DNA of 64,000 bases from Desulfovibrionaceae bacterium (lineage in GTDB: Bacteria > Desulfobacterota > Desulfovibrionia > Desulfovibrionales > Desulfovibrionaceae): positions 23,048 through 87,047 of the forward strand of contig JAVBNL010000023.1 in assembly GCA_031551515.1 (NCBI GenBank). The letters are read 5' to 3'. A program made the position numbers and the translations under genes. This document shows, in pieces, positions 1 to 64,000 of the stretch. The notes under the pieces were generated by a model that saw only the letters and a program-made list of their open reading frames with translations, ran no database searches and was not told the origin of the DNA. Position 1 is the stretch's first letter. Each line of letters opens with the position of its first letter.

Positions 1-1
1 C

Positions 2-2920
<2,919 letters not shown>

Positions 2921-2987
2921 AGGCAACCTCTGCGCGCACGGCGCGCGTTCCGGGCGGCTGTCAACCGCCGGATTGGAGAAACTCTGT

Positions 2988-5900
2988 ATGAAAAAGTTAC
3001 TGCAAGCCGCCATTTTGGGCACCATTGCATTTTTGCTCTGCGGATTTTTCACCGCGGAGCAGGCATCATGGGGCCCTTTGCCCGGCATCCTGGCGGCCGC
3101 GTTTTTGGCGGCGCTTGCAACCGGCGGTTTTTTCTTTTTCCAGAATAAAAAACTGAAACGCGAAATAAACGCGCTCTCTGCCCATACGGAAGCGCTTGAG
3201 ACGCGCAACGCCACGCTCAAAACGATAGTTGTCGCCAGCCCGGATATTATTTTTGTCAAGGACTTGCAGGGAACATTCATAGAGTGCAGCGAAAAATTCG
3301 CGGAGTGGGTCAATGTGCCGCGCCATGAAATAATCGGCCAGAATGACGAAACCCTGTTCGGCCTCAGCACGGACATCTACAAGGCGTATCTGGAGGCCGA
3401 TCTGGAAGTCGCCAACTCGCGCCGGCCGAAAAAGATCGAAGAAAGCATCTATTCGCCGCATTTCGGAATATCAAGACTGTTTGAAACCGCAAAGGTTCCG
3501 TTGCTGAAAGGCGACGAGGTTATCGGCGTCATGGGCTTCTCTCGGGATATTACGGAGAGAGTCGCCACGCGCAAGACCCTGGAAAACATCCTGGACGGCA
3601 TGGATGCCTACCTCTACGTTTCAGACGCGGAAACCGACGATATTCTGTTTATCAATCAAAAAATGGCCGCCCACTTCGGGCTGCCGGAAGACCACATCGG
3701 ACAGAAATGCTGGAAGCTTTTGCAATCGGGCTTTTCCGAACGCTGTTCATTCTGCCCTATGCACAAACTCTCCGCCGCCCCTGATGAGGTCATCGTCTGG
3801 GAAGAGCACAATACGGTGACCGGCCGGATATACAAAAACACCGATTGCCTGATCGAATGGACGGACGGCAAAAGAGCCCACCTGCAGCACTCCGTGGATA
3901 TTACCGAGCTGAAGCAGCGCCTTGCGCAGCAAGAATTCATGAGCGCCATGTCGCAGAATTTCATCTCCAACGACGATATCAAGCCGCTGGTGGAAAAGGC
4001 GCTGCAAATGACAGGGCAATTCACCGATGTTTCGCGCATCCGCATCGCCGTTCCGGACTTCGAGTCCGGCAAATTTCAGTTCCCCTTTGAATGGCTGCAT
4101 CCTGATCAGCCGAAGACGCCGCCCGTCTCTTTGATCAGCGAAATTTTGGGACCGGCCGGCCTTGCCGGTCTGTTCACCGGATCAAGCGAGATCTGCCTGG
4201 CGGTGGAAGACACCTCGGCCGACGCGCGGTTTTCCTCTCTTGCGAAGAGCGGAATCAGGGCCCTTCTTTGGGTGCCGCTCTATATCGACGAAGAACTGCG
4301 CGGCGTGCTCAGCTTTGAAGATTGCCGGGAAGCGCGCGCCTGGACGGAAAGCGAAAAACAACTGTTCCGGCTTGTGGGCAACGTGATCGCGGGCGCCATC
4401 AACCGCAGCCACACCGAAGAAGATTTGCTGCGCATGTCCGCCATCGTCGACAGTTCGCCACATTTTATTTGCTACCTGCGGGCGGACGGTTCGCTGGCTT
4501 ACGCCAACGAAGGCGTGTCCAAGATGTCCGGGTATTCGCATGAGGAAATCATGCGGGAAGGCATCAAGCTGCTCTGCGATCACAAAACCATGCGGTACAT
4601 ACGGCGTAAAATGATGCCGAAGGTGCTGGCGGAAAAACGCATCGAATTTACCGTGCCCCTGACGCGCAAGGACGGCCGGGTGCGCATGCTCAAGATCTCC
4701 GGCTTTACCATCGGGGGAGAGGAAAAAGGCCTTGGGGCCATCGGCCAGGACGTCACGGCGCAGATGGAGCTGGAACGGGCCTTGCTTGAGGCCAAAGAGC
4801 AGGCTGAACTGTCCAGCCGCGCCAAGGGGGATTTCCTTTCGCGCATGAGCCATGAAATGCGCACGCCCATGAACGCGATCATCGGCATGACCAGCATCGG
4901 CAAAGCTTCCGGCGAGCTGGAACGCAAGGACTATTGCCTTGATAAAATCGACGGCGCATCCAAACACCTGCTTGGCGTCATCAACGACGTGCTCGACATG
5001 AGCAAGATCGAAGCCGGAAAATTCGAACTCTTCCACGCCGAATTTCAATTTGAACGGATGCTGCAGAAAATCGTGGACGTAATCAGCTTTCGCGTTGATG
5101 AAAAAAAGCAGCACCTTACTGTACACGTAGACAAAAAAATCCCGTGGTCCATCGTTTCCGATGAACAGCACCTGGCCCAGGTGATAACAAACCTGCTCTC
5201 CAACGCGGTGAAATTCACGGCGGATCACGGAACGGTATCACTCGCCGCCGATCTCGTGAAAGAACAAGGCGATAGCTGCGTGCTGCGCATCACGATTACG
5301 GATACCGGCATCGGCATTTCCGAGGAACAGCAAAAGCGGTTGTTCAACTCTTTCGAGCAGGCGGACGGGGGCATCTCCCGGCGGTTCGGCGGCACCGGGC
5401 TGGGGCTTGTCATCTCCAAGAACATCGTGGAGTTGATGGGCGGGGAAATATGGGTTGAGTCGGAAGAAGGCCAGGGTTCTTCATTCATTTTCACGGTGCA
5501 AGTCCAAAAAGGCACGCTGACGCCGAAAAGAATGACGCATACCGGTATCGACTGGGAAGCGTTGCGCATTTTGGCTGTCGACGACGCCGGGGATGTTCTG
5601 GAATATTTCCGCAATTTGAGCGAACTGACCGGCTTTCGTTGCGACACGGCGAAAGGCGGCATGCAGGCCCTTGAGCTGTTCGCGGCCGGGAAACAATATG
5701 ACATCGTTTTTGTCGACTGGAAGATGCCCGGAATGGACGGCATCGAACTGGCCGGGCGGATTAAACAGCTCTTCGGCGAGCATACCGTTGTCGTGATGAT
5801 CTCGGCGTTCGAATGGAGCCAGATAGAATCCGCCGCGTCCCTTGCCGGAGTCAAACGCTTCATACCCAAACCGTTGTTCAGTTCCGCGATAGTCGACTGC

Positions 5901-6371
5901 ATTACCGAATGCGCCGGCGGACGCGCATGCGAGGAGGCCTCCGCAGGCTCGGCCGCGAACAACCGGTATGCGGAAAAAACAGTGCTGCTCGCGGAAGATG
6001 TCGACATCAACCGCGAAATCGTGATCACCATGCTGGCCGATACCGGCGTCACCATCGAATGCGCGGAAAACGGCCGCCAAGCGTTCCATATGTTCCAAAA
6101 CGCGCCCGGCCGCTACGATCTGATTTTGATGGATATCCATATGCCCGAAGTGGACGGGCTGGAAGCCACACGCATGATCCGCGCCCTGGAAACGCCGGAA
6201 GCCCGTTCAGTGCCGATCATAGCCATGACGGCCAATGTGTTCCGCGAAGATGTGGAACGCTGCCTTAAAGCCGGAATGGACAATCATGTGGGGAAACCGA
6301 TCGACATCACAGAAGTGCAAAAAAAGATGGACCTGTATTTGCGCCCCGAAAGCATCCTGAAAACGGCATGA
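2988..6371 (+). CDS. Membrane-anchored hybrid sensor histidine kinase (TM - PAS - GAF - PAS - HisKA - HATPase - two receiver domains)
   Basis: ATG at 2988 lies 8 nt after GGAG; the ORF-track TTG at 2973 is less likely. There are N-terminal hydrophobic segments. The H-box is SHEMRTPMNAIIG and the HATPase motif is GGTGLGLVISK. Two REC-like blocks are present (ILAVDDAGD...FVDWKMPGMDG and VLLAEDVDINREI...LILMDIHMPEVDG). Confidence 0.9.
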   Translation: MKKLLQAAILGTIAFLLCGFFTAEQASWGPLPGILAAAFLAALATGGFFFFQNKKLKREINALSAHTEALETRNATLKTIVVASPDIIFVKDLQGTFIECSEKFAEWVNVPRHEIIGQNDETLFGLSTDIYKAYLEADLEVANSRRPKKIEESIYSPHFGISRLFETAKVPLLKGDEVIGVMGFSRDITERVATRKTLENILDGMDAYLYVSDAETDDILFINQKMAAHFGLPEDHIGQKCWKLLQSGFSERCSFCPMHKLSAAPDEVIVWEEHNTVTGRIYKNTDCLIEWTDGKRAHLQHSVDITELKQRLAQQEFMSAMSQNFISNDDIKPLVEKALQMTGQFTDVSRIRIAVPDFESGKFQFPFEWLHPDQPKTPPVSLISEILGPAGLAGLFTGSSEICLAVEDTSADARFSSLAKSGIRALLWVPLYIDEELRGVLSFEDCREARAWTESEKQLFRLVGNVIAGAINRSHTEEDLLRMSAIVDSSPHFICYLRADGSLAYANEGVSKMSGYSHEEIMREGIKLLCDHKTMRYIRRKMMPKVLAEKRIEFTVPLTRKDGRVRMLKISGFTIGGEEKGLGAIGQDVTAQMELERALLEAKEQAELSSRAKGDFLSRMSHEMRTPMNAIIGMTSIGKASGELERKDYCLDKIDGASKHLLGVINDVLDMSKIEAGKFELFHAEFQFERMLQKIVDVISFRVDEKKQHLTVHVDKKIPWSIVSDEQHLAQVITNLLSNAVKFTADHGTVSLAADLVKEQGDSCVLRITITDTGIGISEEQQKRLFNSFEQADGGISRRFGGTGLGLVISKNIVELMGGEIWVESEEGQGSSFIFTVQVQKGTLTPKRMTHTGIDWEALRILAVDDAGDVLEYFRNLSELTGFRCDTAKGGMQALELFAAGKQYDIVFVDWKMPGMDGIELAGRIKQLFGEHTVVVMISAFEWSQIESAASLAGVKRFIPKPLFSSAIVDCITECAGGRACEEASAGSAANNRYAEKTVLLAEDVDINREIVITMLADTGVTIECAENGRQAFHMFQNAPGRYDLILMDIHMPEVDGLEATRMIRALETPEARSVPIIAMTANVFREDVERCLKAGMDNHVGKPIDITEVQKKMDLYLRPESILKTA

Positions 6372-6535
6372 ACACCCCCCGGCGCACCCGCCGGCCAGGC
6401 GCGGTCGCAGCCGACGCCACCCGGCGCGTAAACGCCTGGTAGGCAAGCCCCCCACTCCGCGCTGGACGGAATTTTAAAAATCTATATACGCAGAGCTGTG
6501 GGCAGTGCCCGCAACACATTTTACCGGAGAATATC

Positions 6536-6991
6536 ATGTCCAAATTACTTCGCGTTCTGGGTTTCTGCTGCATATTGGCTCTGGCCGCCACCTTCGTCGC
6601 CACCCCCGTTCTGGCTGATCCCCCTCCCGGCAAAGGCTGGAAGAAAGACGACTACAAAGGCAAGAAAAAGAACAAGGATGACGACAAGCGCGACCATCGG
6701 CGTGACGACCGCCGCGACGACAAGCGCCATGCCGACAAACGCGACGACCGCCGCCATGACGGCAAACGCGATGACAGACGCGATGACAGACGTGATGACA
6801 GACGTGACCACAAACGCGACGACCGCCGTGACGGCAAGCGCGATGACAGACGCGATGACAGACGCGACCATCGTTATGACGGCAAGCGCGACGACCGCCG
6901 TGGCGACAAACGCGACGACGGCAACCGCGCTATCCTGGAAAAGTACAGCGAAAAACGCGGCCTCAATCAACGGCCCGCTCAGCGCCCGTAA
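6536..6991 (+). CDS. Secreted low-complexity protein built from about 20 tandem (K/R)RD(D/H/G) tetrapeptide units
   Basis: RBS GGAG lies upstream. The signal peptide is MSKLLRVLGFCCILALAATFVATPVLA|DPPP. A 12-nt periodic coding repeat spans about 6670-6920. A rho-independent terminator follows directly. Confidence 0.6.
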   Translation: MSKLLRVLGFCCILALAATFVATPVLADPPPGKGWKKDDYKGKKKNKDDDKRDHRRDDRRDDKRHADKRDDRRHDGKRDDRRDDRRDDRRDHKRDDRRDGKRDDRRDDRRDHRYDGKRDDRRGDKRDDGNRAILEKYSEKRGLNQRPAQRP

Positions 6992-7008
6992 CCTTCCATT
7001 TAAAAAAA

Positions 7009-7045
7009 AGAAAGGCTCTGCAATATAGCGGAGCCTTTCTTTTTT
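7009..7045 (+). terminator. Rho-independent terminator after the repeat-protein gene
   Basis: 10-bp stem: agaaaggctc (7009-7018) pairs with gagcctttct (7031-7040). It runs into a T-tract at 7039-7045. Confidence 0.7.
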
Positions 7046-7052
7046 GGGGAGC

Positions 7053-7742
7053 ATGGTCTACCGTGGCGCGTACGCCATGAAAAAAATAACCGCTCCCGCG
7101 CGCCCGCGCCTTCTCTTCGCCAAAACGCCGCCCGGCAAGGCTGCTCAGGCCGCCATGGCCTCTGGTTATCGCATGCCTTCGCTGATGGCCGAAAAAACGC
7201 CGGGAAACGCCGTCGACGCGGCGGTTCTCGTGCTGCTCAGCCCGCCGGCCGAAGCAAAAACACGGCAAAACCTGCTGGAATGGAACGTGCTGCTCATCCG
7301 CAGGAACGAATACCCCGGCGTTCATTCCGGGCAGATATCTTTCCCCGGCGGCAAGCGCGAAAAGGCGGATGCGGGCCTGTGGGAAACCGCCTGCCGCGAG
7401 GCTTTCGAAGAAATCGGCGTAAACCCGGCGCAGTTGGAAAAAGCCGGACCGCTAACCAGCTTGTATGTGCCGCCCAGTAACTTTCTGATCCATCCTTTTG
7501 TCGCCGCCGCGCATCTGGACGCCATACGGCCCGACCCCAGAGAAGTCGTCGACTATAAAGAAATCGCCATAAAAGCTTTTGACCCCGTGAAAGCTGTCTG
7601 CATGGACTTTGCCGACGCGAGCGGCGCCCTTAAAGCCGCCCCGGCATGGCTGCATGAAGAGTACGTCATCTGGGGGGCGACGGCCATGATTCTGGCGGAA
7701 CTCTACCGTTGCGTCGCCGACGGCGCGCTGGTCATCACCTAA
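7053..7742 (+). CDS. NUDIX hydrolase (CoA pyrophosphatase-like)
   Basis: Nudix box GGKREKADAGLWETACREAFEEIGV. The start is uncertain (ATG 7053 or 7077). Confidence 0.8.
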   Translation: MVYRGAYAMKKITAPARPRLLFAKTPPGKAAQAAMASGYRMPSLMAEKTPGNAVDAAVLVLLSPPAEAKTRQNLLEWNVLLIRRNEYPGVHSGQISFPGGKREKADAGLWETACREAFEEIGVNPAQLEKAGPLTSLYVPPSNFLIHPFVAAAHLDAIRPDPREVVDYKEIAIKAFDPVKAVCMDFADASGALKAAPAWLHEEYVIWGATAMILAELYRCVADGALVIT

Positions 7743-7918
7743 CGCCATATCGGGGCAACCGCCGTATTTACATCGCCCCGGTATCCCATGGCTTCGGGCT
7801 ATATTCTTGAGCGCCGTTGTTTTTTTCGCACCCGCCCGGATGCGCGCCATCCCGCCGCCGCCCTTTTCCTTTTGCTGAATACCGTACTAAATCATTTCAC
7901 CGCAGCACGGCGGCGAAC

Positions 7919-7945
7919 TTGACAATTGATATATATATTTATACT
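7919..7945 (+). promoter_or_regulatory. Candidate sigma-70 promoter for tctCBA-gntR
   Basis: TTGACA (7919-7924), a 15-nt AT-rich spacer, then TATACT (7940-7945). The spacer is shorter than optimal. Confidence 0.4.
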
Positions 7946-7949
7946 AATT
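7924..7949. promoter_or_regulatory. 26-nt AT-rich operator-like element, copy 1 (aattgatatatatatttatactaatt)
   Basis: About 21/26 identical to a second copy at 15383-15408. Both lie in promoter regions flanking the locus that encodes the HutC-type GntR regulator. Confidence 0.45.
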
Positions 7950-8058
7950 ATTCACGTTCGCTAAGCATTATCGTTTAAATCTCTATAGCCGACCCGCGGG
8001 TGGGGCATTTCCGCAGAACCTTTCCATCACCCGGATATCTACCCTCAAGGAGATCGTT

Positions 8059-9030
8059 ATGAAAAAATGCATTGCCTTGTTGTGGACCCTCAGTCTGTCG
8101 CTGACGATATTGGCGTATTCTGGCCATGCCGCGCAGGAGTATCCAACCCGGGCGGTCACCGCGTATATTCCGCTGGGTGCGGGCGACACCTCGGACATTT
8201 TTATCCGCACCATCACCCCATATATGGAAAAATTCCTCGGCCAATCTTTCGTTCTGGTGAACAAACCCGGCGCCGGCGGCGCCACGGCCATTTCGGCCCT
8301 GCAGACGGCCAAGCCGGACGGCTACACCATGTCCTGGGCCAATCTGCCCACCCTGGTAATTCTGCCGCAGATGCGCAAACTGGTTTATGACGCCAAGGCC
8401 TTTTCCTACATCGCAACGCCCATGGAGTTTGAATATATTCTCTTTGTGGCCAAGGATTCGCCCATAAATTCTCTCAAAGATCTCATTGCGGCTGCCCGCA
8501 AGACACCGGATAGCGTCCTTTACGCTGTGCCGGGCCTTGGCTCCACAAATCACCTCGGCGTGGCCTGGCTTGCGCACAAGGAAAAAATCCAGATGCGCGC
8601 CGTGCCCTTTGACGGCAATCCCAAGGCCATCTCCGCCGTGATCGGCAATTCGGCCACGGCGGTGAACACGTCTACGACCGCCGCTGTTTCCGCCTATAAA
8701 GCCGGACAAATCAAACCCTTGGCCGTGATGAGCGGCGACCGTATCCCTCTTGTGCCGAACACGCCCACGCTGAAAGAACTGGGCTATAATTTTTCGCAAT
8801 ACTCCTGTCTCGGGGCCGTGTTCCCCCCCGGCACCCCCGAACCCATACGCAAACGCATGGAAGACGCCATTCGCTATGCGGTTGAACAGCCCGAAGTACA
8901 AAAACAGGTCGCGGAAACCCTGTTCGCGAAAATCGTCTTCCGCCCGGGCAAAGAATACAAAGCGCTTTGCGATTCCTACTGGAAAATCTGGGGCGAGGTC
9001 CTGGATATGGTCGACCTGAGAGCAAAATAG
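8059..9030 (+). CDS. tctC: Tripartite tricarboxylate transporter (TTT) substrate-binding protein, TctC/Bug family
   Basis: RBS AAGGAG, signal peptide, and a Bug-family N-terminus (YPTRAVTAYIPLGAGDTSDIF...LVNKPGAGGATA). Confidence 0.9.
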   Translation: MKKCIALLWTLSLSLTILAYSGHAAQEYPTRAVTAYIPLGAGDTSDIFIRTITPYMEKFLGQSFVLVNKPGAGGATAISALQTAKPDGYTMSWANLPTLVILPQMRKLVYDAKAFSYIATPMEFEYILFVAKDSPINSLKDLIAAARKTPDSVLYAVPGLGSTNHLGVAWLAHKEKIQMRAVPFDGNPKAISAVIGNSATAVNTSTTAAVSAYKAGQIKPLAVMSGDRIPLVPNTPTLKELGYNFSQYSCLGAVFPPGTPEPIRKRMEDAIRYAVEQPEVQKQVAETLFAKIVFRPGKEYKALCDSYWKIWGEVLDMVDLRAK

Positions 9031-9044
9031 CCCGCGGAGGCACT

Positions 9045-9530
9045 ATGCGCACTCTGCACAGAGACTTTTTCGCCGTTGCGGTCCTGGCCGTCGTCGTTCT
9101 TATCAACCAGTTTTACCTCGTCCCCAAGGAGGTGTTGGCCCACGGCACCTCCAGCACATACCCGCAGATGCTCAACGGTCTGCTGGCCGTGTTCACGGTG
9201 TGCTATTTCGTCGAGGCGTTGCGCCAGCGAAAGCGGGGGGCGGACGGCAAAGCGCTGATCCAGGTCAATATCGCGGCCATGGCCAAGCCGGTCAGTCTGC
9301 TGGCCTGTATCTGGCTGTGGGTGGAGGGTGCGCATTACGCGGGTTTTCTCGTACCCACGGCTCTGCTTCTGGTTTCCGCAAGCCTGCTTTACGGCGAACG
9401 GTCCCCCGGCAAAATAGCGGCCCTTTCGCTGATCGCGCCCCTTGCCATTTTCCTCTTTTTCGCGGCGCTCAATTCGGCCCTGCCCGACGGGCCGCTGGAC
9501 ATCTGGCTGCTGACGATGCTGAAGGGATAA
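9045..9530 (+). CDS. tctB: TTT small membrane subunit, TctB family
   Basis: About 160 aa with four hydrophobic segments, positioned between tctC and tctA. I chose the internal ATG at 9045 (MRTLHRDFF). Confidence 0.75.
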   Translation: MRTLHRDFFAVAVLAVVVLINQFYLVPKEVLAHGTSSTYPQMLNGLLAVFTVCYFVEALRQRKRGADGKALIQVNIAAMAKPVSLLACIWLWVEGAHYAGFLVPTALLLVSASLLYGERSPGKIAALSLIAPLAIFLFFAALNSALPDGPLDIWLLTMLKG

Positions 9531-9533
9531 TGT

Positions 9534-11087
9534 ATGATGGATATTATATATAACCTTTGGCAAGGCGCGCTGTTTGCCGTCACCCCGGCCAACATCGCGG
9601 GATGTCTTTTCGGCTATTTCATCGGCCTTGTGGCCGGCGCCATACCGGGCATCATGGGCGTCACGGCCATGGCCCTGATGCTGCCCTTCACCTTCACCAT
9701 GAACCCCATGTTCGCCATTTCCGCCATGATGGGCTGTTACAAGGGCGCCTGCTTCGCGGGCTCCGTCACAGCCACGCTCTTCAACATACCGGGCACGCCG
9801 GAAGCAGCGGCCACGGTTTTAGACAGTTACCCCATGGGCCAGAGGGGTGAACAGGCAAGAGCCCTGGAACTGGCCCTTTGGGCTTCACTCATCGGCGGCA
9901 TGGTCAGCAATTTTCTGCTGATCTTCACCGCCCCCCCCCTGGCCAAGATCGCTGTGCGCGTCGGCCCGCCCGAAACGGCCGCCCTCATACTTTTTTCACT
10001 CACGGCGGTCATCAGCCTGATGGGCACATCGCGCATAGACATATGGAAAGGCCTCATTTCCGTGGTCATCGGCCTTTCTTTGGCCATGGTCGGCCTTGAC
10101 CCCATGACATCCACCAGACGCTACGGTTTCGGCCTGACAGAGCTTGACAGCGGCATCACCTTTGTTGTCGCCGTCATTTCTTTTCTGGCCTTTGTGGAAA
10201 TTCTGGAACAGGTGGGCAAAACCAACAGGGTCAGGGCCGGGCAGGATCTGGAACGCAAACAGCAACTGCCCTACCCCTGGGATCAGCGCTGGGCTGATTT
10301 GAAGTTCTGCGCCAAGGATTTGACCCGTTCTTCCCTTCTTGGATCCTTTTTTGGGGCCATGCCCGGCATCGGGGCGGCTCCGGCCGCCTTTGTCTGCTAC
10401 GGCGAGGCCAAACGCGCCGCCGGAGACGGCGGCATGTTCGGCCGGGGTGACCCCAGGGGGATTGCCGCCCCGGAATCGGGCAACAACGCCGTTGCGGCTT
10501 CATCCCTTATTCCGCTGATCACCCTCGGCGTTCCGGGCAGCGTCGCGGCCGCCGTGCTTGGCGGAACGTTCATGGTCCACGGCATGATACCCGGCCCCAT
10601 GCTCATGCACGACCACCCCCAGGTCATATACGGCCTTTTCGTCCTGTTCATCGTCACAGACCTTTTGGGCGCCTTCTTTGTGGCGCTGCCCTTTTTGCAC
10701 ATCGTCCGGAAAATGTTTCTGGGCCTGAACCTCAACTTGCTTTTTCCGGCGGTCATCGTGTGTTGCGCCGTCGGGGTGTATACTGAAGAATTCGACCTTT
10801 TCGCGGTCAAGCTGCTGGTCATTCTGGGCGGGTTCGGTTTTGTGCTGCACAAATTGGGCTTCAGCCTCTCCGCTCTGGTGCTGGCCTTTATTCTGGGCCC
10901 CATACTTGAGCGCGAAACACGCACCGCCCTGCTTATGTCCGGCGGCAGTTTCTCCATTTTTTTCACCAGCCCGGCGGCCTGCATTCTGCTGGTTCTCTCC
11001 GCATTGGCGCTCGTCTGGTCGCTATGGCAAAAAATCAAGGCTGAAAGAGGAGGAAAGGCCAGCGTTATGCTTGAAGAAATGGAGTAA
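9534..11087 (+). CDS. tctA: TTT large permease, TctA family
   Basis: 517-aa polytopic protein with a TctA-like N-terminus (GCLFGYFIGLVAGAIPGIMGVTAMALMLPFTF). Confidence 0.9.
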   Translation: MMDIIYNLWQGALFAVTPANIAGCLFGYFIGLVAGAIPGIMGVTAMALMLPFTFTMNPMFAISAMMGCYKGACFAGSVTATLFNIPGTPEAAATVLDSYPMGQRGEQARALELALWASLIGGMVSNFLLIFTAPPLAKIAVRVGPPETAALILFSLTAVISLMGTSRIDIWKGLISVVIGLSLAMVGLDPMTSTRRYGFGLTELDSGITFVVAVISFLAFVEILEQVGKTNRVRAGQDLERKQQLPYPWDQRWADLKFCAKDLTRSSLLGSFFGAMPGIGAAPAAFVCYGEAKRAAGDGGMFGRGDPRGIAAPESGNNAVAASSLIPLITLGVPGSVAAAVLGGTFMVHGMIPGPMLMHDHPQVIYGLFVLFIVTDLLGAFFVALPFLHIVRKMFLGLNLNLLFPAVIVCCAVGVYTEEFDLFAVKLLVILGGFGFVLHKLGFSLSALVLAFILGPILERETRTALLMSGGSFSIFFTSPAACILLVLSALALVWSLWQKIKAERGGKASVMLEEME

Positions 11088-11156
11088 TAATTGCCTTTCA
11101 GGCAGGATGACTGTATGGCTCGGGTGTTTGACCTTTAGCGCGCACCGGAGTTTCAC

Positions 11157-11927
11157 ATGGACGCGATCAGGCAATTTTTTGCCGAACAAAGCCGGCTTTT
11201 GCCCAATGCCGCGCACATGCCTTCGTACAAGGTGCTGGAACTTGTCATCACGGCGGGCATAGACCGGGGGCTGTGGAAAGCCGGCGACGCCCTCTTGCCC
11301 GAGCGCAAGCTGGCCGAGCTTTGCCAGCTAAGCGTGGGCACGGTGAAAAGGGCCATGCTTGAGCTTGTCCATCAAGGCAAACTCTATCGCCGCCAGGGCA
11401 GCGGCACCTATGTGGCCGGCCCTTCGTTCACCCGGCAGAACCGCCGCTATTACCTTTTTTTACGTGACTTCGGCGCGGAAGCCTCACCCAACGCCGTGAC
11501 CCTGCATTCCGTCAACCGCGTTCCCGCCGCCCCGGAAATGGCCGCTCATCTGCAACTCTCCGCCGGCGAAGAATTGTTTGAGGTCGTGCGCCTGTTCGCC
11601 GAAGACGGTGCGGCCTGCGTGCTCGGCCGTTCTTATTTCTCCGCTTCCCGCTTCGCCCGCCTTGACGCCGTTCCCCGCAAGCGTTTTGAAAACGTGCCTC
11701 TTTTTCTTATCCTTGAAGACGACTACAACGTGTCTTCAGGCAAAGCGGATGAACTTTTCGGGGTGGCGGCCGCGCGCGAAGAGGATGCGGAGCTTCTTGC
11801 CGTGCCCGTGGGCGCGCCGCTTCTTTTGATCCAATCCCTTGTCTACACAAGCGGCGGCCAACCCTTTGAATACCGCCGCAGCCTTTGCCGCACGGACAAA
11901 AAATACATCTACCGCTCCATGGGCTGA
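11157..11927 (+). CDS. GntR-family transcriptional regulator, HutC subfamily (wHTH + UTRA-like effector domain)
   Basis: LPERKLAELCQLSVGTVKRAMLELVHQGKLYRRQGSGTYV, followed by a C-terminal domain of about 170 aa. Confidence 0.85.
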   Translation: MDAIRQFFAEQSRLLPNAAHMPSYKVLELVITAGIDRGLWKAGDALLPERKLAELCQLSVGTVKRAMLELVHQGKLYRRQGSGTYVAGPSFTRQNRRYYLFLRDFGAEASPNAVTLHSVNRVPAAPEMAAHLQLSAGEELFEVVRLFAEDGAACVLGRSYFSASRFARLDAVPRKRFENVPLFLILEDDYNVSSGKADELFGVAAAREEDAELLAVPVGAPLLLIQSLVYTSGGQPFEYRRSLCRTDKKYIYRSMG

Positions 11928-11957
11928 AGCGCCGGGATGTCTTCCTTCACATAAAAA

Positions 11958-11988
11958 GCCGCCGGGGGGAATTTTTCTCCCCGGCGGC
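11958..11988 (-). terminator. GC-rich hairpin terminator downstream of the oxidoreductase operon
   Basis: gccgccgggg (11958-11967) pairs with ccccggcggc (11979-11988). A T-run follows on the minus strand (plus-strand A-run 11953-11957). Confidence 0.5.
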
Positions 11989-12014
11989 ATGTCAGAAATG
12001 GCGCTCTTGTTTTT

Positions 12015-13616
12015 CTATCTGATCAGATAGGGTATATCCACCCACAGGGCTTCTTGCGGGCAGGAAACCTCGCAGGGCAGGCAGAACCAGCAGGTGCGGT
12101 GATGGCCGCAGGGTCCGCCGCAGGAATGGCAGCGCGCCGCTTCCGCGCGGGCCTGTTCTTCGGTCATGACCTGTTCCAGCACCGCGTAATCGCCTTTGCC
12201 CTTCATGGGCCGCACCGAGGGTTTTCCGCGTTTGTCGGCCGTTCCTTTGGAATGGTCGATGGGGAAACCGGTGATCACAGGACCGGGATAGGCCCGTTCA
12301 AAAGAAAGGTGTTCGCCCAGAACGTGGCGGCTGGCGGATTCCGCGGCCGCGCGCCCGGCGGCCATGGCTTTGATGACCGAGCCGGCGCTGCCCGCGAAGT
12401 CGCCGGCGGCAAAGACGTTGCTCTCTCCAAGTTGCAGGGTGAGCGGATCCGCCTGCGAAACGTCGCGCATGCTCAAGTGACTGCCCTGCAGCACGCTTTG
12501 ATCGCGTTCAAGGCCGATGGCGATGATCAGGGCATCGGCGGCGATGGAGTCAAGGGCGCTGTCAAAGCTGGGGGCAAAATTGCCGTTTTCGTCGAACACA
12601 GCCACGCAGCGGCTGAGGGCAACGCCGGTTATTGCGCCGTTTTTGCCTTCAATGCGCTCAATGCCGCAAGAATGCCTGAAGATGACGCCTTCGTCTTTCG
12701 CCTGCCGCACTTCGTCCGCAAATGCGGGCAGTTCGTCTTCTCCTTCCAGAGTCAGAACGATGACCTTGTCCGCGCCCTGGCGCAGGGCGGTCAGGGCCGC
12801 GTCCATGGCCATGTTGCCGCCGCCGGCGACAAGCACGGCGCCTGAAAGATCCGGCCCTTTGCCCGCCCGGGAAGCGGCAAGGAAATCAAGGCCTGGGTGC
12901 ACGTTCGCGAGTTCTTCGCCATCCACGCGCAGAGCCTTGTTTTTCCACAACCCGGTGGCCAGCACCACGGCATCGTAAGAGCCGGCTATTTCCCGCATTT
13001 TCGCGCCGTCCACGCGGACGCCGTACTGAAAAGAAACGCCTAGCCGCGGCAAGATGGCAAGCTCTTGCTCCACCACAGCATCGGGCAAGCGAAATGCCGG
13101 AATGCCGCCCACAAGCATGCCGCCGGGTTTGGGGCCGGCTTCAAACACGGTCACGGCATGGCCCTTAAGCGCAAGGTCATAGGCGGCCACAAGGCCCGCG
13201 GGACCGGCGCCGATGACCGCAATGCGCTTGTTTGTGGCGGGTGCCGGGGCGGGCAGATCCGCATCGCCGGCCGCTTCAAATAGAAAGCGCTTCAAAACCC
13301 GCACAGCCACGGGAGCGTCGCTGGACCGGCCTTTTTCGCAGGACGTTTCACAAGGATGGTCGCACACCATGCACATGATACGCGGGAAGGGCAGTTTTTC
13401 GCGCACCACTTCACGGGCCTTGTCGTATTCACCCCTGGCGATGAGCTGCACATACCCCTGGACGTTGACGCCCATGGGACAGGCTTCGCGGCAAGGGGAA
13501 AGACGCATGCGGATATTGTCCAGAATGCACCTGTCCGCGCATTTGCCGCAAAAAATGCATTTGTCTTTGTCGATCTTTATGTTGTCTTCATAACTTTCGA
13601 GGTAGCTCGGGCTCAT
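12015..13616 (-). CDS. Fe-S flavoprotein, GltD/DsrL-like NAD(P)H-dependent oxidoreductase with N- and C-terminal Cys clusters
   Basis: N-terminal CIFCGKCADRC...CREACP and MCMVCDHPCETSC. Two dinucleotide folds are present (IAVIGAGPAGL; VLVAGGGNMAMDAA). There is a C-terminal CHSCGGPCGHHRTCWFCLPCEVSCP. A 4-nt start/stop overlap links it to the upstream gene. Confidence 0.85.
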   Translation of the reverse strand: MSPSYLESYEDNIKIDKDKCIFCGKCADRCILDNIRMRLSPCREACPMGVNVQGYVQLIARGEYDKAREVVREKLPFPRIMCMVCDHPCETSCEKGRSSDAPVAVRVLKRFLFEAAGDADLPAPAPATNKRIAVIGAGPAGLVAAYDLALKGHAVTVFEAGPKPGGMLVGGIPAFRLPDAVVEQELAILPRLGVSFQYGVRVDGAKMREIAGSYDAVVLATGLWKNKALRVDGEELANVHPGLDFLAASRAGKGPDLSGAVLVAGGGNMAMDAALTALRQGADKVIVLTLEGEDELPAFADEVRQAKDEGVIFRHSCGIERIEGKNGAITGVALSRCVAVFDENGNFAPSFDSALDSIAADALIIAIGLERDQSVLQGSHLSMRDVSQADPLTLQLGESNVFAAGDFAGSAGSVIKAMAAGRAAAESASRHVLGEHLSFERAYPGPVITGFPIDHSKGTADKRGKPSVRPMKGKGDYAVLEQVMTEEQARAEAARCHSCGGPCGHHRTCWFCLPCEVSCPQEALWVDIPYLIR

Positions 13617-15280
13617 GCGTTCCCCCTTTCGCCCATGCGAATGACGTCCTTGTGGCTGACCTTCACGTCAGCAGGGTTGTCGCCCATGGTCAGGACGATG
13701 TGCTTCAGCCATTTCTCGTCGTTGCGCTCCGGGTAGTCCGTACGGGCGTGCCAGGGGTACCAGCGGGTTTCCGTCCTTTCTTTCGAGGCAATGGCGCTCA
13801 GCATCGCGCAGTTAATGATGTTCTCCACTTCAAGGCACTTGAACAGGTCGTGCATGCTGGCGACGCGCACCAGGGTGGAAAGCTCTTCGCGAAAACGGTT
13901 CATCCACCAGATGGCTCGATCGCATTTATATTCGTTCTTGGGCGGTTTCAAATAGTCGCCGATGATCCGGCGCACTTTATATTCGAATTCCTCAATGCCG
14001 ATGGGGTTGTCCTTTTGCGCCAAGCGCGCGTCAAGACGATCCAACACGGAATCGACGAAAGCCGTGTCCAGACTTTTAAGTGTGACGCCTTTTGCCCGCT
14101 CTGTGGCATTTTCCGCGCTGATTTCACCGTAAACAAAGGCGCCGGAAAGATGGCCACGCGCACAAAGCGAGGTATCGCCCGCGGCATAGAGGCCGGGCAC
14201 GCATGTTTCGCCGTTTTCGTTGATGCGCACACCCGTCAGGCCATGCCCGCCGCACAAGAATACTTCCGTGGGCCACAGTTCAATATGACCGGTACGGAAA
14301 TCATTGTCTCTGCCGGCGTGGAAACGTTCGCAAGCCGGGCGTTCCGTGGTGAAAAGGATATCCTCAATGCTTTTGATGGTTTCTTCGGGCAGATGCTTAA
14401 GTTCAATGCGCAGCGGCCCCTTGTTGTCCAGATGTTCGGCGAACATGCTTTTTATGGAGGGGTGCGCCTTATCCCGGCGTTCGCCGAAGGCGTTGAACAG
14501 GCGGGCGCCCCTGGTGAGAGTGATGTACAAAAGCGGCGCGTTGATATCCTTGGTGATGTAATAGACAAGTGTGTACTCAAAACCGGAAAGTTCCGCACCG
14601 GCCTTGTAGGCAAGCATGTAGCCGTCGCCGGTGTTGCCGGGAAAGTCATAGATGCCGTAAAGGTGCCCGTTGTCGGGCAGGCCGAAGCGGGCCGTGCCGC
14701 CGGCGCTCAAGATGACAGCCTTGGCCCGGATGACGGAAGGTTCCCCGGTTCGCACGTTCACGGCGACGGCGCCGCAGACCTCGCCATCCTGTTTAAGCAA
14801 CTGTACGGCCATGGTGCGGTTCATGACCTTGACGCCAAGGGCGGTTGCTCTGTCGGCGATGATTTTTTTGAGTTCGGGTTCTTTCATGGTCACGCAAAAA
14901 CGCCCTTTCGCGTGCACCTGCAGAACTTCATATTCGCCGTCGTACTTGGGGAAGCAGACGCCCCAGTCAACAAGCCGCTGCATGGTTTCGTAACTGCGCT
15001 CGGCCATGCGGTAGTTTACCGGCTCGTCCATAATGCCCTCACAGGCCGCGCCGTTGCCTTCCAGATATTCCTCCGGCGTGCTGATGCCTGGAATGGCTAC
15101 AATATTCATGGCGTCCATGCCGCGCGCTATGCAGCCCGAATATTCGATATCGCCCTTTTCAAGAACAAGCACCTTTTGCCCGGGGTTTTGCTCTTTGGCG
15201 CGGATAGCCGCCATGGCCCCCGCGCTGCCGCCTCCGATAATCAGAATATCGGTGTCGATAACAGGATATCTGTGTTTCAT
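13613..15280 (-). CDS. FAD flavoprotein of the succinate dehydrogenase/fumarate reductase/AprA superfamily
   Basis: RBS GGGAG precedes ATG 15280. Motifs are DILIIGGGSAGAMAA, GLYAAGDTS, and a C-terminal RWYPWHARTDYPERNDEKW. The N-terminus shows an AprA-like spacing (SGCIARGMDAMN). Confidence 0.85.
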   Translation of the reverse strand: MKHRYPVIDTDILIIGGGSAGAMAAIRAKEQNPGQKVLVLEKGDIEYSGCIARGMDAMNIVAIPGISTPEEYLEGNGAACEGIMDEPVNYRMAERSYETMQRLVDWGVCFPKYDGEYEVLQVHAKGRFCVTMKEPELKKIIADRATALGVKVMNRTMAVQLLKQDGEVCGAVAVNVRTGEPSVIRAKAVILSAGGTARFGLPDNGHLYGIYDFPGNTGDGYMLAYKAGAELSGFEYTLVYYITKDINAPLLYITLTRGARLFNAFGERRDKAHPSIKSMFAEHLDNKGPLRIELKHLPEETIKSIEDILFTTERPACERFHAGRDNDFRTGHIELWPTEVFLCGGHGLTGVRINENGETCVPGLYAAGDTSLCARGHLSGAFVYGEISAENATERAKGVTLKSLDTAFVDSVLDRLDARLAQKDNPIGIEEFEYKVRRIIGDYLKPPKNEYKCDRAIWWMNRFREELSTLVRVASMHDLFKCLEVENIINCAMLSAIASKERTETRWYPWHARTDYPERNDEKWLKHIVLTMGDNPADVKVSHKDVIRMGERGNA

Positions 15281-15382
15281 GTAAACTCCCTGGCTGTTGC
15301 ACAATTCTCCGCAGCCCGTGTTGCGGAACCCCTGTCGTGATGACGGGAAGTGATCGGCATACCCGTTCAGGCATATTCACGA

Positions 15383-15408
15383 AATTGATGTATATGTTTA
15401 TATCAATA
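15383..15408. promoter_or_regulatory. 26-nt AT-rich operator-like element, copy 2 (aattgatgtatatgtttatatcaata)
   Basis: Near-palindromic (ATTGAT...ATCAAT) and about 21/26 identical to 7924-7949. It lies upstream of the minus-strand flavoprotein operon. Confidence 0.45.
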
Positions 15409-15645
15409 GCGTCAAGCCCTTTCCCGCAACCGGCTGTGGGCATCTGTGCCCGCCTGCGCCGACTGCCGCGGCACTGAAAAGCCGCAAAAAAGCGGTTGTG
15501 ATTTTCACCGCAACCGCTTGGTTCCACCAGGCACTACGCAGTATTTCTTTTTGCGCGAAAAGATACTATAGGCTCCACTATACTGCACACTACAGGGACA
15601 CCCCATACAGCGCCATTAGCGCGTCTTTTGACATAAGGAGTTTTC

Positions 15646-17910
15646 ATGGCCGCTCCGTCCGATTTTATCTGGAAATTTCACCGCATCGGCGGCCTGGATC
15701 AGGTCACGCTGCGCACCGCAGACGAGCTTCGCCACCTGGCGGAACTGGACCCCAAACTCTGGGGGGCGCTCAGCTGCCCCGCCTCCAACCTGGAATTTGA
15801 CCAGCGCACCCTGGATCTTGTCGATGCGGACAGGGACGGCCGCATTCGCATACCCGAAGTGATCGCGGCCGTGGAATGGGCCTGCGCGCGCCTGGCCGAC
15901 CCCGCCGCCATGGTGGATCCGCCGGAAGCCATGCCCCTTGCGCATATCCGCACCGATACGGAGGAAGGCAGCCGCATGGCGGCGTCGGCCAGGGCCGTTC
16001 TTGAAAATATAGGCAAGGCGGGCGCGGAAGAAATCACCCGTGAAGACGTGGCCGAAGCCGCGGCCAAAGCGGCGCAAAACCTCTTTAACGGCGATGGCGT
16101 GGTGCCCCCCCACCCGGATCTTGACCCCGGCATGCAGCGTTTTATCCGTGACGCCATTGCGGTTACCGGCGGCGTTGCCGATTCCGGCGGCGATGTCGGC
16201 ATAGGCCGCCCCATTGCCGACGCGTTCATGGCCACCCTAAAAAACTGGCGTGAATGGAAGCAGTCGCTTACCCGCACGGCGGCCCCCCTGGGCGCGGACA
16301 CGGTGGCGGCCTGGGAGATGCTGCAAGAGCTGCGGGTCAAGATTGACGATTATTTTCTGCGCTGCGACCTGGCGGATTTCGCCCCGCAAAACCCGGACAG
16401 CTGCGGCCAGGATGAAAAAGCCCCCCTGCCCGCCGAACGCGGTTTGCTTGACGCGCAAAGCCTGGCTGACCTGCCCCTGGGCAGGGTTGAGGCAGGCCGC
16501 GCCCTCAGCGCATCTTCCGGCCTGAACCCGGCCTGGCGCGGCCGCATGGAAACATTCTTGCGCCTGGTGCGGCCGCTTCTGGCCCAGCCCGACGTGATGA
16601 CGCGCACCGACTGGCGCGCCGTGTGCGACAGCTTCACCGCCCTTGAAGCCACCCTGGCGGAAAAACCCGCTCCAATCACGGCGGAAGTTACCGTTCCCCC
16701 CACTGCAACGCCCGACAGCCTCGGGCCGGACAGGGTGAACGAACTGCTGAACGGCGATTTGGCCGCGCGTTTCGCCGAACTAGCGGACAAAGACGCCTCC
16801 GCCCCGGCAGACCCCAACGGTGTGGCCGCTGTGGAGCGCCTGGTGCTGTATCATCGCAACCTGCACCGGCTGCTGATGAACTTCGTTTCTTTCTATGATT
16901 TTTATTCGCTGCGCCGCAGCGCGACCTTTCAATCCGGCACCTTGTTCCTTGACGGCCGCAGTTGCCGCCTTTGCCTGCCCGTGGCGGATATAGCCAAACA
17001 CTCCACCCTGGCCGCATTCAGCCAGCTTTGCCTTGTCTATTGCGAATGCCGCCGCCCCGGCAACGGAACCGACGCCGCCAAAAGCATGACCATCGTGGCC
17101 GCCATGACCGCCGGTGATTCCGACCTGTTGCTGGAAGGGCGTAACGGCGTTTTTGTGGACAGTCTGGGCAACGACTGGGACGCCACCCTGATCAAAATCG
17201 TCAGCAACCCCATAAGCTTGCGCCAGGCCCTGTGGGATCCTTACAAACGCCTGGGCCGTATCGTTACGGAGCAGATAAGTAAGTTCGCCTCCGCCCGGCA
17301 GGCCGCGCAAACGGCGGCCATGACGCAAAAGGTCGTGGCAGGGCCCGCCGCAGCGCCCGCTGCCGCGCCCGGTTTCGACATCGGCAAAAACGTCGGCATT
17401 CTCGCCGCCGTGGGTTTGGCTTTGGGCGCGTTGGGCACGGCTGTGGCGGGCATTGCCAACGCGCTTTTTTCACTGGCCTGGTGGCAGTTTCCGCTGCTTT
17501 TCATCGGGCTCTTTCTGGCCATTTCCGGCCCTTCCTTCATCATGGCCTGGCTGAAACTGCGCAAACGCACCCTGGGGCCGTTGCTTGAAGCTTCCGGCTG
17601 GGCGGTCAACAGCCGCATCCCTGTCAACCTGACGCTGGGCGGCAAGCTGACCGACACCGCCGCCCTGCCCGGCAACGCCACCCGCAGCTTCAGAGACCCC
17701 CTGGCCAAGCCCAACCGCTGGCCGCTGGCCGTCGCCGCCATAACGGCGCTGATCGTCGCCGCCCTGGGGGCTTGGCTGTGGTTCGGCCCCGGCAAAACGT
17801 ACATCCGCGAGTTCCGCTCTTTCGTGGCCCAGCAAAAGAACGCCACGGCGGTGAAACAAAGCGCCCCGGCCAAAGCCCCGGCGGCGAAAAACGCCACCAC
17901 CGCGCCGTAG
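15646..17910 (+). CDS. Large conserved-hypothetical protein with one canonical EF-hand loop and C-terminal transmembrane segments
   Basis: RBS AAGGAG. EF-hand loop DADRDGRIRIPE at nt 15823-15858. Hydrophobic segments lie near aa 590-650 and 700-725, and the tail is Ala/Pro/Lys-rich. Confidence 0.75.
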   Translation: MAAPSDFIWKFHRIGGLDQVTLRTADELRHLAELDPKLWGALSCPASNLEFDQRTLDLVDADRDGRIRIPEVIAAVEWACARLADPAAMVDPPEAMPLAHIRTDTEEGSRMAASARAVLENIGKAGAEEITREDVAEAAAKAAQNLFNGDGVVPPHPDLDPGMQRFIRDAIAVTGGVADSGGDVGIGRPIADAFMATLKNWREWKQSLTRTAAPLGADTVAAWEMLQELRVKIDDYFLRCDLADFAPQNPDSCGQDEKAPLPAERGLLDAQSLADLPLGRVEAGRALSASSGLNPAWRGRMETFLRLVRPLLAQPDVMTRTDWRAVCDSFTALEATLAEKPAPITAEVTVPPTATPDSLGPDRVNELLNGDLAARFAELADKDASAPADPNGVAAVERLVLYHRNLHRLLMNFVSFYDFYSLRRSATFQSGTLFLDGRSCRLCLPVADIAKHSTLAAFSQLCLVYCECRRPGNGTDAAKSMTIVAAMTAGDSDLLLEGRNGVFVDSLGNDWDATLIKIVSNPISLRQALWDPYKRLGRIVTEQISKFASARQAAQTAAMTQKVVAGPAAAPAAAPGFDIGKNVGILAAVGLALGALGTAVAGIANALFSLAWWQFPLLFIGLFLAISGPSFIMAWLKLRKRTLGPLLEASGWAVNSRIPVNLTLGGKLTDTAALPGNATRSFRDPLAKPNRWPLAVAAITALIVAALGAWLWFGPGKTYIREFRSFVAQQKNATAVKQSAPAKAPAAKNATTAP

Positions 17911-17955
17911 AACAGAGCGGCCAAAGACAACGAGATCTCGGGGCTCCGCCCCGTA

Positions 17956-18006
17956 CCCCGCAATAACCAGAAACGGCGCTCAGCGCCGTTTCTGGTTATT
18001 GCGGGG
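17956..18006. repeat. Perfect 25-bp-stem palindrome (51 nt)
   Basis: ccccgcaataaccagaaacggcgct / c / agcgccgtttctggttattgcgggg. It shares the core AGAAACGGCGC-N3-GCGCCGTTTCT with the hairpin at 19231-19267. Confidence 0.8.
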
Positions 18007-18339
18007 GTGCAGGGACTCAGTCCCGTGGGCCGTTGCGTGGATTTCAACCTGGTCCACCGGCCGGGCTGGCAAGGCCGCATTGAAGCCATAACGCGGCCCG
18101 GCGTCCTGCCTTTCGCCGCCGGCGCCCTTACCGGCATTTTCGCCCGTATCGACGGTCTGGCCGTGGAAGGCGCGACAAAAGACGGGCAGCGCTTTACCGC
18201 AACGCTGCAAAACGGCGATTTTCTCGCGCTGCGGCCGGAAACGGTCGTGCCGGGCGCGCTGACGCTTGCCGCGTCCGCCGCCGCGGCGGGCAAGGTGCTC
18301 GGCATCCTTGCGGTTGCGGAACGGCTTGCGGTAAAATAG
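18007..18339 (+). CDS. Hypothetical small protein (weak call)
   Basis: The ORF has coding-like third-position GC, but it has a GTG start inside the palindrome and no recognisable motif. Confidence 0.3.
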   Translation: MQGLSPVGRCVDFNLVHRPGWQGRIEAITRPGVLPFAAGALTGIFARIDGLAVEGATKDGQRFTATLQNGDFLALRPETVVPGALTLAASAAAAGKVLGILAVAERLAVK

Positions 18340-18460
18340 CCAGCAAGCCCGACGCAAAACCACACCACCACGGCGTTTACCCCTGACGGCATGCCGTATG
18401 TAAAACGGACGCTTGCCGGGCCTGCGCATCCGGAGTACAGCAAGCCGCTGGAGACCTGCC

Positions 18461-19222
18461 GTGGAACTTGACCTCACCATCATCTTCATGCTGTGCCTGG
18501 TCTATCTCTGTACCGGCTGCATGGACGGCATCGCCGGCGGCGGAGGGTTGATCACCGTGCCCGCGCTCCTCTTGGCGGGCGTTCCGCCGGATATGGCGCT
18601 CGGCACCAATAAACTGGCCGTGGTTTTCGGCTGCGGCGCGTCTTTCGGCACGTACGCCAGAAGCGGCATGGTCTTCTGGCCGCTGGCCCGCATGAGCCTG
18701 CCCCTTTCCCTTATCGCCGCCTTTGCCGGGACCTGGTCCATTTTGCTTTTCAACAGCGAAGACATAGGCCGCGTTATCGTCTTTTTGCTGCCCCTGGCTT
18801 TCGCCGCGACGCTGATGCCCCAAAAAGACCGGGGCATCACGGAGTTTCCGCCTCCGCCCCAAGGCTTTGCGCCCCTTGCGATCTGCGCGGCCCTGGGCTT
18901 TTATGACGGGTTTTTCGGCCCGGGCAGCGGCGCTTTTTATATCCTGTCCTTCCACCTCATTCTCAACCTGGGCCTGCTGCACGCTTCGGCCACGTCCAAG
19001 CTGTTCAGCCTCGTCACCATAACCGCGAGCTTTCTGGTCTTCGCCTGGCATGGCAAGGTGTTGTATCTTTTGGCGATTCCTATAAGTCTGGCCAATATCG
19101 CGGGCAACATTCTGGGCGCCAAAATGGCCATGCGCGTCGGCCCCGGCATCGTGCGCAAGGCGCTGGCCGTTTCCATCACCCTGCTTTTCATCTCTTTGCT
19201 CTGGAAATTCTATCTGGCCTGA
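18461..19222 (+). CDS. TSUP-family (TauE/SafE, YfcA-like) anion exporter/permease
   Basis: GIAGGGGLITVPALLLAGVPPDMALGTNKL, with 7-8 hydrophobic segments. I chose the GTG at 18461, which is 7 nt after GGAG. Confidence 0.8.
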   Translation: MELDLTIIFMLCLVYLCTGCMDGIAGGGGLITVPALLLAGVPPDMALGTNKLAVVFGCGASFGTYARSGMVFWPLARMSLPLSLIAAFAGTWSILLFNSEDIGRVIVFLLPLAFAATLMPQKDRGITEFPPPPQGFAPLAICAALGFYDGFFGPGSGAFYILSFHLILNLGLLHASATSKLFSLVTITASFLVFAWHGKVLYLLAIPISLANIAGNILGAKMAMRVGPGIVRKALAVSITLLFISLLWKFYLA

Positions 19223-19230
19223 ACCGCCCG

Positions 19231-19267
19231 GTACAAGAAACGGCGCAAAGCGCCGTTTCTTGTTATA
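19231..19267. repeat. Hairpin related to the 17956-18006 palindrome
   Basis: acaagaaacggcgc / aaa / gcgccgtttcttgt, with the same AGAAACGGCGC core. Confidence 0.7.
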
Positions 19268-19335
19268 CGGGTGCGGGGTCCGCGCCCCTGCCGGAGGGCA
19301 GCGGGAAGGGCAGCCCTCCCCGCGGCCTTCCTCTT

Positions 19336-20295
19336 CTACTTCTTCGTGCGGTACTGCGGCACGTCCTTCTTGTAGACCAGAGACAGGGGCAGATACTGCA
19401 CCGGCGGCACTTTATAGCCGTTGAGGGCCAAATAGCAGGCGCTCATGGCCAGCGCGATCTGGCTGCGTTCGTTCTGGGCGCCGGTCAGCAGAATGCTGCC
19501 GTTTTCCAGCGCGTCCAGGGCGTCGTTATCCACGTCAAAGGTGATCTGCACCATTTCTTTGTCACGGCCGACCAGCTTGGCCGCTTCAACCGCGCCCATG
19601 GTCATATCTTTGTTGATGGAGCCGACCGCGTCGATTTTCTTATACTTCTGCAGCCAGTTTTCCATCAGCTGCATGCCCTTTTCCCGGTTGAAGTTGGCCG
19701 GCTGCGAGTCGAGCAGCTTGATACCGGGGTACTTTTTAAACGCGTCCTTATAGCCCTGCACGCGCTCTTCGGACGTGGAGTTGCCCGGAGTGCCTTCGAT
19801 AAGCAGCACGTTGCCCTTGCCTTTGATGGTTTCGCAAAGCGCGGTGCCCAGTTCAAAGCCGACCTGGTAGTTGTCGACCCCGGTCCAGGTCAGAATCTTG
19901 CCGCCATAGGCTTTGGTATTGGGAGTGGCCACCAGAATGCCGGCCTTGTTGGCCTTTTCAATGGCCGGCACGATGGCCTTAGAATCCGCCGGAGCGATGA
20001 GGATGGCGTCCACGCCGTCGGTAATGGCCTGTTCCATAAGCTGCATCTGCTCTTCAACGGAATAGGGCGTTTCCGGCCCGACGCATTTCAGGCTGACGTT
20101 GGGCATCAGCTTCACCGCTTCTTCGGCCCCTTCGATCATGTTCAGGAAAAACGGGAACTGCATGCTTTTGACGATAAACACGAATTTGTACTGCTTTTTC
20201 TTGGCCTCAGCCGCAAAGCCGTCTTTTGTCATGCCCACGCAAAACGACGCCAAAAGTAAGAACACGATAGTCAGAAACGTCATTCTCCTTTTCAT
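19336..20295 (-). CDS. Sugar-type ABC transporter periplasmic substrate-binding protein (RbsB-like)
   Basis: Signal peptide plus a type I periplasmic-binding fold pattern (YKFVFIVKSMQFPFF...DAILIAPADS...). Confidence 0.9.
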   Translation of the reverse strand: MKRRMTFLTIVFLLLASFCVGMTKDGFAAEAKKKQYKFVFIVKSMQFPFFLNMIEGAEEAVKLMPNVSLKCVGPETPYSVEEQMQLMEQAITDGVDAILIAPADSKAIVPAIEKANKAGILVATPNTKAYGGKILTWTGVDNYQVGFELGTALCETIKGKGNVLLIEGTPGNSTSEERVQGYKDAFKKYPGIKLLDSQPANFNREKGMQLMENWLQKYKKIDAVGSINKDMTMGAVEAAKLVGRDKEMVQITFDVDNDALDALENGSILLTGAQNERSQIALAMSACYLALNGYKVPPVQYLPLSLVYKKDVPQYRTKK

Positions 20296-20340
20296 GGTCC
20301 TCGCTCCTTTTGTTGTGCTGCGACAATACTGTTTGTTGGA

Positions 20341-21171
20341 TTATTTGACCGCCTTGAACTTTTTTACCGTGGCCGCGATGGCCTGTTCCGTGGGGATGCG
20401 TTCCATGCTCGACGCGCCGACAAAGCCGTCAATTTGGGGCAGATACTTCAAGAATTTTTTGAAATCTTCCGGCGCGGCCAGCGGGCCGCCGTGGGCCAGC
20501 CAGAGGGCGTCCTTTTTCTTTTTGGCCCCCGCGGCCATGATCTTTTTGGTCAGGGCCGCACTGTCCTCAATGGACAGGGCCTTGGTCGTGCCCACCGCGC
20601 CGCCCACGGTCAGCCCCACGTGGGCCACGATGCAGTCGGCCCCGGCCTCGGCCATGCTCTTCGCCTCTTTTTCGTTGAACACGTAGACGATGGTGAAGAT
20701 GTTCTTCTTGGCCGCCAGGCGCACCATTTCCACTTCTTTGTCATAGCCCAGGCCCGTCAGTTCCAACTGTTCGCGGAAGTTGCCGTCAACCAGGCCCATG
20801 GTGGGGAAGTTGTTGACGCCCGAAAACCCTTCGGTCATGACCTTGTCCAGATGTTTGCCGATGACGCGGGTGCCGTCCTGGGCAAAAACGCTGCACACCA
20901 CGGGGATCTTTTTCACCACGGGCAGCACGTATTTGGTCCCCAGTTCAAGGGCGATTTCGTTGGCGTTGCCGAAAGCCAGCAGGCCGGAAAAACTGCCGTG
21001 CCCGTGCATGCGGTAATAGCCGGAGTTGAAGACCAGCAGCAGATCGCCTCCGCCGCTTTCAATGGATTTTGCCGACAGGCCCGAACCCGCGCCGCCCGCG
21101 ATTATGTACTTGCCCGCTTTTCTGATCTTTTTTAAATTCGCCAGCATTTCTGCCCGTGTATACTGCTGCAT
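20341..21171 (-). CDS. Phosphoenolpyruvate hydrolase-like TIM-barrel protein (Tm-1 C-terminal-domain homologue)
   Basis: The N-terminus RAEMLANLKKIRKAGKYIIAGGAGSGLSAKSIESGGGDLLLVFNSGYYRM is typical of this family. Confidence 0.8.
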   Translation of the reverse strand: MQQYTRAEMLANLKKIRKAGKYIIAGGAGSGLSAKSIESGGGDLLLVFNSGYYRMHGHGSFSGLLAFGNANEIALELGTKYVLPVVKKIPVVCSVFAQDGTRVIGKHLDKVMTEGFSGVNNFPTMGLVDGNFREQLELTGLGYDKEVEMVRLAAKKNIFTIVYVFNEKEAKSMAEAGADCIVAHVGLTVGGAVGTTKALSIEDSAALTKKIMAAGAKKKKDALWLAHGGPLAAPEDFKKFLKYLPQIDGFVGASSMERIPTEQAIAATVKKFKAVK

Positions 21172-21210
21172 GACCCGTTCTCTCCTTTTCTTGGTACCGC
21201 GTTATTGCAT

Positions 21211-22455
21211 TCAGCGTTTGTTCATCATGGCAATGAGCAATTCCGCCGCGTCCTCGCCGAATCCTTCGTCGTACAGATGCCTGTCGTCTTCGATGACTTC
21301 GATGTTGGGCTGCCCGGCCAGCCCCGATTTCAGCGTTTCGAACAGGGCTTCGTTAGCCTCCGGCAGATAAAAGATCTCGCCCGGCCGGTCGATGGAGCTC
21401 AGCCCGCCCTTGGGCAAAAGCACTTTCACGGGCGATGCCGCCCCCTTCAGTTTGCGCACCAGAAATTCGCCTATGGCCGCGCATTCTTCGACATTGGTGC
21501 GCATGGTGGTCATGGTCGGGTTGTGAAAATTCAGGATTCTGCCCGTCTTGAACTTGTCCGGCAGGGCGGACATGGGCGGCAGAACCACGGTATCGGCCGC
21601 GCCGGGCACGATGACCTGCGGTACGCGCATGGTGACCGCCGCCTCCATGCGGTCCGGCCCGGCGTCGTGCAGCCCGCCCACAAGGTGCGCGCCGATTTCC
21701 GCCAGGGTCATGTCCAGAACGCCCTGCACCATGCCGTCTCTGATGAAGCCTTCCATTGACCTGCCGCCCGCGCCGGAAGCGTGAAAGACCAGCGTTTCGA
21801 AACCCTTCTCTTCAAGGCGGACCCTGGCCCGCGTGACCCCGGCGGTCGTCGTGCCGTACATGGTCTGCGAGACGCGCCGGATGGAAGGATCTTCCATCCG
21901 GCGGCGGAAGTCCCCGAACTCGTTTCTGTACCAGGCAGCGCCCTGGGCCGCGTATGCCGCAAGGCGGCTGAAAACGGGTTCCGTGATGCCGTTGAGGCCC
22001 GCCACGTCGGCTATGGAGGGCAGCATGGCTATGTCGCTGTCTTGCACGTACCAGCGCGTGTTGCCGGAAGCCAGCGTGCTGAGCATCAGTTTCGGCAGCC
22101 CGAAGGGCAGGGTGCGCATGGTCTGGGTGACGATCTGCGTGCCGCCGGCTCCGCCTATGCCGATGATGCAGTCCATCTTCCCGGCCTGGTACAGCCGGCG
22201 CACGTAAGCCTCAAGCAAGGCGGACACCGCCTCCACCGCTTCTCCGCGTTTCATGGCCCGTATGCTTTCCGCCGTGTGCGCGCCGCCCGCGCACAGATCG
22301 GCAAGCGTGACGTCGGCGGCCACGGGCGGGCTTTTGCCCACGCCCGCGTCTATGGTCAGGCAATGAACGCCTTGCGCGAGAATCTTCTGCTTGATGTACT
22401 CGGATTCGATCCCTTTGGTGTCATACGTGGCGACAAACACGACGGTCGGTTTCAT
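21211..22455 (-). CDS. UPF0261 / Tm-1-like ATP-binding protein
   Basis: The N-terminus PTVVFVATYDTKGIESEYIKQKI and its length of about 410 aa fit the family. A 4-nt overlap links it to the upstream permease gene. Confidence 0.8.
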   Translation of the reverse strand: MKPTVVFVATYDTKGIESEYIKQKILAQGVHCLTIDAGVGKSPPVAADVTLADLCAGGAHTAESIRAMKRGEAVEAVSALLEAYVRRLYQAGKMDCIIGIGGAGGTQIVTQTMRTLPFGLPKLMLSTLASGNTRWYVQDSDIAMLPSIADVAGLNGITEPVFSRLAAYAAQGAAWYRNEFGDFRRRMEDPSIRRVSQTMYGTTTAGVTRARVRLEEKGFETLVFHASGAGGRSMEGFIRDGMVQGVLDMTLAEIGAHLVGGLHDAGPDRMEAAVTMRVPQVIVPGAADTVVLPPMSALPDKFKTGRILNFHNPTMTTMRTNVEECAAIGEFLVRKLKGAASPVKVLLPKGGLSSIDRPGEIFYLPEANEALFETLKSGLAGQPNIEVIEDDRHLYDEGFGEDAAELLIAMMNKR

Positions 22456-23519
22456 GCTCCGCCCTCCGCGGCTGTTTCATGGCTGTCCGAAGAGACACGC
22501 TCATCCAGTTCGTTTCTGAGTTCCATATTCCACTTGATCAGCAACTGGTTGAAGGCCACCGCGAAAATAATCAGAGCGCCCATGACCAGAGTTTGCAATT
22601 CCGAAGGCACGCTGAGGCTGTTCATGCCGTTATAGATGGCGGCCACGATGATGGAACCGCACAGCACGCCCCAAATGTTGCCGAAGCCGCCGCTCATGGC
22701 GATGCCCCCGATCAGGGCCACGGTGATGGCCTCAAAGGGCGCGTGCACCGCCATGCCCGGCTCGAATGAATTGAGCCGCGCGCCGTACAGCAGCCCGGCG
22801 AAAGCCGAAATACCGGTGCTGATCACGTACACCCAGATGATGATCCTGTCTGTGGGTATGCCCGAGAATTTGGCCGCCACGGGGTTCGCCCCCGTGAAAT
22901 AGATTTTGCGGCCGAAATTGGTGCGCGTCAGCATAAAGGCCGTGGCCGCCAGCATCAGCAGGGTTATCACCATGGGCACGGTCAGGGTGAAGCCGCCGAC
23001 GCGGGTGATGACGCCGGTGCCGAACCAGCGGAAATCGGGGTTGAGGTTGTAAATGACCCGTTTGCCCAGCGCCAGCCAGGCCAGGCCCCGGCAGGCGTAC
23101 ATGGTGGCGAAGGTGGCGATGAAGGGCGGCATTTTCAGTTTGGTGATCAAGAGGCCGTTGACCAGGCCGATCAGCATGCCCGCGCCCACGATGATGAGCA
23201 TGGGTATGAGATAGTGCACGTCGGGGTTTGCGCCCACCAGCATTCTGCCCCACATGACCGTGGTAAAGGCCATAACCGACCCGATGGCCAGGTTCAGGCC
23301 GCCCGTCAAAATGGCCAGCGCCTGGCCTATGCCGATGATGGTCAGAAAGCAGGCCTGGTTGATCATCACCGACAGGTTGGACATGCTCAGATAGCTGCCG
23401 CCTTGCAGCATGTTGGCGATTTCGAAAAAAGCCAGCACGCCGATCAGGATGAACAGCGAAGACAGATCCGTAAGGCTTTTCAGCGCCCTTTTGCGCGCGA
23501 CGTTCGGTTGTCCGGACAT
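22452..23519 (-). CDS. Sugar ABC transporter permease (RbsC/AraH-like)
   Basis: Polytopic protein belonging to the BPD_transp_2-type family. Confidence 0.9.
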   Translation of the reverse strand: MSGQPNVARKRALKSLTDLSSLFILIGVLAFFEIANMLQGGSYLSMSNLSVMINQACFLTIIGIGQALAILTGGLNLAIGSVMAFTTVMWGRMLVGANPDVHYLIPMLIIVGAGMLIGLVNGLLITKLKMPPFIATFATMYACRGLAWLALGKRVIYNLNPDFRWFGTGVITRVGGFTLTVPMVITLLMLAATAFMLTRTNFGRKIYFTGANPVAAKFSGIPTDRIIIWVYVISTGISAFAGLLYGARLNSFEPGMAVHAPFEAITVALIGGIAMSGGFGNIWGVLCGSIIVAAIYNGMNSLSVPSELQTLVMGALIIFAVAFNQLLIKWNMELRNELDERVSSDSHETAAEGGA

Positions 23520-23531
23520 GACGGCGCCTCC

Positions 23532-24554
23532 TTACGCTTTTCCCAAAAGTTTTTTCTCGTGCCGCGCGGCCAGTTCGTTCAGAATCATGCCTACGACCAG
23601 CACCGCGCCAATGACCACCATGGTCGCCGAGGTGTCGATGCCTTTCAGCGACAAGGCGCTACGCACCGTATACAAGGTCAGCGCGCCGAAAATCGCGCCG
23701 TACAGGCTGCCTTTGCCGCCCTCAAGGGCGTTGCCGCCCAGCACCGCGGCCACCACGGCCTGAAACTCCAGCCATTCACCGGATGTGGGCTGCATGCTGT
23801 TGGTGCGGATCAACACCAAGAGCGACGCCAAAGACGCCAGCATGCCCGAAAGCACATACAGCAGCACGGTCCAGGTGCGCGTGGCTATGCCGCACAGGCG
23901 GGCCGTTTCCTCATTTTCGCCGATGGCGTAGGTATACGCGCCCAGCACCGTGCGCTTGAACATGAAGATGACGACGCCCACCGCCACCGCGGTCAGCAGC
24001 ACCAAAAAAGGCACGTAAAAAATGGTGCTTGCCTCCGTTCCGAACTGGATGCGAATGACGTTGCCGCCCAAAAAATCCAGAATGGCGCTGTGGCTGCCCT
24101 CTTCCCAATAGATGGTCCGTTTGCCGGACAGCGTGTTGGCGATGCTCTGAGCGATGCCCATGGACCCGAATGTGGCGATGAAAGGCGGCACCTTCATGCG
24201 GGTTACGAACAACCCGTTCAGCAGCCCGAAGAGCGCCCCGCTCACCACGCCGATCAAAATGGCCGCGAAAACGTGCAGGCCGCTGCGCAGGCAGAGCGCC
24301 ATGACCACCCCGCACATGGACAGCACGCCGCCCATGGAAAGGTCGATGCCGCCCGAAATGATCACCAGCGACATGGCGATGCTGAGGATGATGAGAATGC
24401 ACGCCTGCAGCAGCAGAGTGGAAAGGTTGCCGGGCGAAAAGAAGCGCGGCACCCATACGGAGGCCAGGATAAACACCAGCAGAAAAGCGAACACCGAATT
24501 GGGCAGGCTGGAAAGCCAGGTCCGGCCTTCCCCTGTTTTTTTCACGGCACTCAT
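23532..24554 (-). CDS. Sugar ABC transporter permease (RbsC/AraH-like)
   Basis: Polytopic paralogue of the adjacent permease, with a 4-nt overlap with the ATPase gene. Confidence 0.9.
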   Translation of the reverse strand: MSAVKKTGEGRTWLSSLPNSVFAFLLVFILASVWVPRFFSPGNLSTLLLQACILIILSIAMSLVIISGGIDLSMGGVLSMCGVVMALCLRSGLHVFAAILIGVVSGALFGLLNGLFVTRMKVPPFIATFGSMGIAQSIANTLSGKRTIYWEEGSHSAILDFLGGNVIRIQFGTEASTIFYVPFLVLLTAVAVGVVIFMFKRTVLGAYTYAIGENEETARLCGIATRTWTVLLYVLSGMLASLASLLVLIRTNSMQPTSGEWLEFQAVVAAVLGGNALEGGKGSLYGAIFGALTLYTVRSALSLKGIDTSATMVVIGAVLVVGMILNELAARHEKKLLGKA

Positions 24555-26068
24555 GCTGCGCCTCCTTCTTCCTCCGCCGTTTCCGGGTGGGAAAACGCCA
24601 GTTGAATGATCTTCATCTGGTCCGCCTCTTCCCTGGCCAGTTCGCCCGCGATGCGCCCCTGGGCCATGACATAGATTCTGTCGCTCATGCCCAGCACCTC
24701 GGGCAGTTCGGAAGAGATCATGAGAATGCCCGCGCCCCGGCCCACCAGCTCATCCATCAGGCTGTAAATGCTGGTTTTGGAACCCACGTCGATGCCCCGC
24801 GTGGGTTCGTCGAAAATGAAGGTATGGGCTCGGGTCACAAGCCATTTGGCCAGCACCACTTTCTGCTGGGTGCCGCCGCTGAGATAGTTCGTCAGCTTTT
24901 CGATGGTGGGGGTGCTGATTTCCAATGTGTCCACATAACGCTGCACCGTGGCCCGTTCTTTGCGCCGCCCGATCACGCCGCCGGGGTTGAGCAGGCCCAG
25001 AGCGGAAATAACCGCGTTTTCACGTATGGGCAGCGACAGGGCCAGCCCCTCCCGCTTGCGGTTTTCCGGCAGAAAGGCGACGCCCGCAGTGCTCATGCGC
25101 TGCGGGTTCCCCTTGGGCATCTTCTCGCCTTTTACGAAAACCTCGCCTTGGTCATAAGAGTCTATGCCGTAGGCGGCTTTGGCCACTTCGCTGCGGCCCG
25201 CCCCCACAAGGCCCGCCAGGCCCACTATTTCGCCCGCCCGGACCTCTATATCAATGCTTTTGAAGCGCTCGCCGCTCAGCTTTTTGATCGCCAGCACCAC
25301 CTCGCCTTTTTCGGGGTAGCTTCGCGCATAGACCTTGTCGATCTTGCGGCCGGCGATGCCCTCGACGATCTGGTCCATGGTGCTGTCCGCTATATTCGCG
25401 GTGGTGATCTTTTTGCCGTCGCGCATGATGGTGACCCGGTCGCCTATTGCAAAAATCTCTTCCAGCCGGTGCGAGATGTAGAACATGCCCACGCCTTTTT
25501 CCTTCAGCGCGGCGATAATGCGGAAAAGCTCGTCTATCTCGGTGTTGGTCAGCGAACTTGTGGGCTCGTCAAAGACGATGATTTTCGCGTTTTTGGACAG
25601 GGCCTTGGTAATCTCGATCATTTGCTGGTTGGCGATGGAGAGGTTCTTGACCAGCGTGCGGGGCGAAACCTTCACCCCAATGGAGGCCAGAAGCTCTTCC
25701 GTCCGCTCTTCCATGGCCTTGCGGTTCAAGAAAAGCCCCTGTCTGATCTCGTGCCCCAGAAACATGTTGTCCGCCACGGAAAGCTCGGGAACGATGGTCA
25801 GTTCCTGATAAATCATGGCCACGCCGAGCTGTTCGGAAAGCTGCGGGTTGTTGTTCACGATGGGTTTGCCGTCAAGCAGCATCGTGCCGCCGTCGGCCGT
25901 GTACGCGCCGGAAAGAAGCTTCATCAGGGTGGATTTGCCCGCCCCGTTCTCGCCGACAATGACGTGGACTTCGCCGGCGTTCAGGTCCACGGACACGTCG
26001 TCCAGGGCTTTCACGCCGGGAAAGTTTTTGGATACGTTCTGAAACTCCAAGAGCTTGGCCATCGGCAT
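24551..26068 (-). CDS. Sugar ABC transporter ATP-binding protein with duplicated ABC domains (RbsA-like)
   Basis: Walker A motifs GENGAGKST and GLVGAGRSE, and signature motif LSGGTQQK. Confidence 0.9.
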   Translation of the reverse strand: MPMAKLLEFQNVSKNFPGVKALDDVSVDLNAGEVHVIVGENGAGKSTLMKLLSGAYTADGGTMLLDGKPIVNNNPQLSEQLGVAMIYQELTIVPELSVADNMFLGHEIRQGLFLNRKAMEERTEELLASIGVKVSPRTLVKNLSIANQQMIEITKALSKNAKIIVFDEPTSSLTNTEIDELFRIIAALKEKGVGMFYISHRLEEIFAIGDRVTIMRDGKKITTANIADSTMDQIVEGIAGRKIDKVYARSYPEKGEVVLAIKKLSGERFKSIDIEVRAGEIVGLAGLVGAGRSEVAKAAYGIDSYDQGEVFVKGEKMPKGNPQRMSTAGVAFLPENRKREGLALSLPIRENAVISALGLLNPGGVIGRRKERATVQRYVDTLEISTPTIEKLTNYLSGGTQQKVVLAKWLVTRAHTFIFDEPTRGIDVGSKTSIYSLMDELVGRGAGILMISSELPEVLGMSDRIYVMAQGRIAGELAREEADQMKIIQLAFSHPETAEEEGGAA

Positions 26069-26135
26069 TCACCCCTTTACGCTGGATGTAAAAACCGCAA
26101 CCTTGAATCTTGATAGCCGCCCCGGCACGTGCCGG

Positions 26136-26858
26136 CTATGCGACGGCGTTTTCGTCGGGCTGGGATTTCGGCTTTTTAGCCGCGTCGATCCGCACTTTGC
26201 ACAGAACGTCCGTCAAATGCGCGGTCATGGCAGCGCGTGCCTCCCCCGAGTCACGTTGCCGGATCGCTTCGAATATCTGATGGTGGAACTCGTTGCTGCG
26301 CATGTTGCCGTGCACCCGCACGAAACTGCGCAACCACACGGTATACAGGGCTTTCAACATTTCTATGGACCGGTAAATGATGCTGTTGCCGGAGGCTTTG
26401 GCTATGGCCAGATGAAAATCCATGTCGTACAGAGCAAAACGCTCTTTATCCTCCATATGGCGCCGTGACAAAACCAGTGCGCGGTCCATGCATTCCAGAT
26501 CTTCGTCCGTGGCCTTCATGGCGGCCAGGGCGGCGCCCTGCGACTCCACGCCGATGCGGAACTCCGTCAGCGTTTCCAGGTTGGAATGCGCCTCAAGAAG
26601 AATGGGAAGCTGCAGATTGGTGAAGACGTCGACATTGATGTCTTTGAGAAAATAGCCTTCGCCGTGCCGCACCTCAAGAATGCCCAGGGCGTTGAGGCGG
26701 TTCAGCGCGGTGCGCACCGTGTTGCGGCTGACGCCGATGGAAATGACCAGCTCGTTTTCCGAAGGGATTTTGGTCCCCGGTTCGTAGCCTTGGGCGGCGA
26801 TGATCGCCAGGATGTGATTGAAGGTCTCGTTGGCCAGGTTGATCTTTTCTATGGACAT
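26136..26858 (-). CDS. GntR-family regulator, FadR subfamily (FCD domain)
   Basis: IPSENELVISIGVSRNTVRTALNRLNALGILEVRHGEGYF plus a helical C-terminal domain. I chose the start at MSIEK. Confidence 0.85.
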   Translation of the reverse strand: MSIEKINLANETFNHILAIIAAQGYEPGTKIPSENELVISIGVSRNTVRTALNRLNALGILEVRHGEGYFLKDINVDVFTNLQLPILLEAHSNLETLTEFRIGVESQGAALAAMKATDEDLECMDRALVLSRRHMEDKERFALYDMDFHLAIAKASGNSIIYRSIEMLKALYTVWLRSFVRVHGNMRSNEFHHQIFEAIRQRDSGEARAAMTAHLTDVLCKVRIDAAKKPKSQPDENAVA

Positions 26859-27041
26859 CAAGGCCTCCTGGTCTCGTGGGAGGTGACATATCACTTGTGC
26901 TACAAGTTTAACTTACCGATAACGCCCCCCTCTGTCAAGATGGCTGCCCCCCCCCTTGCCACGCCGCACCACATTCACTACATTGCCCACCGTAAAGCAT
27001 TTTCGCTTTGCAATGCTGTTTCGCTGTGCAGAGGAAACGTC

Positions 27042-27809
27042 ATGCGACCGGAAACATTGTGGTTTGTTTTTTACGGATCGTCCTTGCTGCTGCGGCGCGG
27101 CGCGGGCGACACAAGCGCTTTGCCGCGTGGGGATGCGCCGCCCCAGCCCCCGGCGGGCGCGCTGCACCCCTTGGGCACGCATCAGGGCTTGCCATGCGTG
27201 GGCTATGTCACGGCGCACGCGCCGGACCCCAAAGAATGGGCCGCGCCCGACCTGCGCGCGGCTTACGGCATCCTCGGCCTTGAGCTGCACCCTTTGGCCA
27301 ACAAGGCGTATGAGCTTATTTACTGGGACGGGCAGACGCAATACTGCTCGGTCTGCGGCGCGGCCACACAGCCGGCCACCGCCATTTCCAAAACCTGCAC
27401 CGGCTGCGGCCGCGAGATTTTTCCCGTCCTCACCCCGGCGGTGCTGATTCTGGTGCGCAAGGAAAAGAGCATTCTGCTGGCCCACGCCCGCACCTTCAAA
27501 GGTCCGTTTTACAGTATTCTGGCGGGCTTTCTCGAACCCGGCGAAACGCTGGAAGAATGCGCCCGCCGCGAAGTGCTGGAAGAAACGAACATCAACGTCG
27601 GCAACGTGCGCTATTTCGGTTCGCAGGCCTGGCCCTTTCCCAGCAACCTGATGGTCGGATTCGTCGCTGACTATGAAAGCGGCGAGCTGAAATTGCAGGA
27701 GAGCGAGCTTGAATCCGGCGCGTTCTACACCAGGGACAAACTGCCGGAACTGCCGCGCCCCTACAGCCTTTCGCGCCGCATGATCGACTGGTGGATAGAA
27801 AAAGGCTGA
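27042..27809 (+). CDS. nudC: NADH pyrophosphatase (NudC-type NUDIX hydrolase)
   Basis: Zinc ribbon CSVCGAATQP...CTGCG, then Nudix box GFLEPGETLEECARREVLEETN and the NudC-type SQAWPFP motif. The upstream part of ORF 26586.. overlaps the GntR gene, so I discarded it. Confidence 0.85.
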   Translation: MRPETLWFVFYGSSLLLRRGAGDTSALPRGDAPPQPPAGALHPLGTHQGLPCVGYVTAHAPDPKEWAAPDLRAAYGILGLELHPLANKAYELIYWDGQTQYCSVCGAATQPATAISKTCTGCGREIFPVLTPAVLILVRKEKSILLAHARTFKGPFYSILAGFLEPGETLEECARREVLEETNINVGNVRYFGSQAWPFPSNLMVGFVADYESGELKLQESELESGAFYTRDKLPELPRPYSLSRRMIDWWIEKG

Positions 27810-27821
27810 GGCTTTCACGCA

Positions 27822-27859
27822 AACGAGAAAAGCCCGCCGCATGGCGGGCTTTTCTCGTT
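27822..27859. terminator. Bidirectional terminator hairpin between convergent genes
   Basis: Perfect 17-bp stem: aacgagaaaagcccgcc / gcat / ggcgggcttttctcgtt. Confidence 0.7.
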
Positions 27860-27875
27860 ATAATACGCCGTTTTT

Positions 27876-28502
27876 TCAGGATTTAGTCAAACGTATGAAA
27901 CTCCAGCTGACGTCGCCGCGCCCGCGCAAATCGCCGCGCACGACCCGCTCGACCAGCGAGAGGCCGCATCGTTTCGCAAGATCCGCCGTCTCTTCCGGCG
28001 TGATGTCGAACATACGCCGCCCTTCCGGCACGGGACCGTGCCGGAGCGAAAGCAACAGCCCTCCGCCATCGGCCAGCAGGCCCGCCACACGGCGCATGGA
28101 AGACGCGCGCTCATCTTCCGTCAGGTGCATCCACACGGCCTGAATCAAGATGAAGTCATAGGGCCCGGCGTATGGGCCCCGCAACGCCGTCAAATCGGGC
28201 AGCGCGTCATCCACCCAATCCACGGATACGTCGCTGTGCAATGCCCTTCCCGCGTCCCGCATGGCGTCCGTGGGTTCCACGGCCACCACCGCATGCCCGC
28301 GTTTGGCCAGCGCCGCAGCATCACGGCCGCTGCCCGCGCCGACATCCAGCACCCGGCAGGGGGATGCGGGGAAAAGGCGCAGAAGGGTTCCGAACATCTC
28401 TTCAAAAGGGATGCTTTCGTACTGTTTCACCAGTTTGGCCGCGTCGCGGTCATACCCCGCCGCTGAAGGACAAAACACCATTTGACCCTCCGTGTCTCGC
28501 AC
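27876..28502 (-). CDS. Class I SAM-dependent methyltransferase (small-molecule type)
   Basis: Motif I VLDVGAGSGRDAAALA. There are no DNA-methyltransferase motifs. Confidence 0.8.
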   Translation of the reverse strand: MRDTEGQMVFCPSAAGYDRDAAKLVKQYESIPFEEMFGTLLRLFPASPCRVLDVGAGSGRDAAALAKRGHAVVAVEPTDAMRDAGRALHSDVSVDWVDDALPDLTALRGPYAGPYDFILIQAVWMHLTEDERASSMRRVAGLLADGGGLLLSLRHGPVPEGRRMFDITPEETADLAKRCGLSLVERVVRGDLRGRGDVSWSFIRLTKS

Positions 28503-28533
28503 CCGTTTGGAGCCGCCGTTTCTTTCGCGGGCC

Positions 28534-29754
28534 TCAGCCCGCCCATTTGCCGGAAACGGCCGCGTCGATGCAGTGTTTCATGGACCCGAACCAGGTTTGC
28601 AACTTGTTGGAGCCCGGCGCGTAAAAGGCCATTTTGGCCGAGTTGGTGGCCAGCGACTTGAAGCCCAGAGCCTCCGGTATGCTGAGAATGGTGCACAAAT
28701 CCTGGGTTAGCACCGCGCCCGCCTTTTCAATGGCCTGCATGTAGCCAAGCTGCTTGGCCATGCCCTTGACCGCCGTGTTCACGTGAACCCAGCAGGTCAC
28801 GTCTTTGTTGATCTTCTTGCCTTCCAGGTAGGCCGCTATTTCGGCCACCTGGTTCAGGGTCAGATGCGGGCAGCCCAGCGCCACGTAATCCACCACCCGG
28901 TTCTTGTTGCTTGTAAGGCGTTCATAGCCCGCCTGCAACTCTTTGGGCCCCAACTCAACCTCTTGCCAGCCGGGAGCCAGCACGCGTTCACCCAGGGCCA
29001 ACGCGTCGGGCGTCTGCCCCAGCACGTGATACAGGGCCACGCCCCCGCTGGAAGCCAGCGCCGCGCCGAGATAGCAGTGCTCTTCCATGCTCATGCGATG
29101 CAGGCCGTCAAAGGCCGGGTTGTTGGTGCCGATGACGCTGCCCACATAGGCGCCCATGGCCCCGATATCCGCCAGGTCCTTGATGGGCGCGGTCACGCGG
29201 AATTTTATCTGCGCGCGGCGGTTTTCATCCAGGTGAAAGCCGTAGTACGGCGTTTTGCCGATCAACGCGGCGGCGAAAGCGCTGGGGCCGCCTTCGCGGT
29301 TGTCGCGCGCCCCCAGGGCGGAGTTGGTGAAGACCACGGCGGAAGATTCCGCCCAGGCGATATGTTCTCTGAATTGCGGCACAAAGCCGTAGAAATAGGG
29401 AGTACAGGAGGAGACGCCGTAACAGCCCGTGCGCTCATAACCCAGCCCGATGCGCAGCTGCTTGTCGCACCAGTCTTTGGGCAGGCCCAGATCGCGCGAA
29501 CGGTCGACGCCGATAACGTTCAAGGTGGTGGGCACCTTGACCCTGGCCCCGGCGGCGGCCGTTTCTTCTATCCATTCCATGCCCGCGACCCCGTGCGAAC
29601 GCAAAGAGAGGCCCGCCACATGCGCGCTGCGCACGGGAATGAGCTTTTCCGCCCCGTAGATCTTGCCGAGACCCACCAGCATTTCCATAGCCATGCGATA
29701 GGTCGGCCCCTCGGCCCCGTCCAGAATGCGCTTGTCAGCGTCGTCCAGTTTCAT
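28534..29754 (-). CDS. Aconitase X large (catalytic, DUF521) subunit
   Basis: The N-terminus MKLDDADKRILDGAEGPTYRMAMEMLVGLGKIYGAEKLIPVRSAHV is typical of DUF521. Confidence 0.85.
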   Translation of the reverse strand: MKLDDADKRILDGAEGPTYRMAMEMLVGLGKIYGAEKLIPVRSAHVAGLSLRSHGVAGMEWIEETAAAGARVKVPTTLNVIGVDRSRDLGLPKDWCDKQLRIGLGYERTGCYGVSSCTPYFYGFVPQFREHIAWAESSAVVFTNSALGARDNREGGPSAFAAALIGKTPYYGFHLDENRRAQIKFRVTAPIKDLADIGAMGAYVGSVIGTNNPAFDGLHRMSMEEHCYLGAALASSGGVALYHVLGQTPDALALGERVLAPGWQEVELGPKELQAGYERLTSNKNRVVDYVALGCPHLTLNQVAEIAAYLEGKKINKDVTCWVHVNTAVKGMAKQLGYMQAIEKAGAVLTQDLCTILSIPEALGFKSLATNSAKMAFYAPGSNKLQTWFGSMKHCIDAAVSGKWAG

Positions 29755-30170
29755 GAGCGGCCTCCTTCTTCAATGACCACCACTTGCTTGTCCGCGTCCA
29801 CTGTGACGATGTCGCCGTTTTTCAACGCCGTGAAGGGGTCTTCCTGCAGGCTGTCCACCACCGGCAGGCCGCTCATGATGGCTCCGCAGGCGATGATGGT
29901 TTCCGTCACCCTGTTAATGATGGCTTTGGGACCGGTGCCCATTTTCGCCAGTTGATAGACCACGTACGAGCCGCCCGTGCTGCCCTTGCCGTACGGAAAG
30001 ACGAGGATCTTGCCGGTGATGGAAACGCCGTTCAACTCGTGGTTGTGCTCAATGACGGTTCCGGTCTCGCAGTCAAAGCCGAAGTTGAACCCGATGGGCT
30101 GGCTGCACAGCAGCACTTCGCCCGTCGCGCGGCCCGGGCTGATGCCCCGGCAGGAAATGGTCCGTTTCAT
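29751..30170 (-). CDS. Aconitase X small (swivel, DUF126) subunit
   Basis: 139 aa with GRATGEVLLCSQPIGFNFGFD...GKILVFPYGKGSTGGS, and a 4-nt overlap with the large subunit gene. Confidence 0.85.
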   Translation of the reverse strand: MKRTISCRGISPGRATGEVLLCSQPIGFNFGFDCETGTVIEHNHELNGVSITGKILVFPYGKGSTGGSYVVYQLAKMGTGPKAIINRVTETIIACGAIMSGLPVVDSLQEDPFTALKNGDIVTVDADKQVVVIEEGGRS

Positions 30171-30198
30171 CGCTCGCTCCTTGGGTAACGGTAACGCC

Positions 30199-30696
30199 TC
30201 AGCGGCTTTTGATCTTTTCTTTCAGCGCTTCGATAAGCCCGCCCTTTTGCACCAGTTCCAGAATGTGCGCGGGCAGTTTGCTGCACGAATAGGTCGTGTT
30301 CTGCGTTTCGTTGCGGATGGCCCCCGCCGTAAAATCCAGCAGCAGAACGTCGCCCGGCTTGATTTTACCCGCATCGTCGCATTCCACCACGGGCAGCCCC
30401 AGGTTGATGGCGTTGCGGTAAAAAATGCGGGCGAAACTTTTGGCGATGACCGCGCCCAGGCCCAGATGTTTCAGGGCCAGCGGCGCAAGTTCGCGGCTGG
30501 AGCCGGAACCGAAGTTGTCGCCCGCAACAATCATATCACCAGACCGCACGCGGGCCGCGAAACCGGGGTCCACGCTGCTCATGGCGAACTTCGCCCCTTC
30601 TTCGACCGAAAGTTCCATGTACTGCGGGGGCGAGATGATGTCCGTATTGATGTTGTCGCCGAAAACGTGAGCTTTGCCCTTGCGTGTACTTTGCAT
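30199..30696 (-). CDS. Aconitase-family small subunit (LeuD/HacB-like)
   Basis: 165 aa with [14 protein letters not shown]...[10 protein letters not shown]. Confidence 0.85.
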
Positions 30697-30706
30697 GCGC
30701 GCCTCC

Positions 30707-31972
30707 TTACAGCAGCTCTCTGGGGTCGATGATTTCCCCGGCCACGGCGGCCGCGGCCACGCTGAGGGGCGAACCCAGATAGGTGAAGGCCTTTTTGCTG
30801 CCCATGCGCCCCAAAAAGTTGCGGTTGGTGGAAGAGATGCAGACTTCGCCGTCCGCCAGCGCGCCGGAGTGCAGGCCCACGCACACGCCGCAGGTGGGCG
30901 CGAGAATCACCGCGCCCGCTTCAGACAGGGTTTGCAAAATGCCGCTCGCCGCCGCCTTCTCCCAGATGCTTTTGGATGAAGGCGACACCAGCAGCCTGCG
31001 TCCGGCCTTGACTTTTTTGCCCTTCAAAAGCCGCGCCGCCAGCAAGAGGTCCGTATAGCGGCCGCCCGTGCAGGAGCCGATATAGGCCTGGTCGATACGC
31101 ACGCCCTTGCCCAGCTCGCGAATGGAGCTGACGTTGTCCACCTCGTGCGGGCAAGAGACCATAGGTTCCAGCGCGGTGGCGTCAAAGTCCAGCTCCCGGC
31201 AGAAACGCGCGTCCTTGTCGCTGCGCAGGGGCTCGAAATTCGCCGCTTTGCCGCGTTCTTTCAAAAAGGCCTTGGTCGTCGCGTCCGTGTTCATCAGACC
31301 CGCTTTGGCGCCCATTTCAACCGCCATGTTGGCGATGCAGAAGCGTTCGTCCATGCACAGGCCGTCAATGGCGGAACCCACATATTCCACGGTTTTATAG
31401 GTCGCCCCGGCGTGGCCTATGGCGCCGATGGTAGCCAGCGAAATGTCTTTGGCCATAACGCCCGCGGTGAGCGCGCCCCGCCATTCCACGCGAATGGTTT
31501 CAGGCACGCGCAGCCAGATCTGCCCGGTCACCAGAATGCCGACCATCTCGGTGGAGCCGATGCCGCTGGCGAACGCGCCCAGCGCGCCGCCCATGCAGGT
31601 GTGCGAATCGGTGCCCATGACCACGGCCCCCGGCAGCACGTGGCCGTGTTCCGCCATGATCTGGTGGCAGGGGCCCACGAACTCGTAATAGCGGTTCACG
31701 CCGTTTTCCGAGGCCCACTCCCGCGTGAACTTCACGATGGCGGCCTGCGCGGCGTTGGCCGGCGGAGTGTAGTGGTCGGAAATGACCACCACCTTTTCAG
31801 GGTCCCAGACCCTTGCCCCCAGCTCTTTCATGCGGTCGGCTATTTCGACCCGGGGGCCGAGAATGTCGTCCATCATGGCCACATCCACATTGGCCCACAC
31901 GATGTCGCCCGCCTGTACCGACTCTTTGCCCGCCGCGCGGGCGATGATCTTTTCAGACAGCGTTTTGCCCAT
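30707..31972 (-). CDS. Aconitase-family large subunit (LeuC/HacA-like, short archaeal-type)
   Basis: MGKTLSEKIIARAAGK...; Fe-S ligand contexts GTDSHT, GSCTGGR and PTCGVCVG. Confidence 0.85.
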   Translation of the reverse strand: MGKTLSEKIIARAAGKESVQAGDIVWANVDVAMMDDILGPRVEIADRMKELGARVWDPEKVVVISDHYTPPANAAQAAIVKFTREWASENGVNRYYEFVGPCHQIMAEHGHVLPGAVVMGTDSHTCMGGALGAFASGIGSTEMVGILVTGQIWLRVPETIRVEWRGALTAGVMAKDISLATIGAIGHAGATYKTVEYVGSAIDGLCMDERFCIANMAVEMGAKAGLMNTDATTKAFLKERGKAANFEPLRSDKDARFCRELDFDATALEPMVSCPHEVDNVSSIRELGKGVRIDQAYIGSCTGGRYTDLLLAARLLKGKKVKAGRRLLVSPSSKSIWEKAAASGILQTLSEAGAVILAPTCGVCVGLHSGALADGEVCISSTNRNFLGRMGSKKAFTYLGSPLSVAAAAVAGEIIDPRELL

Positions 31973-32041
31973 ATCGTACCTTCCTTTTCCGCTTGGACAG
32001 TTTACGCCGCGTGACCGCAAGAGTCACGCGGCGCTAAAGCC

Positions 32042-33406
32042 TTACGCGGCGCCGATTTCCTCAAGGGATTTGCCCTTGGTTTCAATCCCCAGGAAGTACA
32101 CCAGGGCCACGGCTATCCAGAAAAATACGGCCATGGTGATATAAATGCCGTAGTACATCTGGTTGGCCATGAAATATCCGAAGACCACGGGGCTTAGAGC
32201 GGAACTCACGCGCCCCGCGCCGGTGGACCAGCAGGTGGCCGTCGCGCGCACCTTTGAGGGATACAGCTCGGCCGTCCAGACCACGGTGCCCGCGACGCCC
32301 TGCTCATACAGATACGAAAGCAGGCAGGCTCCCCAGACCAGATAGGCGGGGTCGTTCAGCTTGCCGAAAACCAGGGCCGCAACGCCGCCCAGGCCGAAGC
32401 CCACGTAAAACAGCTGCTTTCTGCCGAATTTTTCAATGGTGTAAAAGGCGGTCAAACGGCCCAGAATGGCGGCGAGCGCCACATACAACGTATAGGTGAA
32501 GGTCTTGGCCATGCTCAGGCCGTAAACCATCGACAAAATGGAGGGCAGCCAGAGCACGAAGCCGTAATAGCCGAAATAGGCGAAGAAATAGTAGCCCGCC
32601 GTCAGGATGAAGCGCCGCAGGTACTCCTTTTGAAACAGCACGAAGACGGAGACTTTTTCGGCGGTGGCGTCCGATTGCAAGCCCACCACGTCCTCTTCTT
32701 TCGCCCCCAGCTTTTTCAGCACGGCGGCGGCCTCTTCCGTGCGCCCCTGCGCCGCCAGCCAACGGGGAGATTCAGGCACCCTGAAGGCCACGATGATGGC
32801 CAAAAGGGCCGGGGTCACGCCGATATAGAAGAGCACGCGCCAGCCGTATTCCGTCACCAGCAGCAAAGAGGCCACGGCCGCCACAAGCAGGCCGAAAGGC
32901 CAGAGCACGGTCAGCACGGCGACGAAGCGCCCCCGGTACCCGGCGGAGACGTATTCGGAAACAAGCGCGGTGTTGATGGGTATCATGCCGCCCAGGCACA
33001 TGCCGGTGACGAAGCGGATGATGCCGAATTCCATGACGTCGCGGGCGAACGCGGTCATGCCGGTCAGCAGACTGAAGCCCACAATGGTGCCGATGAACCC
33101 GACCTTGCGGCCGAATTTGTCGGAAACCGGACCCCAGATGACCGCGCCCAGAAACATGCCCCAAATGCCCGCCGAGGTCAGCATGCCGTTGACCACGGGC
33201 GTGATCGACCACTCTTTGATGATCGAAGGCATGGCGTAGGAGACGATATACGTGTCGAAAGAGTCGAACATGAAGCCCAAAGCCGCCGTGATCACTATGA
33301 AGTAGTGGATGCTTGAAAGCGAAAGTTTTTCCACCACGCTGCTGACCGTGGGTCTTGCCGCGCCCGGGCCGCCAAGGGTGTTAATGCCGTTCATCGTGCT
33401 CTGCAT
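32042..33406 (-). CDS. MFS transporter (metabolite:H+ symporter / sugar-porter-like)
   Basis: RBS AAGGAGAG and 12 predicted TM segments. GPVSDKFGRKV and PESPRWL motifs are present. Confidence 0.9.
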   Translation of the reverse strand: MQSTMNGINTLGGPGAARPTVSSVVEKLSLSSIHYFIVITAALGFMFDSFDTYIVSYAMPSIIKEWSITPVVNGMLTSAGIWGMFLGAVIWGPVSDKFGRKVGFIGTIVGFSLLTGMTAFARDVMEFGIIRFVTGMCLGGMIPINTALVSEYVSAGYRGRFVAVLTVLWPFGLLVAAVASLLLVTEYGWRVLFYIGVTPALLAIIVAFRVPESPRWLAAQGRTEEAAAVLKKLGAKEEDVVGLQSDATAEKVSVFVLFQKEYLRRFILTAGYYFFAYFGYYGFVLWLPSILSMVYGLSMAKTFTYTLYVALAAILGRLTAFYTIEKFGRKQLFYVGFGLGGVAALVFGKLNDPAYLVWGACLLSYLYEQGVAGTVVWTAELYPSKVRATATCWSTGAGRVSSALSPVVFGYFMANQMYYGIYITMAVFFWIAVALVYFLGIETKGKSLEEIGAA

Positions 33407-33433
33407 AGTCTGCTCTCCTTGTTGTGGTCGCGG

Positions 33434-34192
33434 TTACACGGGATAGGTGTCGTGTTCGAAGGCTTTGGGGTCATGGCCGGGAAGGATGAAGTCGCAAATC
33501 TTCTCCATCTTCGCGTAGGTGGCGTAATAGTCGTCCAGGCGGCAGTGAATGCCGGAAGGAATGTGCTTGTACATCGCGTTGCCTTCCCAGTTTTCAAACA
33601 GAGCGCAGCAGTCGCTGGCGACCAGGCCGCGCCCCTTGGCGGTATTGACCAGAACGCCCTGAAAACCGGGCGTGTGCCCGGGCAGGGTCACAAGGTCGAT
33701 GCCGGGGCACAGCGAAAAATCGCCGTCCACCGCGACGATCTGGCTGTATGCTTTGAACCAGCGCGGCGTCAGGCCCACCTGGTGCGATTCGTAATACACC
33801 CAGTGCGCGGGCAGCGGGTCCACGGCGTATTCCATCTCGCGTTTCTGCACGTAGATTTTGGCGTTGGGAAACAGGTCGTTGTTAAAACAGTGGTCCCAGT
33901 GCAGGTGCGTGTTGACCACCACGTCCACGTCTTTGGCTTCAACCCCGAACCGCTTCAGCCCTTCAAGCGGGTGCATGCCGGGGGAACGGAGCAGACCGTG
34001 GTGATGCTTGGCGGCCCAATCTTCGTCGGAACAGCCGGTATCGACCAGAACCACCCGATCGGGCCCCTTGATCAGGTACATGATGATCGGGGCCACAAGC
34101 TTGGTGCCCGGATCTACCTGGTAGGTAAAATTCGATTTTTCGGCCGCTTTGAACACGCCTGTCTTGATGGGGTGGATCGTATACTCTCGCAT
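33434..34192 (-). CDS. MBL-fold hydrolase, N-acyl-homoserine-lactonase-like
   Basis: RBS AAAGGAG and metal motif NTHLHWDH (HxHxDH), about 250 aa. Confidence 0.85.
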   Translation of the reverse strand: MREYTIHPIKTGVFKAAEKSNFTYQVDPGTKLVAPIIMYLIKGPDRVVLVDTGCSDEDWAAKHHHGLLRSPGMHPLEGLKRFGVEAKDVDVVVNTHLHWDHCFNNDLFPNAKIYVQKREMEYAVDPLPAHWVYYESHQVGLTPRWFKAYSQIVAVDGDFSLCPGIDLVTLPGHTPGFQGVLVNTAKGRGLVASDCCALFENWEGNAMYKHIPSGIHCRLDDYYATYAKMEKICDFILPGHDPKAFEHDTYPV

Positions 34193-34329
34193 GGTCGCTC
34201 CTTTTATATCGTCTGTTCCGCGCGCCGCCGCGCCTGAAAAAGGGTGTCGAGCAAGATGCCCGCTGTGAAACCGCAGGCGGCGTCCCGTTTCGGGACCGTT
34301 CCGAGTGGGGGATAAAGCGGCGCTAGCCG

Positions 34330-35484
34330 CTAATAAACCGATTTACGCACATATGCATACCCATCCATGATTTTACGCGCCGTGCGGTATACGCCGATGC
34401 GTTTCATGACGGTTTCGCCGTTCTTCGTTTCCGCTTCCGCCTCAACGGGTATGATCCCGCCGGGGTGGCCTATCTGCACGGTCATTCTGCTCTTCGCCTC
34501 TTCGCGCAGCACGTCCCAGGCCACGGTGCCGGGTATGCGCACGGCCGCGCCCGTGCAGACCGTGCCGGTAACCGGGTAGGTCTTGTGCATCTTGAGCATA
34601 AACAAGAGGCGGGAGACCAGATCCACTTCCTTCGCCTTCACCGTGCCGCCGCTGATGGTCGTGTAATCAGCGGGTTCGCTGACGATGGCGAAAAACGGCG
34701 TGTAGGGGCTTTTGGTGGCCGCGTCTTCGGGTTTGTCGACCAGGCCGCACCAGACGGCCGCCTGCCCCCGGATTTTTTCGATCAGCGCCATGAGGTTCTT
34801 GTCCGCTTCGATGGCGGCCGGGCTTTCCGTGCCTTTCAGGCCCAGCGAACGCGCGTGGATGAAGACCAGCGGGTTGCCCGCGTCCACCAGGGATATGGTG
34901 TAGTCTTTGCCATCGACGCTGATGACGTCTTTGACGTTGCCCGTGGGCAACAGCTTGCCCGTGGTCGGGCCGGTGACGTCCGACCAGTCCAGGGTAATCC
35001 GCGCGCCGGTGCCTGGGCAACCGTCAATGGCGTAGTCGCCGCAGACGGAAGCTTTGCCGTTTTTGACCGGCACTTCGGCGATCAGGATATGATTGCTGTT
35101 GGTCAGGTGAATGCGCACGGTGGTAACGGGTTCCACCGGTTCCACCAGGCCTTCGTCAATGGCGAAAGGGCCCACGGCGGCGGAGATGTTGCCGCAGTTG
35201 CCCTGGTAATCGATGAATTCCGTCTCGAAGCTGACCTGGCCGAAGGTGTAATCCACATCCGCATCCGGCCGGGAAGCGGGTGAGATGATGGCCAGCTTGC
35301 TGGTCAGCACGTCCGCGCCGCCGAGGCCGTCTATCTGGCGCACGTCGGGGCTGCCGTATATGGCGCGAATGACCGCGTCACGTTTTTGCGGGTCTTTGGG
35401 CAGTTCGTTCTTCATGATGAAAACGCCCTTGCTGGTGCCGCCCCGCACGATGGAACACCGTACCATTTCCATTTCAGGATGCAT
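34330..35484 (-). CDS. PrpF-family isomerase (2-methylaconitate / oxalomesaconate / methylitaconate isomerase family)
   Basis: RBS GGGAGGAAG precedes ATG 35484. The N-terminus is MVRCSIVRGGTSKGVFI. Confidence 0.85.
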   Translation of the reverse strand: MHPEMEMVRCSIVRGGTSKGVFIMKNELPKDPQKRDAVIRAIYGSPDVRQIDGLGGADVLTSKLAIISPASRPDADVDYTFGQVSFETEFIDYQGNCGNISAAVGPFAIDEGLVEPVEPVTTVRIHLTNSNHILIAEVPVKNGKASVCGDYAIDGCPGTGARITLDWSDVTGPTTGKLLPTGNVKDVISVDGKDYTISLVDAGNPLVFIHARSLGLKGTESPAAIEADKNLMALIEKIRGQAAVWCGLVDKPEDAATKSPYTPFFAIVSEPADYTTISGGTVKAKEVDLVSRLLFMLKMHKTYPVTGTVCTGAAVRIPGTVAWDVLREEAKSRMTVQIGHPGGIIPVEAEAETKNGETVMKRIGVYRTARKIMDGYAYVRKSVY

Positions 35485-35500
35485 GCTCTTCCTCCCGGCT

Positions 35501-36496
35501 TTAGCGCGCTTGAGAAACCGCGACGGCAAGGGCGACCGTGGCCCCCACCATGGGGTTGTTGCCCATACCCAGAAAACCCATCATTTCCACGTGAGCGGGC
35601 ACCGAAGAAGACCCCGCGAACTGCGCGTCACAGTACATGCGGCCCACAGTGTCGGTCAAACCATACGAGGCCGGGCCCGCGCCGTTGTCGTCCGGGTGCA
35701 CGGTGCGGCCCGTGCCGCCGCCGGAAGCCACGGCGAAAAAGTTCCGTCCGTTGTCGCCGCACCATTTTTTATAGGTGCCCGCCACGGGGTGCTGAAAGCG
35801 GGTCATGTTGGTGGAGTTGCCGGTGATGCAGACGTCCACTTTTTCACTGACCATAACGGCCACGCCTTCCGGCACGTCGTCCGCGCCATAGCAGCGCACC
35901 GCCGCCCTGGGCCCGGCAGAGAAAGCCCGCTCCTCTTTGATGGCCAGTGTTTCGGCGGCGTAGTCGTATTCTGTGCGCACGTAGGTGAAGCCGTTGATGC
36001 GCGAGATGATGTACGCCGCGTCTTTGCCCAGGCCGTTCAAGATGACCCGCAGGGGGGTTTTGCGCACTTTGTTGGCCGATTGCGCGATGCCGATGGCCCC
36101 TTCGGCCGCGGCGAACGATTCATGCCCGGCCAGAAAGGCAAAACAGCCCGTCTCTTCGTGCAGCAGCCGGGCGGCGAGGCGCCCGTGCCCCAGGCCCACT
36201 TTGCGGTGATCGGCCACGGAACCGGGCAGGCAAAACGCCTGCAAGGCTTCGCCTATAGCTTCCGCAATGGCCGGGGCTTCTTTTTCGCCCCGCGCGACGG
36301 CGACGGCCGCCCCCAAGGTGTAGGCCCAGCAAGCGTCGTCAAAACAGATGGCCTGAATGCCCCGCACCAGGGCGAAAGGGTCCACGCCCCGGGCCTGAAC
36401 CCGCGCGCGGGCGTCTTCCAGCGAAGCTATGCCGTTCGCCTGCAAACAGGCCGTTATCGCGGGCATGCGCAGTTCTTTGTTTTCAAATGCGGTCAT
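35501..36496 (-). CDS. GGGtGRT-family protein (function unknown)
   Basis: Contains the eponymous ASGGGTGRTVHPDDNG motif. RBS GGAGG is present. Confidence 0.8.
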   Translation of the reverse strand: MTAFENKELRMPAITACLQANGIASLEDARARVQARGVDPFALVRGIQAICFDDACWAYTLGAAVAVARGEKEAPAIAEAIGEALQAFCLPGSVADHRKVGLGHGRLAARLLHEETGCFAFLAGHESFAAAEGAIGIAQSANKVRKTPLRVILNGLGKDAAYIISRINGFTYVRTEYDYAAETLAIKEERAFSAGPRAAVRCYGADDVPEGVAVMVSEKVDVCITGNSTNMTRFQHPVAGTYKKWCGDNGRNFFAVASGGGTGRTVHPDDNGAGPASYGLTDTVGRMYCDAQFAGSSSVPAHVEMMGFLGMGNNPMVGATVALAVAVSQAR

Positions 36497-36510
36497 GGTC
36501 GCCTCCGGCC

Positions 36511-37188
36511 CTATTCCCTACGGGGGTCAATGGTTCTGACGGCTTCGCCGAAGCGGCCGTAAACGCCCTTTGCCGCATCGTACGCCTGGTCGGGGCTTTG
36601 CCCCGCCGCGATCTGGTTCATCATCTTGCCCAAGTTGACGAATTCGTACCCGATGATTTCGCTGTTTTCGTCCAGCGCCAGGCGGGTCACATAGCCTTCC
36701 GTCATTTCAAGATAGCGCGGCCCGTTGGCCACAGTGCCGTACGAGGTGCCCACCTGGCTGCGGCAGCTGGAGCCGAGATCTTCCATGGCCGCGCCGATAG
36801 GCAGGCCGCCGTCGGAATACGAACTTTGCGTGCGGCCGTACGCGATGGTGGTGAACAGCGATTTCATGGCGCTGTTGGTGGCGTCGCAGACAAGGTCGGT
36901 GTTAAGAGCCTCAAGCAGCGTTTTGCCCGGCAGAATCTCTGCGGCCATGGCCGCGGAATGACTCATGCCGGAACAGCCGATATGCTCAATGAGCGCTTCG
37001 TGCACGATGCCGTCTTTGACGTTCAGCGTCAGTTTGCAGGTGCCCATTTGCGGCGCGCACGTACCACAGCCGTGGGCGAAACCGGATATATCCGCGACTT
37101 GCTTTACGCGCGTCCATTTACCTTCCTGAGGAATGGGCGACGGGCCGTGATTGGGCCCCTGCCGGACGATACAGAGGGTTTCAGACAT
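36511..37188 (-). CDS. NifU/IscU-N-terminal-like Cys-containing protein
   Basis: FAHGCGTCAPQMGTC...HIGCSGMSHSAAMAAEILPGKTLLEA resembles the IscU scaffold fold. It is the first gene of the operon. Confidence 0.7.
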   Translation of the reverse strand: MSETLCIVRQGPNHGPSPIPQEGKWTRVKQVADISGFAHGCGTCAPQMGTCKLTLNVKDGIVHEALIEHIGCSGMSHSAAMAAEILPGKTLLEALNTDLVCDATNSAMKSLFTTIAYGRTQSSYSDGGLPIGAAMEDLGSSCRSQVGTSYGTVANGPRYLEMTEGYVTRLALDENSEIIGYEFVNLGKMMNQIAAGQSPDQAYDAAKGVYGRFGEAVRTIDPRRE

Positions 37189-37244
37189 GAACGACGCCCC
37201 TTTGCTGAAAATTACGAAATGGATGCATGTGCCGCTCTCCTAAT

Positions 37245-37260
37245 AACAAGAAGCATGCCA
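37245..37260 (-). promoter_or_regulatory. Candidate sigma-54 (-24/-12) promoter for the nine-gene operon
   Basis: The minus strand reads TGGCATGcttcTTGTT against the consensus TGGCACG-N4-TTGCW. The spacing is correct with one mismatch in the -12 GC. It lies about 57 nt upstream of ATG 37188. Confidence 0.45.
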
Positions 37261-37481
37261 AGTGCCCGGGCAGCCCCTATCCACGCCTTTCGGCCGCAGC
37301 CGCCTCGGCGCGCGGAACACGGCCCACCCCTTTTGGTGTTTCATTTTCATCCGGCTTGTTGCCGGGCAGAAATAAAAACAGCGATTTTGCAACGGCGCGC
37401 GCAAGAATTTTTGCAGTGAACTTGGTGGAATAGCAGCATAATATGTGATTTTTTCAGTAATTAAACAACAATTTCCATTTA

Positions 37482-37497
37482 TGGAACATTGCTTGCT
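37482..37497 (+). promoter_or_regulatory. Candidate sigma-54 (-24/-12) promoter upstream of the activator gene
   Basis: TGGAACAttgcTTGCT with correct GG-N10-GC spacing, about 54 nt upstream of ATG 37551. Confidence 0.45.
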
Positions 37498-37550
37498 AAA
37501 AACCGCCGCCTCCGGTAGCTTCCACAAACACCCTGCCAAGGAGTCGACTC

Positions 37551-39458
37551 ATGAACGCCCCGGTCCGCATCGCGCTTATCGCTACCTACCCCGACATCGC
37601 CCAGCTGTTTCGCGACCTGGCGCAGGACAGGCCGGATATCGTGGCGCGGGATGTTTACGCCTCTTTTGACGACGCCATTAAGACCGCAAAAAAGCTGGAA
37701 CGCGAAACAGACGTCATTCTCAGCCGGGGGGGCACGGGCGAGTTCATACGCCGTAGCGTGGGCATACCCGTGGTGCAGTTGGCCATCACCCCGTTCGACG
37801 TGGTGCTGGCCATGCAAAAGCTGCCGCCGGGGGTTACGGAATTCGCTCTTTCCCACTACAACTCGCCCATTTACGGGCTGGAAGAAATACAGAAAATCTA
37901 CGGCGTCACCATTCACGAATATACGTTTGAAACACTGCGCGACATAGAAGAGAGCGTTGTCGACATTCAGCGGCGCGGCATCAGAAACGTGCTGGGCGGC
38001 CACGTCATAACCAACTTGCTGCGCGACCACGGCATATTCGGGGTGACCCTCAGCGCGGGGCTTGATACCGTAAACCGGGCGCTGAACGAAGCCATGTCCA
38101 TCGTTTTTGAAGCGCGCAAAGAACGCAACAGAACGGCCAGGCTGGCCGCCGCCTTCAACTCCATCACCACCGGGCTGGTGCTGACGGACGACAAAAACAA
38201 GGTACTTGCCTGCAACCCCGTGGCAAGCAAGCTTTTTGGCCGGCAACACCCCGTGGGCAGCAGCTTCACGGACGACGCGGCCGACCCCATGCTGCGCGAG
38301 GCGCTGCGAACCCGCACGGCCCGCACCAACTATATCTGCAACATCCGCGACACCCTCATCAACGCCGGGCACATGCCCGTGTATCTGGATAACAATTTCA
38401 TCGGCTTCGTGCACACCTTTGAAGACGTCACGAAAATCCAGACGCTTGAGCAGGCCATACGCAAACAGATGCACGACAAGGGTTTTGTGGCGCGGTACCG
38501 CTTTTCCGACATTTTCACCACGGACCCCACCCTGGAAATGCTCAAACGCACGGCCCAATCATACGCGCGCAGCAAATCGACCGTGCTGATAGAGGGCGAA
38601 TCGGGCACGGGCAAGGAACTTTTCGCCCAAAGCCTGCACAACGCCAGCCCCAGGGCGGATATGCCCTTTGTGGCGGTCAACTGCGCGGCCATACCGGCCA
38701 ATCTGCTGGAAAGCGAACTCTTCGGATACGAAGCCGGGGCCTTTACCGGCGCGAAAAAAGAAGGCAAACCCGGCCTTTTTGAAATAGCCCACAACGGCAC
38801 CATTTTTCTGGACGAAATCGGGGATTTGCCCAGGGAGTTTCAAGCGCGGCTGCTGCGCGTGCTGCAAGAAAAAGAGTTCATGCGCGTGGGCGGCGGCAAG
38901 GTCATGCCCGTGGATGTCAGGGTCATCAGCGCCACCAACAAGAACCTGCGCGAACTGGCCGCCAAAGGGGAATTCAGAGAGGACCTCTTTTACCGGCTGG
39001 GCGTATTCACCCTGACCCTGCCGCCTTTGCGGGAACGGGCTTGCGACATAGACCCCCTGTGCCGCAAATTTTTGGCCGACCAGGGACTGACGCAGGATAC
39101 GGGGATCGTGCGCCGGTTGCTGCCCCGGCTGCTGGCGCATAGCTGGCCCGGCAACATACGCGAACTGCGGAATATTTCCGAACGCATGGCCCACCTCGTC
39201 AATACCGGCGGCGACTATTCGCCGGAAGAGCTCGACCTGACTCTGGGCCTCGGCTCGCCCAAACACAACGGTGATTTTTACGCGCGCATCGACCTGGAAC
39301 AGCAGCGCGGCCTGAAGAGCATTGTGGATACAGTTGAAAAGCAGGTCATCGGCCACTTGCTGCGGCTGCACGACAACAAATACGCGGATGTGGCCAAACG
39401 CCTGGGCATAGGCCGCACCACGCTCTGGCGCAAACACAACCACGCGGACGCGCCCTGA
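37551..39458 (+). CDS. Sigma-54-dependent transcriptional activator with PrpR-type N-terminal sensor domain, PAS, AAA+ and Fis-type HTH
   Basis: RBS AAGGAG. PrpR_N-like block VILSRGGTGEFIRRSVGIPVVQLAITPFDVV. AAA+ motif GESGTGKE and sigma-54 contact motif GAFTGA. C-terminal HTH VAKRLGIGRTTLWRK. Confidence 0.9.
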   Translation: MNAPVRIALIATYPDIAQLFRDLAQDRPDIVARDVYASFDDAIKTAKKLERETDVILSRGGTGEFIRRSVGIPVVQLAITPFDVVLAMQKLPPGVTEFALSHYNSPIYGLEEIQKIYGVTIHEYTFETLRDIEESVVDIQRRGIRNVLGGHVITNLLRDHGIFGVTLSAGLDTVNRALNEAMSIVFEARKERNRTARLAAAFNSITTGLVLTDDKNKVLACNPVASKLFGRQHPVGSSFTDDAADPMLREALRTRTARTNYICNIRDTLINAGHMPVYLDNNFIGFVHTFEDVTKIQTLEQAIRKQMHDKGFVARYRFSDIFTTDPTLEMLKRTAQSYARSKSTVLIEGESGTGKELFAQSLHNASPRADMPFVAVNCAAIPANLLESELFGYEAGAFTGAKKEGKPGLFEIAHNGTIFLDEIGDLPREFQARLLRVLQEKEFMRVGGGKVMPVDVRVISATNKNLRELAAKGEFREDLFYRLGVFTLTLPPLRERACDIDPLCRKFLADQGLTQDTGIVRRLLPRLLAHSWPGNIRELRNISERMAHLVNTGGDYSPEELDLTLGLGSPKHNGDFYARIDLEQQRGLKSIVDTVEKQVIGHLLRLHDNKYADVAKRLGIGRTTLWRKHNHADAP

Positions 39459-39468
39459 GGCCTTTGTC

Positions 39469-40731
39469 ATGATTCTTTTCATCCTCGCCACGCTGTTGTT
39501 TCTGTACCTGCTGTTCCGGCTGGTCCTGCCCTCCTCCCGGGGGCGCAGAGGCAAAGCGGCGATGGCCGTTCTGCTCTTTATCGTCGCGCATGAGCATCTG
39601 CTGAAACGCCTTTTTTTCGGCAGCCTGCCCTCGCCGGAGTTGCCCGCTCTTGTGCTCATGCTGCAAGGCTGGCTGTTCACCAGCCTGATTCTGCTCTTTC
39701 TGCTGGTGCTGCTCAGGGATATATGTCGCCTGGCTGGCCGGCTCTGCGAATGGTTTAGCGTTCGGCTTCAGACCCGGCTGCGCGCCCGGTTCCCCGAACG
39801 GAGCGCGCGCACCCCGCAACCGGCTCTGCCCGGCGCCGAACCGGAAGAGCCCCCCGCTTTCGGCCGCAGGCGCTTTCTGACCGCCAGCCTGGGCGCCATA
39901 CCCGCGGCATACGGCGCCCAACGGGCTCTTCTCTCCGGCCTGGTCATGCTGCCCACAGCCTACGGTGTGCGCGAAGCCGTACAGATTCCTGAAATCCACG
40001 AAACGGAAGTGTTCCTGCCCAAACTGCCTAAAGAGCTGGACGGCCTGACCCTGGCGCAGATCAGCGACATGCACGTCAGCCCGCTGCTGCGCGAAGATTG
40101 GGTCAAAGGTCTGGTGGAACGGGTCAACAGCCTTGATCCCGACCTGATCGTGTTCACCGGCGACATGGTGGACGGCCTGCCCGCCAGGCGGGCGGAGAGC
40201 ATGGCCCCGCTGCGAAACCTGCGCGCCCGACACGGCATCTTCGCCTGCGCGGGCAACCACGAATATTACAGCGATTACAAAAGCTGGATGGAGCGTTTTC
40301 CGGATCTCGGCATCACCATGCTGCTGAACAGCCACGCAAGCCTTGCCATTAACGGCCGAGAGCTGATCCTGGCCGGGCTGACGGATATGGCGGCGGCCCG
40401 CTTCGGCCTGCCGGAACCCGACCTTGCCGCCGCGCTGCGCGGCGCGCCCGAACAGGCTCCGCGCATTTTACTGGACCACAGGCCCGGCAACGCCCCGGTC
40501 AACGCCCTCTCCGGCGTGGATTTACAGCTTTCAGGACACACGCACGGCGGACACGCCTACGGCATGACCCGCTTGGTGGCCGCCTTCAACCGGGGTTACG
40601 TACACGGCTGGTACAGAGCCGAGGGCATGCCGCTGTATGTCAGCGCGGGCGCGGGGCTGTGGAACGGCTTTCCCATCCGTGTGGGAGTTCCGCCGGAAAT
40701 AGCGCGCATCACCCTGCGGGCCGGGGCCTGA
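39469..40731 (+). CDS. Membrane-anchored metallophosphoesterase (YkuE/calcineurin-like)
   Basis: N-terminal TM segments plus motifs DMHVSP, GDMVDG, GNHEYY and SGHTHGG. Confidence 0.85.
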   Translation: MILFILATLLFLYLLFRLVLPSSRGRRGKAAMAVLLFIVAHEHLLKRLFFGSLPSPELPALVLMLQGWLFTSLILLFLLVLLRDICRLAGRLCEWFSVRLQTRLRARFPERSARTPQPALPGAEPEEPPAFGRRRFLTASLGAIPAAYGAQRALLSGLVMLPTAYGVREAVQIPEIHETEVFLPKLPKELDGLTLAQISDMHVSPLLREDWVKGLVERVNSLDPDLIVFTGDMVDGLPARRAESMAPLRNLRARHGIFACAGNHEYYSDYKSWMERFPDLGITMLLNSHASLAINGRELILAGLTDMAAARFGLPEPDLAAALRGAPEQAPRILLDHRPGNAPVNALSGVDLQLSGHTHGGHAYGMTRLVAAFNRGYVHGWYRAEGMPLYVSAGAGLWNGFPIRVGVPPEIARITLRAGA

Positions 40732-40801
40732 ACAAAACCGCAATCCATGCCTTTGCATCAATCCGAGCCAATAAAAAAACCCTGCAAAAATAAGAATGCA
40801 T

Positions 40802-40826
40802 CTGGATTCCCGCTTGCGCGGGAATG
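40802..40826. repeat. Palindromic intergenic repeat unit (ctggattcccgc-ttgc-gcgggaat)
   Basis: 8-bp stem, 4-nt loop. An inverted, near-identical copy lies at 40877-40901. Confidence 0.7.
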
Positions 40827-40876
40827 GCGGATGCTAATCTGAAGCTTGCGGTACAGGGCTTTGCGCTCTCGAACGT

Positions 40877-40901
40877 CATCCCCGCGCAGGCGGGGATCCA
40901 G
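40877..40901. repeat. Palindromic intergenic repeat unit, inverted copy (atccccgc-gcag-gcggggatccag)
   Basis: Its reverse complement, ctggatccccgc-ctgc-gcggggat, matches the first unit at about 22/25 positions. Translation gives the junk peptide IPAQAGIQ. Confidence 0.7.
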
Positions 40902-40931
40902 TGCTTTGGATTTTGTCAACTGTCTCAATGT

Positions 40932-40962
40932 AAAAGCCGGGCTTTCACCCGGCTTTTCTTTT
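40932..40962. terminator. Bidirectional rho-independent terminator
   Basis: aagccggg / ctttca / cccggctt, flanked by an A-run upstream and a T-run downstream. It sits between convergent genes. Confidence 0.7.
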
Positions 40963-40982
40963 CAAACTCTTTCCCTGCTCAA

Positions 40983-41597
40983 TTACTTAATGAAGCCGAC
41001 CTGCTTGCTGATCTCGGCAATGGCCTTCTCTTTTTTCTTGTTGTAGACGACCTTGTTTTCTTCAAACAAATTGCGGCCCTTGGTGTCGATGGAAACGATC
41101 AGCGGGCCGAACTCTTTCACCCGGCAGACCCACAGGGTTTCGGGCATGCCCAGGTCGCGCCACTGGGCGTCTTCGATCTCTTCAACCTGGGTCGCGGCCA
41201 CAACGCCGCAGCCCGCGGGAAAAACCAGGTGCAGGGCTTTGTTCCTCACGCAGCCTTCCACCGTGCCCGCGCCCATGCCGCCTTTGCCGACCACCAGTTT
41301 GACGCCGGTCTGGGCGATGAATTCCTTTTCAAACTTTTCCATGCGCATGCTGGTGGTGGGGCCGATGGAGACCATCTCGAACTTGTCGCCCCCGATGGGC
41401 CGCACGATGGGGCCGGCGTGGAAAATGGCCAGGCCCTTCAGGTCCACGGGCAGGGGGCGTTTTTCTTCGATCAGGCGCCGGTGCGCCACGTCGCGGCACG
41501 TTATCAGGTACCCGTTCAGATAGACGATGTCGCCCACGTTGATATCGGCAATATCCGCGTCCTTGACGGGCGTGGTCAGAATCTTCTTCGCGCTCAT
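40983..41597 (-). CDS. Fe-S hydro-lyase beta subunit (class I fumarate hydratase / L(+)-tartrate dehydratase family)
   Basis: [21 protein letters not shown]...GAGPIV...VVGKGGMG, with a 4-nt overlap with the alpha subunit gene. Confidence 0.85.
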
Positions 41598-42499
41598 ATG
41601 ACGGCCCCCTTGTGGGATTTGATGACGTGCTTCAGGTCTTTGTCAAACACGATGTGGCCCCGGCGGTGGGACCAGCAGCCGACGTTCACGGCCACCCCGA
41701 TGGTGGAGGGGTGCCGGGCGGTGTTTTCAATATGCACGCCCATGACCGAATTCACGCCGGACATGCCCTGGGGACCCAGGCCGATGCTGTTGATGCCGTC
41801 TTCAAGCAGTTTTTCCATGCCCGCCGCGCGCGCGTTGGCGTTATGCGTGCCGATGGGCCGCATCAGCGCTTTTTTGGACAGCAGCGCCGCCGTTTCCACG
41901 GATGTGGCCACGCCCACGCCCACCAGCAGCGGAGGACAGGCGTTGAGGCCGTAGGTAGTCATGATGTCCAGCACAAACTCGGTCACGCCTTCGTACCCGG
42001 CGCCGGGCATCAGCACCATGGCCTTGCCGGGCAGGGTACAGCCGCCGCCAGCCATGTAGGTGTAAATTTCAACGTCATCGCGGCCGGGCACGATTTCCCA
42101 GAACAACGTGGGCGTGCCCGTGCCGATGTTTTTGCCGGTGTTGAATTCGTCAAAAGTTTCCACGCTGTTGTGGCGCAGGGGGGCTTTGACCGTGGCGTCA
42201 AGCACGGCTTCGGTCAGGATAGCTTCCAGGTTGGCCAGCAGGGGGAAATTCGAGCCGCACTTGACCCAGAATTGCAGCACCCCGGTATCCTGGCAACAGG
42301 GGCGGTTCAGCTCCATGGCCAGTCGCTGGTTCTCGGCCATGGTGTCGTAAATGGTTTTGGCCAGCGCACTGGTCTCTTCGGCCCGCAGGTCGGCCAGCTT
42401 TTTTTCAACGTCGTCAGGCAGTTTCTTGCCGACCAGGGCGACGAACTTGCTCATCACGCCGGTCATCTCGCGGACATGCTGTTCACTTGCCATCTGCAA
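41594..42499 (-). CDS. Fe-S hydro-lyase alpha subunit (class I fumarate hydratase / L(+)-tartrate dehydratase family)
   Basis: [16 protein letters not shown] and [11 protein letters not shown] are motifs typical of the alpha-type catalytic domain. Confidence 0.85.
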
Positions 42500-42695
42500 C
42501 CCTCCAATAGATTCGGCTGTTGTCTGAAAAAATAGACGGGACGCTGCGGACGAAGGCCGCTGTTATCCGTTCTATAGGATCAAGCTCGCCATTCGTAAAA
42601 TGAATTGATGTGATGGATGGAATAACTACCGGCTATGCCAATGCATAATCCGAGCAGGTAAACTATTTCAAGAGAAACTCTAGGGTACTGTTTTT

Positions 42696-43592
42696 CTAAG
42701 CTTGAGGAAGCAATTCTGCCATAAAGGTTCTTGCCGCGCGGGAAAGCTGAATGCCCTTGGCCGTGACCACGCAGACCGTGCGCGGGGGAACGGGTTCGGG
42801 CGTTTTCACCACAAAGGCCCTGCCCGCCGCTATGCTTTCTTCGGCAAAGGCGCTGATGACCAGGCCCACCCCCATGCCGCGCTCCACACAGGGAATGATC
42901 AGCACCGTGGTTGACAGCTCGATCATGGGGCTGAATTCAAGCCCCCGCTCGTGGAAAAAAGCCCCCTGAAAGCGCCGCGTGGCCGTGCCCTGCCCCAGCG
43001 CGATAAGGGGCAGGCCGAGCAGTTCGTCCCAGGGCACCACCCTGCCCTGCAAATGCGCATATTGCGGCCCGGCGATAAAGGCGTCGCGAACCTCGCCTAT
43101 CTCGTGCGCGGTGCAGGCGCCGTCCATTTCCGGGGGCAGCGGCTTCATGACCACGGCCAGGTCAAGGCGTTCTTTGCGGATGTCTTCCAGCAAATGAAAG
43201 GCCTGCGCCGCCCGGGTAGTAATTTTTATCTGCGGGTGCCGCTCGCGGAACGAAGCCAGGCCGGGCAGCAAAAACCGCTGCAGGATCAGGTCGGAAGAGC
43301 CGATGCGCACTTCCCCGCGTTCCAGGTCCAGCAGGCTTTGCAGCTTGTTCTCGCCGGCGGCCAGCGTTTCGCAGGCGCGTTCGGCATAGGGGAAAAGCTC
43401 CTTGCCTTCCGGCGTCAGGGTCATGCCTTTGGGCAGACGGATAAAGAGAGCGCAGCCGAGCAGTTCTTCCATCTGCCGGATGCGCTTGGTCAGGGCGGGC
43501 TGCGAGATGAACAGCGCCTGCGCCGCGTGGGTCAGGTTGCCCGCGCGCGCCACATGGTAAAAGGCCTTGTAATATTCCAGGTCGATTTTCAT
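42696..43592 (-). CDS. LysR-family transcriptional regulator
   Basis: YYKAFYHVARAGNLTHAAQALFISQPALTKRIRQMEELLG plus a substrate-binding domain. Confidence 0.85.
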   Translation of the reverse strand: MKIDLEYYKAFYHVARAGNLTHAAQALFISQPALTKRIRQMEELLGCALFIRLPKGMTLTPEGKELFPYAERACETLAAGENKLQSLLDLERGEVRIGSSDLILQRFLLPGLASFRERHPQIKITTRAAQAFHLLEDIRKERLDLAVVMKPLPPEMDGACTAHEIGEVRDAFIAGPQYAHLQGRVVPWDELLGLPLIALGQGTATRRFQGAFFHERGLEFSPMIELSTTVLIIPCVERGMGVGLVISAFAEESIAAGRAFVVKTPEPVPPRTVCVVTAKGIQLSRAARTFMAELLPQA

Positions 43593-43685
43593 GGGTGCCG
43601 CCCGCAAGAGTCCGTTCCGGCGAAAATGGATGCGCCGCCTTTCGGTCTATGCCAGGAGGGATAATTTCGCAACAGGCAGGCCCGG

Positions 43686-45494
43686 TCAAGGCCGGACAGC
43701 CTGGTCCAGCCAGGAAAGCCGGGCCAGCGCGGAAACGAAATCCGCATCAAAACCCTTGCCTATAAAGACGAGAAAGCGATCCGGGCCGGGCGGCGAAAGG
43801 GGATATTCCAGCAAGAACGCGCCCGCGGCGTATTGAACGATCATCGGGCCGCTTTCTTCCAGGCTGTCCACAATGCCTTTGACGCGGGGGGCCCTGCCCT
43901 GCGCAAGCCGGATAACGGCGTTCAGCTCTTCCACGCTCACAGGGCGCGTGACAGTAAAAGCCAGGGATGCGTAGCCCTCATCCTGGTGTGTCACGCGACG
44001 CGCCGGCCGTGGCCGCAATGCCGCGGCCGCCTGCGAGCCGGGGCCGCCCCGCCGCTCGTGCAGGCCATCCAGAGCGCCAAAGGAAATACGCCCGTGCGTT
44101 GCCGCGAAAACGACGGCTGCCGGGTTCATGCGTTTCAGAACGCCCATGATCCGGGCTGAGCTGTCGCCTGTAACCGTGTCGATCTTGTTGCATACCAGCA
44201 CGTCCGCCCGCCGGATCTGTTCCCCTGCAAGCCCGGCCGGACCTGCCGGGTGTTCCGCCAAAACCCTGTCCATGTCGAGGCAGTCCACCAACGAGATGCA
44301 CAGCCCCGGCCGGACCATGTCGGCCAGATCTGCCAGCGCGTCCGCAACCGCGCCGGGGTTCGCAAGCCCGGTGGTCTCAAGAATGATCTGCTCGGTCGGC
44401 AGCAGATCCATAAGCCGCCGGATGGCTGGGCGCAGGCTGTCCGCCAGCGTGCAGCAAACACACCCCTCATCCAGGGCTTCGCTGAGCGTTTCATGCTGCA
44501 ACAGAAAGGAGTCAAGACTTTTCGCCCCAAGCTCGTTTTGCAGCACCGCGGTATGCCGGTCATGGTTGTGCAGCCAGGCCAGCCATTCGGATACAAACGT
44601 CGTTTTGCCGGACCCCAGAAACCCGGAAACCACGTGCAGCACAGGGCGGGAATCATCCCATTCCGGCTCTTTGACCGCGAACGCGCGGCCGGAAAACGGC
44701 CGGAACGCGGAGCCGCTTTCATGCGGCGGCGAAAGATCCGGCAGGGGCGAGCCGAAAGCGGCGGAAAAAGCGGTTCCGGCAAGCGCCTCTCCTTCCATGA
44801 TCCCCCAATCGCCGTCGGCCGTGAAGGCCGTAACCGGAAATTCTCTGCGCGCCACAGCCCAATGCGGTTTGGTTTCCAGCAGCGACGCCGCCGAAAGCCC
44901 CAAAAGGCGGAAACACGGCAAAGCCAGGCGCAAGGCGGGCACATCGCAAGCCCAGCCGCCTTTCGCGACGCCGAACCCCACGCCGGGGGCCGCGCCCTCC
45001 GCAGGCAGGCCGTCCACCGCGACGACACGCTGCCGCGCCGGGGCTTCCAGGTCAAACGAAAGCCCCGTCAAGTCAAGGCGCGTGTTCAGGCCCAAAAATC
45101 CCAGAAAAAACAGGTTGCTGCTTTCCCGGCGGGTGAATTCCCGGATACCGGCAAAGTAATCCGGCGCGGCCGCGCGTTGCCGCGCATCCGGAAGATAGCG
45201 CGCGAGAACCGCCTCTTCCGGGTCCGGAAAATAGAACAGGCTGAAACGAGAACGCAGGCAGGCCGCGTCCCGCTCTTCCCCAAGAAAGGCAAGGCCGTAC
45301 ACGCCGTCGCGTCCGTTCGCGCGCATGGTCCAGGCGTACCCGGTGCCCATGCACGGGCGCAGACCGCGCCAGCCGATCCGGCGCGCGTTTCGCCTGTCCA
45401 GATGAATCCCGGCGGTCAGAACGGTCAGCGTGTCCGCGCCGACCGAATCATGGCCGGCGCGGATGCCGAAAGGAAAAAGCGCCTGGACGTTCAT
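43686..45494 (-). CDS. COG0523/CobW-family G3E GTPase (metallochaperone-like) with unknown ~290-aa N-terminal domain
   Basis: P-loop GFLGSGKTT, metal motif GCVCCT, ETTGLANP and NKID. CobW_C-like tail. The N-terminal 290 aa carry no motif I recognise. Confidence 0.75.
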   Translation of the reverse strand: MNVQALFPFGIRAGHDSVGADTLTVLTAGIHLDRRNARRIGWRGLRPCMGTGYAWTMRANGRDGVYGLAFLGEERDAACLRSRFSLFYFPDPEEAVLARYLPDARQRAAAPDYFAGIREFTRRESSNLFFLGFLGLNTRLDLTGLSFDLEAPARQRVVAVDGLPAEGAAPGVGFGVAKGGWACDVPALRLALPCFRLLGLSAASLLETKPHWAVARREFPVTAFTADGDWGIMEGEALAGTAFSAAFGSPLPDLSPPHESGSAFRPFSGRAFAVKEPEWDDSRPVLHVVSGFLGSGKTTFVSEWLAWLHNHDRHTAVLQNELGAKSLDSFLLQHETLSEALDEGCVCCTLADSLRPAIRRLMDLLPTEQIILETTGLANPGAVADALADLADMVRPGLCISLVDCLDMDRVLAEHPAGPAGLAGEQIRRADVLVCNKIDTVTGDSSARIMGVLKRMNPAAVVFAATHGRISFGALDGLHERRGGPGSQAAAALRPRPARRVTHQDEGYASLAFTVTRPVSVEELNAVIRLAQGRAPRVKGIVDSLEESGPMIVQYAAGAFLLEYPLSPPGPDRFLVFIGKGFDADFVSALARLSWLDQAVRP

Positions 45495-45512
45495 TTACCG
45501 CCAAGGCTGGGG

Positions 45513-46667
45513 CTAGGCCCCAAAGGTTATGATGTCGCCGTTGCCGAGGTACACGTCGGATTTCGAGCGGAAGCGGGCCGTTCCGTGCACCACGGGATAC
45601 TTGGCGTCCACGAACTTGCGGGCGGTAATAAGGCCGGTGCAGTGGTTGCAGCCGATTTTCTGAATATCCCATTTTTTCAGGCCGATGACCAGATCGTCGT
45701 ATTTGGGATCCCAGTCGTCAAAAGGAGAAATATGCAAGCCGCCATACAGGCCGTAGAACTTGTCCCGCTCGTACTTGAGTTCGCGATAGGCCGTGTCCGC
45801 GAACAGGATGATGCCCTGATGGCAACAGCCGGTCACGCTGAGCAGGCCCAGGTCCTTGATGTTGAAGTACAGGGACATTTCACCGTAGACTTTGAGGATG
45901 ATGGGTATTTCGAACAGATAGAGAGCCATGCCCGGCTGTACGGGGTGCAGTCCCTTGGCCACTTCCGTGACCTTGCCCCGGTGCCCGGCGTCTTTCAGGT
46001 ACTGCCGGCCGGAAGGGAAGAAGGTGTGCGGGTGATACACGTGTATGTCCGGCCTGTATTTCATGGGCACGGGCACGCCCCAGTAGTGGTCCATATGTTC
46101 GTGCGAAATCAGCAGAGCCTTGATTTCGTTGTCGGCCAGCATCTTGTCTATGCCTTCGCGTTTGAAGGACTGATCCATCCACTCATAGGACCAGCCGGTG
46201 TCCAGCAAATATTTGCTGACCTCGCCCTCCAGGGATTCCACCTCGATAAGGCAGGAAAAGCCGCCCAGGTTATCGGGGCTGACAGACAGAGTTTTTGAAA
46301 CCTCCCAGGCTTTTTCCAGATTATTCGGCAAGTATTCCTTGATCTTGGCGATGCCTTCCTGATAGCTGCCCTTACCGACCCCCTTGCCGTTGCCCAGAGG
46401 GCCCCAGTTCAGCGTGTACTGGTCGACGAGCAGGCCGCCGGCTTTGCGCACGTCCTGCATGAATATATCGTTGTAAAACCAGCTGGTTTCAGAAATGTTG
46501 GTTATTTTGACGGATTTGCAAACTCCGAAATCCGTCATCTTTCGTTGCACCTTGGGCAGAAATGTTTCCCGCATGGGTGAATATGAGAAGAGGCCCATGG
46601 CGCCCAGCGCTCCCACGCCGAGGCCCAGCGTCGCTCCTTTAATAAAGTTTCGTCTGCTTATGGACAT
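45513..46667 (-). CDS. Tat-exported MBL-fold metallo-hydrolase (COG1237-like)
   Basis: Twin-arginine signal MSISRRNFIKGATLGLGVGALG; HxHxDH motif ISHEHMDHYWG; C-terminal NHCTG. Confidence 0.85.
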   Translation of the reverse strand: MSISRRNFIKGATLGLGVGALGAMGLFSYSPMRETFLPKVQRKMTDFGVCKSVKITNISETSWFYNDIFMQDVRKAGGLLVDQYTLNWGPLGNGKGVGKGSYQEGIAKIKEYLPNNLEKAWEVSKTLSVSPDNLGGFSCLIEVESLEGEVSKYLLDTGWSYEWMDQSFKREGIDKMLADNEIKALLISHEHMDHYWGVPVPMKYRPDIHVYHPHTFFPSGRQYLKDAGHRGKVTEVAKGLHPVQPGMALYLFEIPIILKVYGEMSLYFNIKDLGLLSVTGCCHQGIILFADTAYRELKYERDKFYGLYGGLHISPFDDWDPKYDDLVIGLKKWDIQKIGCNHCTGLITARKFVDAKYPVVHGTARFRSKSDVYLGNGDIITFGA

Positions 46668-46679
46668 GGGGCGCCTCCG

Positions 46680-48083
46680 TTACGGAATAAGATTGATGCT
46701 TTTGCTGACAACGGGAATAAGCCAGACCGCCAGGAAATAGCCGGCCACGCCCACGGCCACGCCCGTCACCACGCCGGGCACCATGCTCGGCTGCCACAGG
46801 GGTTCAGCGGCAAAGCGGGCGTGTTCGGCTTCTTTTTCTTCGGCGGTTTTGGCTTCCAGCTTCCAGCCGGGCCAGTTGTCCATGAACCAGTGGTTGATGA
46901 TCCAGATGTTGAGCAGCCAGATGGTGGGGATCATGGGGAACTGCTGCGGGTGCGAGAAGCCCTTCTGCGTGCCCAGGAAGTTGTGCGCGGTGGCATAATA
47001 CAGGGCGTAGAGGGCCAAGCCCGCGACAATGACGATGCCGGTGCGGATCAGGATATTGGCTGCCGTGGAATAGCTGCGCGGCCAGTTGTCACAGTAAAAC
47101 TGGAGGAAAATTGCCGGCACCAGGAAGAATATGGCGGTTTCGCCCACATGCAGCCAGCGCCAGTCAGGGGCGGCGTCGCGGCGATGCCCGCGGATGGCCT
47201 CGCCCCAGGCCAGTTCCTGCGCGTACCAGAAAAAGAAGCACAGGGCCAGGGAAATGGCTATGATGCCGAAAAAGAGCGCCCAGCGTCGGGTCCAGGGGCT
47301 TTTGATCAGGCAGAATGGCCAGCGTTCCCAGATGCCTTCCATCAGCCAGACCACCACGGTGCAGCACATGATCCAGGCGATGTGAAAGTTGCCGGAAACG
47401 GTTTTGGCAAAATCTTCCCAATAGGGCGGGGTGATGGATGTGAACGCTTGCCAGGGATAATACAGGATGCCCATGTGCGAGTGCATGGTCAGAAAATAAA
47501 TGATGGTGCTCAAAAAGAAGGTCAGCACCCAAATGCTGAAGCCGCGCACCGGCTGAGGCATGCGCGCCCAGGGTTCGCCTTCCATGGCCACGATCCAGGC
47601 CGGGGAGAGCCAGGAAGCGATGGCCGCGAACATCAGACAGGCTGTGGCCGCATATTCTTCCGCGAAGAACTGGGTTACGCCGGGCAGCTTGGTCAACTGG
47701 TCGGGGTTGAAATAGGCCAGGCCGTAGTTGCCGAGAATGCCTTCAAAAAAACCTTTGATCAGCAGCAGCATGACGGCCACCGCAACCAGGGTCAGCACCA
47801 GCCCTTTGGTCACGGGATGCGCCCGCCGCAGCCAGGCGCGGTTGAACGGCCAGAAATCGAAAATATAGGCCATCCAGATCAGAATGATCAACAGCCAGCG
47901 GCAATAATTGTAGCCCACATAGGGAGTGTACAACCTCATGATGCCGCGCGGGTCCTGAAAAACCCACCAGGTGGCGGCGAAAATGATCAGAGTGAAAACC
48001 AGGTTGACGAGGGCGGGCATGGGACCGCCCCATCGTTTCACGAGCTTGCGCTCTTCAAGGTAGGGGATATTGCCGTTTTCCAT
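46680..48083 (-). CDS. Trp-rich polytopic integral membrane protein, function unknown
   Basis: 467 aa with at least 10 hydrophobic segments. No family recognised by eye. Confidence 0.7.
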   Translation of the reverse strand: MENGNIPYLEERKLVKRWGGPMPALVNLVFTLIIFAATWWVFQDPRGIMRLYTPYVGYNYCRWLLIILIWMAYIFDFWPFNRAWLRRAHPVTKGLVLTLVAVAVMLLLIKGFFEGILGNYGLAYFNPDQLTKLPGVTQFFAEEYAATACLMFAAIASWLSPAWIVAMEGEPWARMPQPVRGFSIWVLTFFLSTIIYFLTMHSHMGILYYPWQAFTSITPPYWEDFAKTVSGNFHIAWIMCCTVVVWLMEGIWERWPFCLIKSPWTRRWALFFGIIAISLALCFFFWYAQELAWGEAIRGHRRDAAPDWRWLHVGETAIFFLVPAIFLQFYCDNWPRSYSTAANILIRTGIVIVAGLALYALYYATAHNFLGTQKGFSHPQQFPMIPTIWLLNIWIINHWFMDNWPGWKLEAKTAEEKEAEHARFAAEPLWQPSMVPGVVTGVAVGVAGYFLAVWLIPVVSKSINLIP

Positions 48084-48188
48084 ACAGCCTCCTTGTCACG
48101 GAAAAAACGACCAACGATATCGCCCGGAATCCGGACGGAACACCCATGATCTGCGGCAGACAAGTCACGCCCCGCGGGGCGGAAGAGT

Positions 48189-48863
48189 CTATGTCGAAGC
48201 GGTTCCCGGCGTCTCAGGAGAGCGGCAGACCCGCAGCAGCAGTTCCGCGTAGCGCATGGCGTGCGCCCCCGCCTCTTCCGGCTGGCCCCGGCGAACGCCG
48301 CCGAGAAGGCCGGCCAGTTCCGCAAACAGCAGTTCCCGGTCGGCCTTGGAGGCCAACCCGATGCATTCGGAAAAGAAACGGCCTTGCGGAATCACCTGCC
48401 CGGCGGCCGCAGCCACGCGCGCGTTGTGCGCCCATTCCGCCACGGCCCGCAGAAAGATCCGCTGCGCCCGCGCGAACTCGGCGGCCGAGCCGGTATGCAC
48501 GGCAAGACCCACATGGCTGAGCTTCGACTCAAGTTCCAGCAGGCCCGCCGGCCGCGCCCAACGGGCGCACAGGGCCGCCACGGGCGGGAACAGGGCCGTC
48601 AGGCCGGCAAGGCGGGCGTGAAAATCCTGGCGCGTATTGAGGCTGAGCTGTCCGGGCACGGCCTGCACAAAGGTGCCGCTACCCCGCCGCGAACCGAGAA
48701 TTCCCCTTCCCTGCAGAACCTGAAGGGCGTTGCGCAAAGTGTTGCGGCTGACCCCGAGGGATTGGGCCAGCTGGCGCTCTGGCGGCAGCCTTTCATACAG
48801 CTTCCACCCGCCGGACCGGATACGTTCTTCTAAAAGAACCTCTATTTCCTGCTGCTTTTCCAT
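48189..48863 (-). CDS. GntR-family regulator (FadR/FCD-like)
   Basis: LPPERQLAQSLGVSRNTLRNALQVLQGRGILGSRRGSGTFV. Confidence 0.8.
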   Translation of the reverse strand: MEKQQEIEVLLEERIRSGGWKLYERLPPERQLAQSLGVSRNTLRNALQVLQGRGILGSRRGSGTFVQAVPGQLSLNTRQDFHARLAGLTALFPPVAALCARWARPAGLLELESKLSHVGLAVHTGSAAEFARAQRIFLRAVAEWAHNARVAAAAGQVIPQGRFFSECIGLASKADRELLFAELAGLLGGVRRGQPEEAGAHAMRYAELLLRVCRSPETPGTAST

Positions 48864-48966
48864 AGTTCGCACCAAGAGCGCGACTCGCTCTGCCTGCAGA
48901 ATACGTGAATCACGCTTAATGCCAACAAATAACTGATACCTAGGTTGTAAATTTATATCATGCCAA

Positions 48967-49008
48967 TATAAAAAAACAAAAAAGCCCTATTGGCTCTACC
49001 AATAGGGC
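48967..49008 (-). terminator. Rho-independent terminator of the PAS/GAF-like gene
   Basis: gccctattgg / ctcta / ccaatagggc, followed on the minus strand by TTTTTTGTTTTTTT. Confidence 0.75.
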
Positions 49009-49040
49009 AAAATCCCTCGAAACCGAAAAGGGTTGCAGCA

Positions 49041-50291
49041 TCAGGGCCGGGGCCTGCCCCTGAAGACGGCGCCCGCGAATGCCGGAGCGAGCACCTCATA
49101 ATGCTCGGCGGCCGCCAGAGAGAAAGCGCCGGGGTGCACGGAGCAGAGGATGAGCACGGCCCGCAGCCGGTTGTGGCGATAGAACGGACGCGCGAAATAC
49201 GACCTGATTCCGCGGGGTACGAAAAGAACCCAATCAATGGATTTAATGCTGTCCAAGGTATCGTCCACCACAAGATAATTCAGGCCGTGGCGCTCGATAT
49301 TCTGGGCAATGGTCCCTTCATAGGCGAAGGTCTGGCCCCACATGTCCGCGCAGGGTTTTCCCGCGCCGTATACGGTCACATGGCCCTTGTCCGCGTGGAT
49401 GTCGGAATAGATGATGCCGTCGTAGGCGTGCGGCTCATGGCTGGCCAGCATGCATTCCAGGGCTTCGCGCAGGGAAGAGGCGCGAGAAACCTCGCGCACG
49501 AGCGCGTCCGCGGGAGTACCGGGAGAGGGACGGCGACCGCCGCCGGGCGGGCGCTTCTGCCCCGCGACGTTCAGAAAAGAAAGCCGCAGCAGGCGTCTGC
49601 TGCCGGCGGAAGCGGCGGTCAGGCGCATTTCGCTGTTGACCGTCAGGCCGCTGGGCAATTTCAGGGTCAGCGCCCCGCCCCATACCCCTTCGGCAACGGC
49701 GGTTTCCAGCGCTTGCCGCACCGTGGCGGCCGCGCCGCGAGGCACCAGAGACTCGAAAGGCAAGCCGTTTTTCACAAGGTCGCCGCCCAGCAGAATGGCC
49801 GCTTCCTGGTTTCGGGCGACCACGGTTCCGCTTGCGGGGTCGATCAGCAGCACGGGGTAATTAGCTACCGAACGGCATTGCGGCCAATGGTTGCCGTCGA
49901 GGCCTTCCGCCTCCGGCAGTATGTATTCCGGGGCGAGTTGCAGGGTTCCGTGGTAGAACCAATTTTCTCCGGAACCGGGCCAGCCTTGCAGAAAAAGCCA
50001 GCCGCGAGGGTCCGCCGAAAGGCGAAAGAGCGCGCTGGCGGGAATTCCTGCGGCCATGGCTTCCCAGAACTCCGTCAATTGCAGATGGTCTTCCGCCAGA
50101 ATCTGCCTGCGCCGGAAGGAAGCGTCTTTCAGCAGCAGGGCCGTGTTTTCGCCCAGGTCAGGGTGCCGCCAGTCTTTGACGATCTCAAGGCGCGACCGGG
50201 GCACTTCAATGCTCCAGATAAGACCGGGAAAATGCGCGGCCCATGCGGCCGCGCTTTCGGATTTTATGTGGAGAGCCGGTTTCGTGTACAT
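49041..50291 (-). CDS. Cytoplasmic sensory-domain protein (PAS-like + GAF-like), no output domain
   Basis: PAS-like block PVLLIDPASGTVVARNQEAAILLG, and a C-terminal region with a GAF-like pattern. No kinase, cyclase or HTH motif. Confidence 0.6.
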   Translation of the reverse strand: MYTKPALHIKSESAAAWAAHFPGLIWSIEVPRSRLEIVKDWRHPDLGENTALLLKDASFRRRQILAEDHLQLTEFWEAMAAGIPASALFRLSADPRGWLFLQGWPGSGENWFYHGTLQLAPEYILPEAEGLDGNHWPQCRSVANYPVLLIDPASGTVVARNQEAAILLGGDLVKNGLPFESLVPRGAAATVRQALETAVAEGVWGGALTLKLPSGLTVNSEMRLTAASAGSRRLLRLSFLNVAGQKRPPGGGRRPSPGTPADALVREVSRASSLREALECMLASHEPHAYDGIIYSDIHADKGHVTVYGAGKPCADMWGQTFAYEGTIAQNIERHGLNYLVVDDTLDSIKSIDWVLFVPRGIRSYFARPFYRHNRLRAVLILCSVHPGAFSLAAAEHYEVLAPAFAGAVFRGRPRP

Positions 50292-50418
50292 GCAAGTGCT
50301 GCCTGTTCGCGGCCAAACGCCGCGTCATTTAGAACAGTTAACGCTTGAAATATCGCTTGACGGCGAGCAAAGTTCGCCCACGCCTATTTTGCGGCAGGGA
50401 TTTTCAAAAAAATCCTTG

Positions 50419-50934
50419 TTACAAACCGTATTGGTATTTGACGGCCATGACCAGCGAAATATCGTTATGGCCAAGGCTGGCCGGACGCTTCACCACGCCG
50501 CTCGCGCCGCGCAGGGCCGCTTCCGCCGCCCGGTCGAGAATCGCGTTTCCGGAAGAATTGGCCAGCGAAATACCGTGAAAGGTTCCGTCGGGCGACACGG
50601 TGAAAGAAAACCAGGCCATCCCGATCAAACTGTTGTTCGCTTCGGCCGAGATGAACCGCCGCGCATGAATGGCATTGGAAACGGCGTCAAGATAGGCGTT
50701 GCGTTCTTTCCGCCGGTTGTCAGCCCCGTCGCCCGGCGGCAGGGTTTCTGAAATGCTCTCAATGGCCAGGGTGACGGTTTCGCTGAACATGGGAGCGGAC
50801 GAGGTCAATTCCTGGCTGAGGCGCTGCCCCATGCCCGGCCGGGCCGTCGTTTGCGCCCAGTGCGCCTGCAACAGCATGAAGTGCAGAAAAAGAGAGATAC
50901 ACACCGCCGCGCGGAACCGCGCCAGGTCCGTCAT
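50419..50934 (-). CDS. TonB-family C-terminal-domain protein
   Basis: N-terminal TM segment (AAVCISLFLHFMLL). The C-terminus, GMAWFSFTVSPDGTFHGISLANSSGNAILDRAAEAALR, is TonB_C-like. The ATGA overlap with exbD fixes the start at 50934. Confidence 0.7.
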   Translation of the reverse strand: MTDLARFRAAVCISLFLHFMLLQAHWAQTTARPGMGQRLSQELTSSAPMFSETVTLAIESISETLPPGDGADNRRKERNAYLDAVSNAIHARRFISAEANNSLIGMAWFSFTVSPDGTFHGISLANSSGNAILDRAAEAALRGASGVVKRPASLGHNDISLVMAVKYQYGL

Positions 50935-51428
50935 TGCCTGCCCCGCCGCTGCCCTGCTTCGTTTTCTCCGGTTTCGCCCGCGCCTTCCTGCCCCGTGGCG
51001 ATGACCAGTTTGTCTCCGCCCATGGTGCGCACCACGTCGACGATGCGCACAAGCGCGGCCACCGGGGCATTGGGGGCGGCCCGCAGCACGAGGCTTCTGG
51101 GCTCCGTAAACCCGGCTAGCCTGTCGGTCTCCGTCCGGTAGCGCAAAAATTCGCCGAGCCTCTCTGGGGCCAAGGTCTTTCCTTCGCAAGAAAGGCTGCC
51201 GTCCGCGGCCAGACGCAGTTCAAGTATCCGCCCGGCCAGGGGGCGGCTGCTCTTGGCGGGTGGCAGTTCGACATCCATGCCGCGCACGGCGAAAGCGGCC
51301 GCCACGATGAAAAAGATGAGCAGAATGAAAACCACGTCGAGCAGCGGGGTAATATCAGGCCCTTCCGCCTCGTCCTGCGCGAAAAGGCCGGCAGGCCTGA
51401 AAGGGGCGGGGCACGATCTAGGCGGCAC
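50931..51428 (-). CDS. exbD: ExbD/TolR-family protein
   Basis: DITPLLDVVFILLIFFIV motif. GTG start. Confidence 0.85.
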   Translation of the reverse strand: MPPRSCPAPFRPAGLFAQDEAEGPDITPLLDVVFILLIFFIVAAAFAVRGMDVELPPAKSSRPLAGRILELRLAADGSLSCEGKTLAPERLGEFLRYRTETDRLAGFTEPRSLVLRAAPNAPVAALVRIVDVVRTMGGDKLVIATGQEGAGETGENEAGQRRGRQ

Positions 51429-52050
51429 GGCCGTTCTCCCCGGGTTCTTCGCAAAGCGCGAAGAACCCGCTGGTCAGACGGTACAGGGCACTGATGACGA
51501 GCCGCTTGCGGCTGAGAAACCAGTACTGGACCAGCAGCGCCGGAATCGCGATGGTCAACCCGGCCGCCGTGGTTAAAAGCGCCTGCCAGATGCCCTCGGC
51601 CAGCACCATCAGGTCCACGCCGCCCTGGGCCGCGGCAAGGCGGGAAAAAGTGTTGATCATGCCCAGAACCGTACCCAAAAGGCCCAAAAGCGGGGCCGCC
51701 CGGACGATCACGCCGAGCAGCGGCAGGCGGGTATCAAGCCTGCCGTTGATTTCCTGGGCGAAGATATCCAAAACTTCGTGATTCCGAACAGCATCGTCGC
51801 CGCCCCGGCACATCCGCCGGAGCTCTTCGAAATAGGGGCCGAATACCGGGTGAGAAACGGGCAGAACCGCATCAAGGGCTCTCGCGTCCCGGCTGCTCAA
51901 AGCGGCGGTAAGCGCGGCGGCCTGTTTCGCGGACGGAAACCCGAGCCCTGCATAAAACATGGCGCGCTCAATGGTTATGGCCAAAGCCAGAGCCGAAAGG
52001 GCGAGAAGCGGCCACATCACCCATCCGCCCTGTTGCATAATTGTTGCCAT
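51418..52050 (-). CDS. exbB: MotA/TolQ/ExbB proton-channel protein
   Basis: GGWVMWPLLALSALALAITIER... and RAAPLLGLLGTVLGMI. Confidence 0.85.
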   Translation of the reverse strand: MATIMQQGGWVMWPLLALSALALAITIERAMFYAGLGFPSAKQAAALTAALSSRDARALDAVLPVSHPVFGPYFEELRRMCRGGDDAVRNHEVLDIFAQEINGRLDTRLPLLGVIVRAAPLLGLLGTVLGMINTFSRLAAAQGGVDLMVLAEGIWQALLTTAAGLTIAIPALLVQYWFLSRKRLVISALYRLTSGFFALCEEPGENGRAA

Positions 52051-52209
52051 GGCATCTCCGGAAAAAAGGGAGTCGGAAAGAGTTGCCCGAAGCGCCGCGC
52101 AAGACGCCTCCGCGCGTTACAGCCCAGACATAATGGAATTGGAACAGCGCCGCAAGGTGCGGCCCAAAGAAAAGCCCTTACGACTTACATCATAAGAGCT
52201 TGAATTCTT

Positions 52210-52286
<77 letters not shown>

Positions 52287-52314
52287 GCGTTTCCCGCTGA
52301 TAGGCGGGAAGGTG

Positions 52315-52343
52315 TGTGTAGCCTTGCAACGCCGCCGTGTCAA
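52315..52343 (-). promoter_or_regulatory. Candidate promoter of tRNA-Arg
   Basis: The minus strand reads TTGACA-N17-TACACA and ends about 28 nt upstream of the mature 5' end. Confidence 0.4.
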
Positions 52344-52469
52344 GCGAACCCGCAATTCCGCAGCGGCCGCGTCTTGATTCTTCCGGGTGGACGAAGTAGA
52401 TTTTGCCGCGGTGAAGGACGCGGACTCCCAGTTCATAAACCCGATCTACACTCGATGTATTGACGCGAC

Positions 52470-53609
52470 GTGAAAAAAAACGAAGCAGCCATGACCCGAA
52501 CCGCGAAGCCCGGCGCTGTGCAGCGGGCGCGCCTCTACTTCGATCCCGCCGTTCCCGCCTGGCTGGATCTGATTTTTGCCGCGTCGGCCGCCGGGGCTTT
52601 CGCTGCCGCCGGTACTCTTCGCAACCCGCAGAATATGACGCCGCAAGCTCTGGCCTGTATCGGCCTCGCCGCCGTGTGCGCCGTTCTGGCGGCCTCGCTC
52701 CGCTGCTCTGTATTGCGGCGCAAAGAAGGCATGGAGCGCCGCCTGCCGCTTTTTTCCGTCATTCTGGCGCATCTCGCAGGCCTGGCGGTCTGGAAGATGA
52801 CCTCGTTCCAGCACCTGGAAGCGCTTCCTTCGTGGTGGTTTTTTCTGCTGCGCGCAATCTGCATCGGCGCGCTGTGCGCCTGGGCCGCCGCCCACCGGCC
52901 TCTGATGAGCCTCTCGGCCCGCGCCGCCGCCTTTTGCGAAAAACACGTCAACGCGCCCGGCAGCCTTTTCGGCGCGGCTTTGTTGTGCATCGCCCTGTTG
53001 ACCTGCTGGTACACGCCCGCCACGCTGTACGCCTCAAACCCGGACTTTTTTTACGAGCCCCTGCCGCAGCTTGCCGCCCGTCTTAGCCTGCGGGGCCTTG
53101 TGTTTATGGCGTCCGTCTGGCTCTTTTATTGCCTGGCGAACGCCCGTCTTAAACCCTATCTTGCCGCCGTCGCGGCCTGGGCCGCTGTCTCCTGCCTGCT
53201 TTTCACTTTCTTAGCAACAACCGATCACAACGCCATGAACGGTTTTCTGCTGGCCAACCCGGCCTCGCTCAAAACACCGCTGGCCGCTCTGGTGGATATT
53301 GCCGTGCTTTTGACCGCAGCGGCAGCGGTCCGGCTGATTCTGCGCGCCACAAAAGCCGTCGGCAAAGGCTCTTCCGCTCTCGCCACGCTGTTGCAGGCGG
53401 CCTCTCTCGCGCTGATTCTCATGAGCGCATGGCACATCGCGGGCGCGCCCAACACCCCGGCGCCGGGCAAGTCGCTTTCCGCCGCAAGCCGGGCTCCCTT
53501 TCTGGCCGCGACGGGCCTGTTTCGCGCGGCCCCCTGGCTGCTGCGGCCGCATATCTATGACGGCGGCTCCTGGCTGAACACCCAAACCGCGAGCCGCAGC
53601 ACGCATTAA
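52470..53609 (+). CDS. Hypothetical polytopic membrane protein
   Basis: GTG start, at least 8 hydrophobic segments, and a C-terminus that is low-complexity and Ala-rich. No soluble domain. Confidence 0.5.
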   Translation: MKKNEAAMTRTAKPGAVQRARLYFDPAVPAWLDLIFAASAAGAFAAAGTLRNPQNMTPQALACIGLAAVCAVLAASLRCSVLRRKEGMERRLPLFSVILAHLAGLAVWKMTSFQHLEALPSWWFFLLRAICIGALCAWAAAHRPLMSLSARAAAFCEKHVNAPGSLFGAALLCIALLTCWYTPATLYASNPDFFYEPLPQLAARLSLRGLVFMASVWLFYCLANARLKPYLAAVAAWAAVSCLLFTFLATTDHNAMNGFLLANPASLKTPLAALVDIAVLLTAAAAVRLILRATKAVGKGSSALATLLQAASLALILMSAWHIAGAPNTPAPGKSLSAASRAPFLAATGLFRAAPWLLRPHIYDGGSWLNTQTASRSTH

Positions 53610-53727
53610 ACCACAACAAAGCCTCGCCTCTTGATGTTCGCATCGTTTTCTGACACGCTCTTTGGCGTTTTGGAAATGTTTTGCCACTGTTTTGCCGCGG
53701 CGAACCGCCGCTAAAGAAGGCTCCCTC

Positions 53728-54903
53728 ATGCGACGTATCGGCACACAAGCGTTCGGCATACGCCTGCCCATCATCTGCCAGGGCGACGATCTGGCCGGCA
53801 TCGTGGCGGATTCTCTCGCCCAGGCGCTGGATGCGCAAAAACTCAGCCTGCGCCCCACCGACGTGGTGGGCATTACCGAGGCCATGGTGGCCAAGGCGCA
53901 GGGCAATTTCGCTTCCATCGACCATATCGCGGCCGACATCCGCCGCAAATTCCCCGGCGGCGTGGTGGGGCTGGTCTTTCCCATATGCAGCCGCAACCGT
54001 TTTTTGAACATCCTCAAAGGCGTTTCGCGCGGGGCCGACAAAGTCCACGTGCTGCTGCAATATCCTTGCGACGAAGTGGGCAACCCCATCATGAACCCCG
54101 AAGAGGTGGATACGCTGCTCGACTCCGGCGAGAATTTCTTCACCGCCAAACGGTTCAGGGAACTGGCTGGCGAATACGGCCACCCCTTCACCGGCGTGGA
54201 TTATATTTCGCTGTACCAGTCCGTGGGCGCCAATATCGAAGTGCACCTGTCAAACGACCCCCGGCGCATTCTCGAACTGACCCGCGACGTGCTGGTGGGC
54301 GAAATTCATACCCGCGCGCGCACCAAAAACCGCCTGCTGCACGCGGGCGCGAACAGCGTCTATGCCCTTTCCGACATCCTGGCGGAACCGGTAAACGGTA
54401 GCGGGTACAACCCGCAATACGGCATTTTGGGTTCCAACCTTTCCACCAGCGAAGAGTTGAAGCTTTTCCCCCGCGACTGCGAACCGTTCGTGCGTTTGGC
54501 GCGTGAAAAAATCGCGCAACGCTGCGGCGTCGCGCCCGAAGTGCTGATTTACGGCGACGGCGCGTTCAAAGACCCGCTGGCGGGCATTTGGGAACTGGCC
54601 GACCCGGTGGTCTCTCCCGCTTATACCGAGGGCCTGCAGGGACGGCCCAATGAAATCAAGATCAAATACGTGGCGGATACCGAATGCCAGGGCATGAACG
54701 GCGCGGAAAAAACGGCCGCCGTCACCGCCATGATCCGCGAAAAGAACCAAAACGCGGGCAAAGAGATCAGCAGCGAAGGCACCACGCCCCGCAACTATGT
54801 GGATCTGCTCGGCAGCCTGTGTGACCTTATCAGCGGCAGCGGCGACAAGGGCACGCCGGTGGTGCTCATTCAGGGGTATTTCGACAACTACGCGAGCGAA
54901 TAA
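53728..54903 (+). CDS. F420-0:gamma-glutamyl ligase (CofE)-like domain protein with C-terminal extension
   Basis: RBS AAGAAGG. The N-terminus, GIRLPIICQGDDLAGIVADSL...VGITEAMVAKAQGN, is typical of the CofE-like fold. Confidence 0.7.
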   Translation: MRRIGTQAFGIRLPIICQGDDLAGIVADSLAQALDAQKLSLRPTDVVGITEAMVAKAQGNFASIDHIAADIRRKFPGGVVGLVFPICSRNRFLNILKGVSRGADKVHVLLQYPCDEVGNPIMNPEEVDTLLDSGENFFTAKRFRELAGEYGHPFTGVDYISLYQSVGANIEVHLSNDPRRILELTRDVLVGEIHTRARTKNRLLHAGANSVYALSDILAEPVNGSGYNPQYGILGSNLSTSEELKLFPRDCEPFVRLAREKIAQRCGVAPEVLIYGDGAFKDPLAGIWELADPVVSPAYTEGLQGRPNEIKIKYVADTECQGMNGAEKTAAVTAMIREKNQNAGKEISSEGTTPRNYVDLLGSLCDLISGSGDKGTPVVLIQGYFDNYASE

Positions 54904-54918
54904 GTGAACAGATGAAGG

Positions 54919-54945
54919 GCCCCGGCGAAAGCCGGGGCTTTTTTT
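54919..54945 (+). terminator. Rho-independent terminator
   Basis: gccccggc / gaaa / gccggggc followed by TTTTTTT. Confidence 0.8.
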
Positions 54946-54991
54946 GCAAACTATGCTTCCGCCCGCCCGACCGGGGTGATAGAGGTAACGC

Positions 54992-56338
54992 ATGTCCACA
55001 CGCATCATCATTGCCGACGACTTCACCGGGGCGGGCGATTCCGGCATCCACTTCGCCCGGGGCGGCGCAAGCACCGCGCTCTTGCTTGATCCCGCCCATC
55101 TGGAGCGGGATATGGCCGCGTATGACGCCCTTTCGCTCTCTACCGAATCGCGGTTTCTGGCCCCGCCGGATGCGGCCGCCGCCGTGCGCTCTTTGGCCTC
55201 CCGCTGCGTCAAGGCGGGCGGGACCATCGCCTACAAAAAAGTGGATTCCACGCTACGGGGCAACCTGGGCGCGGAAATAGAGGCCACGCTCGCAGTTTCG
55301 GGCCACACGGCGGCGCTGGTCTGCACGGCCATGCCCAAGACCGGCCGCACCTGCGTGAACGGCCTTCTTTACCTGAAGGGCGAGCTTTTGCACACCACCG
55401 AAATCGGCCGCGACCCCTTCAACCCGGTGACCACGTCTTCCGTAACCGGCGTCATCGCGGGGCAAACGGCCCTGCGCGCGGGCAACCTCAGCCTTGCGGA
55501 TCTGCGTTCCGGCCCCGCCGCCCTGCGGGACCGTGTGCGCGGCCTTTTGCGGGAAGGCTGCCGCGTGCTGGCCGCCGACGCGGAAGAAGACGGCGACCTT
55601 GCGGCCCTGGGGACGCTGTTGCGCTTTTCGCTCTCCGGCAACGATCTGCCGCCGCTTTTGCCCGTGGGCGCGGGCGGCCTGGCGGAGGCTTTCACCGGCG
55701 CAAGCGGGCTATCCGGCACTGAAAATATTTCTATTGCGGGTTCCAAGGGGCTCAGCCCCTTGGCCGGGGCGCGGGGGCAGAGCCCCCGCACTTCCCCTCT
55801 TCACCATCCCCCCCGTCCCGTTGGCCGCATGCTGGCCATTGCGGGCAGCCTGACCGGGATCTCGCGGGAGCAGGCCGACCTGGCTCTCACGAGCGGTCTT
55901 TTTCAGCCGCTGGCGCTGGATGTGGCGGCGGGCCTGGCCGACCCGCGAGCTGTCTGCGCCGCCCTGGTGGAACAGGCCGAAGCCGCAGGAGGCGCGAACT
56001 TGCTGCTGCGCGCGTCAAGCGCCCCCGCGGCCCACGACCTGAGCACCGACGAAGGCGTCAAAGTCGCCGCTCTGTTCGGCAAAGCCGCCGCCGCCATCTG
56101 CCGGGCGGCAAACTGCCCGGTGCTGTATGCCACCGGCGGCAGCACGGCCGTGGCCGTGGCCGGGGCTTTGGGCATCACGGCGGTTCGGTTGGAAGAAGAG
56201 TGCATGCCCGGCGTGGTGCTCAGTTCCTGCGCGGATACCGGGTACGGCGTGCGTTGGCTGATTTCCAAGGCGGGCGGTTTTGGCGGGCCCGGCGTGTTGC
56301 GCGATCTGGCTTCCCGGTTTTCACCCGTATCTTCATAA
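54992..56338 (+). CDS. Four-carbon acid-sugar kinase family protein (DUF1537; OtnK/DtnK-like)
   Basis: The N-terminus IIIADDFTGAGDSG is the family hallmark. A C-terminal nucleotide-binding half is present, and a low-complexity insert of about 45 aa lies between the halves. Confidence 0.85.
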   Translation: MSTRIIIADDFTGAGDSGIHFARGGASTALLLDPAHLERDMAAYDALSLSTESRFLAPPDAAAAVRSLASRCVKAGGTIAYKKVDSTLRGNLGAEIEATLAVSGHTAALVCTAMPKTGRTCVNGLLYLKGELLHTTEIGRDPFNPVTTSSVTGVIAGQTALRAGNLSLADLRSGPAALRDRVRGLLREGCRVLAADAEEDGDLAALGTLLRFSLSGNDLPPLLPVGAGGLAEAFTGASGLSGTENISIAGSKGLSPLAGARGQSPRTSPLHHPPRPVGRMLAIAGSLTGISREQADLALTSGLFQPLALDVAAGLADPRAVCAALVEQAEAAGGANLLLRASSAPAAHDLSTDEGVKVAALFGKAAAAICRAANCPVLYATGGSTAVAVAGALGITAVRLEEECMPGVVLSSCADTGYGVRWLISKAGGFGGPGVLRDLASRFSPVSS

Positions 56339-56348
56339 GGAAAAGTGT

Positions 56349-57386
56349 ATGCGTTTCAGACCCAAACTCGGCATCACCATGGGCGACCCGGCGGGCATAG
56401 GCCCGGAAGTGACGGTCAAAGCCCTGATGGAAAAACATATCTACGACATCTGCCTGCCCCTTGTGGCGGCCGTGCCCGCGGTGATGGAGCGGGCCATGCG
56501 CGAGATCGTGAAGACCGATTTCGCCATGAACGTCATCGCCTCTCCCAAAGAGGCCAAAGGCCAATACGGCACCATAGACGTGCTTGATCTCGCGGGCGTG
56601 AAGCTGGGACCGGTGACGCTCGGCAAAGTGGACCCGCGCTGCGGGGAGGCGGCCTTTCGCTCGGTGGAGGCGGTGATACGCCTGGCCATGAACAAGGAAG
56701 TGGACGGCACCGTCACCGCGCCGCTGAACAAAGAAGCCATGAACATGGCCGGGTGCCATTACGACGGGCATACCGAGATTTACGCCGCGCTGACGGGAAC
56801 CAAAAACTACACCATGATGCTGGCCGACGGGAAGCTGCGCGTGGCCCACGTCTGCACCCACGTGCCGTTGGCCAAAGTCAGCTCGCTGATCACTTTCGAG
56901 CGCGTGCTCACGGTCATCCACCTGGCGAACGAAGCGTGCAAAAAGCTGGGCATCGCGGCCCCGCGCATCGGGGTGGCCGGGTTCAACCCGCATGCGGGCG
57001 AAAACGGGCTGTTCGGCATGGAAGAGGTGGAAACCATCAGCCCGGCCGTCAAGGCGGCCCAGGCGGAAGGCATTGACGCGCAGGGCCCCTTCTCGCCGGA
57101 TACCGTGTTCTGCAAGGCGGCGGGCGGCGGCTATGACCTGGTGGTGGCCATGTACCACGACCAGGGGCATATTCCGCTGAAAATGCTGAGCTTCAAATAT
57201 GACGACGCAACCAAAACCTGGTCCGGCATGACCGGGGTGAACGTGACGCTGGGCCTGCCCATCGTGCGGTCATCGGTTGACCACGGCACGGCGTTTGAAG
57301 TTGCGGGCAAGAACGTGGCCTCGCAGCAGAGCATGGTCAACGCCATCGAGTATGGAGCTCTGCTGGCCGGCGGCAGCTCTCAATAG
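56349..57386 (+). CDS. pdxA: PdxA-family NAD(P)-dependent 4-phospho-hydroxyacid dehydrogenase (PdxA or PdxA2)
   Basis: GITMGDPAGIGPEV, GHTEIYA, VDHGTAF. Confidence 0.9.
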   Translation: MRFRPKLGITMGDPAGIGPEVTVKALMEKHIYDICLPLVAAVPAVMERAMREIVKTDFAMNVIASPKEAKGQYGTIDVLDLAGVKLGPVTLGKVDPRCGEAAFRSVEAVIRLAMNKEVDGTVTAPLNKEAMNMAGCHYDGHTEIYAALTGTKNYTMMLADGKLRVAHVCTHVPLAKVSSLITFERVLTVIHLANEACKKLGIAAPRIGVAGFNPHAGENGLFGMEEVETISPAVKAAQAEGIDAQGPFSPDTVFCKAAGGGYDLVVAMYHDQGHIPLKMLSFKYDDATKTWSGMTGVNVTLGLPIVRSSVDHGTAFEVAGKNVASQQSMVNAIEYGALLAGGSSQ

Positions 57387-57417
57387 CCTTTTGCTTTATT
57401 GAGAGAAAAAATGAACG

Positions 57418-58911
57418 TTATTTTTTGCCTTTCTTTACGTGCGTTGACCTGAAATGCACGCGGATGGGCGCGTGCTTGATGCCGAAGGCTTCGCGCAGCG
57501 ACCGCTCCACATAGCGGCCGTATGAAGCCAGCACCCGCTCTTCGTTGTTCACGAAAAAGACGAAGGTCGGGGGCGCGCTTTCCGCCTGGGTCATATAATA
57601 GAACTTCGCCCGCGCCCCTTTGACCAGCGGGGGCTGGTGCCGGGTCAAAATGCCTTCGAAGCTGCGGTTCAGCTCCCCCGTGGGGATGCGGCGGTAGCAT
57701 TCTGTGCGGATGCGCGCCGCCAGGGGCACGATCTTTTTCAAATTCTTGCCGCTCAAGGCGGAAACGAACAGCACCGGCACGTGCGGGCAGAAAACGAGAG
57801 CGTCTTTATAGTCGCGCTCGGCCTCTTTCACGGCCTTGGCGTCCATCAGGTCGCTCTTGTTGACCAGCACGATGAACGGGGTGACCCGTTCGCTCAAAAG
57901 GTCGATCAGGCGTTTGTCCTGCTGGGAAAGCCCCCCCGGGCCGTCGACCACCAGCAGGGTGATGTGGGCCTTGGTGGTGCTTTTGATGGACGAGTTCACG
58001 CTGTACCGCTCAACCGTATCAACAACCCGTGAGGGGCGCCGCACCCCGGCCGTATCCACAAAGGTGCAGGCCACCCCGCCGATCTCGGCGGAAACGTCCA
58101 CGCTGTCGCGGGTGGTGCCCGCGACGTCGCTGACGATCATGCGCGCCTCCCCGGCCAGGGCGTTGACCAGGGACGATTTGCCCGCGTTGGGCCGCCCCAG
58201 GAAGGCCAGGCGCAAGGGAGTATTTTCGTCTTCCGCTTGCAGAACGGACACGCTTTCTTCCGCGTCGGCAGCGGAAACGTCGCCGTCCGCCATATCGAAA
58301 TCTTCGCCCGACGCGTCGTCATCTTCCGGCGGCAGAAATTCGCGCATCTCTTCTTCCAGCAGGCGCACGTTGAAACCGTGCTCCGCGGAGCAGGGAATCA
58401 GCGGCAGCCCCAGAGCGTAAAATTCCGCCAGCATGCGGTCCGCCGTTTCCGGGCCGTCCACCTTGTTCACAGCGATCAGGGCCGGTTTACCGCAGCGCCG
58501 CACATAGGCCGCAAGATGTTCGTCAAAGGGGGTCAGGCCTTCGCGGGCGTCGACCACCAGCACCAGGGCCAGAGATTCGGCGATGGCCGCTTCCGTCTGG
58601 CGCAATATTTCCGCCTCGAACCCGCGCGAAACGGCCGGGCCTTCGGTAACGGCGGCGTGCGCGTCAAGGGTCACCCCGCCGGTGTCGATAATGATGAAAG
58701 GCTGTTTGCCTTTGCCGCGCACGACCCCTTCCATGCGGTCGCGGGTGATGCCGGGCATGTCGTGGGTGATGGCCCGGTTGCTGCGGATCAGCCGGTTGAA
58801 CAGGGTCGATTTGCCCACGTTGGGACGGCCGACCAGCGCTATTTTGGGCGTGCCGGGCGGCAGGCCGGGTCTGTCGATCAAAGATTTACGGGAAGAAGAA
58901 CTTTTTTGCAT
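57418..58911 (-). CDS. der: Ribosome-biogenesis GTPase Der (EngA), two G domains + KH-like domain
   Basis: GRPNVGKST and GRPNAGKSS P-loops, DTGG/DTAG and NKVD/NKSD motifs. An acidic insert lies between the G domains. Confidence 0.92.
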   Translation of the reverse strand: MQKSSSSRKSLIDRPGLPPGTPKIALVGRPNVGKSTLFNRLIRSNRAITHDMPGITRDRMEGVVRGKGKQPFIIIDTGGVTLDAHAAVTEGPAVSRGFEAEILRQTEAAIAESLALVLVVDAREGLTPFDEHLAAYVRRCGKPALIAVNKVDGPETADRMLAEFYALGLPLIPCSAEHGFNVRLLEEEMREFLPPEDDDASGEDFDMADGDVSAADAEESVSVLQAEDENTPLRLAFLGRPNAGKSSLVNALAGEARMIVSDVAGTTRDSVDVSAEIGGVACTFVDTAGVRRPSRVVDTVERYSVNSSIKSTTKAHITLLVVDGPGGLSQQDKRLIDLLSERVTPFIVLVNKSDLMDAKAVKEAERDYKDALVFCPHVPVLFVSALSGKNLKKIVPLAARIRTECYRRIPTGELNRSFEGILTRHQPPLVKGARAKFYYMTQAESAPPTFVFFVNNEERVLASYGRYVERSLREAFGIKHAPIRVHFRSTHVKKGKK

Positions 58912-59029
58912 GCGGGCTATGTACTGTTTCCTTTGTCTGTTGTCTACGCAAGTTCCCGCCCCCCTTGCGCGATCCGTATTCTGATTGTATCAGTAGACAA
59001 TTCGCTCTCACCAAATTCCAGAGGACGTC

Positions 59030-59899
59030 ATGCCCAAACCGCCTTTACTGCAGCGCCTGTCTCAAGCGGAAGATCTGACTCCCAGCGAAAAAAAACTTGC
59101 CACGCTGTTCCGGCGCGAATACCCCCAGCTGGCCTTTGACAACCTGACGGATATCGGCGTCAAAGCGGGCGTGGGCAAGGCCACGGTCACCCGGTTTGTG
59201 CAGCGCCTGGGCTATCTGAACTTCTACGATTTCAGCAAAACCTTGCGGGATGAAGTCGTGCAGCACATGGATTCACCCCTGCACCGGCTTTCACGCATGA
59301 ATCAGGAAGTGACGGAAGCCGCGCCGGACAAGGTTTTTTCAGACTATCTCGACTCAGCCATCCGCAATTTGCAGCGGACCAAAGAACTGCATTCGGGCAA
59401 AGATTTCGCCACCGCCGTTGACCTTCTGGCCGACGACAAACGGCCGCTGTTTTTGATGGGCGCGGTTTCCGCCGAAGGGATAATCAGCTATTTCGGGCAG
59501 CTGCTCTGCTATTTTCGCGACAACGTCACGGTACTGAACGGCGACGTTTCCACCATCGCGCACCGCATCACCAAGGTCGATCCTGAAGCGGTATTGCTGA
59601 CCTTTTCGTATAACCGCTACCCCAAGATCACGGGCAACACCATGCGGGTTTTTCACCAGGCCGGGTGCCAGACCATTTTGATTACCGAACGCCGGTCCTG
59701 CCCGCTCTTGCGCCACACCACGGTGCCCATTTTTGTGGAGGCCGAAGGGCCGGGCATGCTGAAGAGCCGCTGCTCGGGCATTGCCGCGCTGGAGGCGCTT
59801 TTGGCGGCGCTGACGCCGCGCCTGGCCGGGCGTATTTCGCGGCGGCTGGAATCGATGACCCGGCTGTTTACGGAATTTGACGTCTATTTTCATCAGTGA
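59030..59899 (+). CDS. MurR/RpiR-family transcriptional regulator (HTH_6 + SIS)
   Basis: LSPSEKKLATLFRREYPQLAFDNLTDIGVKAGVGKATVTRFVQRLGY plus a SIS-like C-terminal half. Confidence 0.85.
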   Translation: MPKPPLLQRLSQAEDLTPSEKKLATLFRREYPQLAFDNLTDIGVKAGVGKATVTRFVQRLGYLNFYDFSKTLRDEVVQHMDSPLHRLSRMNQEVTEAAPDKVFSDYLDSAIRNLQRTKELHSGKDFATAVDLLADDKRPLFLMGAVSAEGIISYFGQLLCYFRDNVTVLNGDVSTIAHRITKVDPEAVLLTFSYNRYPKITGNTMRVFHQAGCQTILITERRSCPLLRHTTVPIFVEAEGPGMLKSRCSGIAALEALLAALTPRLAGRISRRLESMTRLFTEFDVYFHQ

Positions 59900-59973
59900 A
59901 AGAGCGGTAAAGACCGGCGCTCTCAGTTTTTTGGCGAGAGTGGTTCCGGTGAAAAGATATGTTGGCTTTTTAA

Positions 59974-60551
59974 TTTAGTTGGTCCGCCTCCCCGGCGGGG
60001 GCAAAAGGAGGGTGGCTTCGCAGCCCCCTCCTTTTGAATCCACCCCTGCGGCAAGGGGTGGCTGAGCGCCACCCCCTGCACCCCCGCGTTTCGCATATGG
60101 GCAAAGCAAGCGCCCTCCGGCACGATGCGGCAGATTGAACGACTGCCGAACTAAATGCCCGCCAGCATGATGCGGCAATCAAAGACTATTCTATCTCCGT
60201 CGCGATTGCCGCATATCAACCTTGCGCCAAACCGCCTTCAGTTTGGGCTTTTTCCCCAAACCACTTCCTGAACTTCCGCATATGCCGCCACAAACAGCGT
60301 ATCCGCTTGCCCGAGGCATGGGTGTGTCGCATAACAAACGCGATGCCAGCCGCGAAGGCCGTAACAGAATCAACGACGGTCCCTGCGTGCGAAAAGGCGA
60401 AACTTGAAAGCGGGATAATGAGGCCGGGAGGGAACAACGCTGGAAGAGGCCCGGGGTGCAGGGGCGAAGCCCCTGCCGGGGGGAGTAGTCCAGAAGAGGG
60501 GGCGCCGCCGACCCCTCTTCTGGCCCCCGCCGGGCAGGCGGACCAACTCAA
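59974..60551. mobile_element. MITE-like non-coding element bounded by terminal inverted repeats
   Basis: agttggtccgcctccccggcggggg (59977-60001) against the reverse complement of 60524-60548, agttggtccgcctgcccggcggggg (24/25). Each TIR is followed inward by mirrored GC-rich hairpins. There is no credible ORF inside. Confidence 0.5.
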
Positions 60552-60705
60552 TCAAAAAACAAGATGACTTTTCACCGGAATGGCCTTCGCCAAACAACAG
60601 GGAGTGAAATTCTTATGTAATGGCGGACCAACGACAAAAACAAATCCCTTTTCCCTACACCGGTGTCGCTCCCGCAAAGAACCGGAAGCAAAATTCTTCT
60701 CTTTA

Positions 60706-60740
60706 ACAAAATAAAAACCGGGGGCCTTGCGGCCCCCGGC
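60706..60740 (-). terminator. Rho-independent terminator of the porin gene
   Basis: ccgggggcc / ttgc / ggcccccgg, followed on the minus strand by TTTTTATTTT. Confidence 0.8.
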
Positions 60741-60764
60741 GAAACGTCCGTCTATATCAGGCAA

Positions 60765-62195
60765 TTAGAAAGAATACTGGATGCCCAGCAGAGCGCCGAA
60801 GCTGTCGGTGGTGTTCTTCTGCTGCGGGCCCATATTCATGGTGATGTAGTTCAGGTCCAGACCGACTTCCAGGTTTTGGTTGACTTTGTAGACACTGCGC
60901 AGGTTGAATTCCCAGGCGCTGTCGGAAGACATCAAGAAACCGTCGTGGGTGCCGGCCAGCTGCGAGTTGTTGTAGAAAATGGACTTCTGGCCGAGGGTTT
61001 TGCCGGTGACCCAGCTGTCGCCTTCGTTGGTGCCGCGCATATACATGACGCGGGCCAGGTGGGTCAGGTTCTGCACGAAGCTCACGTCTTTGATCTGGAG
61101 GCCGATGCCCCACATGCCAAGACCGTTGATGCTGATGGCGCCGTCAAGACCGCGGGAGTATTTGCCCTGCATGCCGTAAGAGGTCATGAAGAAGCCGTTG
61201 TCGTCAGAGACGATGGGCATGGTGCGGCGTTTGTCGGCGTCTTTGTCGCCGGAAGAATACCAGCCGATGAAGCTCGGGGTACCCCAGGAGAACTTGTACC
61301 CGATGTCGGTCGACACGAAGTAGCCCCAGGTGTCGCTATCGCTGCTGCCGGTGTCCAGACCGCCGACCATGGCGTCAAGCTTGATGAAGAAGGGGTCGAT
61401 GGCGGGCAGTTCGAAGCTGAAGCCGGCCCACCAGCCGTAACCCTGAGAGTCGGCTTTGTCGTCAAGGAAAGCACGGCCGCGGCCGGTGCCGTCGCCCACG
61501 TTGGTGTGGAAGGCGCTGGCGGCGCCGTTGTTGTAATAGCCGCTGTCACGGCCGATCAGAGCGCCCATGGCCCAGGGGGTGATGCGGATGGCCTGGGTCT
61601 TGATGGGCAGCATGAAGCCGAACATGTCCATTTCGTCGTAAACGTTACGGGTGGTGGCTTCGTTTTCGCCGAAGTTGGCGTCGAACGGACGGGCCCAGAA
61701 CACGGTCAGGCCGACTTCGGGGGTGAACTGGGTGGACACGGTGATACCGGCCACGTCAGCGTCCATGACCGGGTTACCGGCCACAACCCAAGGCAGACGC
61801 AGCCCCTGGATACCCTGGCGGGTTTTGATCTGGGTGCCGGGGATGATCCAGTCGAGGTAAGCGTGCTTCAGTTTGATGCTGTCACGGTCGTCGGCGTCAA
61901 GACCGCCGCCGCTACCGCCGCCGCTGCGGCCGAAGTAGTGGTCACCGAGTTCGAAGTTCAACATGGAGCTCAGGGTTTCAGAAGCGATGAACTGAACCTG
62001 AGTGCGCAGGCGGAAGCGGAACATCAGCGGGTCAACGTGCTGGCCAGTTCTTTCGTTGCTGTACTGGCTGTGGTTGTTGTAGTAGCCGTAAGCGAACTGC
62101 CACTGGCCGTTCACTTTCACGTCGATGGCGGCGGCGGTACCCAGGGAGCCCAGGATGAAGCAGCCGGCCATGATCAGCGTGATCAGTCTTTTCAT
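60765..62195 (-). CDS. Outer-membrane porin (Desulfovibrio-type beta-barrel)
   Basis: Signal peptide MKRLITLIMAGCFILGSLGTAAA. The sequence shows an alternating beta-strand pattern rich in G/Y/F/D/N, with a C-terminal ...GIQYSF. Confidence 0.8.
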   Translation of the reverse strand: MKRLITLIMAGCFILGSLGTAAAIDVKVNGQWQFAYGYYNNHSQYSNERTGQHVDPLMFRFRLRTQVQFIASETLSSMLNFELGDHYFGRSGGGSGGGLDADDRDSIKLKHAYLDWIIPGTQIKTRQGIQGLRLPWVVAGNPVMDADVAGITVSTQFTPEVGLTVFWARPFDANFGENEATTRNVYDEMDMFGFMLPIKTQAIRITPWAMGALIGRDSGYYNNGAASAFHTNVGDGTGRGRAFLDDKADSQGYGWWAGFSFELPAIDPFFIKLDAMVGGLDTGSSDSDTWGYFVSTDIGYKFSWGTPSFIGWYSSGDKDADKRRTMPIVSDDNGFFMTSYGMQGKYSRGLDGAISINGLGMWGIGLQIKDVSFVQNLTHLARVMYMRGTNEGDSWVTGKTLGQKSIFYNNSQLAGTHDGFLMSSDSAWEFNLRSVYKVNQNLEVGLDLNYITMNMGPQQKNTTDSFGALLGIQYSF

Positions 62196-62473
62196 GGTTA
62201 ACTTCCTTTCTTTTGCGAAATGGTGTTCATTGCCTTAGCGGACGTTTCAACGCCTGGCCGGTATCGGCTGAGCGTTATTCAGGGTGTAGCCGCGTCAAAA
62301 TTTTATGTCAACAAAAAGTATAATTATTTTAGCTCTCTTTTGAGAAAATTTTTTATATAACTCATTGATATTATTAATAAATAATTACAAAATTCACAAT
62401 CAAAAAAATTTCTCACCTGACCCACAAAGTAAAAAATTTTAAACCGAATTGCCTTTTTTCGCGATGATATCTT

Positions 62474-62501
62474 TTTACCTTGCCTAAAACTTGCCTATAC
62501 T
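62474..62501 (+). promoter_or_regulatory. Candidate sigma-70 promoter for the c553/cox operon
   Basis: TTTACC-N16-TATACT (-10 at 62496-62501) within the AT-rich region. Confidence 0.35.
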
Positions 62502-62588
62502 GTTATGGGGCATAGTAGCGATATTCCGTTTTTTAGGATAACGGGATGCCCGTACCGCACTGTAACCTTTTGACCTGGGGGCTTACCA

Positions 62589-62888
62589 ATGAAACGCTTT
62601 CTTTGTATCTGCAGCGTCACTCTCTTTATTATTTCAGGCTTTGCCGCCACCGTGTTTTCCGCTGACGCCGCCGCGCTGTACCAGCGTTGCATCGGCTGCC
62701 ACGGCGCCGACGGCGCAAAGCCTCCGCACGTTTTGAAAGGCCAGAAGGCCGATGTGCTTTTGACCAAAATGAAAGGCTATGCCGACGGCTCTTTCGGCGG
62801 GGCGCAAAAAGCCATGATGACCAACATGGTCAAAAATATCTCGCCCGAAGACATGAAAGCGCTGGCTGACCATATCGCCAAGTTCTAA
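62589..62888 (+). CDS. cyf: Monoheme class I cytochrome c553
   Basis: Signal peptide and heme motif CIGCH. AALYQRCIGCHGADG...KMKGYADGSFGG..KAMMTN...LADHIAKF closely parallels Desulfovibrio vulgaris c553 as I remember it. Confidence 0.9.
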   Translation: MKRFLCICSVTLFIISGFAATVFSADAAALYQRCIGCHGADGAKPPHVLKGQKADVLLTKMKGYADGSFGGAQKAMMTNMVKNISPEDMKALADHIAKF

Positions 62889-62892
62889 AGCC

Positions 62893-63846
62893 ATGCGTAC
62901 CACGTTATGCCTTGCCCTGGCCCTGCTCCTCTGCGGTCCGGCCTTTACGGCCGTGGCCGCCGATCTCGCGGATCACGCGGATCACACGGACCACGCGGCG
63001 CAGGAACATGTGGCCCCCACATCCGTCTTGCCCGGCCCCGGGGTGACCACGCCGGAGCTTGTCCGGCGCGCGGCGGAAAAATCCGCCATGGTCAAAGCCC
63101 TGCCCAAAGACCAGGTGGAATATTACGCCGGTGTGGACGAGCACCTGGGTCAGGCCATACCCAAGGGCATCATGGTCCGCGACGAAGACGGCAAGCTCCG
63201 GGACTTCACCGAATTTCTGGACAAGCCCGCGATTTTCACGCCGGTGTATTATTCCTGCCCTGCCACCTGCAACATGCTGCTGGGCATCCTGGCAGGAACC
63301 CTGCCCCGCATGGGCACGCCGGACAAGGACGGCAAGGGCGGCCTTCTGCCTGGCCGCGATTACCGCGTGCTTTCCGTCAGCTTTGACGAGAACGATACGC
63401 CGCAGCTCGCGGCGCACCGCAAGCGCAATTTCATGGCGGCCATGAATTTTGCCTACCCGCCGGAAGGCTGGCGCTTTTTGACCGCCGACAAGGCGGCCAT
63501 TGAAACCCTGATGAACTGCGTGGGTTTTCGCTTCAAACGCGAAGGCCGCGACTTCATTCATCCTTCCGCCATGATGGCGCTGGCGCCCGGCGGCAAGATC
63601 ACCCGCTACCTGTACGGCCAAAGTTTTATGCCTTTCGATCTGACCATGGCCGTCACCGAGGCGGAACAGGGCATCGTCGGCCTATCCGTCAAGCGCCTGA
63701 TCAGTTATTGTTTCACCTATGACCCGGCCGGCCGCAAATATGTGTTCAATTTCATGAAGGTGGCCGGCATCTGCATCGCGGGCGGGGCGGGCCTGTTCCT
63801 GCTGGCCCTGATTTTCGCGCCCAAACGGAAAAAGAAGGGCACATGA
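62893..63846 (+). CDS. SCO1/SenC-family copper chaperone-like protein with His-rich N-terminus and C-terminal TM anchor
   Basis: Signal/anchor sequence. His-rich stretch DHADHTDHAAQEH. CxxxC motif in YYSCPATCN, and a conserved His context FIHPS. ATGA overlap with the next gene. Confidence 0.7.
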   Translation: MRTTLCLALALLLCGPAFTAVAADLADHADHTDHAAQEHVAPTSVLPGPGVTTPELVRRAAEKSAMVKALPKDQVEYYAGVDEHLGQAIPKGIMVRDEDGKLRDFTEFLDKPAIFTPVYYSCPATCNMLLGILAGTLPRMGTPDKDGKGGLLPGRDYRVLSVSFDENDTPQLAAHRKRNFMAAMNFAYPPEGWRFLTADKAAIETLMNCVGFRFKREGRDFIHPSAMMALAPGGKITRYLYGQSFMPFDLTMAVTEAEQGIVGLSVKRLISYCFTYDPAGRKYVFNFMKVAGICIAGGAGLFLLALIFAPKRKKKGT

Positions 63847-64000
63847 GCGAGAACAACTTTTTCAAACCTGCGCCCGGAACGGCCCCCGGCTGGGGGGTAT
63901 GGCGCTCGTGGCTGTTCACCACAGACCATAAGCGCATCGGGATCTTGTATTTGTATTGCATTTTAGCCATGTTTCTGGTGGGTTTGCTGCTGGGTTTCTG
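63843..64000 (+). CDS. Heme-copper oxidase subunit I, N-terminal fragment (runs off the window)
   Basis: Manual translation gives MSENNFFKPAPGTAPGWGVWRSWLFTTDHKRIGILYLYCILAMFLVGLLLGF. WLFTTDHKRIGILYL is the subunit I signature. Confidence 0.85.
   Translation, partial: MSENNFFKPAPGTAPGWGVWRSWLFTTDHKRIGILYLYCILAMFLVGLLLGF

What the first reader, a model, noticed from the sequence alone, without database searches (positions are those of the whole stretch)
35501..37188. GGGtGRT-family protein paired with a NifU/IscU-like Cys protein as leading genes of a catabolic operon
Seen: a 331-aa protein contains the literal motif ASGGGTGRTVHPDDNG. It lies 14 nt downstream of a 225-aa protein with IscU-like Cys contexts (HGCGTCAPQMGTC; IGCSGMSH). 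Both genes have good Shine-Dalgarno sites and come first after the putative sigma-54 promoter.

Established: to my knowledge the GGGtGRT family has no assigned function.

Inference: two Fe-S dehydratase systems lie downstream, so there are two options. The pair could be a dedicated Fe-S cluster donor or repair module for them. Alternatively it could be a novel two-component enzyme acting on the imported substrate. In either case the genomic context gives a testable handle on an orphan family.
Basis: partly seen in the sequence, partly recalled or inferred. Interest (0 to 1): 0.7.

Follow-up and report, generated by a model that had tools for sequence, protein, structure and literature searches.

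The report
Orphan iron-sulfur protein pair in catabolic island
Two adjacent genes of unknown function, found as an inseparable and extremely conserved pair in anaerobic bacteria, here belong to a distinct subtype built into a switchable gene island for breaking down organic acids, which gives a concrete way to find out what the pair does.

Summary
On the minus strand, a 225-aa distant IscU/NifU-like protein (36511-37188) lies 14 nt upstream of a 331-aa full-length PF14057 GGGtGRT protein (35501-36496). Both follow a sigma-54 promoter and sit opposite a divergent PrpR-type activator gene. Downstream are a PrpF-family isomerase, an MBL hydrolase, an MFS transporter, a LeuCD-like hydratase and a two-subunit AcnX.

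In 160 diverse loci from at least eight phyla, the two genes are adjacent in 146 of 147 evaluable cases. Nothing else recurs beside them, and 0 of 160 have PrpF, aconitase or AcnX neighbours. The window's pair belongs to a separate clade (75-85% identity) with fixed signature residues next to the Cys ligands and the GGGTGRT loop. In that clade, 10 of 11 evaluable loci carry the same catabolic genes in shuffled order, across phyla.

No function is published as of 2025-26. GGGtGRT has no relative in the PDB by sequence or fold. The partner fails the IscU membership tests.

My best reading (about 0.4) is an obligate two-subunit Fe-S enzyme whose catabolic paralogue performs one step on an unsaturated tricarboxylate-type substrate. 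The main rival (about 0.3) is a cluster donor or reactivase for the neighbouring dehydratases.

The parts
37246..37260 (-). Sigma-54-type -24/-12 promoter element, TGGCATGCTTCTTGT, 58 nt upstream of the NifU-like start codon.
   Evidence: Pattern match in the window. The same TGGCAY-N5-TTGT element lies upstream of the NifU-like gene in L081, L083, L084 and L085.
36511..37188 (-). 225-aa partner protein. Its N-terminal part (about residues 38-112) is remotely IscU/NifU-like. Three Cys are invariant (C44, C72, C101). The C-terminal beta-rich half (about residues 120-225) has no known relatives.
   Evidence: The AlphaFold2 model is poor (pLDDT 53.6). Homologues are 60-69% identical across phyla.
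35501..36496 (-). 331-aa GGGtGRT protein (PF14057) with the signature ASGGGTGRTVHPDDNG at residues 257-272. Among close homologues C118, C202, H104, H125, H267 and H302 are invariant. Only C202 is also kept in the most divergent member.
   Evidence: The AlphaFold2 model has pLDDT 81.9 and pTM 0.84: a helical N-domain plus a Rossmann-like alpha/beta domain, with the signature loop (260-299) at low confidence. No fold match has E <= 1e-3.
34330..35484 (-). PrpF-family isomerase. The closest models are 4-oxalomesaconate tautomerase and PrpF, both below their equivalog cutoffs. The probable ATG is at 35484, 16 nt after the GGGtGRT stop and behind a GGGAGGA Shine-Dalgarno sequence, so the gene is co-transcribed.
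   Evidence: It is directly adjacent to the pair in 7 loci of the clade, counting the window.
33434..34192 (-). Metallo-beta-lactamase-fold hydrolase (AiiA-like lactonase family, far below equivalog cutoffs).
   Evidence: It recurs in L081, L087 and L172.
32042..33406 (-). MFS transporter of the aromatic-acid/H+ symporter subfamily type.
   Evidence: It is 81% identical to the one in the Negativicutes locus L087.
30707..32020 (-). Aconitase / 3-isopropylmalate dehydratase / homoaconitase-family large subunit. The probable start is ATG 31972.
   Evidence: NF001614, 534 bits against a cutoff of 385.
30199..30696 (-). LeuD/DmdB-family small subunit.
   Evidence: TIGR02087, 176.7 bits against a cutoff of 109.
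29751..30170 (-). AcnX small (swivel, DUF126) subunit.
28534..29754 (-). AcnX large subunit (aconitase X).
27876..28502 (-). SAM-dependent methyltransferase. A methyltransferase also occurs in the islands of L089 and L170.
37551..39458 (+). Divergently transcribed sigma-54 enhancer-binding protein with domains PrpR_N, PAS, AAA+ and HTH. It is PrpR-like but below the PrpR equivalog cutoff.
   Evidence: A homologue is present beside the pair or island in 10 of 12 clade loci.

Best explanation
The two genes encode an obligate two-subunit iron-sulfur protein.

Subunit roles (inferred): the 225-aa subunit uses a diverged IscU-type fold and three invariant cysteines (C44, C72, C101) to hold an Fe-S cluster. 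The 331-aa GGGtGRT subunit contributes a Rossmann-like domain and the invariant glycine-rich loop (GGGTGRT ... QFAGSSSVPAHVEM ... GMGNNPMVGA). That loop forms the ligand-binding half of a composite active site, possibly together with C202.

Family role: in most anaerobes the pair is a free-standing, very abundant, iron-dependent housekeeping enzyme acting on a central metabolite.

Role here: the window carries a paralogous subtype with retuned residues next to the cluster ligands and the signature loop. It is switched on by a PrpR-type sigma-54 activator. It is proposed to catalyse one step, most plausibly a hydro-lyase-type or isomerisation-type step, on an imported unsaturated or lactonised tricarboxylate. 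It would do so immediately before or alongside the PrpF-family isomerase and the LeuCD-like hydratase.

Shown: strict pairing, the distinct subclade, sigma-54 control, the conserved island, and the Cys and motif invariance.
Inferred: cluster binding, heterodimer formation, catalytic role and type of reaction.
For: 1. Obligate pairing. The NifU-like gene lies directly upstream on the same strand in 146 of 147 evaluable diverse loci from at least eight phyla. No other gene recurs (at most 12 of 160, explained by lineage synteny). When the order is broken (L086), both genes stay in the island.

2. Three invariant Cys sit in an IscU-like context. Cys2 aligns with IscU Cys2.

3. Very strong constraint. 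183 of 331 and 115 of 225 columns are at least 95% identical over 74 loci.

4. The signature loop is invariant yet modelled at pLDDT about 35 in the monomer. This is as expected for a site that orders only with a partner or cofactor.

5. Iron dependence and abundance.
- B. thetaiotaomicron BT0173-74 falls 11- to 12.8-fold under iron depletion, together with other iron-cofactor enzymes (PMC10434189).
- The protein is iron-responsive in C. pasteurianum (PMC5395762).
- It is highly expressed in vivo in gut isolates (PMC11204068).
- It is detected in rumen metaproteomes (PMC7035244).

6. Subclade evidence.
- The window's pair falls in a clade apart from the 74 diverse loci placed in the tree.
- That clade has fixed switches at otherwise conserved positions (at least 95% identical): NifU-like T38A, Q48M, T69H, I104T; GGGtGRT L266V, N270D, M271N, M280L.
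- The switches are enriched near the motif (p = 0.007) and near the Cys residues (p = 0.057).
- The full signature was confirmed in three held-out loci.

7. Conserved island. 10 of 11 evaluable clade loci carry aconitase-superfamily genes and 8 of 11 carry PrpF, with shuffled order and across Desulfovibrionaceae and Negativicutes. This compares with 0 of 160 elsewhere. Fisher p = 1.2e-11 was computed on the first 8 clade loci.

8. No desulfurase, chaperone or other Fe-S biogenesis gene is ever adjacent, and IscU hallmarks are missing.
Against: - No cofactor, complex or activity has been measured for any member.
- The NifU-like model is unreliable (pLDDT 53.6), and no multimer prediction could be run.
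- GGGtGRT has no fold or sequence relative that would indicate a type of chemistry.
- Cross-phylum identity of about 70% is also what hub proteins such as scaffolds show.
- The islands always contain enzymes with labile Fe-S clusters, which fits a maturation or repair role equally well.
- B. thetaiotaomicron transposon mutants grow normally on glucose minimal medium (bioRxiv 10.64898/2026.04.10.717545), so the housekeeping form is not an essential central enzyme under those conditions.
- I could not show that a genome carrying the island subtype also has a housekeeping copy.
Confidence: 0.4

Rival explanations
1. Dedicated Fe-S cluster donor or reactivase. The IscU-like subunit assembles or carries a cluster (or Fe), and the GGGtGRT subunit, possibly nucleotide-dependent through its glycine-rich loop, delivers it to dehydratases with labile [4Fe-4S] clusters or rebuilds those clusters. 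The free-standing form serves all such enzymes in anaerobes. The island subtype serves the co-encoded LeuCD-like and AcnX enzymes (and the Oxidored_FMN reductase).
For: - Remote but consistent IscU-fold similarity with three invariant Cys.
- 10 of 11 evaluable island loci encode aconitase-superfamily enzymes, and 3 also encode an Fe-S flavoenzyme next to the pair.
- Hub-like sequence conservation.
- Expression alongside rubrerythrins in gut anaerobes (PMC11204068).
- The mutant is dispensable in anaerobic glucose medium, as a repair factor would be.
Against: - There is no cysteine desulfurase, chaperone or A-type carrier nearby in any of 160 loci.
- The IscU hallmarks are absent: Cys1 position, the Asp after it, and LPPVK.
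- Expression is strongly repressed, not induced, when iron is scarce.
- Abundance is high enough for detection in metaproteomes, which is unusual for a maturation factor.
- Subclade-specific changes hug the putative active site.
- The closest neighbour is most often PrpF, which is not an Fe-S enzyme.
Confidence: 0.3
2. Redox or electron-transfer module. The pair is an abundant Fe-S electron carrier or reductase subunit that feeds or accepts electrons for a reductive step in the island, for example with the Oxidored_FMN enoate-reductase-like enzyme. It would serve general anaerobic redox metabolism elsewhere.
For: - Iron-repressed like ferredoxin-dependent systems, while flavodoxin is induced.
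- Oxidored_FMN is directly adjacent to the pair in L086, L087 and L172.
- The GGGtGRT model has a Rossmann-like domain.
Against: - The window's own island has no Oxidored_FMN gene, yet it keeps the pair.
- Only three Cys are invariant in the cluster subunit, which points to an open coordination site rather than a pure electron-transfer centre.
- No dinucleotide-binding family matches.
Confidence: 0.1
3. Housekeeping pair that merely happens to lie next to a catabolic operon. The adjacency would carry no functional meaning.
For: In 160 diverse loci the pair is free-standing with unrelated neighbours. One member of the window's clade (L088, Peptococcaceae) is also free-standing.
Against: - Gaps of 14 nt and 16 nt, with no terminator, link the pair to the PrpF-family gene.
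- A sigma-54 promoter in front of the pair is conserved in 5 of 5 loci.
- The same gene set travels with the pair in 10 of 11 evaluable clade loci despite reshuffling and across phyla.
- A fixed residue signature predicts the context in held-out loci.
Confidence: 0.05

Closest known systems
GGGtGRT protein family (Pfam PF14057) with its 'NifU' neighbour, e.g. Bacteroides thetaiotaomicron BT0173-BT0174
   Same: - Full-length family match, the literal motif, the same length, and the same upstream 225-230-aa partner.
- All invariant residues are kept.
- The pair is recorded in the literature as iron-repressed, abundant and of unknown function.
   Different: - The window's pair belongs to a separate clade, only about 70% identical to the free-standing form.
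- It has fixed substitutions at otherwise conserved positions (at least 95% identical) (AMHTKSD / DDFMWVDNL).
- It is under a sigma-54 promoter and a PrpR-type activator.
- It is embedded in a catabolic island.
IscU / NifU N-terminal domain / SufU Fe-S scaffolds
   Same: - Remote profile similarity over about 70 residues to more than 20 solved IscU-family chains.
- The GC(S/G)G second-Cys motif aligns.
- There are three conserved Cys in all.
   Different: - Scores are about 170 bits below the curated cutoffs, and there is no Pfam hit.
- The first IscU Cys position is Met or Gln, with an invariant Cys four residues upstream instead.
- The Asp of CGD and the LPPVK chaperone motif are absent.
- There is an extra C-terminal domain of about 105 residues.
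- No desulfurase neighbour exists, and the obligate partner is GGGtGRT.
AcnD-PrpF-PrpR route of the 2-methylcitrate cycle, and the Mii-DmdAB steps of nicotinate fermentation (from established knowledge)
   Same: An aconitase-superfamily hydro-lyase is paired with a PrpF-family isomerase. Control is by a PrpR_N-type sigma-54 activator. ICL-family or HMGL-like lyases occur in related islands.
   Different: - The hydratase is LeuC/HacA-type, not AcnD (73 bits against a cutoff of 1420).
- PrpF and PrpR are below their equivalog cutoffs.
- AcnX, an MBL hydrolase and the GGGtGRT pair have no counterpart in those pathways.
Three-Cys [4Fe-4S] hydro-lyases with a substrate-binding unique iron (aconitase, class I fumarase, Fe-S L-serine dehydratase) - functional analogy only
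   Same: Three invariant Cys, iron dependence, occurrence in anaerobes, and co-location with hydro-lyase chemistry on carboxylic acids.
   Different: There is no detectable sequence or profile relation to the window's own aconitase-family and AcnX subunits. The fold is different.

Membership tests
PF14057 GGGtGRT family | Full-length match to the family HMM above the gathering score | tested here: met
   570.7 bits against a cutoff of 27. Residues 4-330 match profile positions 1-327 of 327.
PF14057 GGGtGRT family | Literal GGGTGRT signature, and a length of about 320-340 aa | tested here: met
   G259-T265 is invariant in a 50-sequence alignment, and the protein is 331 aa.
PF14057 GGGtGRT family | Upstream 'NifU-like' partner gene of about 225 aa on the same strand | tested here: met
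   The gap in the window is 14 nt. The partner is present in 146 of 147 evaluable diverse loci.
IscU / NifU-N Fe-S scaffold | Match to curated IscU/NifU models above cutoff | tested here: not met
   TIGR03419 scores 21.8 bits against a cutoff of 187.9. TIGR01999 scores 16.3 bits against 192.4. There is no Pfam hit.
IscU / NifU-N Fe-S scaffold | Three cluster-ligand Cys at the canonical positions | tested here: inconclusive
   Cys2 aligns (C72). The IscU Cys1 column is M48 (Q in free-standing forms), with invariant C44 four residues upstream. C101 may correspond to Cys3, but HMMER does not align it.
IscU / NifU-N Fe-S scaffold | Conserved Asp two residues after Cys1 (CGD), and the LPPVK chaperone-binding motif | tested here: not met
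   The aligned column is T50. No LPPVK-like motif occurs anywhere in the 225-aa sequence or in alignment A2.
IscU / NifU-N Fe-S scaffold | Genomic association with a cysteine desulfurase or Fe-S biogenesis genes | tested here: not met
   No recurrent neighbour of any kind was found in 160 diverse loci. Only the top 10 neighbour clusters were inspected.
IscU / NifU-N Fe-S scaffold | Binds and transfers a labile Fe-S cluster | not testable with these tools
   This needs anaerobic purification and spectroscopy.
Sigma-54-dependent operon | -24 GG / -12 GC-type element at a proper distance, with a cognate enhancer-binding protein | tested here: met
   TGGCATGCTTCTTGT lies at 37260-37246 (-). The element is conserved in 5 of 5 loci where the pair leads the operon. 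The divergent gene encodes a PrpR_N-PAS-AAA+-HTH activator.
AcnD/PrpF 2-methylcitrate pathway (prp operon) | AcnD-type dehydratase and equivalog-level PrpF and PrpR | tested here: not met
   AcnD model: 73 bits against a cutoff of 1420. PrpF: 298 against 441. PrpR: 401 against 499.
Aconitase superfamily (as a possible remote origin of the pair) | Profile similarity to aconitase, LeuCD or AcnX subunits | tested here: not met
   hhalign probabilities were 0.6% or lower in all four comparisons.

The most novel reading that the evidence does not exclude
The GGGtGRT/NifU-like pair would be a previously unrecognised class of two-subunit Fe-S enzyme with a fold not represented in the PDB. It would be abundant and near-universal in anaerobes. 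The island-borne paralogue found here would reveal its type of chemistry: a transformation of an unsaturated or lactonised di- or tricarboxylate that feeds a PrpF-type isomerase and a LeuCD-type hydratase. That would let the housekeeping reaction be deduced by analogy.
Probability: 0.35. Interest if true: 0.85.

Novelty: new variant of a known kind. Interest (0 to 1): 0.66.

Why it matters
GGGtGRT and its partner are among the most conserved proteins of anaerobic bacteria, at about 70% identity between phyla. They are also among the most abundant in gut and rumen communities. Yet papers as late as 2025 call their role unclear.

A free-standing two-gene operon offers no clue from its neighbours. 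This window shows a sequence-distinct subtype that is hard-wired into a sigma-54-inducible, horizontally mobile organic-acid catabolic island. The invariant core of that island is the pair plus a PrpF-family isomerase plus a LeuCD-like hydratase.

This turns an orphan family into a tractable problem:
- There is an inducer to look for.
- There is a defined set of partner enzymes.
- There is a residue signature that separates the two subtypes.
- There are clear genetic and biochemical tests that distinguish 'enzyme' from 'Fe-S reactivase'.

Tried and rejected
1. Sequence and profile searches of the PDB with GGGtGRT gave only noise (guanylyl cyclase, E 0.05-0.17).

2. Foldseek of a good model (pTM 0.84) against the PDB found nothing at E <= 1e-3. 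There were only partial Rossmann-like overlaps (UDP-GlcNAc 2-epimerase, PFK; TM < 0.3).

3. The partner's model was too poor (pLDDT 53.6) to search.

4. A profile search of 1.84 billion representative proteins looked for remote relatives or informative fusions.
- The best 150 of 2140 hits all matched the same family strongly (at least 231 bits). Many cover only part of the profile.
- The five long 'fusions' that carry a second domain are chimeric: a truncated GGGtGRT joined to Creatinase_N_2, ABC_tran, Tex, SusD-like or GGDEF. The other four long hits show no second domain.
- Two 'divergent' members are frameshifted.
- Only P0260 (50% identity) is a real outlier.

5. Neighbour clustering in 160 diverse loci found no functional partner.

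6. Rfam scans of 20 diverse loci and of the window found no riboswitch or leader upstream of the pair.

7. Profile comparison with the window's own aconitase-family and AcnX subunits showed no relation.

It added to the pairing statistics but not to the clade.

9. An exact look-up of the window's own protein found no contig on record, so the organism was not identified. The nearest named relatives are Desulfovibrionaceae MAGs.

10. Literature searches for GGGtGRT, PF14057, BT0173/74 and AcnX+PrpF found no functional characterisation.

11. The FtsZ/tubulin-like reading of GGGTG(R/T) is only a recollection of motif resemblance. Foldseek did not return FtsZ or tubulin, so I do not rely on it.
Full report
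**1. Observation**

The two ORFs are real and lie on the minus strand.
- 36511-37188 encodes 225 aa containing HGCGTCAPQMGTC and IGCSGMSH.
- 35501-36496 encodes 331 aa containing ASGGGTGRTVHPDDNG.
- They are 14 nt apart, and each has a readable Shine-Dalgarno sequence.

The larger protein is a full-length member of Pfam PF14057 'GGGtGRT' (570.7 bits). The smaller protein has no Pfam domain. It reaches NifU/IscU models only weakly, at 16-22 bits against cutoffs near 190. As a profile it matches more than 20 solved IscU/NifU/SufU chains at E 2e-4 to 7e-2 over about 70 residues.

The next gene is a PrpF-family isomerase. Its probable start is 16 nt after the GGGtGRT stop, behind GGGAGGA. The same strand then carries:
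- an AiiA-like MBL hydrolase;
- an aromatic-acid-type MFS transporter;
- a LeuC/HacA-like large subunit and a LeuD/DmdB-like small subunit;
- a two-subunit AcnX;
- a methyltransferase.

No convincing terminator interrupts this row. A PrpR_N-PAS-AAA+-HTH sigma-54 activator is transcribed divergently. A -24/-12 element, TGGCATGCTTCTTGT, lies 58 nt upstream of the first ATG.

**2. The pair across bacteria**

More than 8000 protein clusters match each protein, and the best 120 are at least 66-70% identical. I fetched 80 loci from species-representative genomes and 80 from metagenomes. The genome records are titled as Desulfobacterota, Bacteroidota, Bacillota, Fibrobacterota, Holophaga, Myxococcales, Spirochaetes, Succinivibrionaceae, Eggerthellaceae and one Methanomicrobiales MAG. 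The metagenome loci carry no taxon names.

- In 146 of 147 loci with enough upstream sequence, the NifU-like gene sits directly upstream on the same strand. The exception (L134) keeps only the last ~50 codons.
- Nothing else recurs. The commonest neighbours occur in at most 12 of 160 loci and reflect lineage synteny, for example SmpB, MetH and SusC/D.
- None of the 160 loci has a PrpF, aconitase-family or AcnX gene within about 10 kb.
- Constraint is extreme. Over the 74 of the 80 genome loci with near-full-length hits for both genes, 183 of 331 GGGtGRT columns and 115 of 225 partner columns are at least 95% identical.
- C44, C72 and C101 of the partner are invariant.
- In GGGtGRT, C118 and C202 and several His residues are invariant among close homologues. 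Only C202 survives in the one real outlier, P0260.

**3. The window's pair belongs to a distinct, context-linked clade**

The closest relatives (75-85% identity) form one clade apart from the 74 diverse loci included in the tree. I examined twelve distinct clade loci, counting the window.

Loci where the pair is followed directly by PrpF and LeuCD-like genes:
- L084 and L085 have a PrpR_N activator gene transcribed divergently from NifU-like-GGGtGRT-PrpF-aconitase L+S.
- L171 has no PrpR_N activator. IclR- and RpiR-type regulator genes lie upstream instead.
- L087 (a Negativicutes MAG), L170 and L172 add AcnX S+L, an MBL hydrolase, an MFS or CitMHS transporter or a Tct system, CoA_transf_3, an HMGL-like lyase, Oxidored_FMN and a methyltransferase, in varying combinations.

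Loci with a rearranged or partial island:
- L089 has the same set in a different order.
- L081 (Desulfovibrionaceae) has the activator gene divergent from the pair, followed by DctPQM, an ICL-family lyase, AcnX, an MBL hydrolase, an SSF transporter and an aconitase gene.
- L086 splits the two genes but keeps both in the island.
- L083 ends just after the pair.
- L088 (Peptococcaceae) is free-standing.

Totals:
- 10 of 11 evaluable clade loci carry an aconitase-superfamily gene.
- 8 of 11 carry PrpF.
- 10 of 12 carry the PrpR_N activator.
- This compares with 0 of 160, 0 of 160 and 3 of 160 elsewhere. Fisher p = 1.2e-11 was computed on the first 8 clade loci.

The sigma-54 element TGGCAY-N5-TTGT is present upstream of the NifU-like gene in all five loci where the pair leads the operon. 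It is absent where the pair is internal or free-standing.

Island genes are 60-88% identical between the window and the Negativicutes locus. The island therefore moves horizontally as a unit.

**4. A residue signature**

At columns that are at least 95% conserved in free-standing pairs, the clade has fixed switches.
- Partner: T38A, Q48M, T69H, I104T, R109K, A123S, E126D.
- GGGtGRT: E53D, N54D, Y192F, P231M, E245W, L266V, N270D, M271N, M280L.

The switches are enriched near the signature loop (5 of 9 within 15 residues, permutation p = 0.007). They are marginally enriched near the invariant Cys residues (5 of 7 within 8 residues, p = 0.057). Position 48 is the column that aligns with the first Cys ligand of IscU.

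Three loci fetched after the signature was derived (L170-L172) carry it exactly. The free-standing clade member L088 departs at partner positions 69 and 104, next to C72 and C101, and at GGGtGRT position 53.

My inference is that the Cys site of one protein and the GGGTGRT loop of the other form one functional site, and that this site has been retuned in the island subtype.

**5. Structure and remote homology**

The AlphaFold2 model of GGGtGRT is confident overall (pLDDT 81.9, pTM 0.84). It shows a helical N-domain followed by a Rossmann-like alpha/beta domain. The invariant 260-299 stretch is at pLDDT about 35-50.

Foldseek finds no PDB structure at E <= 1e-3. It gives only partial Rossmann overlaps with TM below 0.3. 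The partner alone does not fold confidently (pLDDT 53.6), which is consistent with an obligate complex.

Other searches gave nothing:
- no relation to the neighbouring aconitase-family or AcnX subunits;
- no informative fusions;
- no riboswitch.

**6. Literature**

No paper in the held library assigns a function. [quoted passage not shown] A 2025 paper calls its role unclear (PMC12078515).

Observations bearing on function:
- B. thetaiotaomicron BT0173-74 is the same pair. It falls 11- to 12.8-fold on iron depletion, together with other iron-cofactor enzymes (PMC10434189).
- Transposon insertions in that pair give normal growth on glucose and a 2-fold rise in a Cur-controlled protein (bioRxiv 10.64898/2026.04.10.717545).
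- The protein is iron-responsive in C. pasteurianum (PMC5395762).
- It is detected in rumen metaproteomes (PMC7035244).

**7. Interpretation**

Shown:
- an obligate gene pair;
- three invariant Cys in a diverged IscU-like context;
- a distinct subtype under sigma-54 and PrpR-type control, inside a mobile organic-acid island whose core is the pair plus PrpF plus a LeuCD-like hydratase.

Inferred: the pair forms a heteromeric Fe-S protein with a composite site.

I favour a catalytic role (confidence about 0.4) for four reasons.
- The protein is abundant and iron-repressed, like Fe-S enzymes.
- It lacks every accessory hallmark of scaffold systems.
- Its subtype-specific changes sit at the putative active site.
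- It behaves in the island like a pathway enzyme: it is always retained, it is usually next to PrpF, and it travels with the island.

The analogy, from established knowledge, is an Fe-S hydro-lyase upstream of a PrpF-type isomerase and a LeuCD-type hydratase, as in the Hmd, Mii and DmdAB sequence of nicotinate fermentation or in AcnD-PrpF.

It is supported by the IscU-like fold, hub-like conservation and the constant presence of aconitase-superfamily genes. A redox-carrier role (about 0.1) and chance adjacency (about 0.05) are less likely.

**8. Novelty**

The family and its pairing are catalogued, so this is not a new family. What is new:
- the island-borne, signature-bearing, sigma-54-controlled subtype;
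- the demonstration that the context is conserved with reshuffling across phyla;
- the failure of the IscU membership tests;
- the absence of any fold relative.

I file it as a new variant of a known, functionally orphan kind. There is a substantial chance (about 0.35) that it represents a categorically new enzyme class.

Noticed in passing
window 27876-35484 (-), plus L081, L084-L087, L089, L170-L172: The catabolic island itself is uncharacterised. It combines a PrpF-family isomerase (closest model is 4-oxalomesaconate tautomerase, below cutoff), a LeuCD/DmdAB-like hydratase, two-subunit AcnX, an AiiA-like MBL hydrolase and varied carboxylate transporters. Related loci add CoA_transf_3, HMGL-like or ICL-family lyases, Oxidored_FMN, RraA-like and Amidohydro_2 genes. 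This suggests an anaerobic route for an unsaturated or lactonised tricarboxylate of the aconitate, oxalomesaconate/pyrone-dicarboxylate or itaconate/citraconate type. Genes are 60-88% identical between the window and a Negativicutes MAG, so the island is horizontally mobile.
   Followed up: partly
window 43686-45494 (-): A 602-aa ORF carries a GFLGSGKTTF P-loop and an EGCVCC motif. From my own knowledge this is the signature of COG0523/CobW-type metallochaperone GTPases. Here it follows a long N-terminal extension. No family search was run on it.
   Followed up: no
window 40983-43607 (-): A two-subunit class I (Fe-S) fumarate-hydratase-family enzyme (Fumerase + Fumerase_C) lies next to a LysR regulator. 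It is a separate unit upstream of the sigma-54 activator and is not part of the pair's operon.
   Followed up: partly
window 20341-22455 (-): A UPF0261 protein and a PEP_hydrolase-like protein form a pair next to an ABC transporter (ATPase plus two permeases) and a GntR/FCD regulator. This is another conserved pair of unclear function.
   Followed up: no
window 26913-27842 (-): A 309-aa ORF at the distal end of the island has no Pfam or NCBIfam match.
   Followed up: no
window 60334-60348 (-): This is the second and only other exact TGGCAY-N5-TTGY match in the window (TGGCATCGCGTTTGT). It may be another sigma-54 promoter.
   Followed up: no
L081 123-8448: In a Desulfovibrionaceae MAG, the PrpR_N activator of the pair lies beside an alternative-nitrogenase-type cluster (NifH-like, two P-II, Oxidored_nitro, AnfG_VnfG).
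   Followed up: no
L134 about 9700-9990: This is the only one of 147 evaluable loci without an intact partner gene. Only the last ~50 codons of the NifU-like gene remain upstream of an intact GGGtGRT gene. The cause may be a rearrangement or an assembly chimera.
   Followed up: partly
P0260 (protein): This is the only truly divergent full-length GGGtGRT member seen (50% identity). It keeps GGGTGRT, ITGNST, AGHESFAAAEGAIG, QFAGSSSVPAHVEM and C202, but lacks C118 and C89. That narrows the candidate cluster or catalytic Cys in this subunit to C202.
   Followed up: partly
intergenic regions of L081, L083, L084, L085 (and approximately window 37330-37350): A shared 9-mer, TGTTTCAAA/TTTGAAACA, occurs in four of the five activator-pair intergenic regions, and the window has a near-match (TGTTTCATT). 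It may be the activator's binding site.
   Followed up: no

Follow-up and report, generated by a model that had tools for sequence, protein, structure and literature searches.

This analysis concerns a window of 64,000 nucleotides from a Desulfovibrionaceae bacterium, in which a regulator, a membrane protein, an exported metalloprotein and a GTPase of the COG0523 type are encoded side by side. The locus raises the question of what this GTPase serves. COG0523 GTPases are ubiquitous, and to our knowledge very few of their clients are known. A sequence-only reading of the same DNA had proposed that the GTPase metallates the exported enzyme in the cytoplasm, with the membrane protein as partner.

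Gene order and regulation of the locus

Four open reading frames follow one another on the minus strand with gaps of 105, 12 and 18 nt, in agreement with the four consecutive genes and gaps of 12-105 nt described before. They encode a GntR-family regulator with FCD domain (48189-48863; ORF 48189-48875, ATG at 48863), a Trp-rich polytopic membrane protein of 467 aa (46680-48083), an MBL-fold metalloprotein of 384 aa with Tat signal (45513-46667) and a GTPase protein of 602 aa (43686-45494). These four genes stand as listed by the sequence-only reading, but it had overlooked what lies upstream. A 416-aa protein adjoins the GntR gene (49041-50291, minus strand). It is followed by a short TonB (50419-50934), ExbD (50931-51428) and ExbB (51418-52050), together 50419-52050 on the minus strand. 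Matches to Pfam (MotA_ExbB, ExbD, TonB_2/TonB_C) and NCBIfam identify a TonB system with ExbB, ExbD and the TonB C-terminal domain. Also missed was a small protein, present in most relatives, with a Tat-like RR motif and no hydrophobic region.

The related loci form a main clade, to which the window belongs (86 loci, 80 of them genome loci), and a sister clade of 90 metagenome loci. In all 73 related loci compared, the MBL gene comes immediately after the membrane gene, and the 602-aa GTPase gene is next in 69 of 70; one locus (L079) is without it. Median identities are 70% for the membrane protein, 68% for the MBL protein and 34% for both GTPase and GntR. The module occurs in Desulfovibrionaceae, Sutterellaceae, Leptospirales/Spirochaetota, SAR324 and Desulfobacterales, and divergent relatives keep the membrane/MBL pair at 37-40% identity with reversed gene order. 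Hence the loss of synteny that had been named as speaking against the earlier proposal is not seen; gene order is kept in several phyla. The membrane/MBL pair is the invariant core of a conserved module in sulfate-reducing and gut bacteria. Homologues of the 416-aa protein (29-55% identity) accompany it in 51 of the 80 main-clade genome loci and in 57 of all 86 main-clade loci, often divergent from GntR; the protein has no Pfam match of its own, and its homologues match PAS_9 weakly. About 390 species representatives carry the module, including the gut genera Bilophila, Desulfovibrio, Mailhella, Sutterella and Parasutterella. These genera are tied to human health, thus the substrate of the module may matter for gut physiology. 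A literature search found no prior description of the module, just as the sequence-only reading had been aware of none.

Control by GntR had been assumed by the sequence-only reading. The regulator shows the winged-helix GntR domain (Pfam, 4.8e-18) and the FCD domain (1.2e-06) of the GntR/FadR type. Upstream, at 48984-49008, lies a perfect 10+10 hairpin followed by a T-run, which includes the operator-like palindrome ATTGGTAGAGCCAAT (48989-49003). The pattern TTGGT-N3-ACCAA was counted 74 times in the regions before GntR genes of related loci versus 23 times in the remaining 1.37 Mb, and the assumption is strengthened by this conserved palindrome. The module is proposed here to be autoregulated by its own GntR-type repressor. 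The Zur or Fur boxes that had been suggested for inspection were not found near the cluster with consensus sequences, and no riboswitch was found at the locus.

The membrane protein and the exported metalloprotein

The membrane protein contains 31 Trp residues (6.6%). It matched nothing in Pfam or NCBIfam, even at E<=10, and no PDB sequence. The structural model (pLDDT 75, pTM 0.80) has about 11 TM helices. Its comparison with PDB folds gave no match; the best hits, with alternative complex III subunit C among them, had TM<=0.24 at E>0.1. The family is small and isolated, with no more than 145 clusters (50% identity) in a set of 1.84 billion representatives. Thus the HMM and structure-based searches proposed earlier have been run, no known family emerged, and the protein is as unrecognisable as first noticed. 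By the positive-inside rule, K+R counts of 13.9 versus 5.4 assign loops L5, L7 and L9, which are long and almost invariant, to the periplasm. The cytoplasmic side carries five conserved W-P turns, and the conserved H201, H203 and H312 are near the periplasmic face. We regard the protein as a new family whose most conserved loops are predicted to face the periplasm.

An ordinary catabolic operon, with an AAT/APC amino-acid transporter and an MBL hydrolase of amino-acid derivatives, is barely credible here. Many homologues are named 'AAT family amino acid transporter' by JGI, and GntR/FCD regulators often control acid catabolism. The transporter label is unsupported, however, by any AA_permease or other Pfam or NCBIfam match at E<=10; ApcT takes rank 47 in the fold search (TM 0.15, E 1.8), and the module loci share no conserved catabolic genes.

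For the MBL protein, both the twin-arginine signal and the HxHxDH site reported earlier were found, with profile scores above cut-off. The signal peptide covers aa 1-27 (46587-46667, minus strand). Its motif MSISRRNFIKGATLG (SRRNFIKG) precedes a Gly/Ala-rich h-region, in line with the consensus S/T-R-R-x-F-L-K and a weakly hydrophobic h-region, and TIGR01409 scores 21.8 (cut-off 16.7). Homologues invariably keep R5, R6, F8 and K10, and the signal is conserved in the MBL proteins of main and sister clade. No clear AxA signal-peptidase site was seen; GAMG(L/A)(F/Y)SYSP is conserved past the h-region. Membership in the MBL superfamily is indicated by Pfam Lactamase_B (30.6, cut-off 22.7), by HxHxDH (H189-E-H191-M-D193-H194) and by downstream His/Cys ligands. 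H189, H191, D193, H194, H229, C281, H283, H312, C340, H342 and C343 are all invariant. The protein is of the COG1237 type, and its nearest sequences in the PDB, 7dck, 2p4z and 3h3e, are uncharacterised.

A two-part GTPase protein and its counterpart in the sister clade

The term "CobW-family GTPase" used by the sequence-only reading applies to residues 287-588 of the 602-aa protein only; a separate, conserved N-terminal domain had been overlooked. The COG0523 part matches Pfam cobW at aa 287-462 (2.8e-33; 115.5 bits, cut-off 20.7) and CobW_C at aa 509-588 (2.9e-08; 33.9 bits, cut-off 22). As described before, GSGKTT and the CxCC motif are present, within GFLGSGKTT (Walker A) and DEGCVCCT. Together with ETTG and NKxD, they were assigned to the G-domain (44109-44636, minus strand) by Pfam and homologue alignment. 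G-motifs and CxCC are nearly invariant in the family, the three Cys having been checked across 32 homologues. CxCC and P-loop are the defining features of COG0523 metallochaperones (PMC2770081).

The N-terminal domain (aa 1-265; 44700-45494, minus strand) is found in all 72 aligned fusion homologues; the separate conserved region before the COG0523 part covers residues 1-285 of the window protein. R34, R38, G41-W42-R43-G44, W55 and F89-P90 are among its invariant residues. The whole protein has 465 homologues at E<=1e-30; among the 120 matches listed, the length is mostly about 575-635 aa and most span 93-100% of the query. AlphaFold2 modelled the N-terminal domain confidently (pLDDT 89.5, pTM 0.87). 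No Pfam match was found, and the model had 0 matches to PDB folds at E<=0.001 (best TM 0.18), so that the predicted fold appears to be novel. Membership in the Tat signal-binding chaperones of the TorD/DmsD/NapD type is not supported, as the domain has no Pfam or PDB fold likeness (E<=0.001) to these. The linker between the two domains, judged by eye, is not His-rich.

COG0523 genes are often Zur-regulated and near TonB components (PMC2770081, PMC11672702). On this ground the locus could be a zinc-sparing or zinc-starvation cluster, its GTPase being a general zinc chaperone and the neighbours co-regulated but functionally separate. This is highly improbable, since the palindrome is a GntR-type operator, no Zur/Fur-like box was found near the cluster with the consensus sequences used, and the family-specific N-terminal domain strictly co-occurs with the MBL/membrane pair. 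The inter-domain linker likewise counts against it, and all NCBIfam equivalog scores are far below their cut-offs (CobW 72.9/332, ZigA 77.6/600, YjiA 78.8/361, MRF 35.7/375).

The sister clade offers a comparative view of the N-terminal domain. Its HMM matches stand-alone proteins beside sister-clade MBL/membrane pairs (8e-24 and 6e-14). In 58 of 61 copies the stand-alone domain ends in a CC/CxC tail, and 22 of these tails also hold at least two His. COG0523 occurs in none of the 90 sister-clade loci, versus 73 of the 86 main-clade loci. A stand-alone domain with Cys/His tail thus replaces the GTPase, which supports the role as dedicated metallochaperone. For this part of the earlier proposal, the support is comparative and comes from the family-specific domain and its Cys/His-tailed form. 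Furthermore, GTPase versus metal-binding tail is a natural experiment on the added value of the GTPase.

The neighbours of the sister-clade pair differ as well. Upstream of the MBL gene, 48 of 90 loci have a gene for a monohaem cytochrome c (CxxCH); a NifX-like gene (PF02579) follows in 33 of 90, and a PAS-sigma54 activator is found alongside. Such partners suggest that the enzyme is perhaps no hydrolase. The MBL/membrane pair could instead be a periplasm-facing oxidoreductase with a chaperone-inserted redox metal centre, the membrane subunit serving as anchor or as quinol/proton partner as in MsrPQ or NrfD-type systems. Tat export is typical for cofactor-bearing redox enzymes, and C281, C340 and C343 of the MBL protein are conserved beside the His ligands, as are H201, H203 and H312 of the membrane protein near the periplasmic face. 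We consider this quite unlikely. The main clade has cytochrome c in 0 of 86 loci and NifX-like genes in 2 of 86, the Cys/His pattern is common to cytoplasmic COG1237 proteins, and neither a haem or quinone motif nor a match to the NrfD or MsrQ fold was found.

Proposed function and comparison with known systems

We propose, with a probability of about 0.45, an envelope module in which an MBL/membrane complex is served by a dedicated GTPase metallochaperone that loads the MBL pre-protein before Tat export. The exported MBL protein and the 11-helix membrane protein would most likely assemble into a membrane complex that faces the periplasm. The cytoplasmic 602-aa protein would be the dedicated metallochaperone of the module. 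Its new-fold N-terminal domain may recognise the module, and the fused GTPase may hold metal via CxCC and let it go when GTP is hydrolysed, with the MBL pre-protein as the likeliest client. Genes, domains, motifs, synteny, operator and the exchange of GTPase for metal-binding tail are observed, whereas we infer the physical contacts, the direction in which metal is passed on, its identity and the catalytic activity. Several points count against the proposal: the locus without GTPase (L079), the lack of likeness between the N-terminal domain and TorD, DmsD, NapD or any other solved fold, the cytochrome c and NifX-like partners in the sister clade, and the search for metal-responsive regulator sites, which found none. 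The earlier model, with metallation before export and a membrane partner, is supported in part, by the synteny, the new membrane family, the comparative evidence for a metallochaperone and the GntR control.

The TonB trio is unexplained by a pure maturation role. Of 61 loci, 36 contain its homologues, and in 32 these come immediately behind the GTPase gene; the closest relative (L010) has them upstream, as does the window. The linkage suggests that the complex works on a TonB-imported compound, carried across the outer membrane by TonB-dependent transport. Clustering of 89 loci revealed no conserved family of TonB-dependent receptors within them.

Metal import is an unlikely alternative. The membrane protein would then be a permease for metal or metal chelate, the periplasmic MBL protein would process a chelate supplied by a TonB-dependent outer-membrane receptor, and the N-terminal domain would dock the GTPase on the permease at its cytoplasmic face, from which it receives metal for distribution. 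The linked trio and the lack of catabolic genes fit this, and the five cytoplasmic W-P turns could serve as docking surface. cobW adjoins the putative cobalt transporter genes cbtAB, and in EfeUOB a Tat-exported enzyme is paired with a permease. Zur regulons are known to contain COG0523 genes beside TonB components (PMC11672702). However, the membrane protein has no known transporter fold, no receptor gene was found among the clustered loci, and neither Fur/Zur box nor riboswitch was found. The sister clade keeps the chaperone-like protein but has the trio in 0 of 90 loci, and permeases do not usually keep about 70% identity between phyla.

A wider and rather unlikely reading would make the MBL/membrane pair an unrecognised class of periplasm-facing membrane metalloenzymes, in place of a hydrolase with a permease. 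Their metal centre would be built in the cytoplasm by the new-fold chaperone, equipped with Cys/His tail or COG0523 domain. The sister-clade form would be coupled to a c-type cytochrome and to a NifX-like carrier of cofactors; the pair would then represent a new family of oxidoreductases on the MBL fold, respiratory or detoxifying. The small RR-motif protein would act as Tat-proofreading decoy.

For the COG0523 family, the proposed envelope module offers a rare, testable candidate client: a chaperone fused to a putative recognition domain is locked in synteny with one exported metalloprotein. This candidate client is defined and genetically tractable. In addition, four families are unnamed, namely the membrane protein, the N-terminal domain, the small RR-motif protein and the 416-aa protein. 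Two of them were modelled, the N-terminal domain confidently and the membrane protein moderately, and neither matches solved structures.

Like the COG0523/G3E GTPases CobW, ZigA/ZagA/ZNG1, YjiA and the nitrile hydratase activator, the window protein has a P-loop G-domain, CxCC in switch I and CobW_C, and it would be expected to deliver metal to a client in a GTP-dependent manner. Described members carry the G-domain at the N-terminus (PMC2770081), whereas here 265 aa precede it. Scores against the CobW, ZigA and YjiA equivalogs reach 73-79 bits. Unlike in the named systems, the gene has a fixed place after a Tat-MBL gene, and regulation is of the GntR type instead of Zur or B12 riboswitch. Zur-regulated clusters of Gram-negative bacteria show the same co-location of COG0523 and TonB components (PMC11672702). 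In the window a GntR operator was found and no Zur box, and the full ExbB-ExbD-TonB trio accompanies an MBL/membrane pair.

The MBL protein has HxHxDH, GCxH, GGxH and HC(T/S)G in common with the COG1237-type proteins 7dck, 2p4z and 3h3e (TM1679), to which its clade is related with profile E-values of 1e-17 to 4e-05. These solved members, deposited under generic names only, have 248-284 aa and align from close to their N-terminus, and nothing in them points to a Tat leader. The window clade adds the Tat signal and a conserved N-terminal ISETSWF segment, and main-clade proteins an extra insert of about 40 aa.

MsrPQ, PsrABC/NrfD-type systems and EfeUOB likewise combine the gene of a Tat-exported periplasmic metalloprotein with that of a polytopic membrane protein, but the window membrane protein matches none of their folds. 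The same logic of cytoplasmic cofactor insertion and folded export to a membrane partner is known from HypA/HypB with [NiFe] hydrogenase and from TorD/DmsD/NapD. The putative chaperone of the window has no sequence or fold likeness to these proteins. The proposed module differs by its MBL-fold client and by joining a putative targeting module and a GTPase in one chain.

Gene order and control of the cluster

The four consecutive minus-strand genes described in the sequence-only reading were recovered as open reading frames, coding for a GntR regulator (48189-48875, ATG at 48863), a 467-aa membrane protein (46680-48083), a 384-aa protein of the metallo-beta-lactamase (MBL) fold (45513-46667) and a 602-aa GTPase protein (43686-45494), with intergenic gaps of 105, 12 and 18 nt. 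The twin-arginine signal reported for the MBL protein (SRRNFIKG) is present, with a TIGR01409 score of 21.8 against a cut-off of 16.7. Its HxHxDH site was located at H189-x-H191-x-D193-H194, and the Lactamase_B profile matches. Likewise, the GTPase protein carries the noted GSGKTT and GCVCC motifs, and cobW and CobW_C domains were detected by profile search. The same method assigned GntR and FCD domains to the regulator.

A promoter-like site was found upstream of the GntR gene, and between the operon and the upstream gene lies a perfect hairpin (10+10) with a T-run. The palindrome TTGGT-N3-ACCAA, one mismatch allowed, was counted 74 times in the 300 nt preceding GntR genes, often as two copies, and in the rest of the sequence (1.37 Mb) only 23 times. 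The operator-like copy found in the window by the palindrome search (ATTGGTAGAGCCAAT, 48989-49003) lies in hairpin sequence. The search for Zur or Fur boxes that had been suggested gave none near the cluster, a weak negative; a Zur-type cluster for the sparing of zinc is considered very improbable. Rfam searches of the window, seven Sutterellaceae loci and the long leader of Parasutterella detected no riboswitch. The Parasutterella loci (L022:2001-2444, L025:9560-10003, L043:9560-10003) hold neither a GntR gene nor the gene of a 416-aa protein; their membrane gene is preceded by more than 250 nt of non-coding leader with the conserved block GTTTCTAGACTGA, which matches no Rfam family.

Relatives were sought in one genome per GTDB species, using narrow alignments as queries for the locus scans. 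A close relative was present in 393 species, and 80 loci were retained. These belong to Desulfovibrionaceae (Desulfovibrio, Bilophila, Mailhella and others) and, beyond, to Parasutterella, Sutterella, Leptospirales/Spirochaetota, SAR324, Desulfobacter and Desulfosarcina; the top match was a Desulfovibrionaceae MAG with 93% identity, which makes this family the most likely origin of the window. In every one of the 73 loci with sufficient sequence, the MBL gene lies at most 200 nt behind the membrane gene; 69 of 70 have the long GTPase gene after it, on the same strand (exception L079). Thus, synteny in relatives was found, on which the sequence-only reading had made its proposal depend that the GTPase metallates the MBL protein before Tat export, with the membrane protein as partner. 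Median identity to the window was 70% for the membrane protein and 68% for the MBL protein, compared with 34% for the GTPase, 34% for GntR and 36% for the 416-aa protein. Hence, the membrane/MBL pair is much more constrained than its neighbours, and this inequality speaks against explaining the conservation by a recent transfer of the block as a whole.

Further genes accompany the module in its main clade, the close relatives including the window. The 416-aa protein, encoded beside GntR in 57 of 86 loci, has no Pfam match of its own; weak PAS_9 matches were obtained with its homologues. In 46 of 77 main-clade loci, the gene just before the membrane gene codes for a small protein of about 90 aa, which is absent from the window; this protein was also found in 41 loci of the sister clade (copies at L026:9664-9933, L060:9633-9926, L091:3447-3737 and L093:9209-9496). 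At its N-terminus, the protein imitates a twin-arginine motif (SRRDFLRG or SKRxFxK), followed by charged residues without a hydrophobic stretch. The C-terminal YP(D/E)(E/D)..E.A..GI(E/D) domain is conserved, and neither Pfam nor NCBIfam gave a match. In Leptospirales, a lipoprotein gene of about 124 codons without family match lies between the MBL and GTPase genes (L060:12736-13110, L066:12739-13113, L069:12681-13061).

ExbB, ExbD and a short TonB were confirmed by Pfam. Of 61 loci, 32 have this trio directly behind the GTPase gene and 36 have it inside the locus; in the window (50419-52050) it is located upstream of the module, likewise in the closest relative L010. A minus-strand tRNA gene (52213-52286) lies directly upstream of it. 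Clustering of the loci gave no conserved receptor-sized family. Catabolic genes are missing, and an amino-acid catabolic operon is regarded as extremely improbable. Together with the TonB link, the same finding favours a metal-import route, by which the GTPase would get metal from the membrane protein. We consider this route rather unlikely, as no transporter fold, no receptor gene in the loci and no metal-responsive site near the cluster was found and TonB is missing in the sister clade.

Elsewhere in the window, a class I fumarate hydratase of two subunits (Fumerase and Fumerase_C, 40983-42499) is encoded; the gene immediately upstream of it is that of a LysR-type regulator (42696-43607). 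A minus-strand block (28534-39458) contains AcnX (28534-29754), a second MBL protein (33434-34192; 252 aa, no Tat-type N-terminus by eye) and PrpF (34330-35529), adjoined by a plus-strand PrpR_N-sigma54 activator (37551-39458). This block is a separate organic-acid pathway. A 754-aa open reading frame (15646-17910) has coding-like codon-position GC and no Pfam match at E<=1e-5.

The membrane protein

The membrane protein (6.6% Trp) had been described as resembling nothing recognised. In agreement, no Pfam, NCBIfam or PDB sequence match was obtained, permissive thresholds included. Homologues among the 120 matches listed are about 470 aa long with 65-83% identity, and HMMER, run exhaustively against 1.84 billion representatives, gave 145 clusters only, a small and isolated family. 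Divergent full-length members share 24-47% identity and are without the last helix. The AlphaFold2 model (pLDDT 75, pTM 0.80) has about 11 helices; the structure search proposed earlier, performed with Foldseek against PDB, yielded no match at E<=0.001 and a top TM of 0.24. Many members are labelled "AAT family amino acid transporter" by JGI, a name to which neither a profile nor a fold match corresponds (ApcT at rank 47, TM 0.15).

Because K+R counts for the model helices of 22 family members were 13.9 on one side versus 5.4 on the other, the predicted topology places the N-terminus in the cytoplasm and the long, almost invariant loops L5, L7 and L9 in the periplasm. The conserved strings are TMHSHMGILYYPWQ...PPYWE..A.TVSGNFH in L5, RG.RRD.APDWRWLHVGE in L7 and GTQKGFSHPQQFPMIP in L9. 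Five W-P turns are situated on the cytoplasmic side. For a possible five-fold internal hairpin repeat, hhalign probabilities spread over 1-78%.

The two-part GTPase protein and the sister clade

The COG0523 part (CobW-type G3E GTPase) comprises only residues 287-588 of the 602-aa protein. Residues 1-265, the N-terminal domain, were found in 72 of 72 aligned fusion homologues, and most of the 120 database homologues listed span 93-100% of the query, this domain included. Invariant residues include R34, R38, GWRG(41-44), W55 and F89-P90. The domain has no Pfam match; as sole query in a word-indexed protein database it found nothing, and the full-length protein was needed. Its model (pLDDT 89.5, pTM 0.87) matched no PDB fold at E<=0.001 (TM<=0.18) and is thus unlike TorD, DmsD and NapD. 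Bilin reductases and the haem-binding protein HtaA among the top Foldseek rows (probability <=0.38, TM<=0.18) were taken as noise. The G-domain retains the Walker A, CxCC, ETTG and NKxD motifs and scores far under the cut-offs of the CobW, ZigA, YjiA and MRF equivalogs. Judged by sequence, this is a COG0523 subfamily of its own. In the 2009 COG0523 survey, the G-domain is placed at the N-terminus, and the terms lactamase, TonB, Desulfovibrio and fusion were all absent in a search of its text (PMC2770081).

The sister clade comprises 90 metagenome or MAG loci reached from divergent membrane-protein relatives. In its usual arrangement, the genes of a cytochrome c and the Tat-MBL protein come first, then those of the membrane protein, the small protein and a stand-alone protein (about 300 aa), behind which a NifX-like protein is sometimes encoded; a PAS-sigma54 activator is transcribed divergently. 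Between the stand-alone protein and the N-terminal domain of the window GTPase, hmmsearch shows homology (8e-24 and 6e-14); a third member was tied in by blastp (5e-10). A CC or CxC tail ends 58 of 61 complete copies (...STCGCH, ...CGCEDHEHH, ...GCCCCH), and 22 of the tailed copies also have at least two His. The COG0523 domain was detected in 73 of 86 main-clade and 0 of 90 sister-clade loci, ExbB in 41 and 0, respectively. From this homology and the tails it follows that one recognition domain occurs with either a short Cys/His tail of metal-binding kind or a CxCC GTPase. The domain-for-tail swap is the strongest evidence here for the 602-aa protein as putative module-dedicated metallochaperone.

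Cytochrome c was found in 48 of 90 sister-clade loci and 0 of 86 main-clade loci, the NifX-like protein in 33 and 2. These partners, as well as conserved Cys and His residues, would suit a redox enzyme instead of a hydrolase, but the partners are missing from the window's clade, and we regard a redox function as quite unlikely. In sister loci such as L119, L137, L159 and L164, a monohaem cytochrome c is encoded upstream, a PF02579 NifX-like protein downstream, and the activator is divergent; in this clade, the PAS domain of the activator has a conserved Cys-rich stretch (CFEVMRAE.CE.GCP).

Proposed function and known systems

The best supported reading, with a probability of roughly 0.45, is a periplasm-facing MBL/membrane complex served by a protein of recognition domain and COG0523 metal-delivery part. 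The complex would consist of the membrane protein and the Tat-exported MBL metalloprotein, the N-terminal domain of the cytoplasmic 602-aa protein would recognise the module, and the COG0523 part would hand over metal, most likely to the MBL pre-protein ahead of export. We consider it doubtful that the pair represents a membrane metalloenzyme of a categorically new kind.

A COG0523 protein here has a defined candidate client, and the module is present in gut-relevant bacteria. The module contains several unnamed families, two of which were modelled, neither matching solved structures. Matches to described families are confined to the G-domain, the TonB trio, GntR and the MBL core. No description of the module was found in full-text literature searches. 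Nearest to the MBL protein are the short COG1237-type structures 7dck, 2p4z and 3h3e, deposited under generic names. The proposed maturation logic is similar to that of other Tat-exported metalloenzymes, with chaperone-assisted maturation of the exported enzyme, and MsrPQ, NrfD-type systems and EfeUOB are two-component periplasm-facing enzymes with a logic similar to that of the module.
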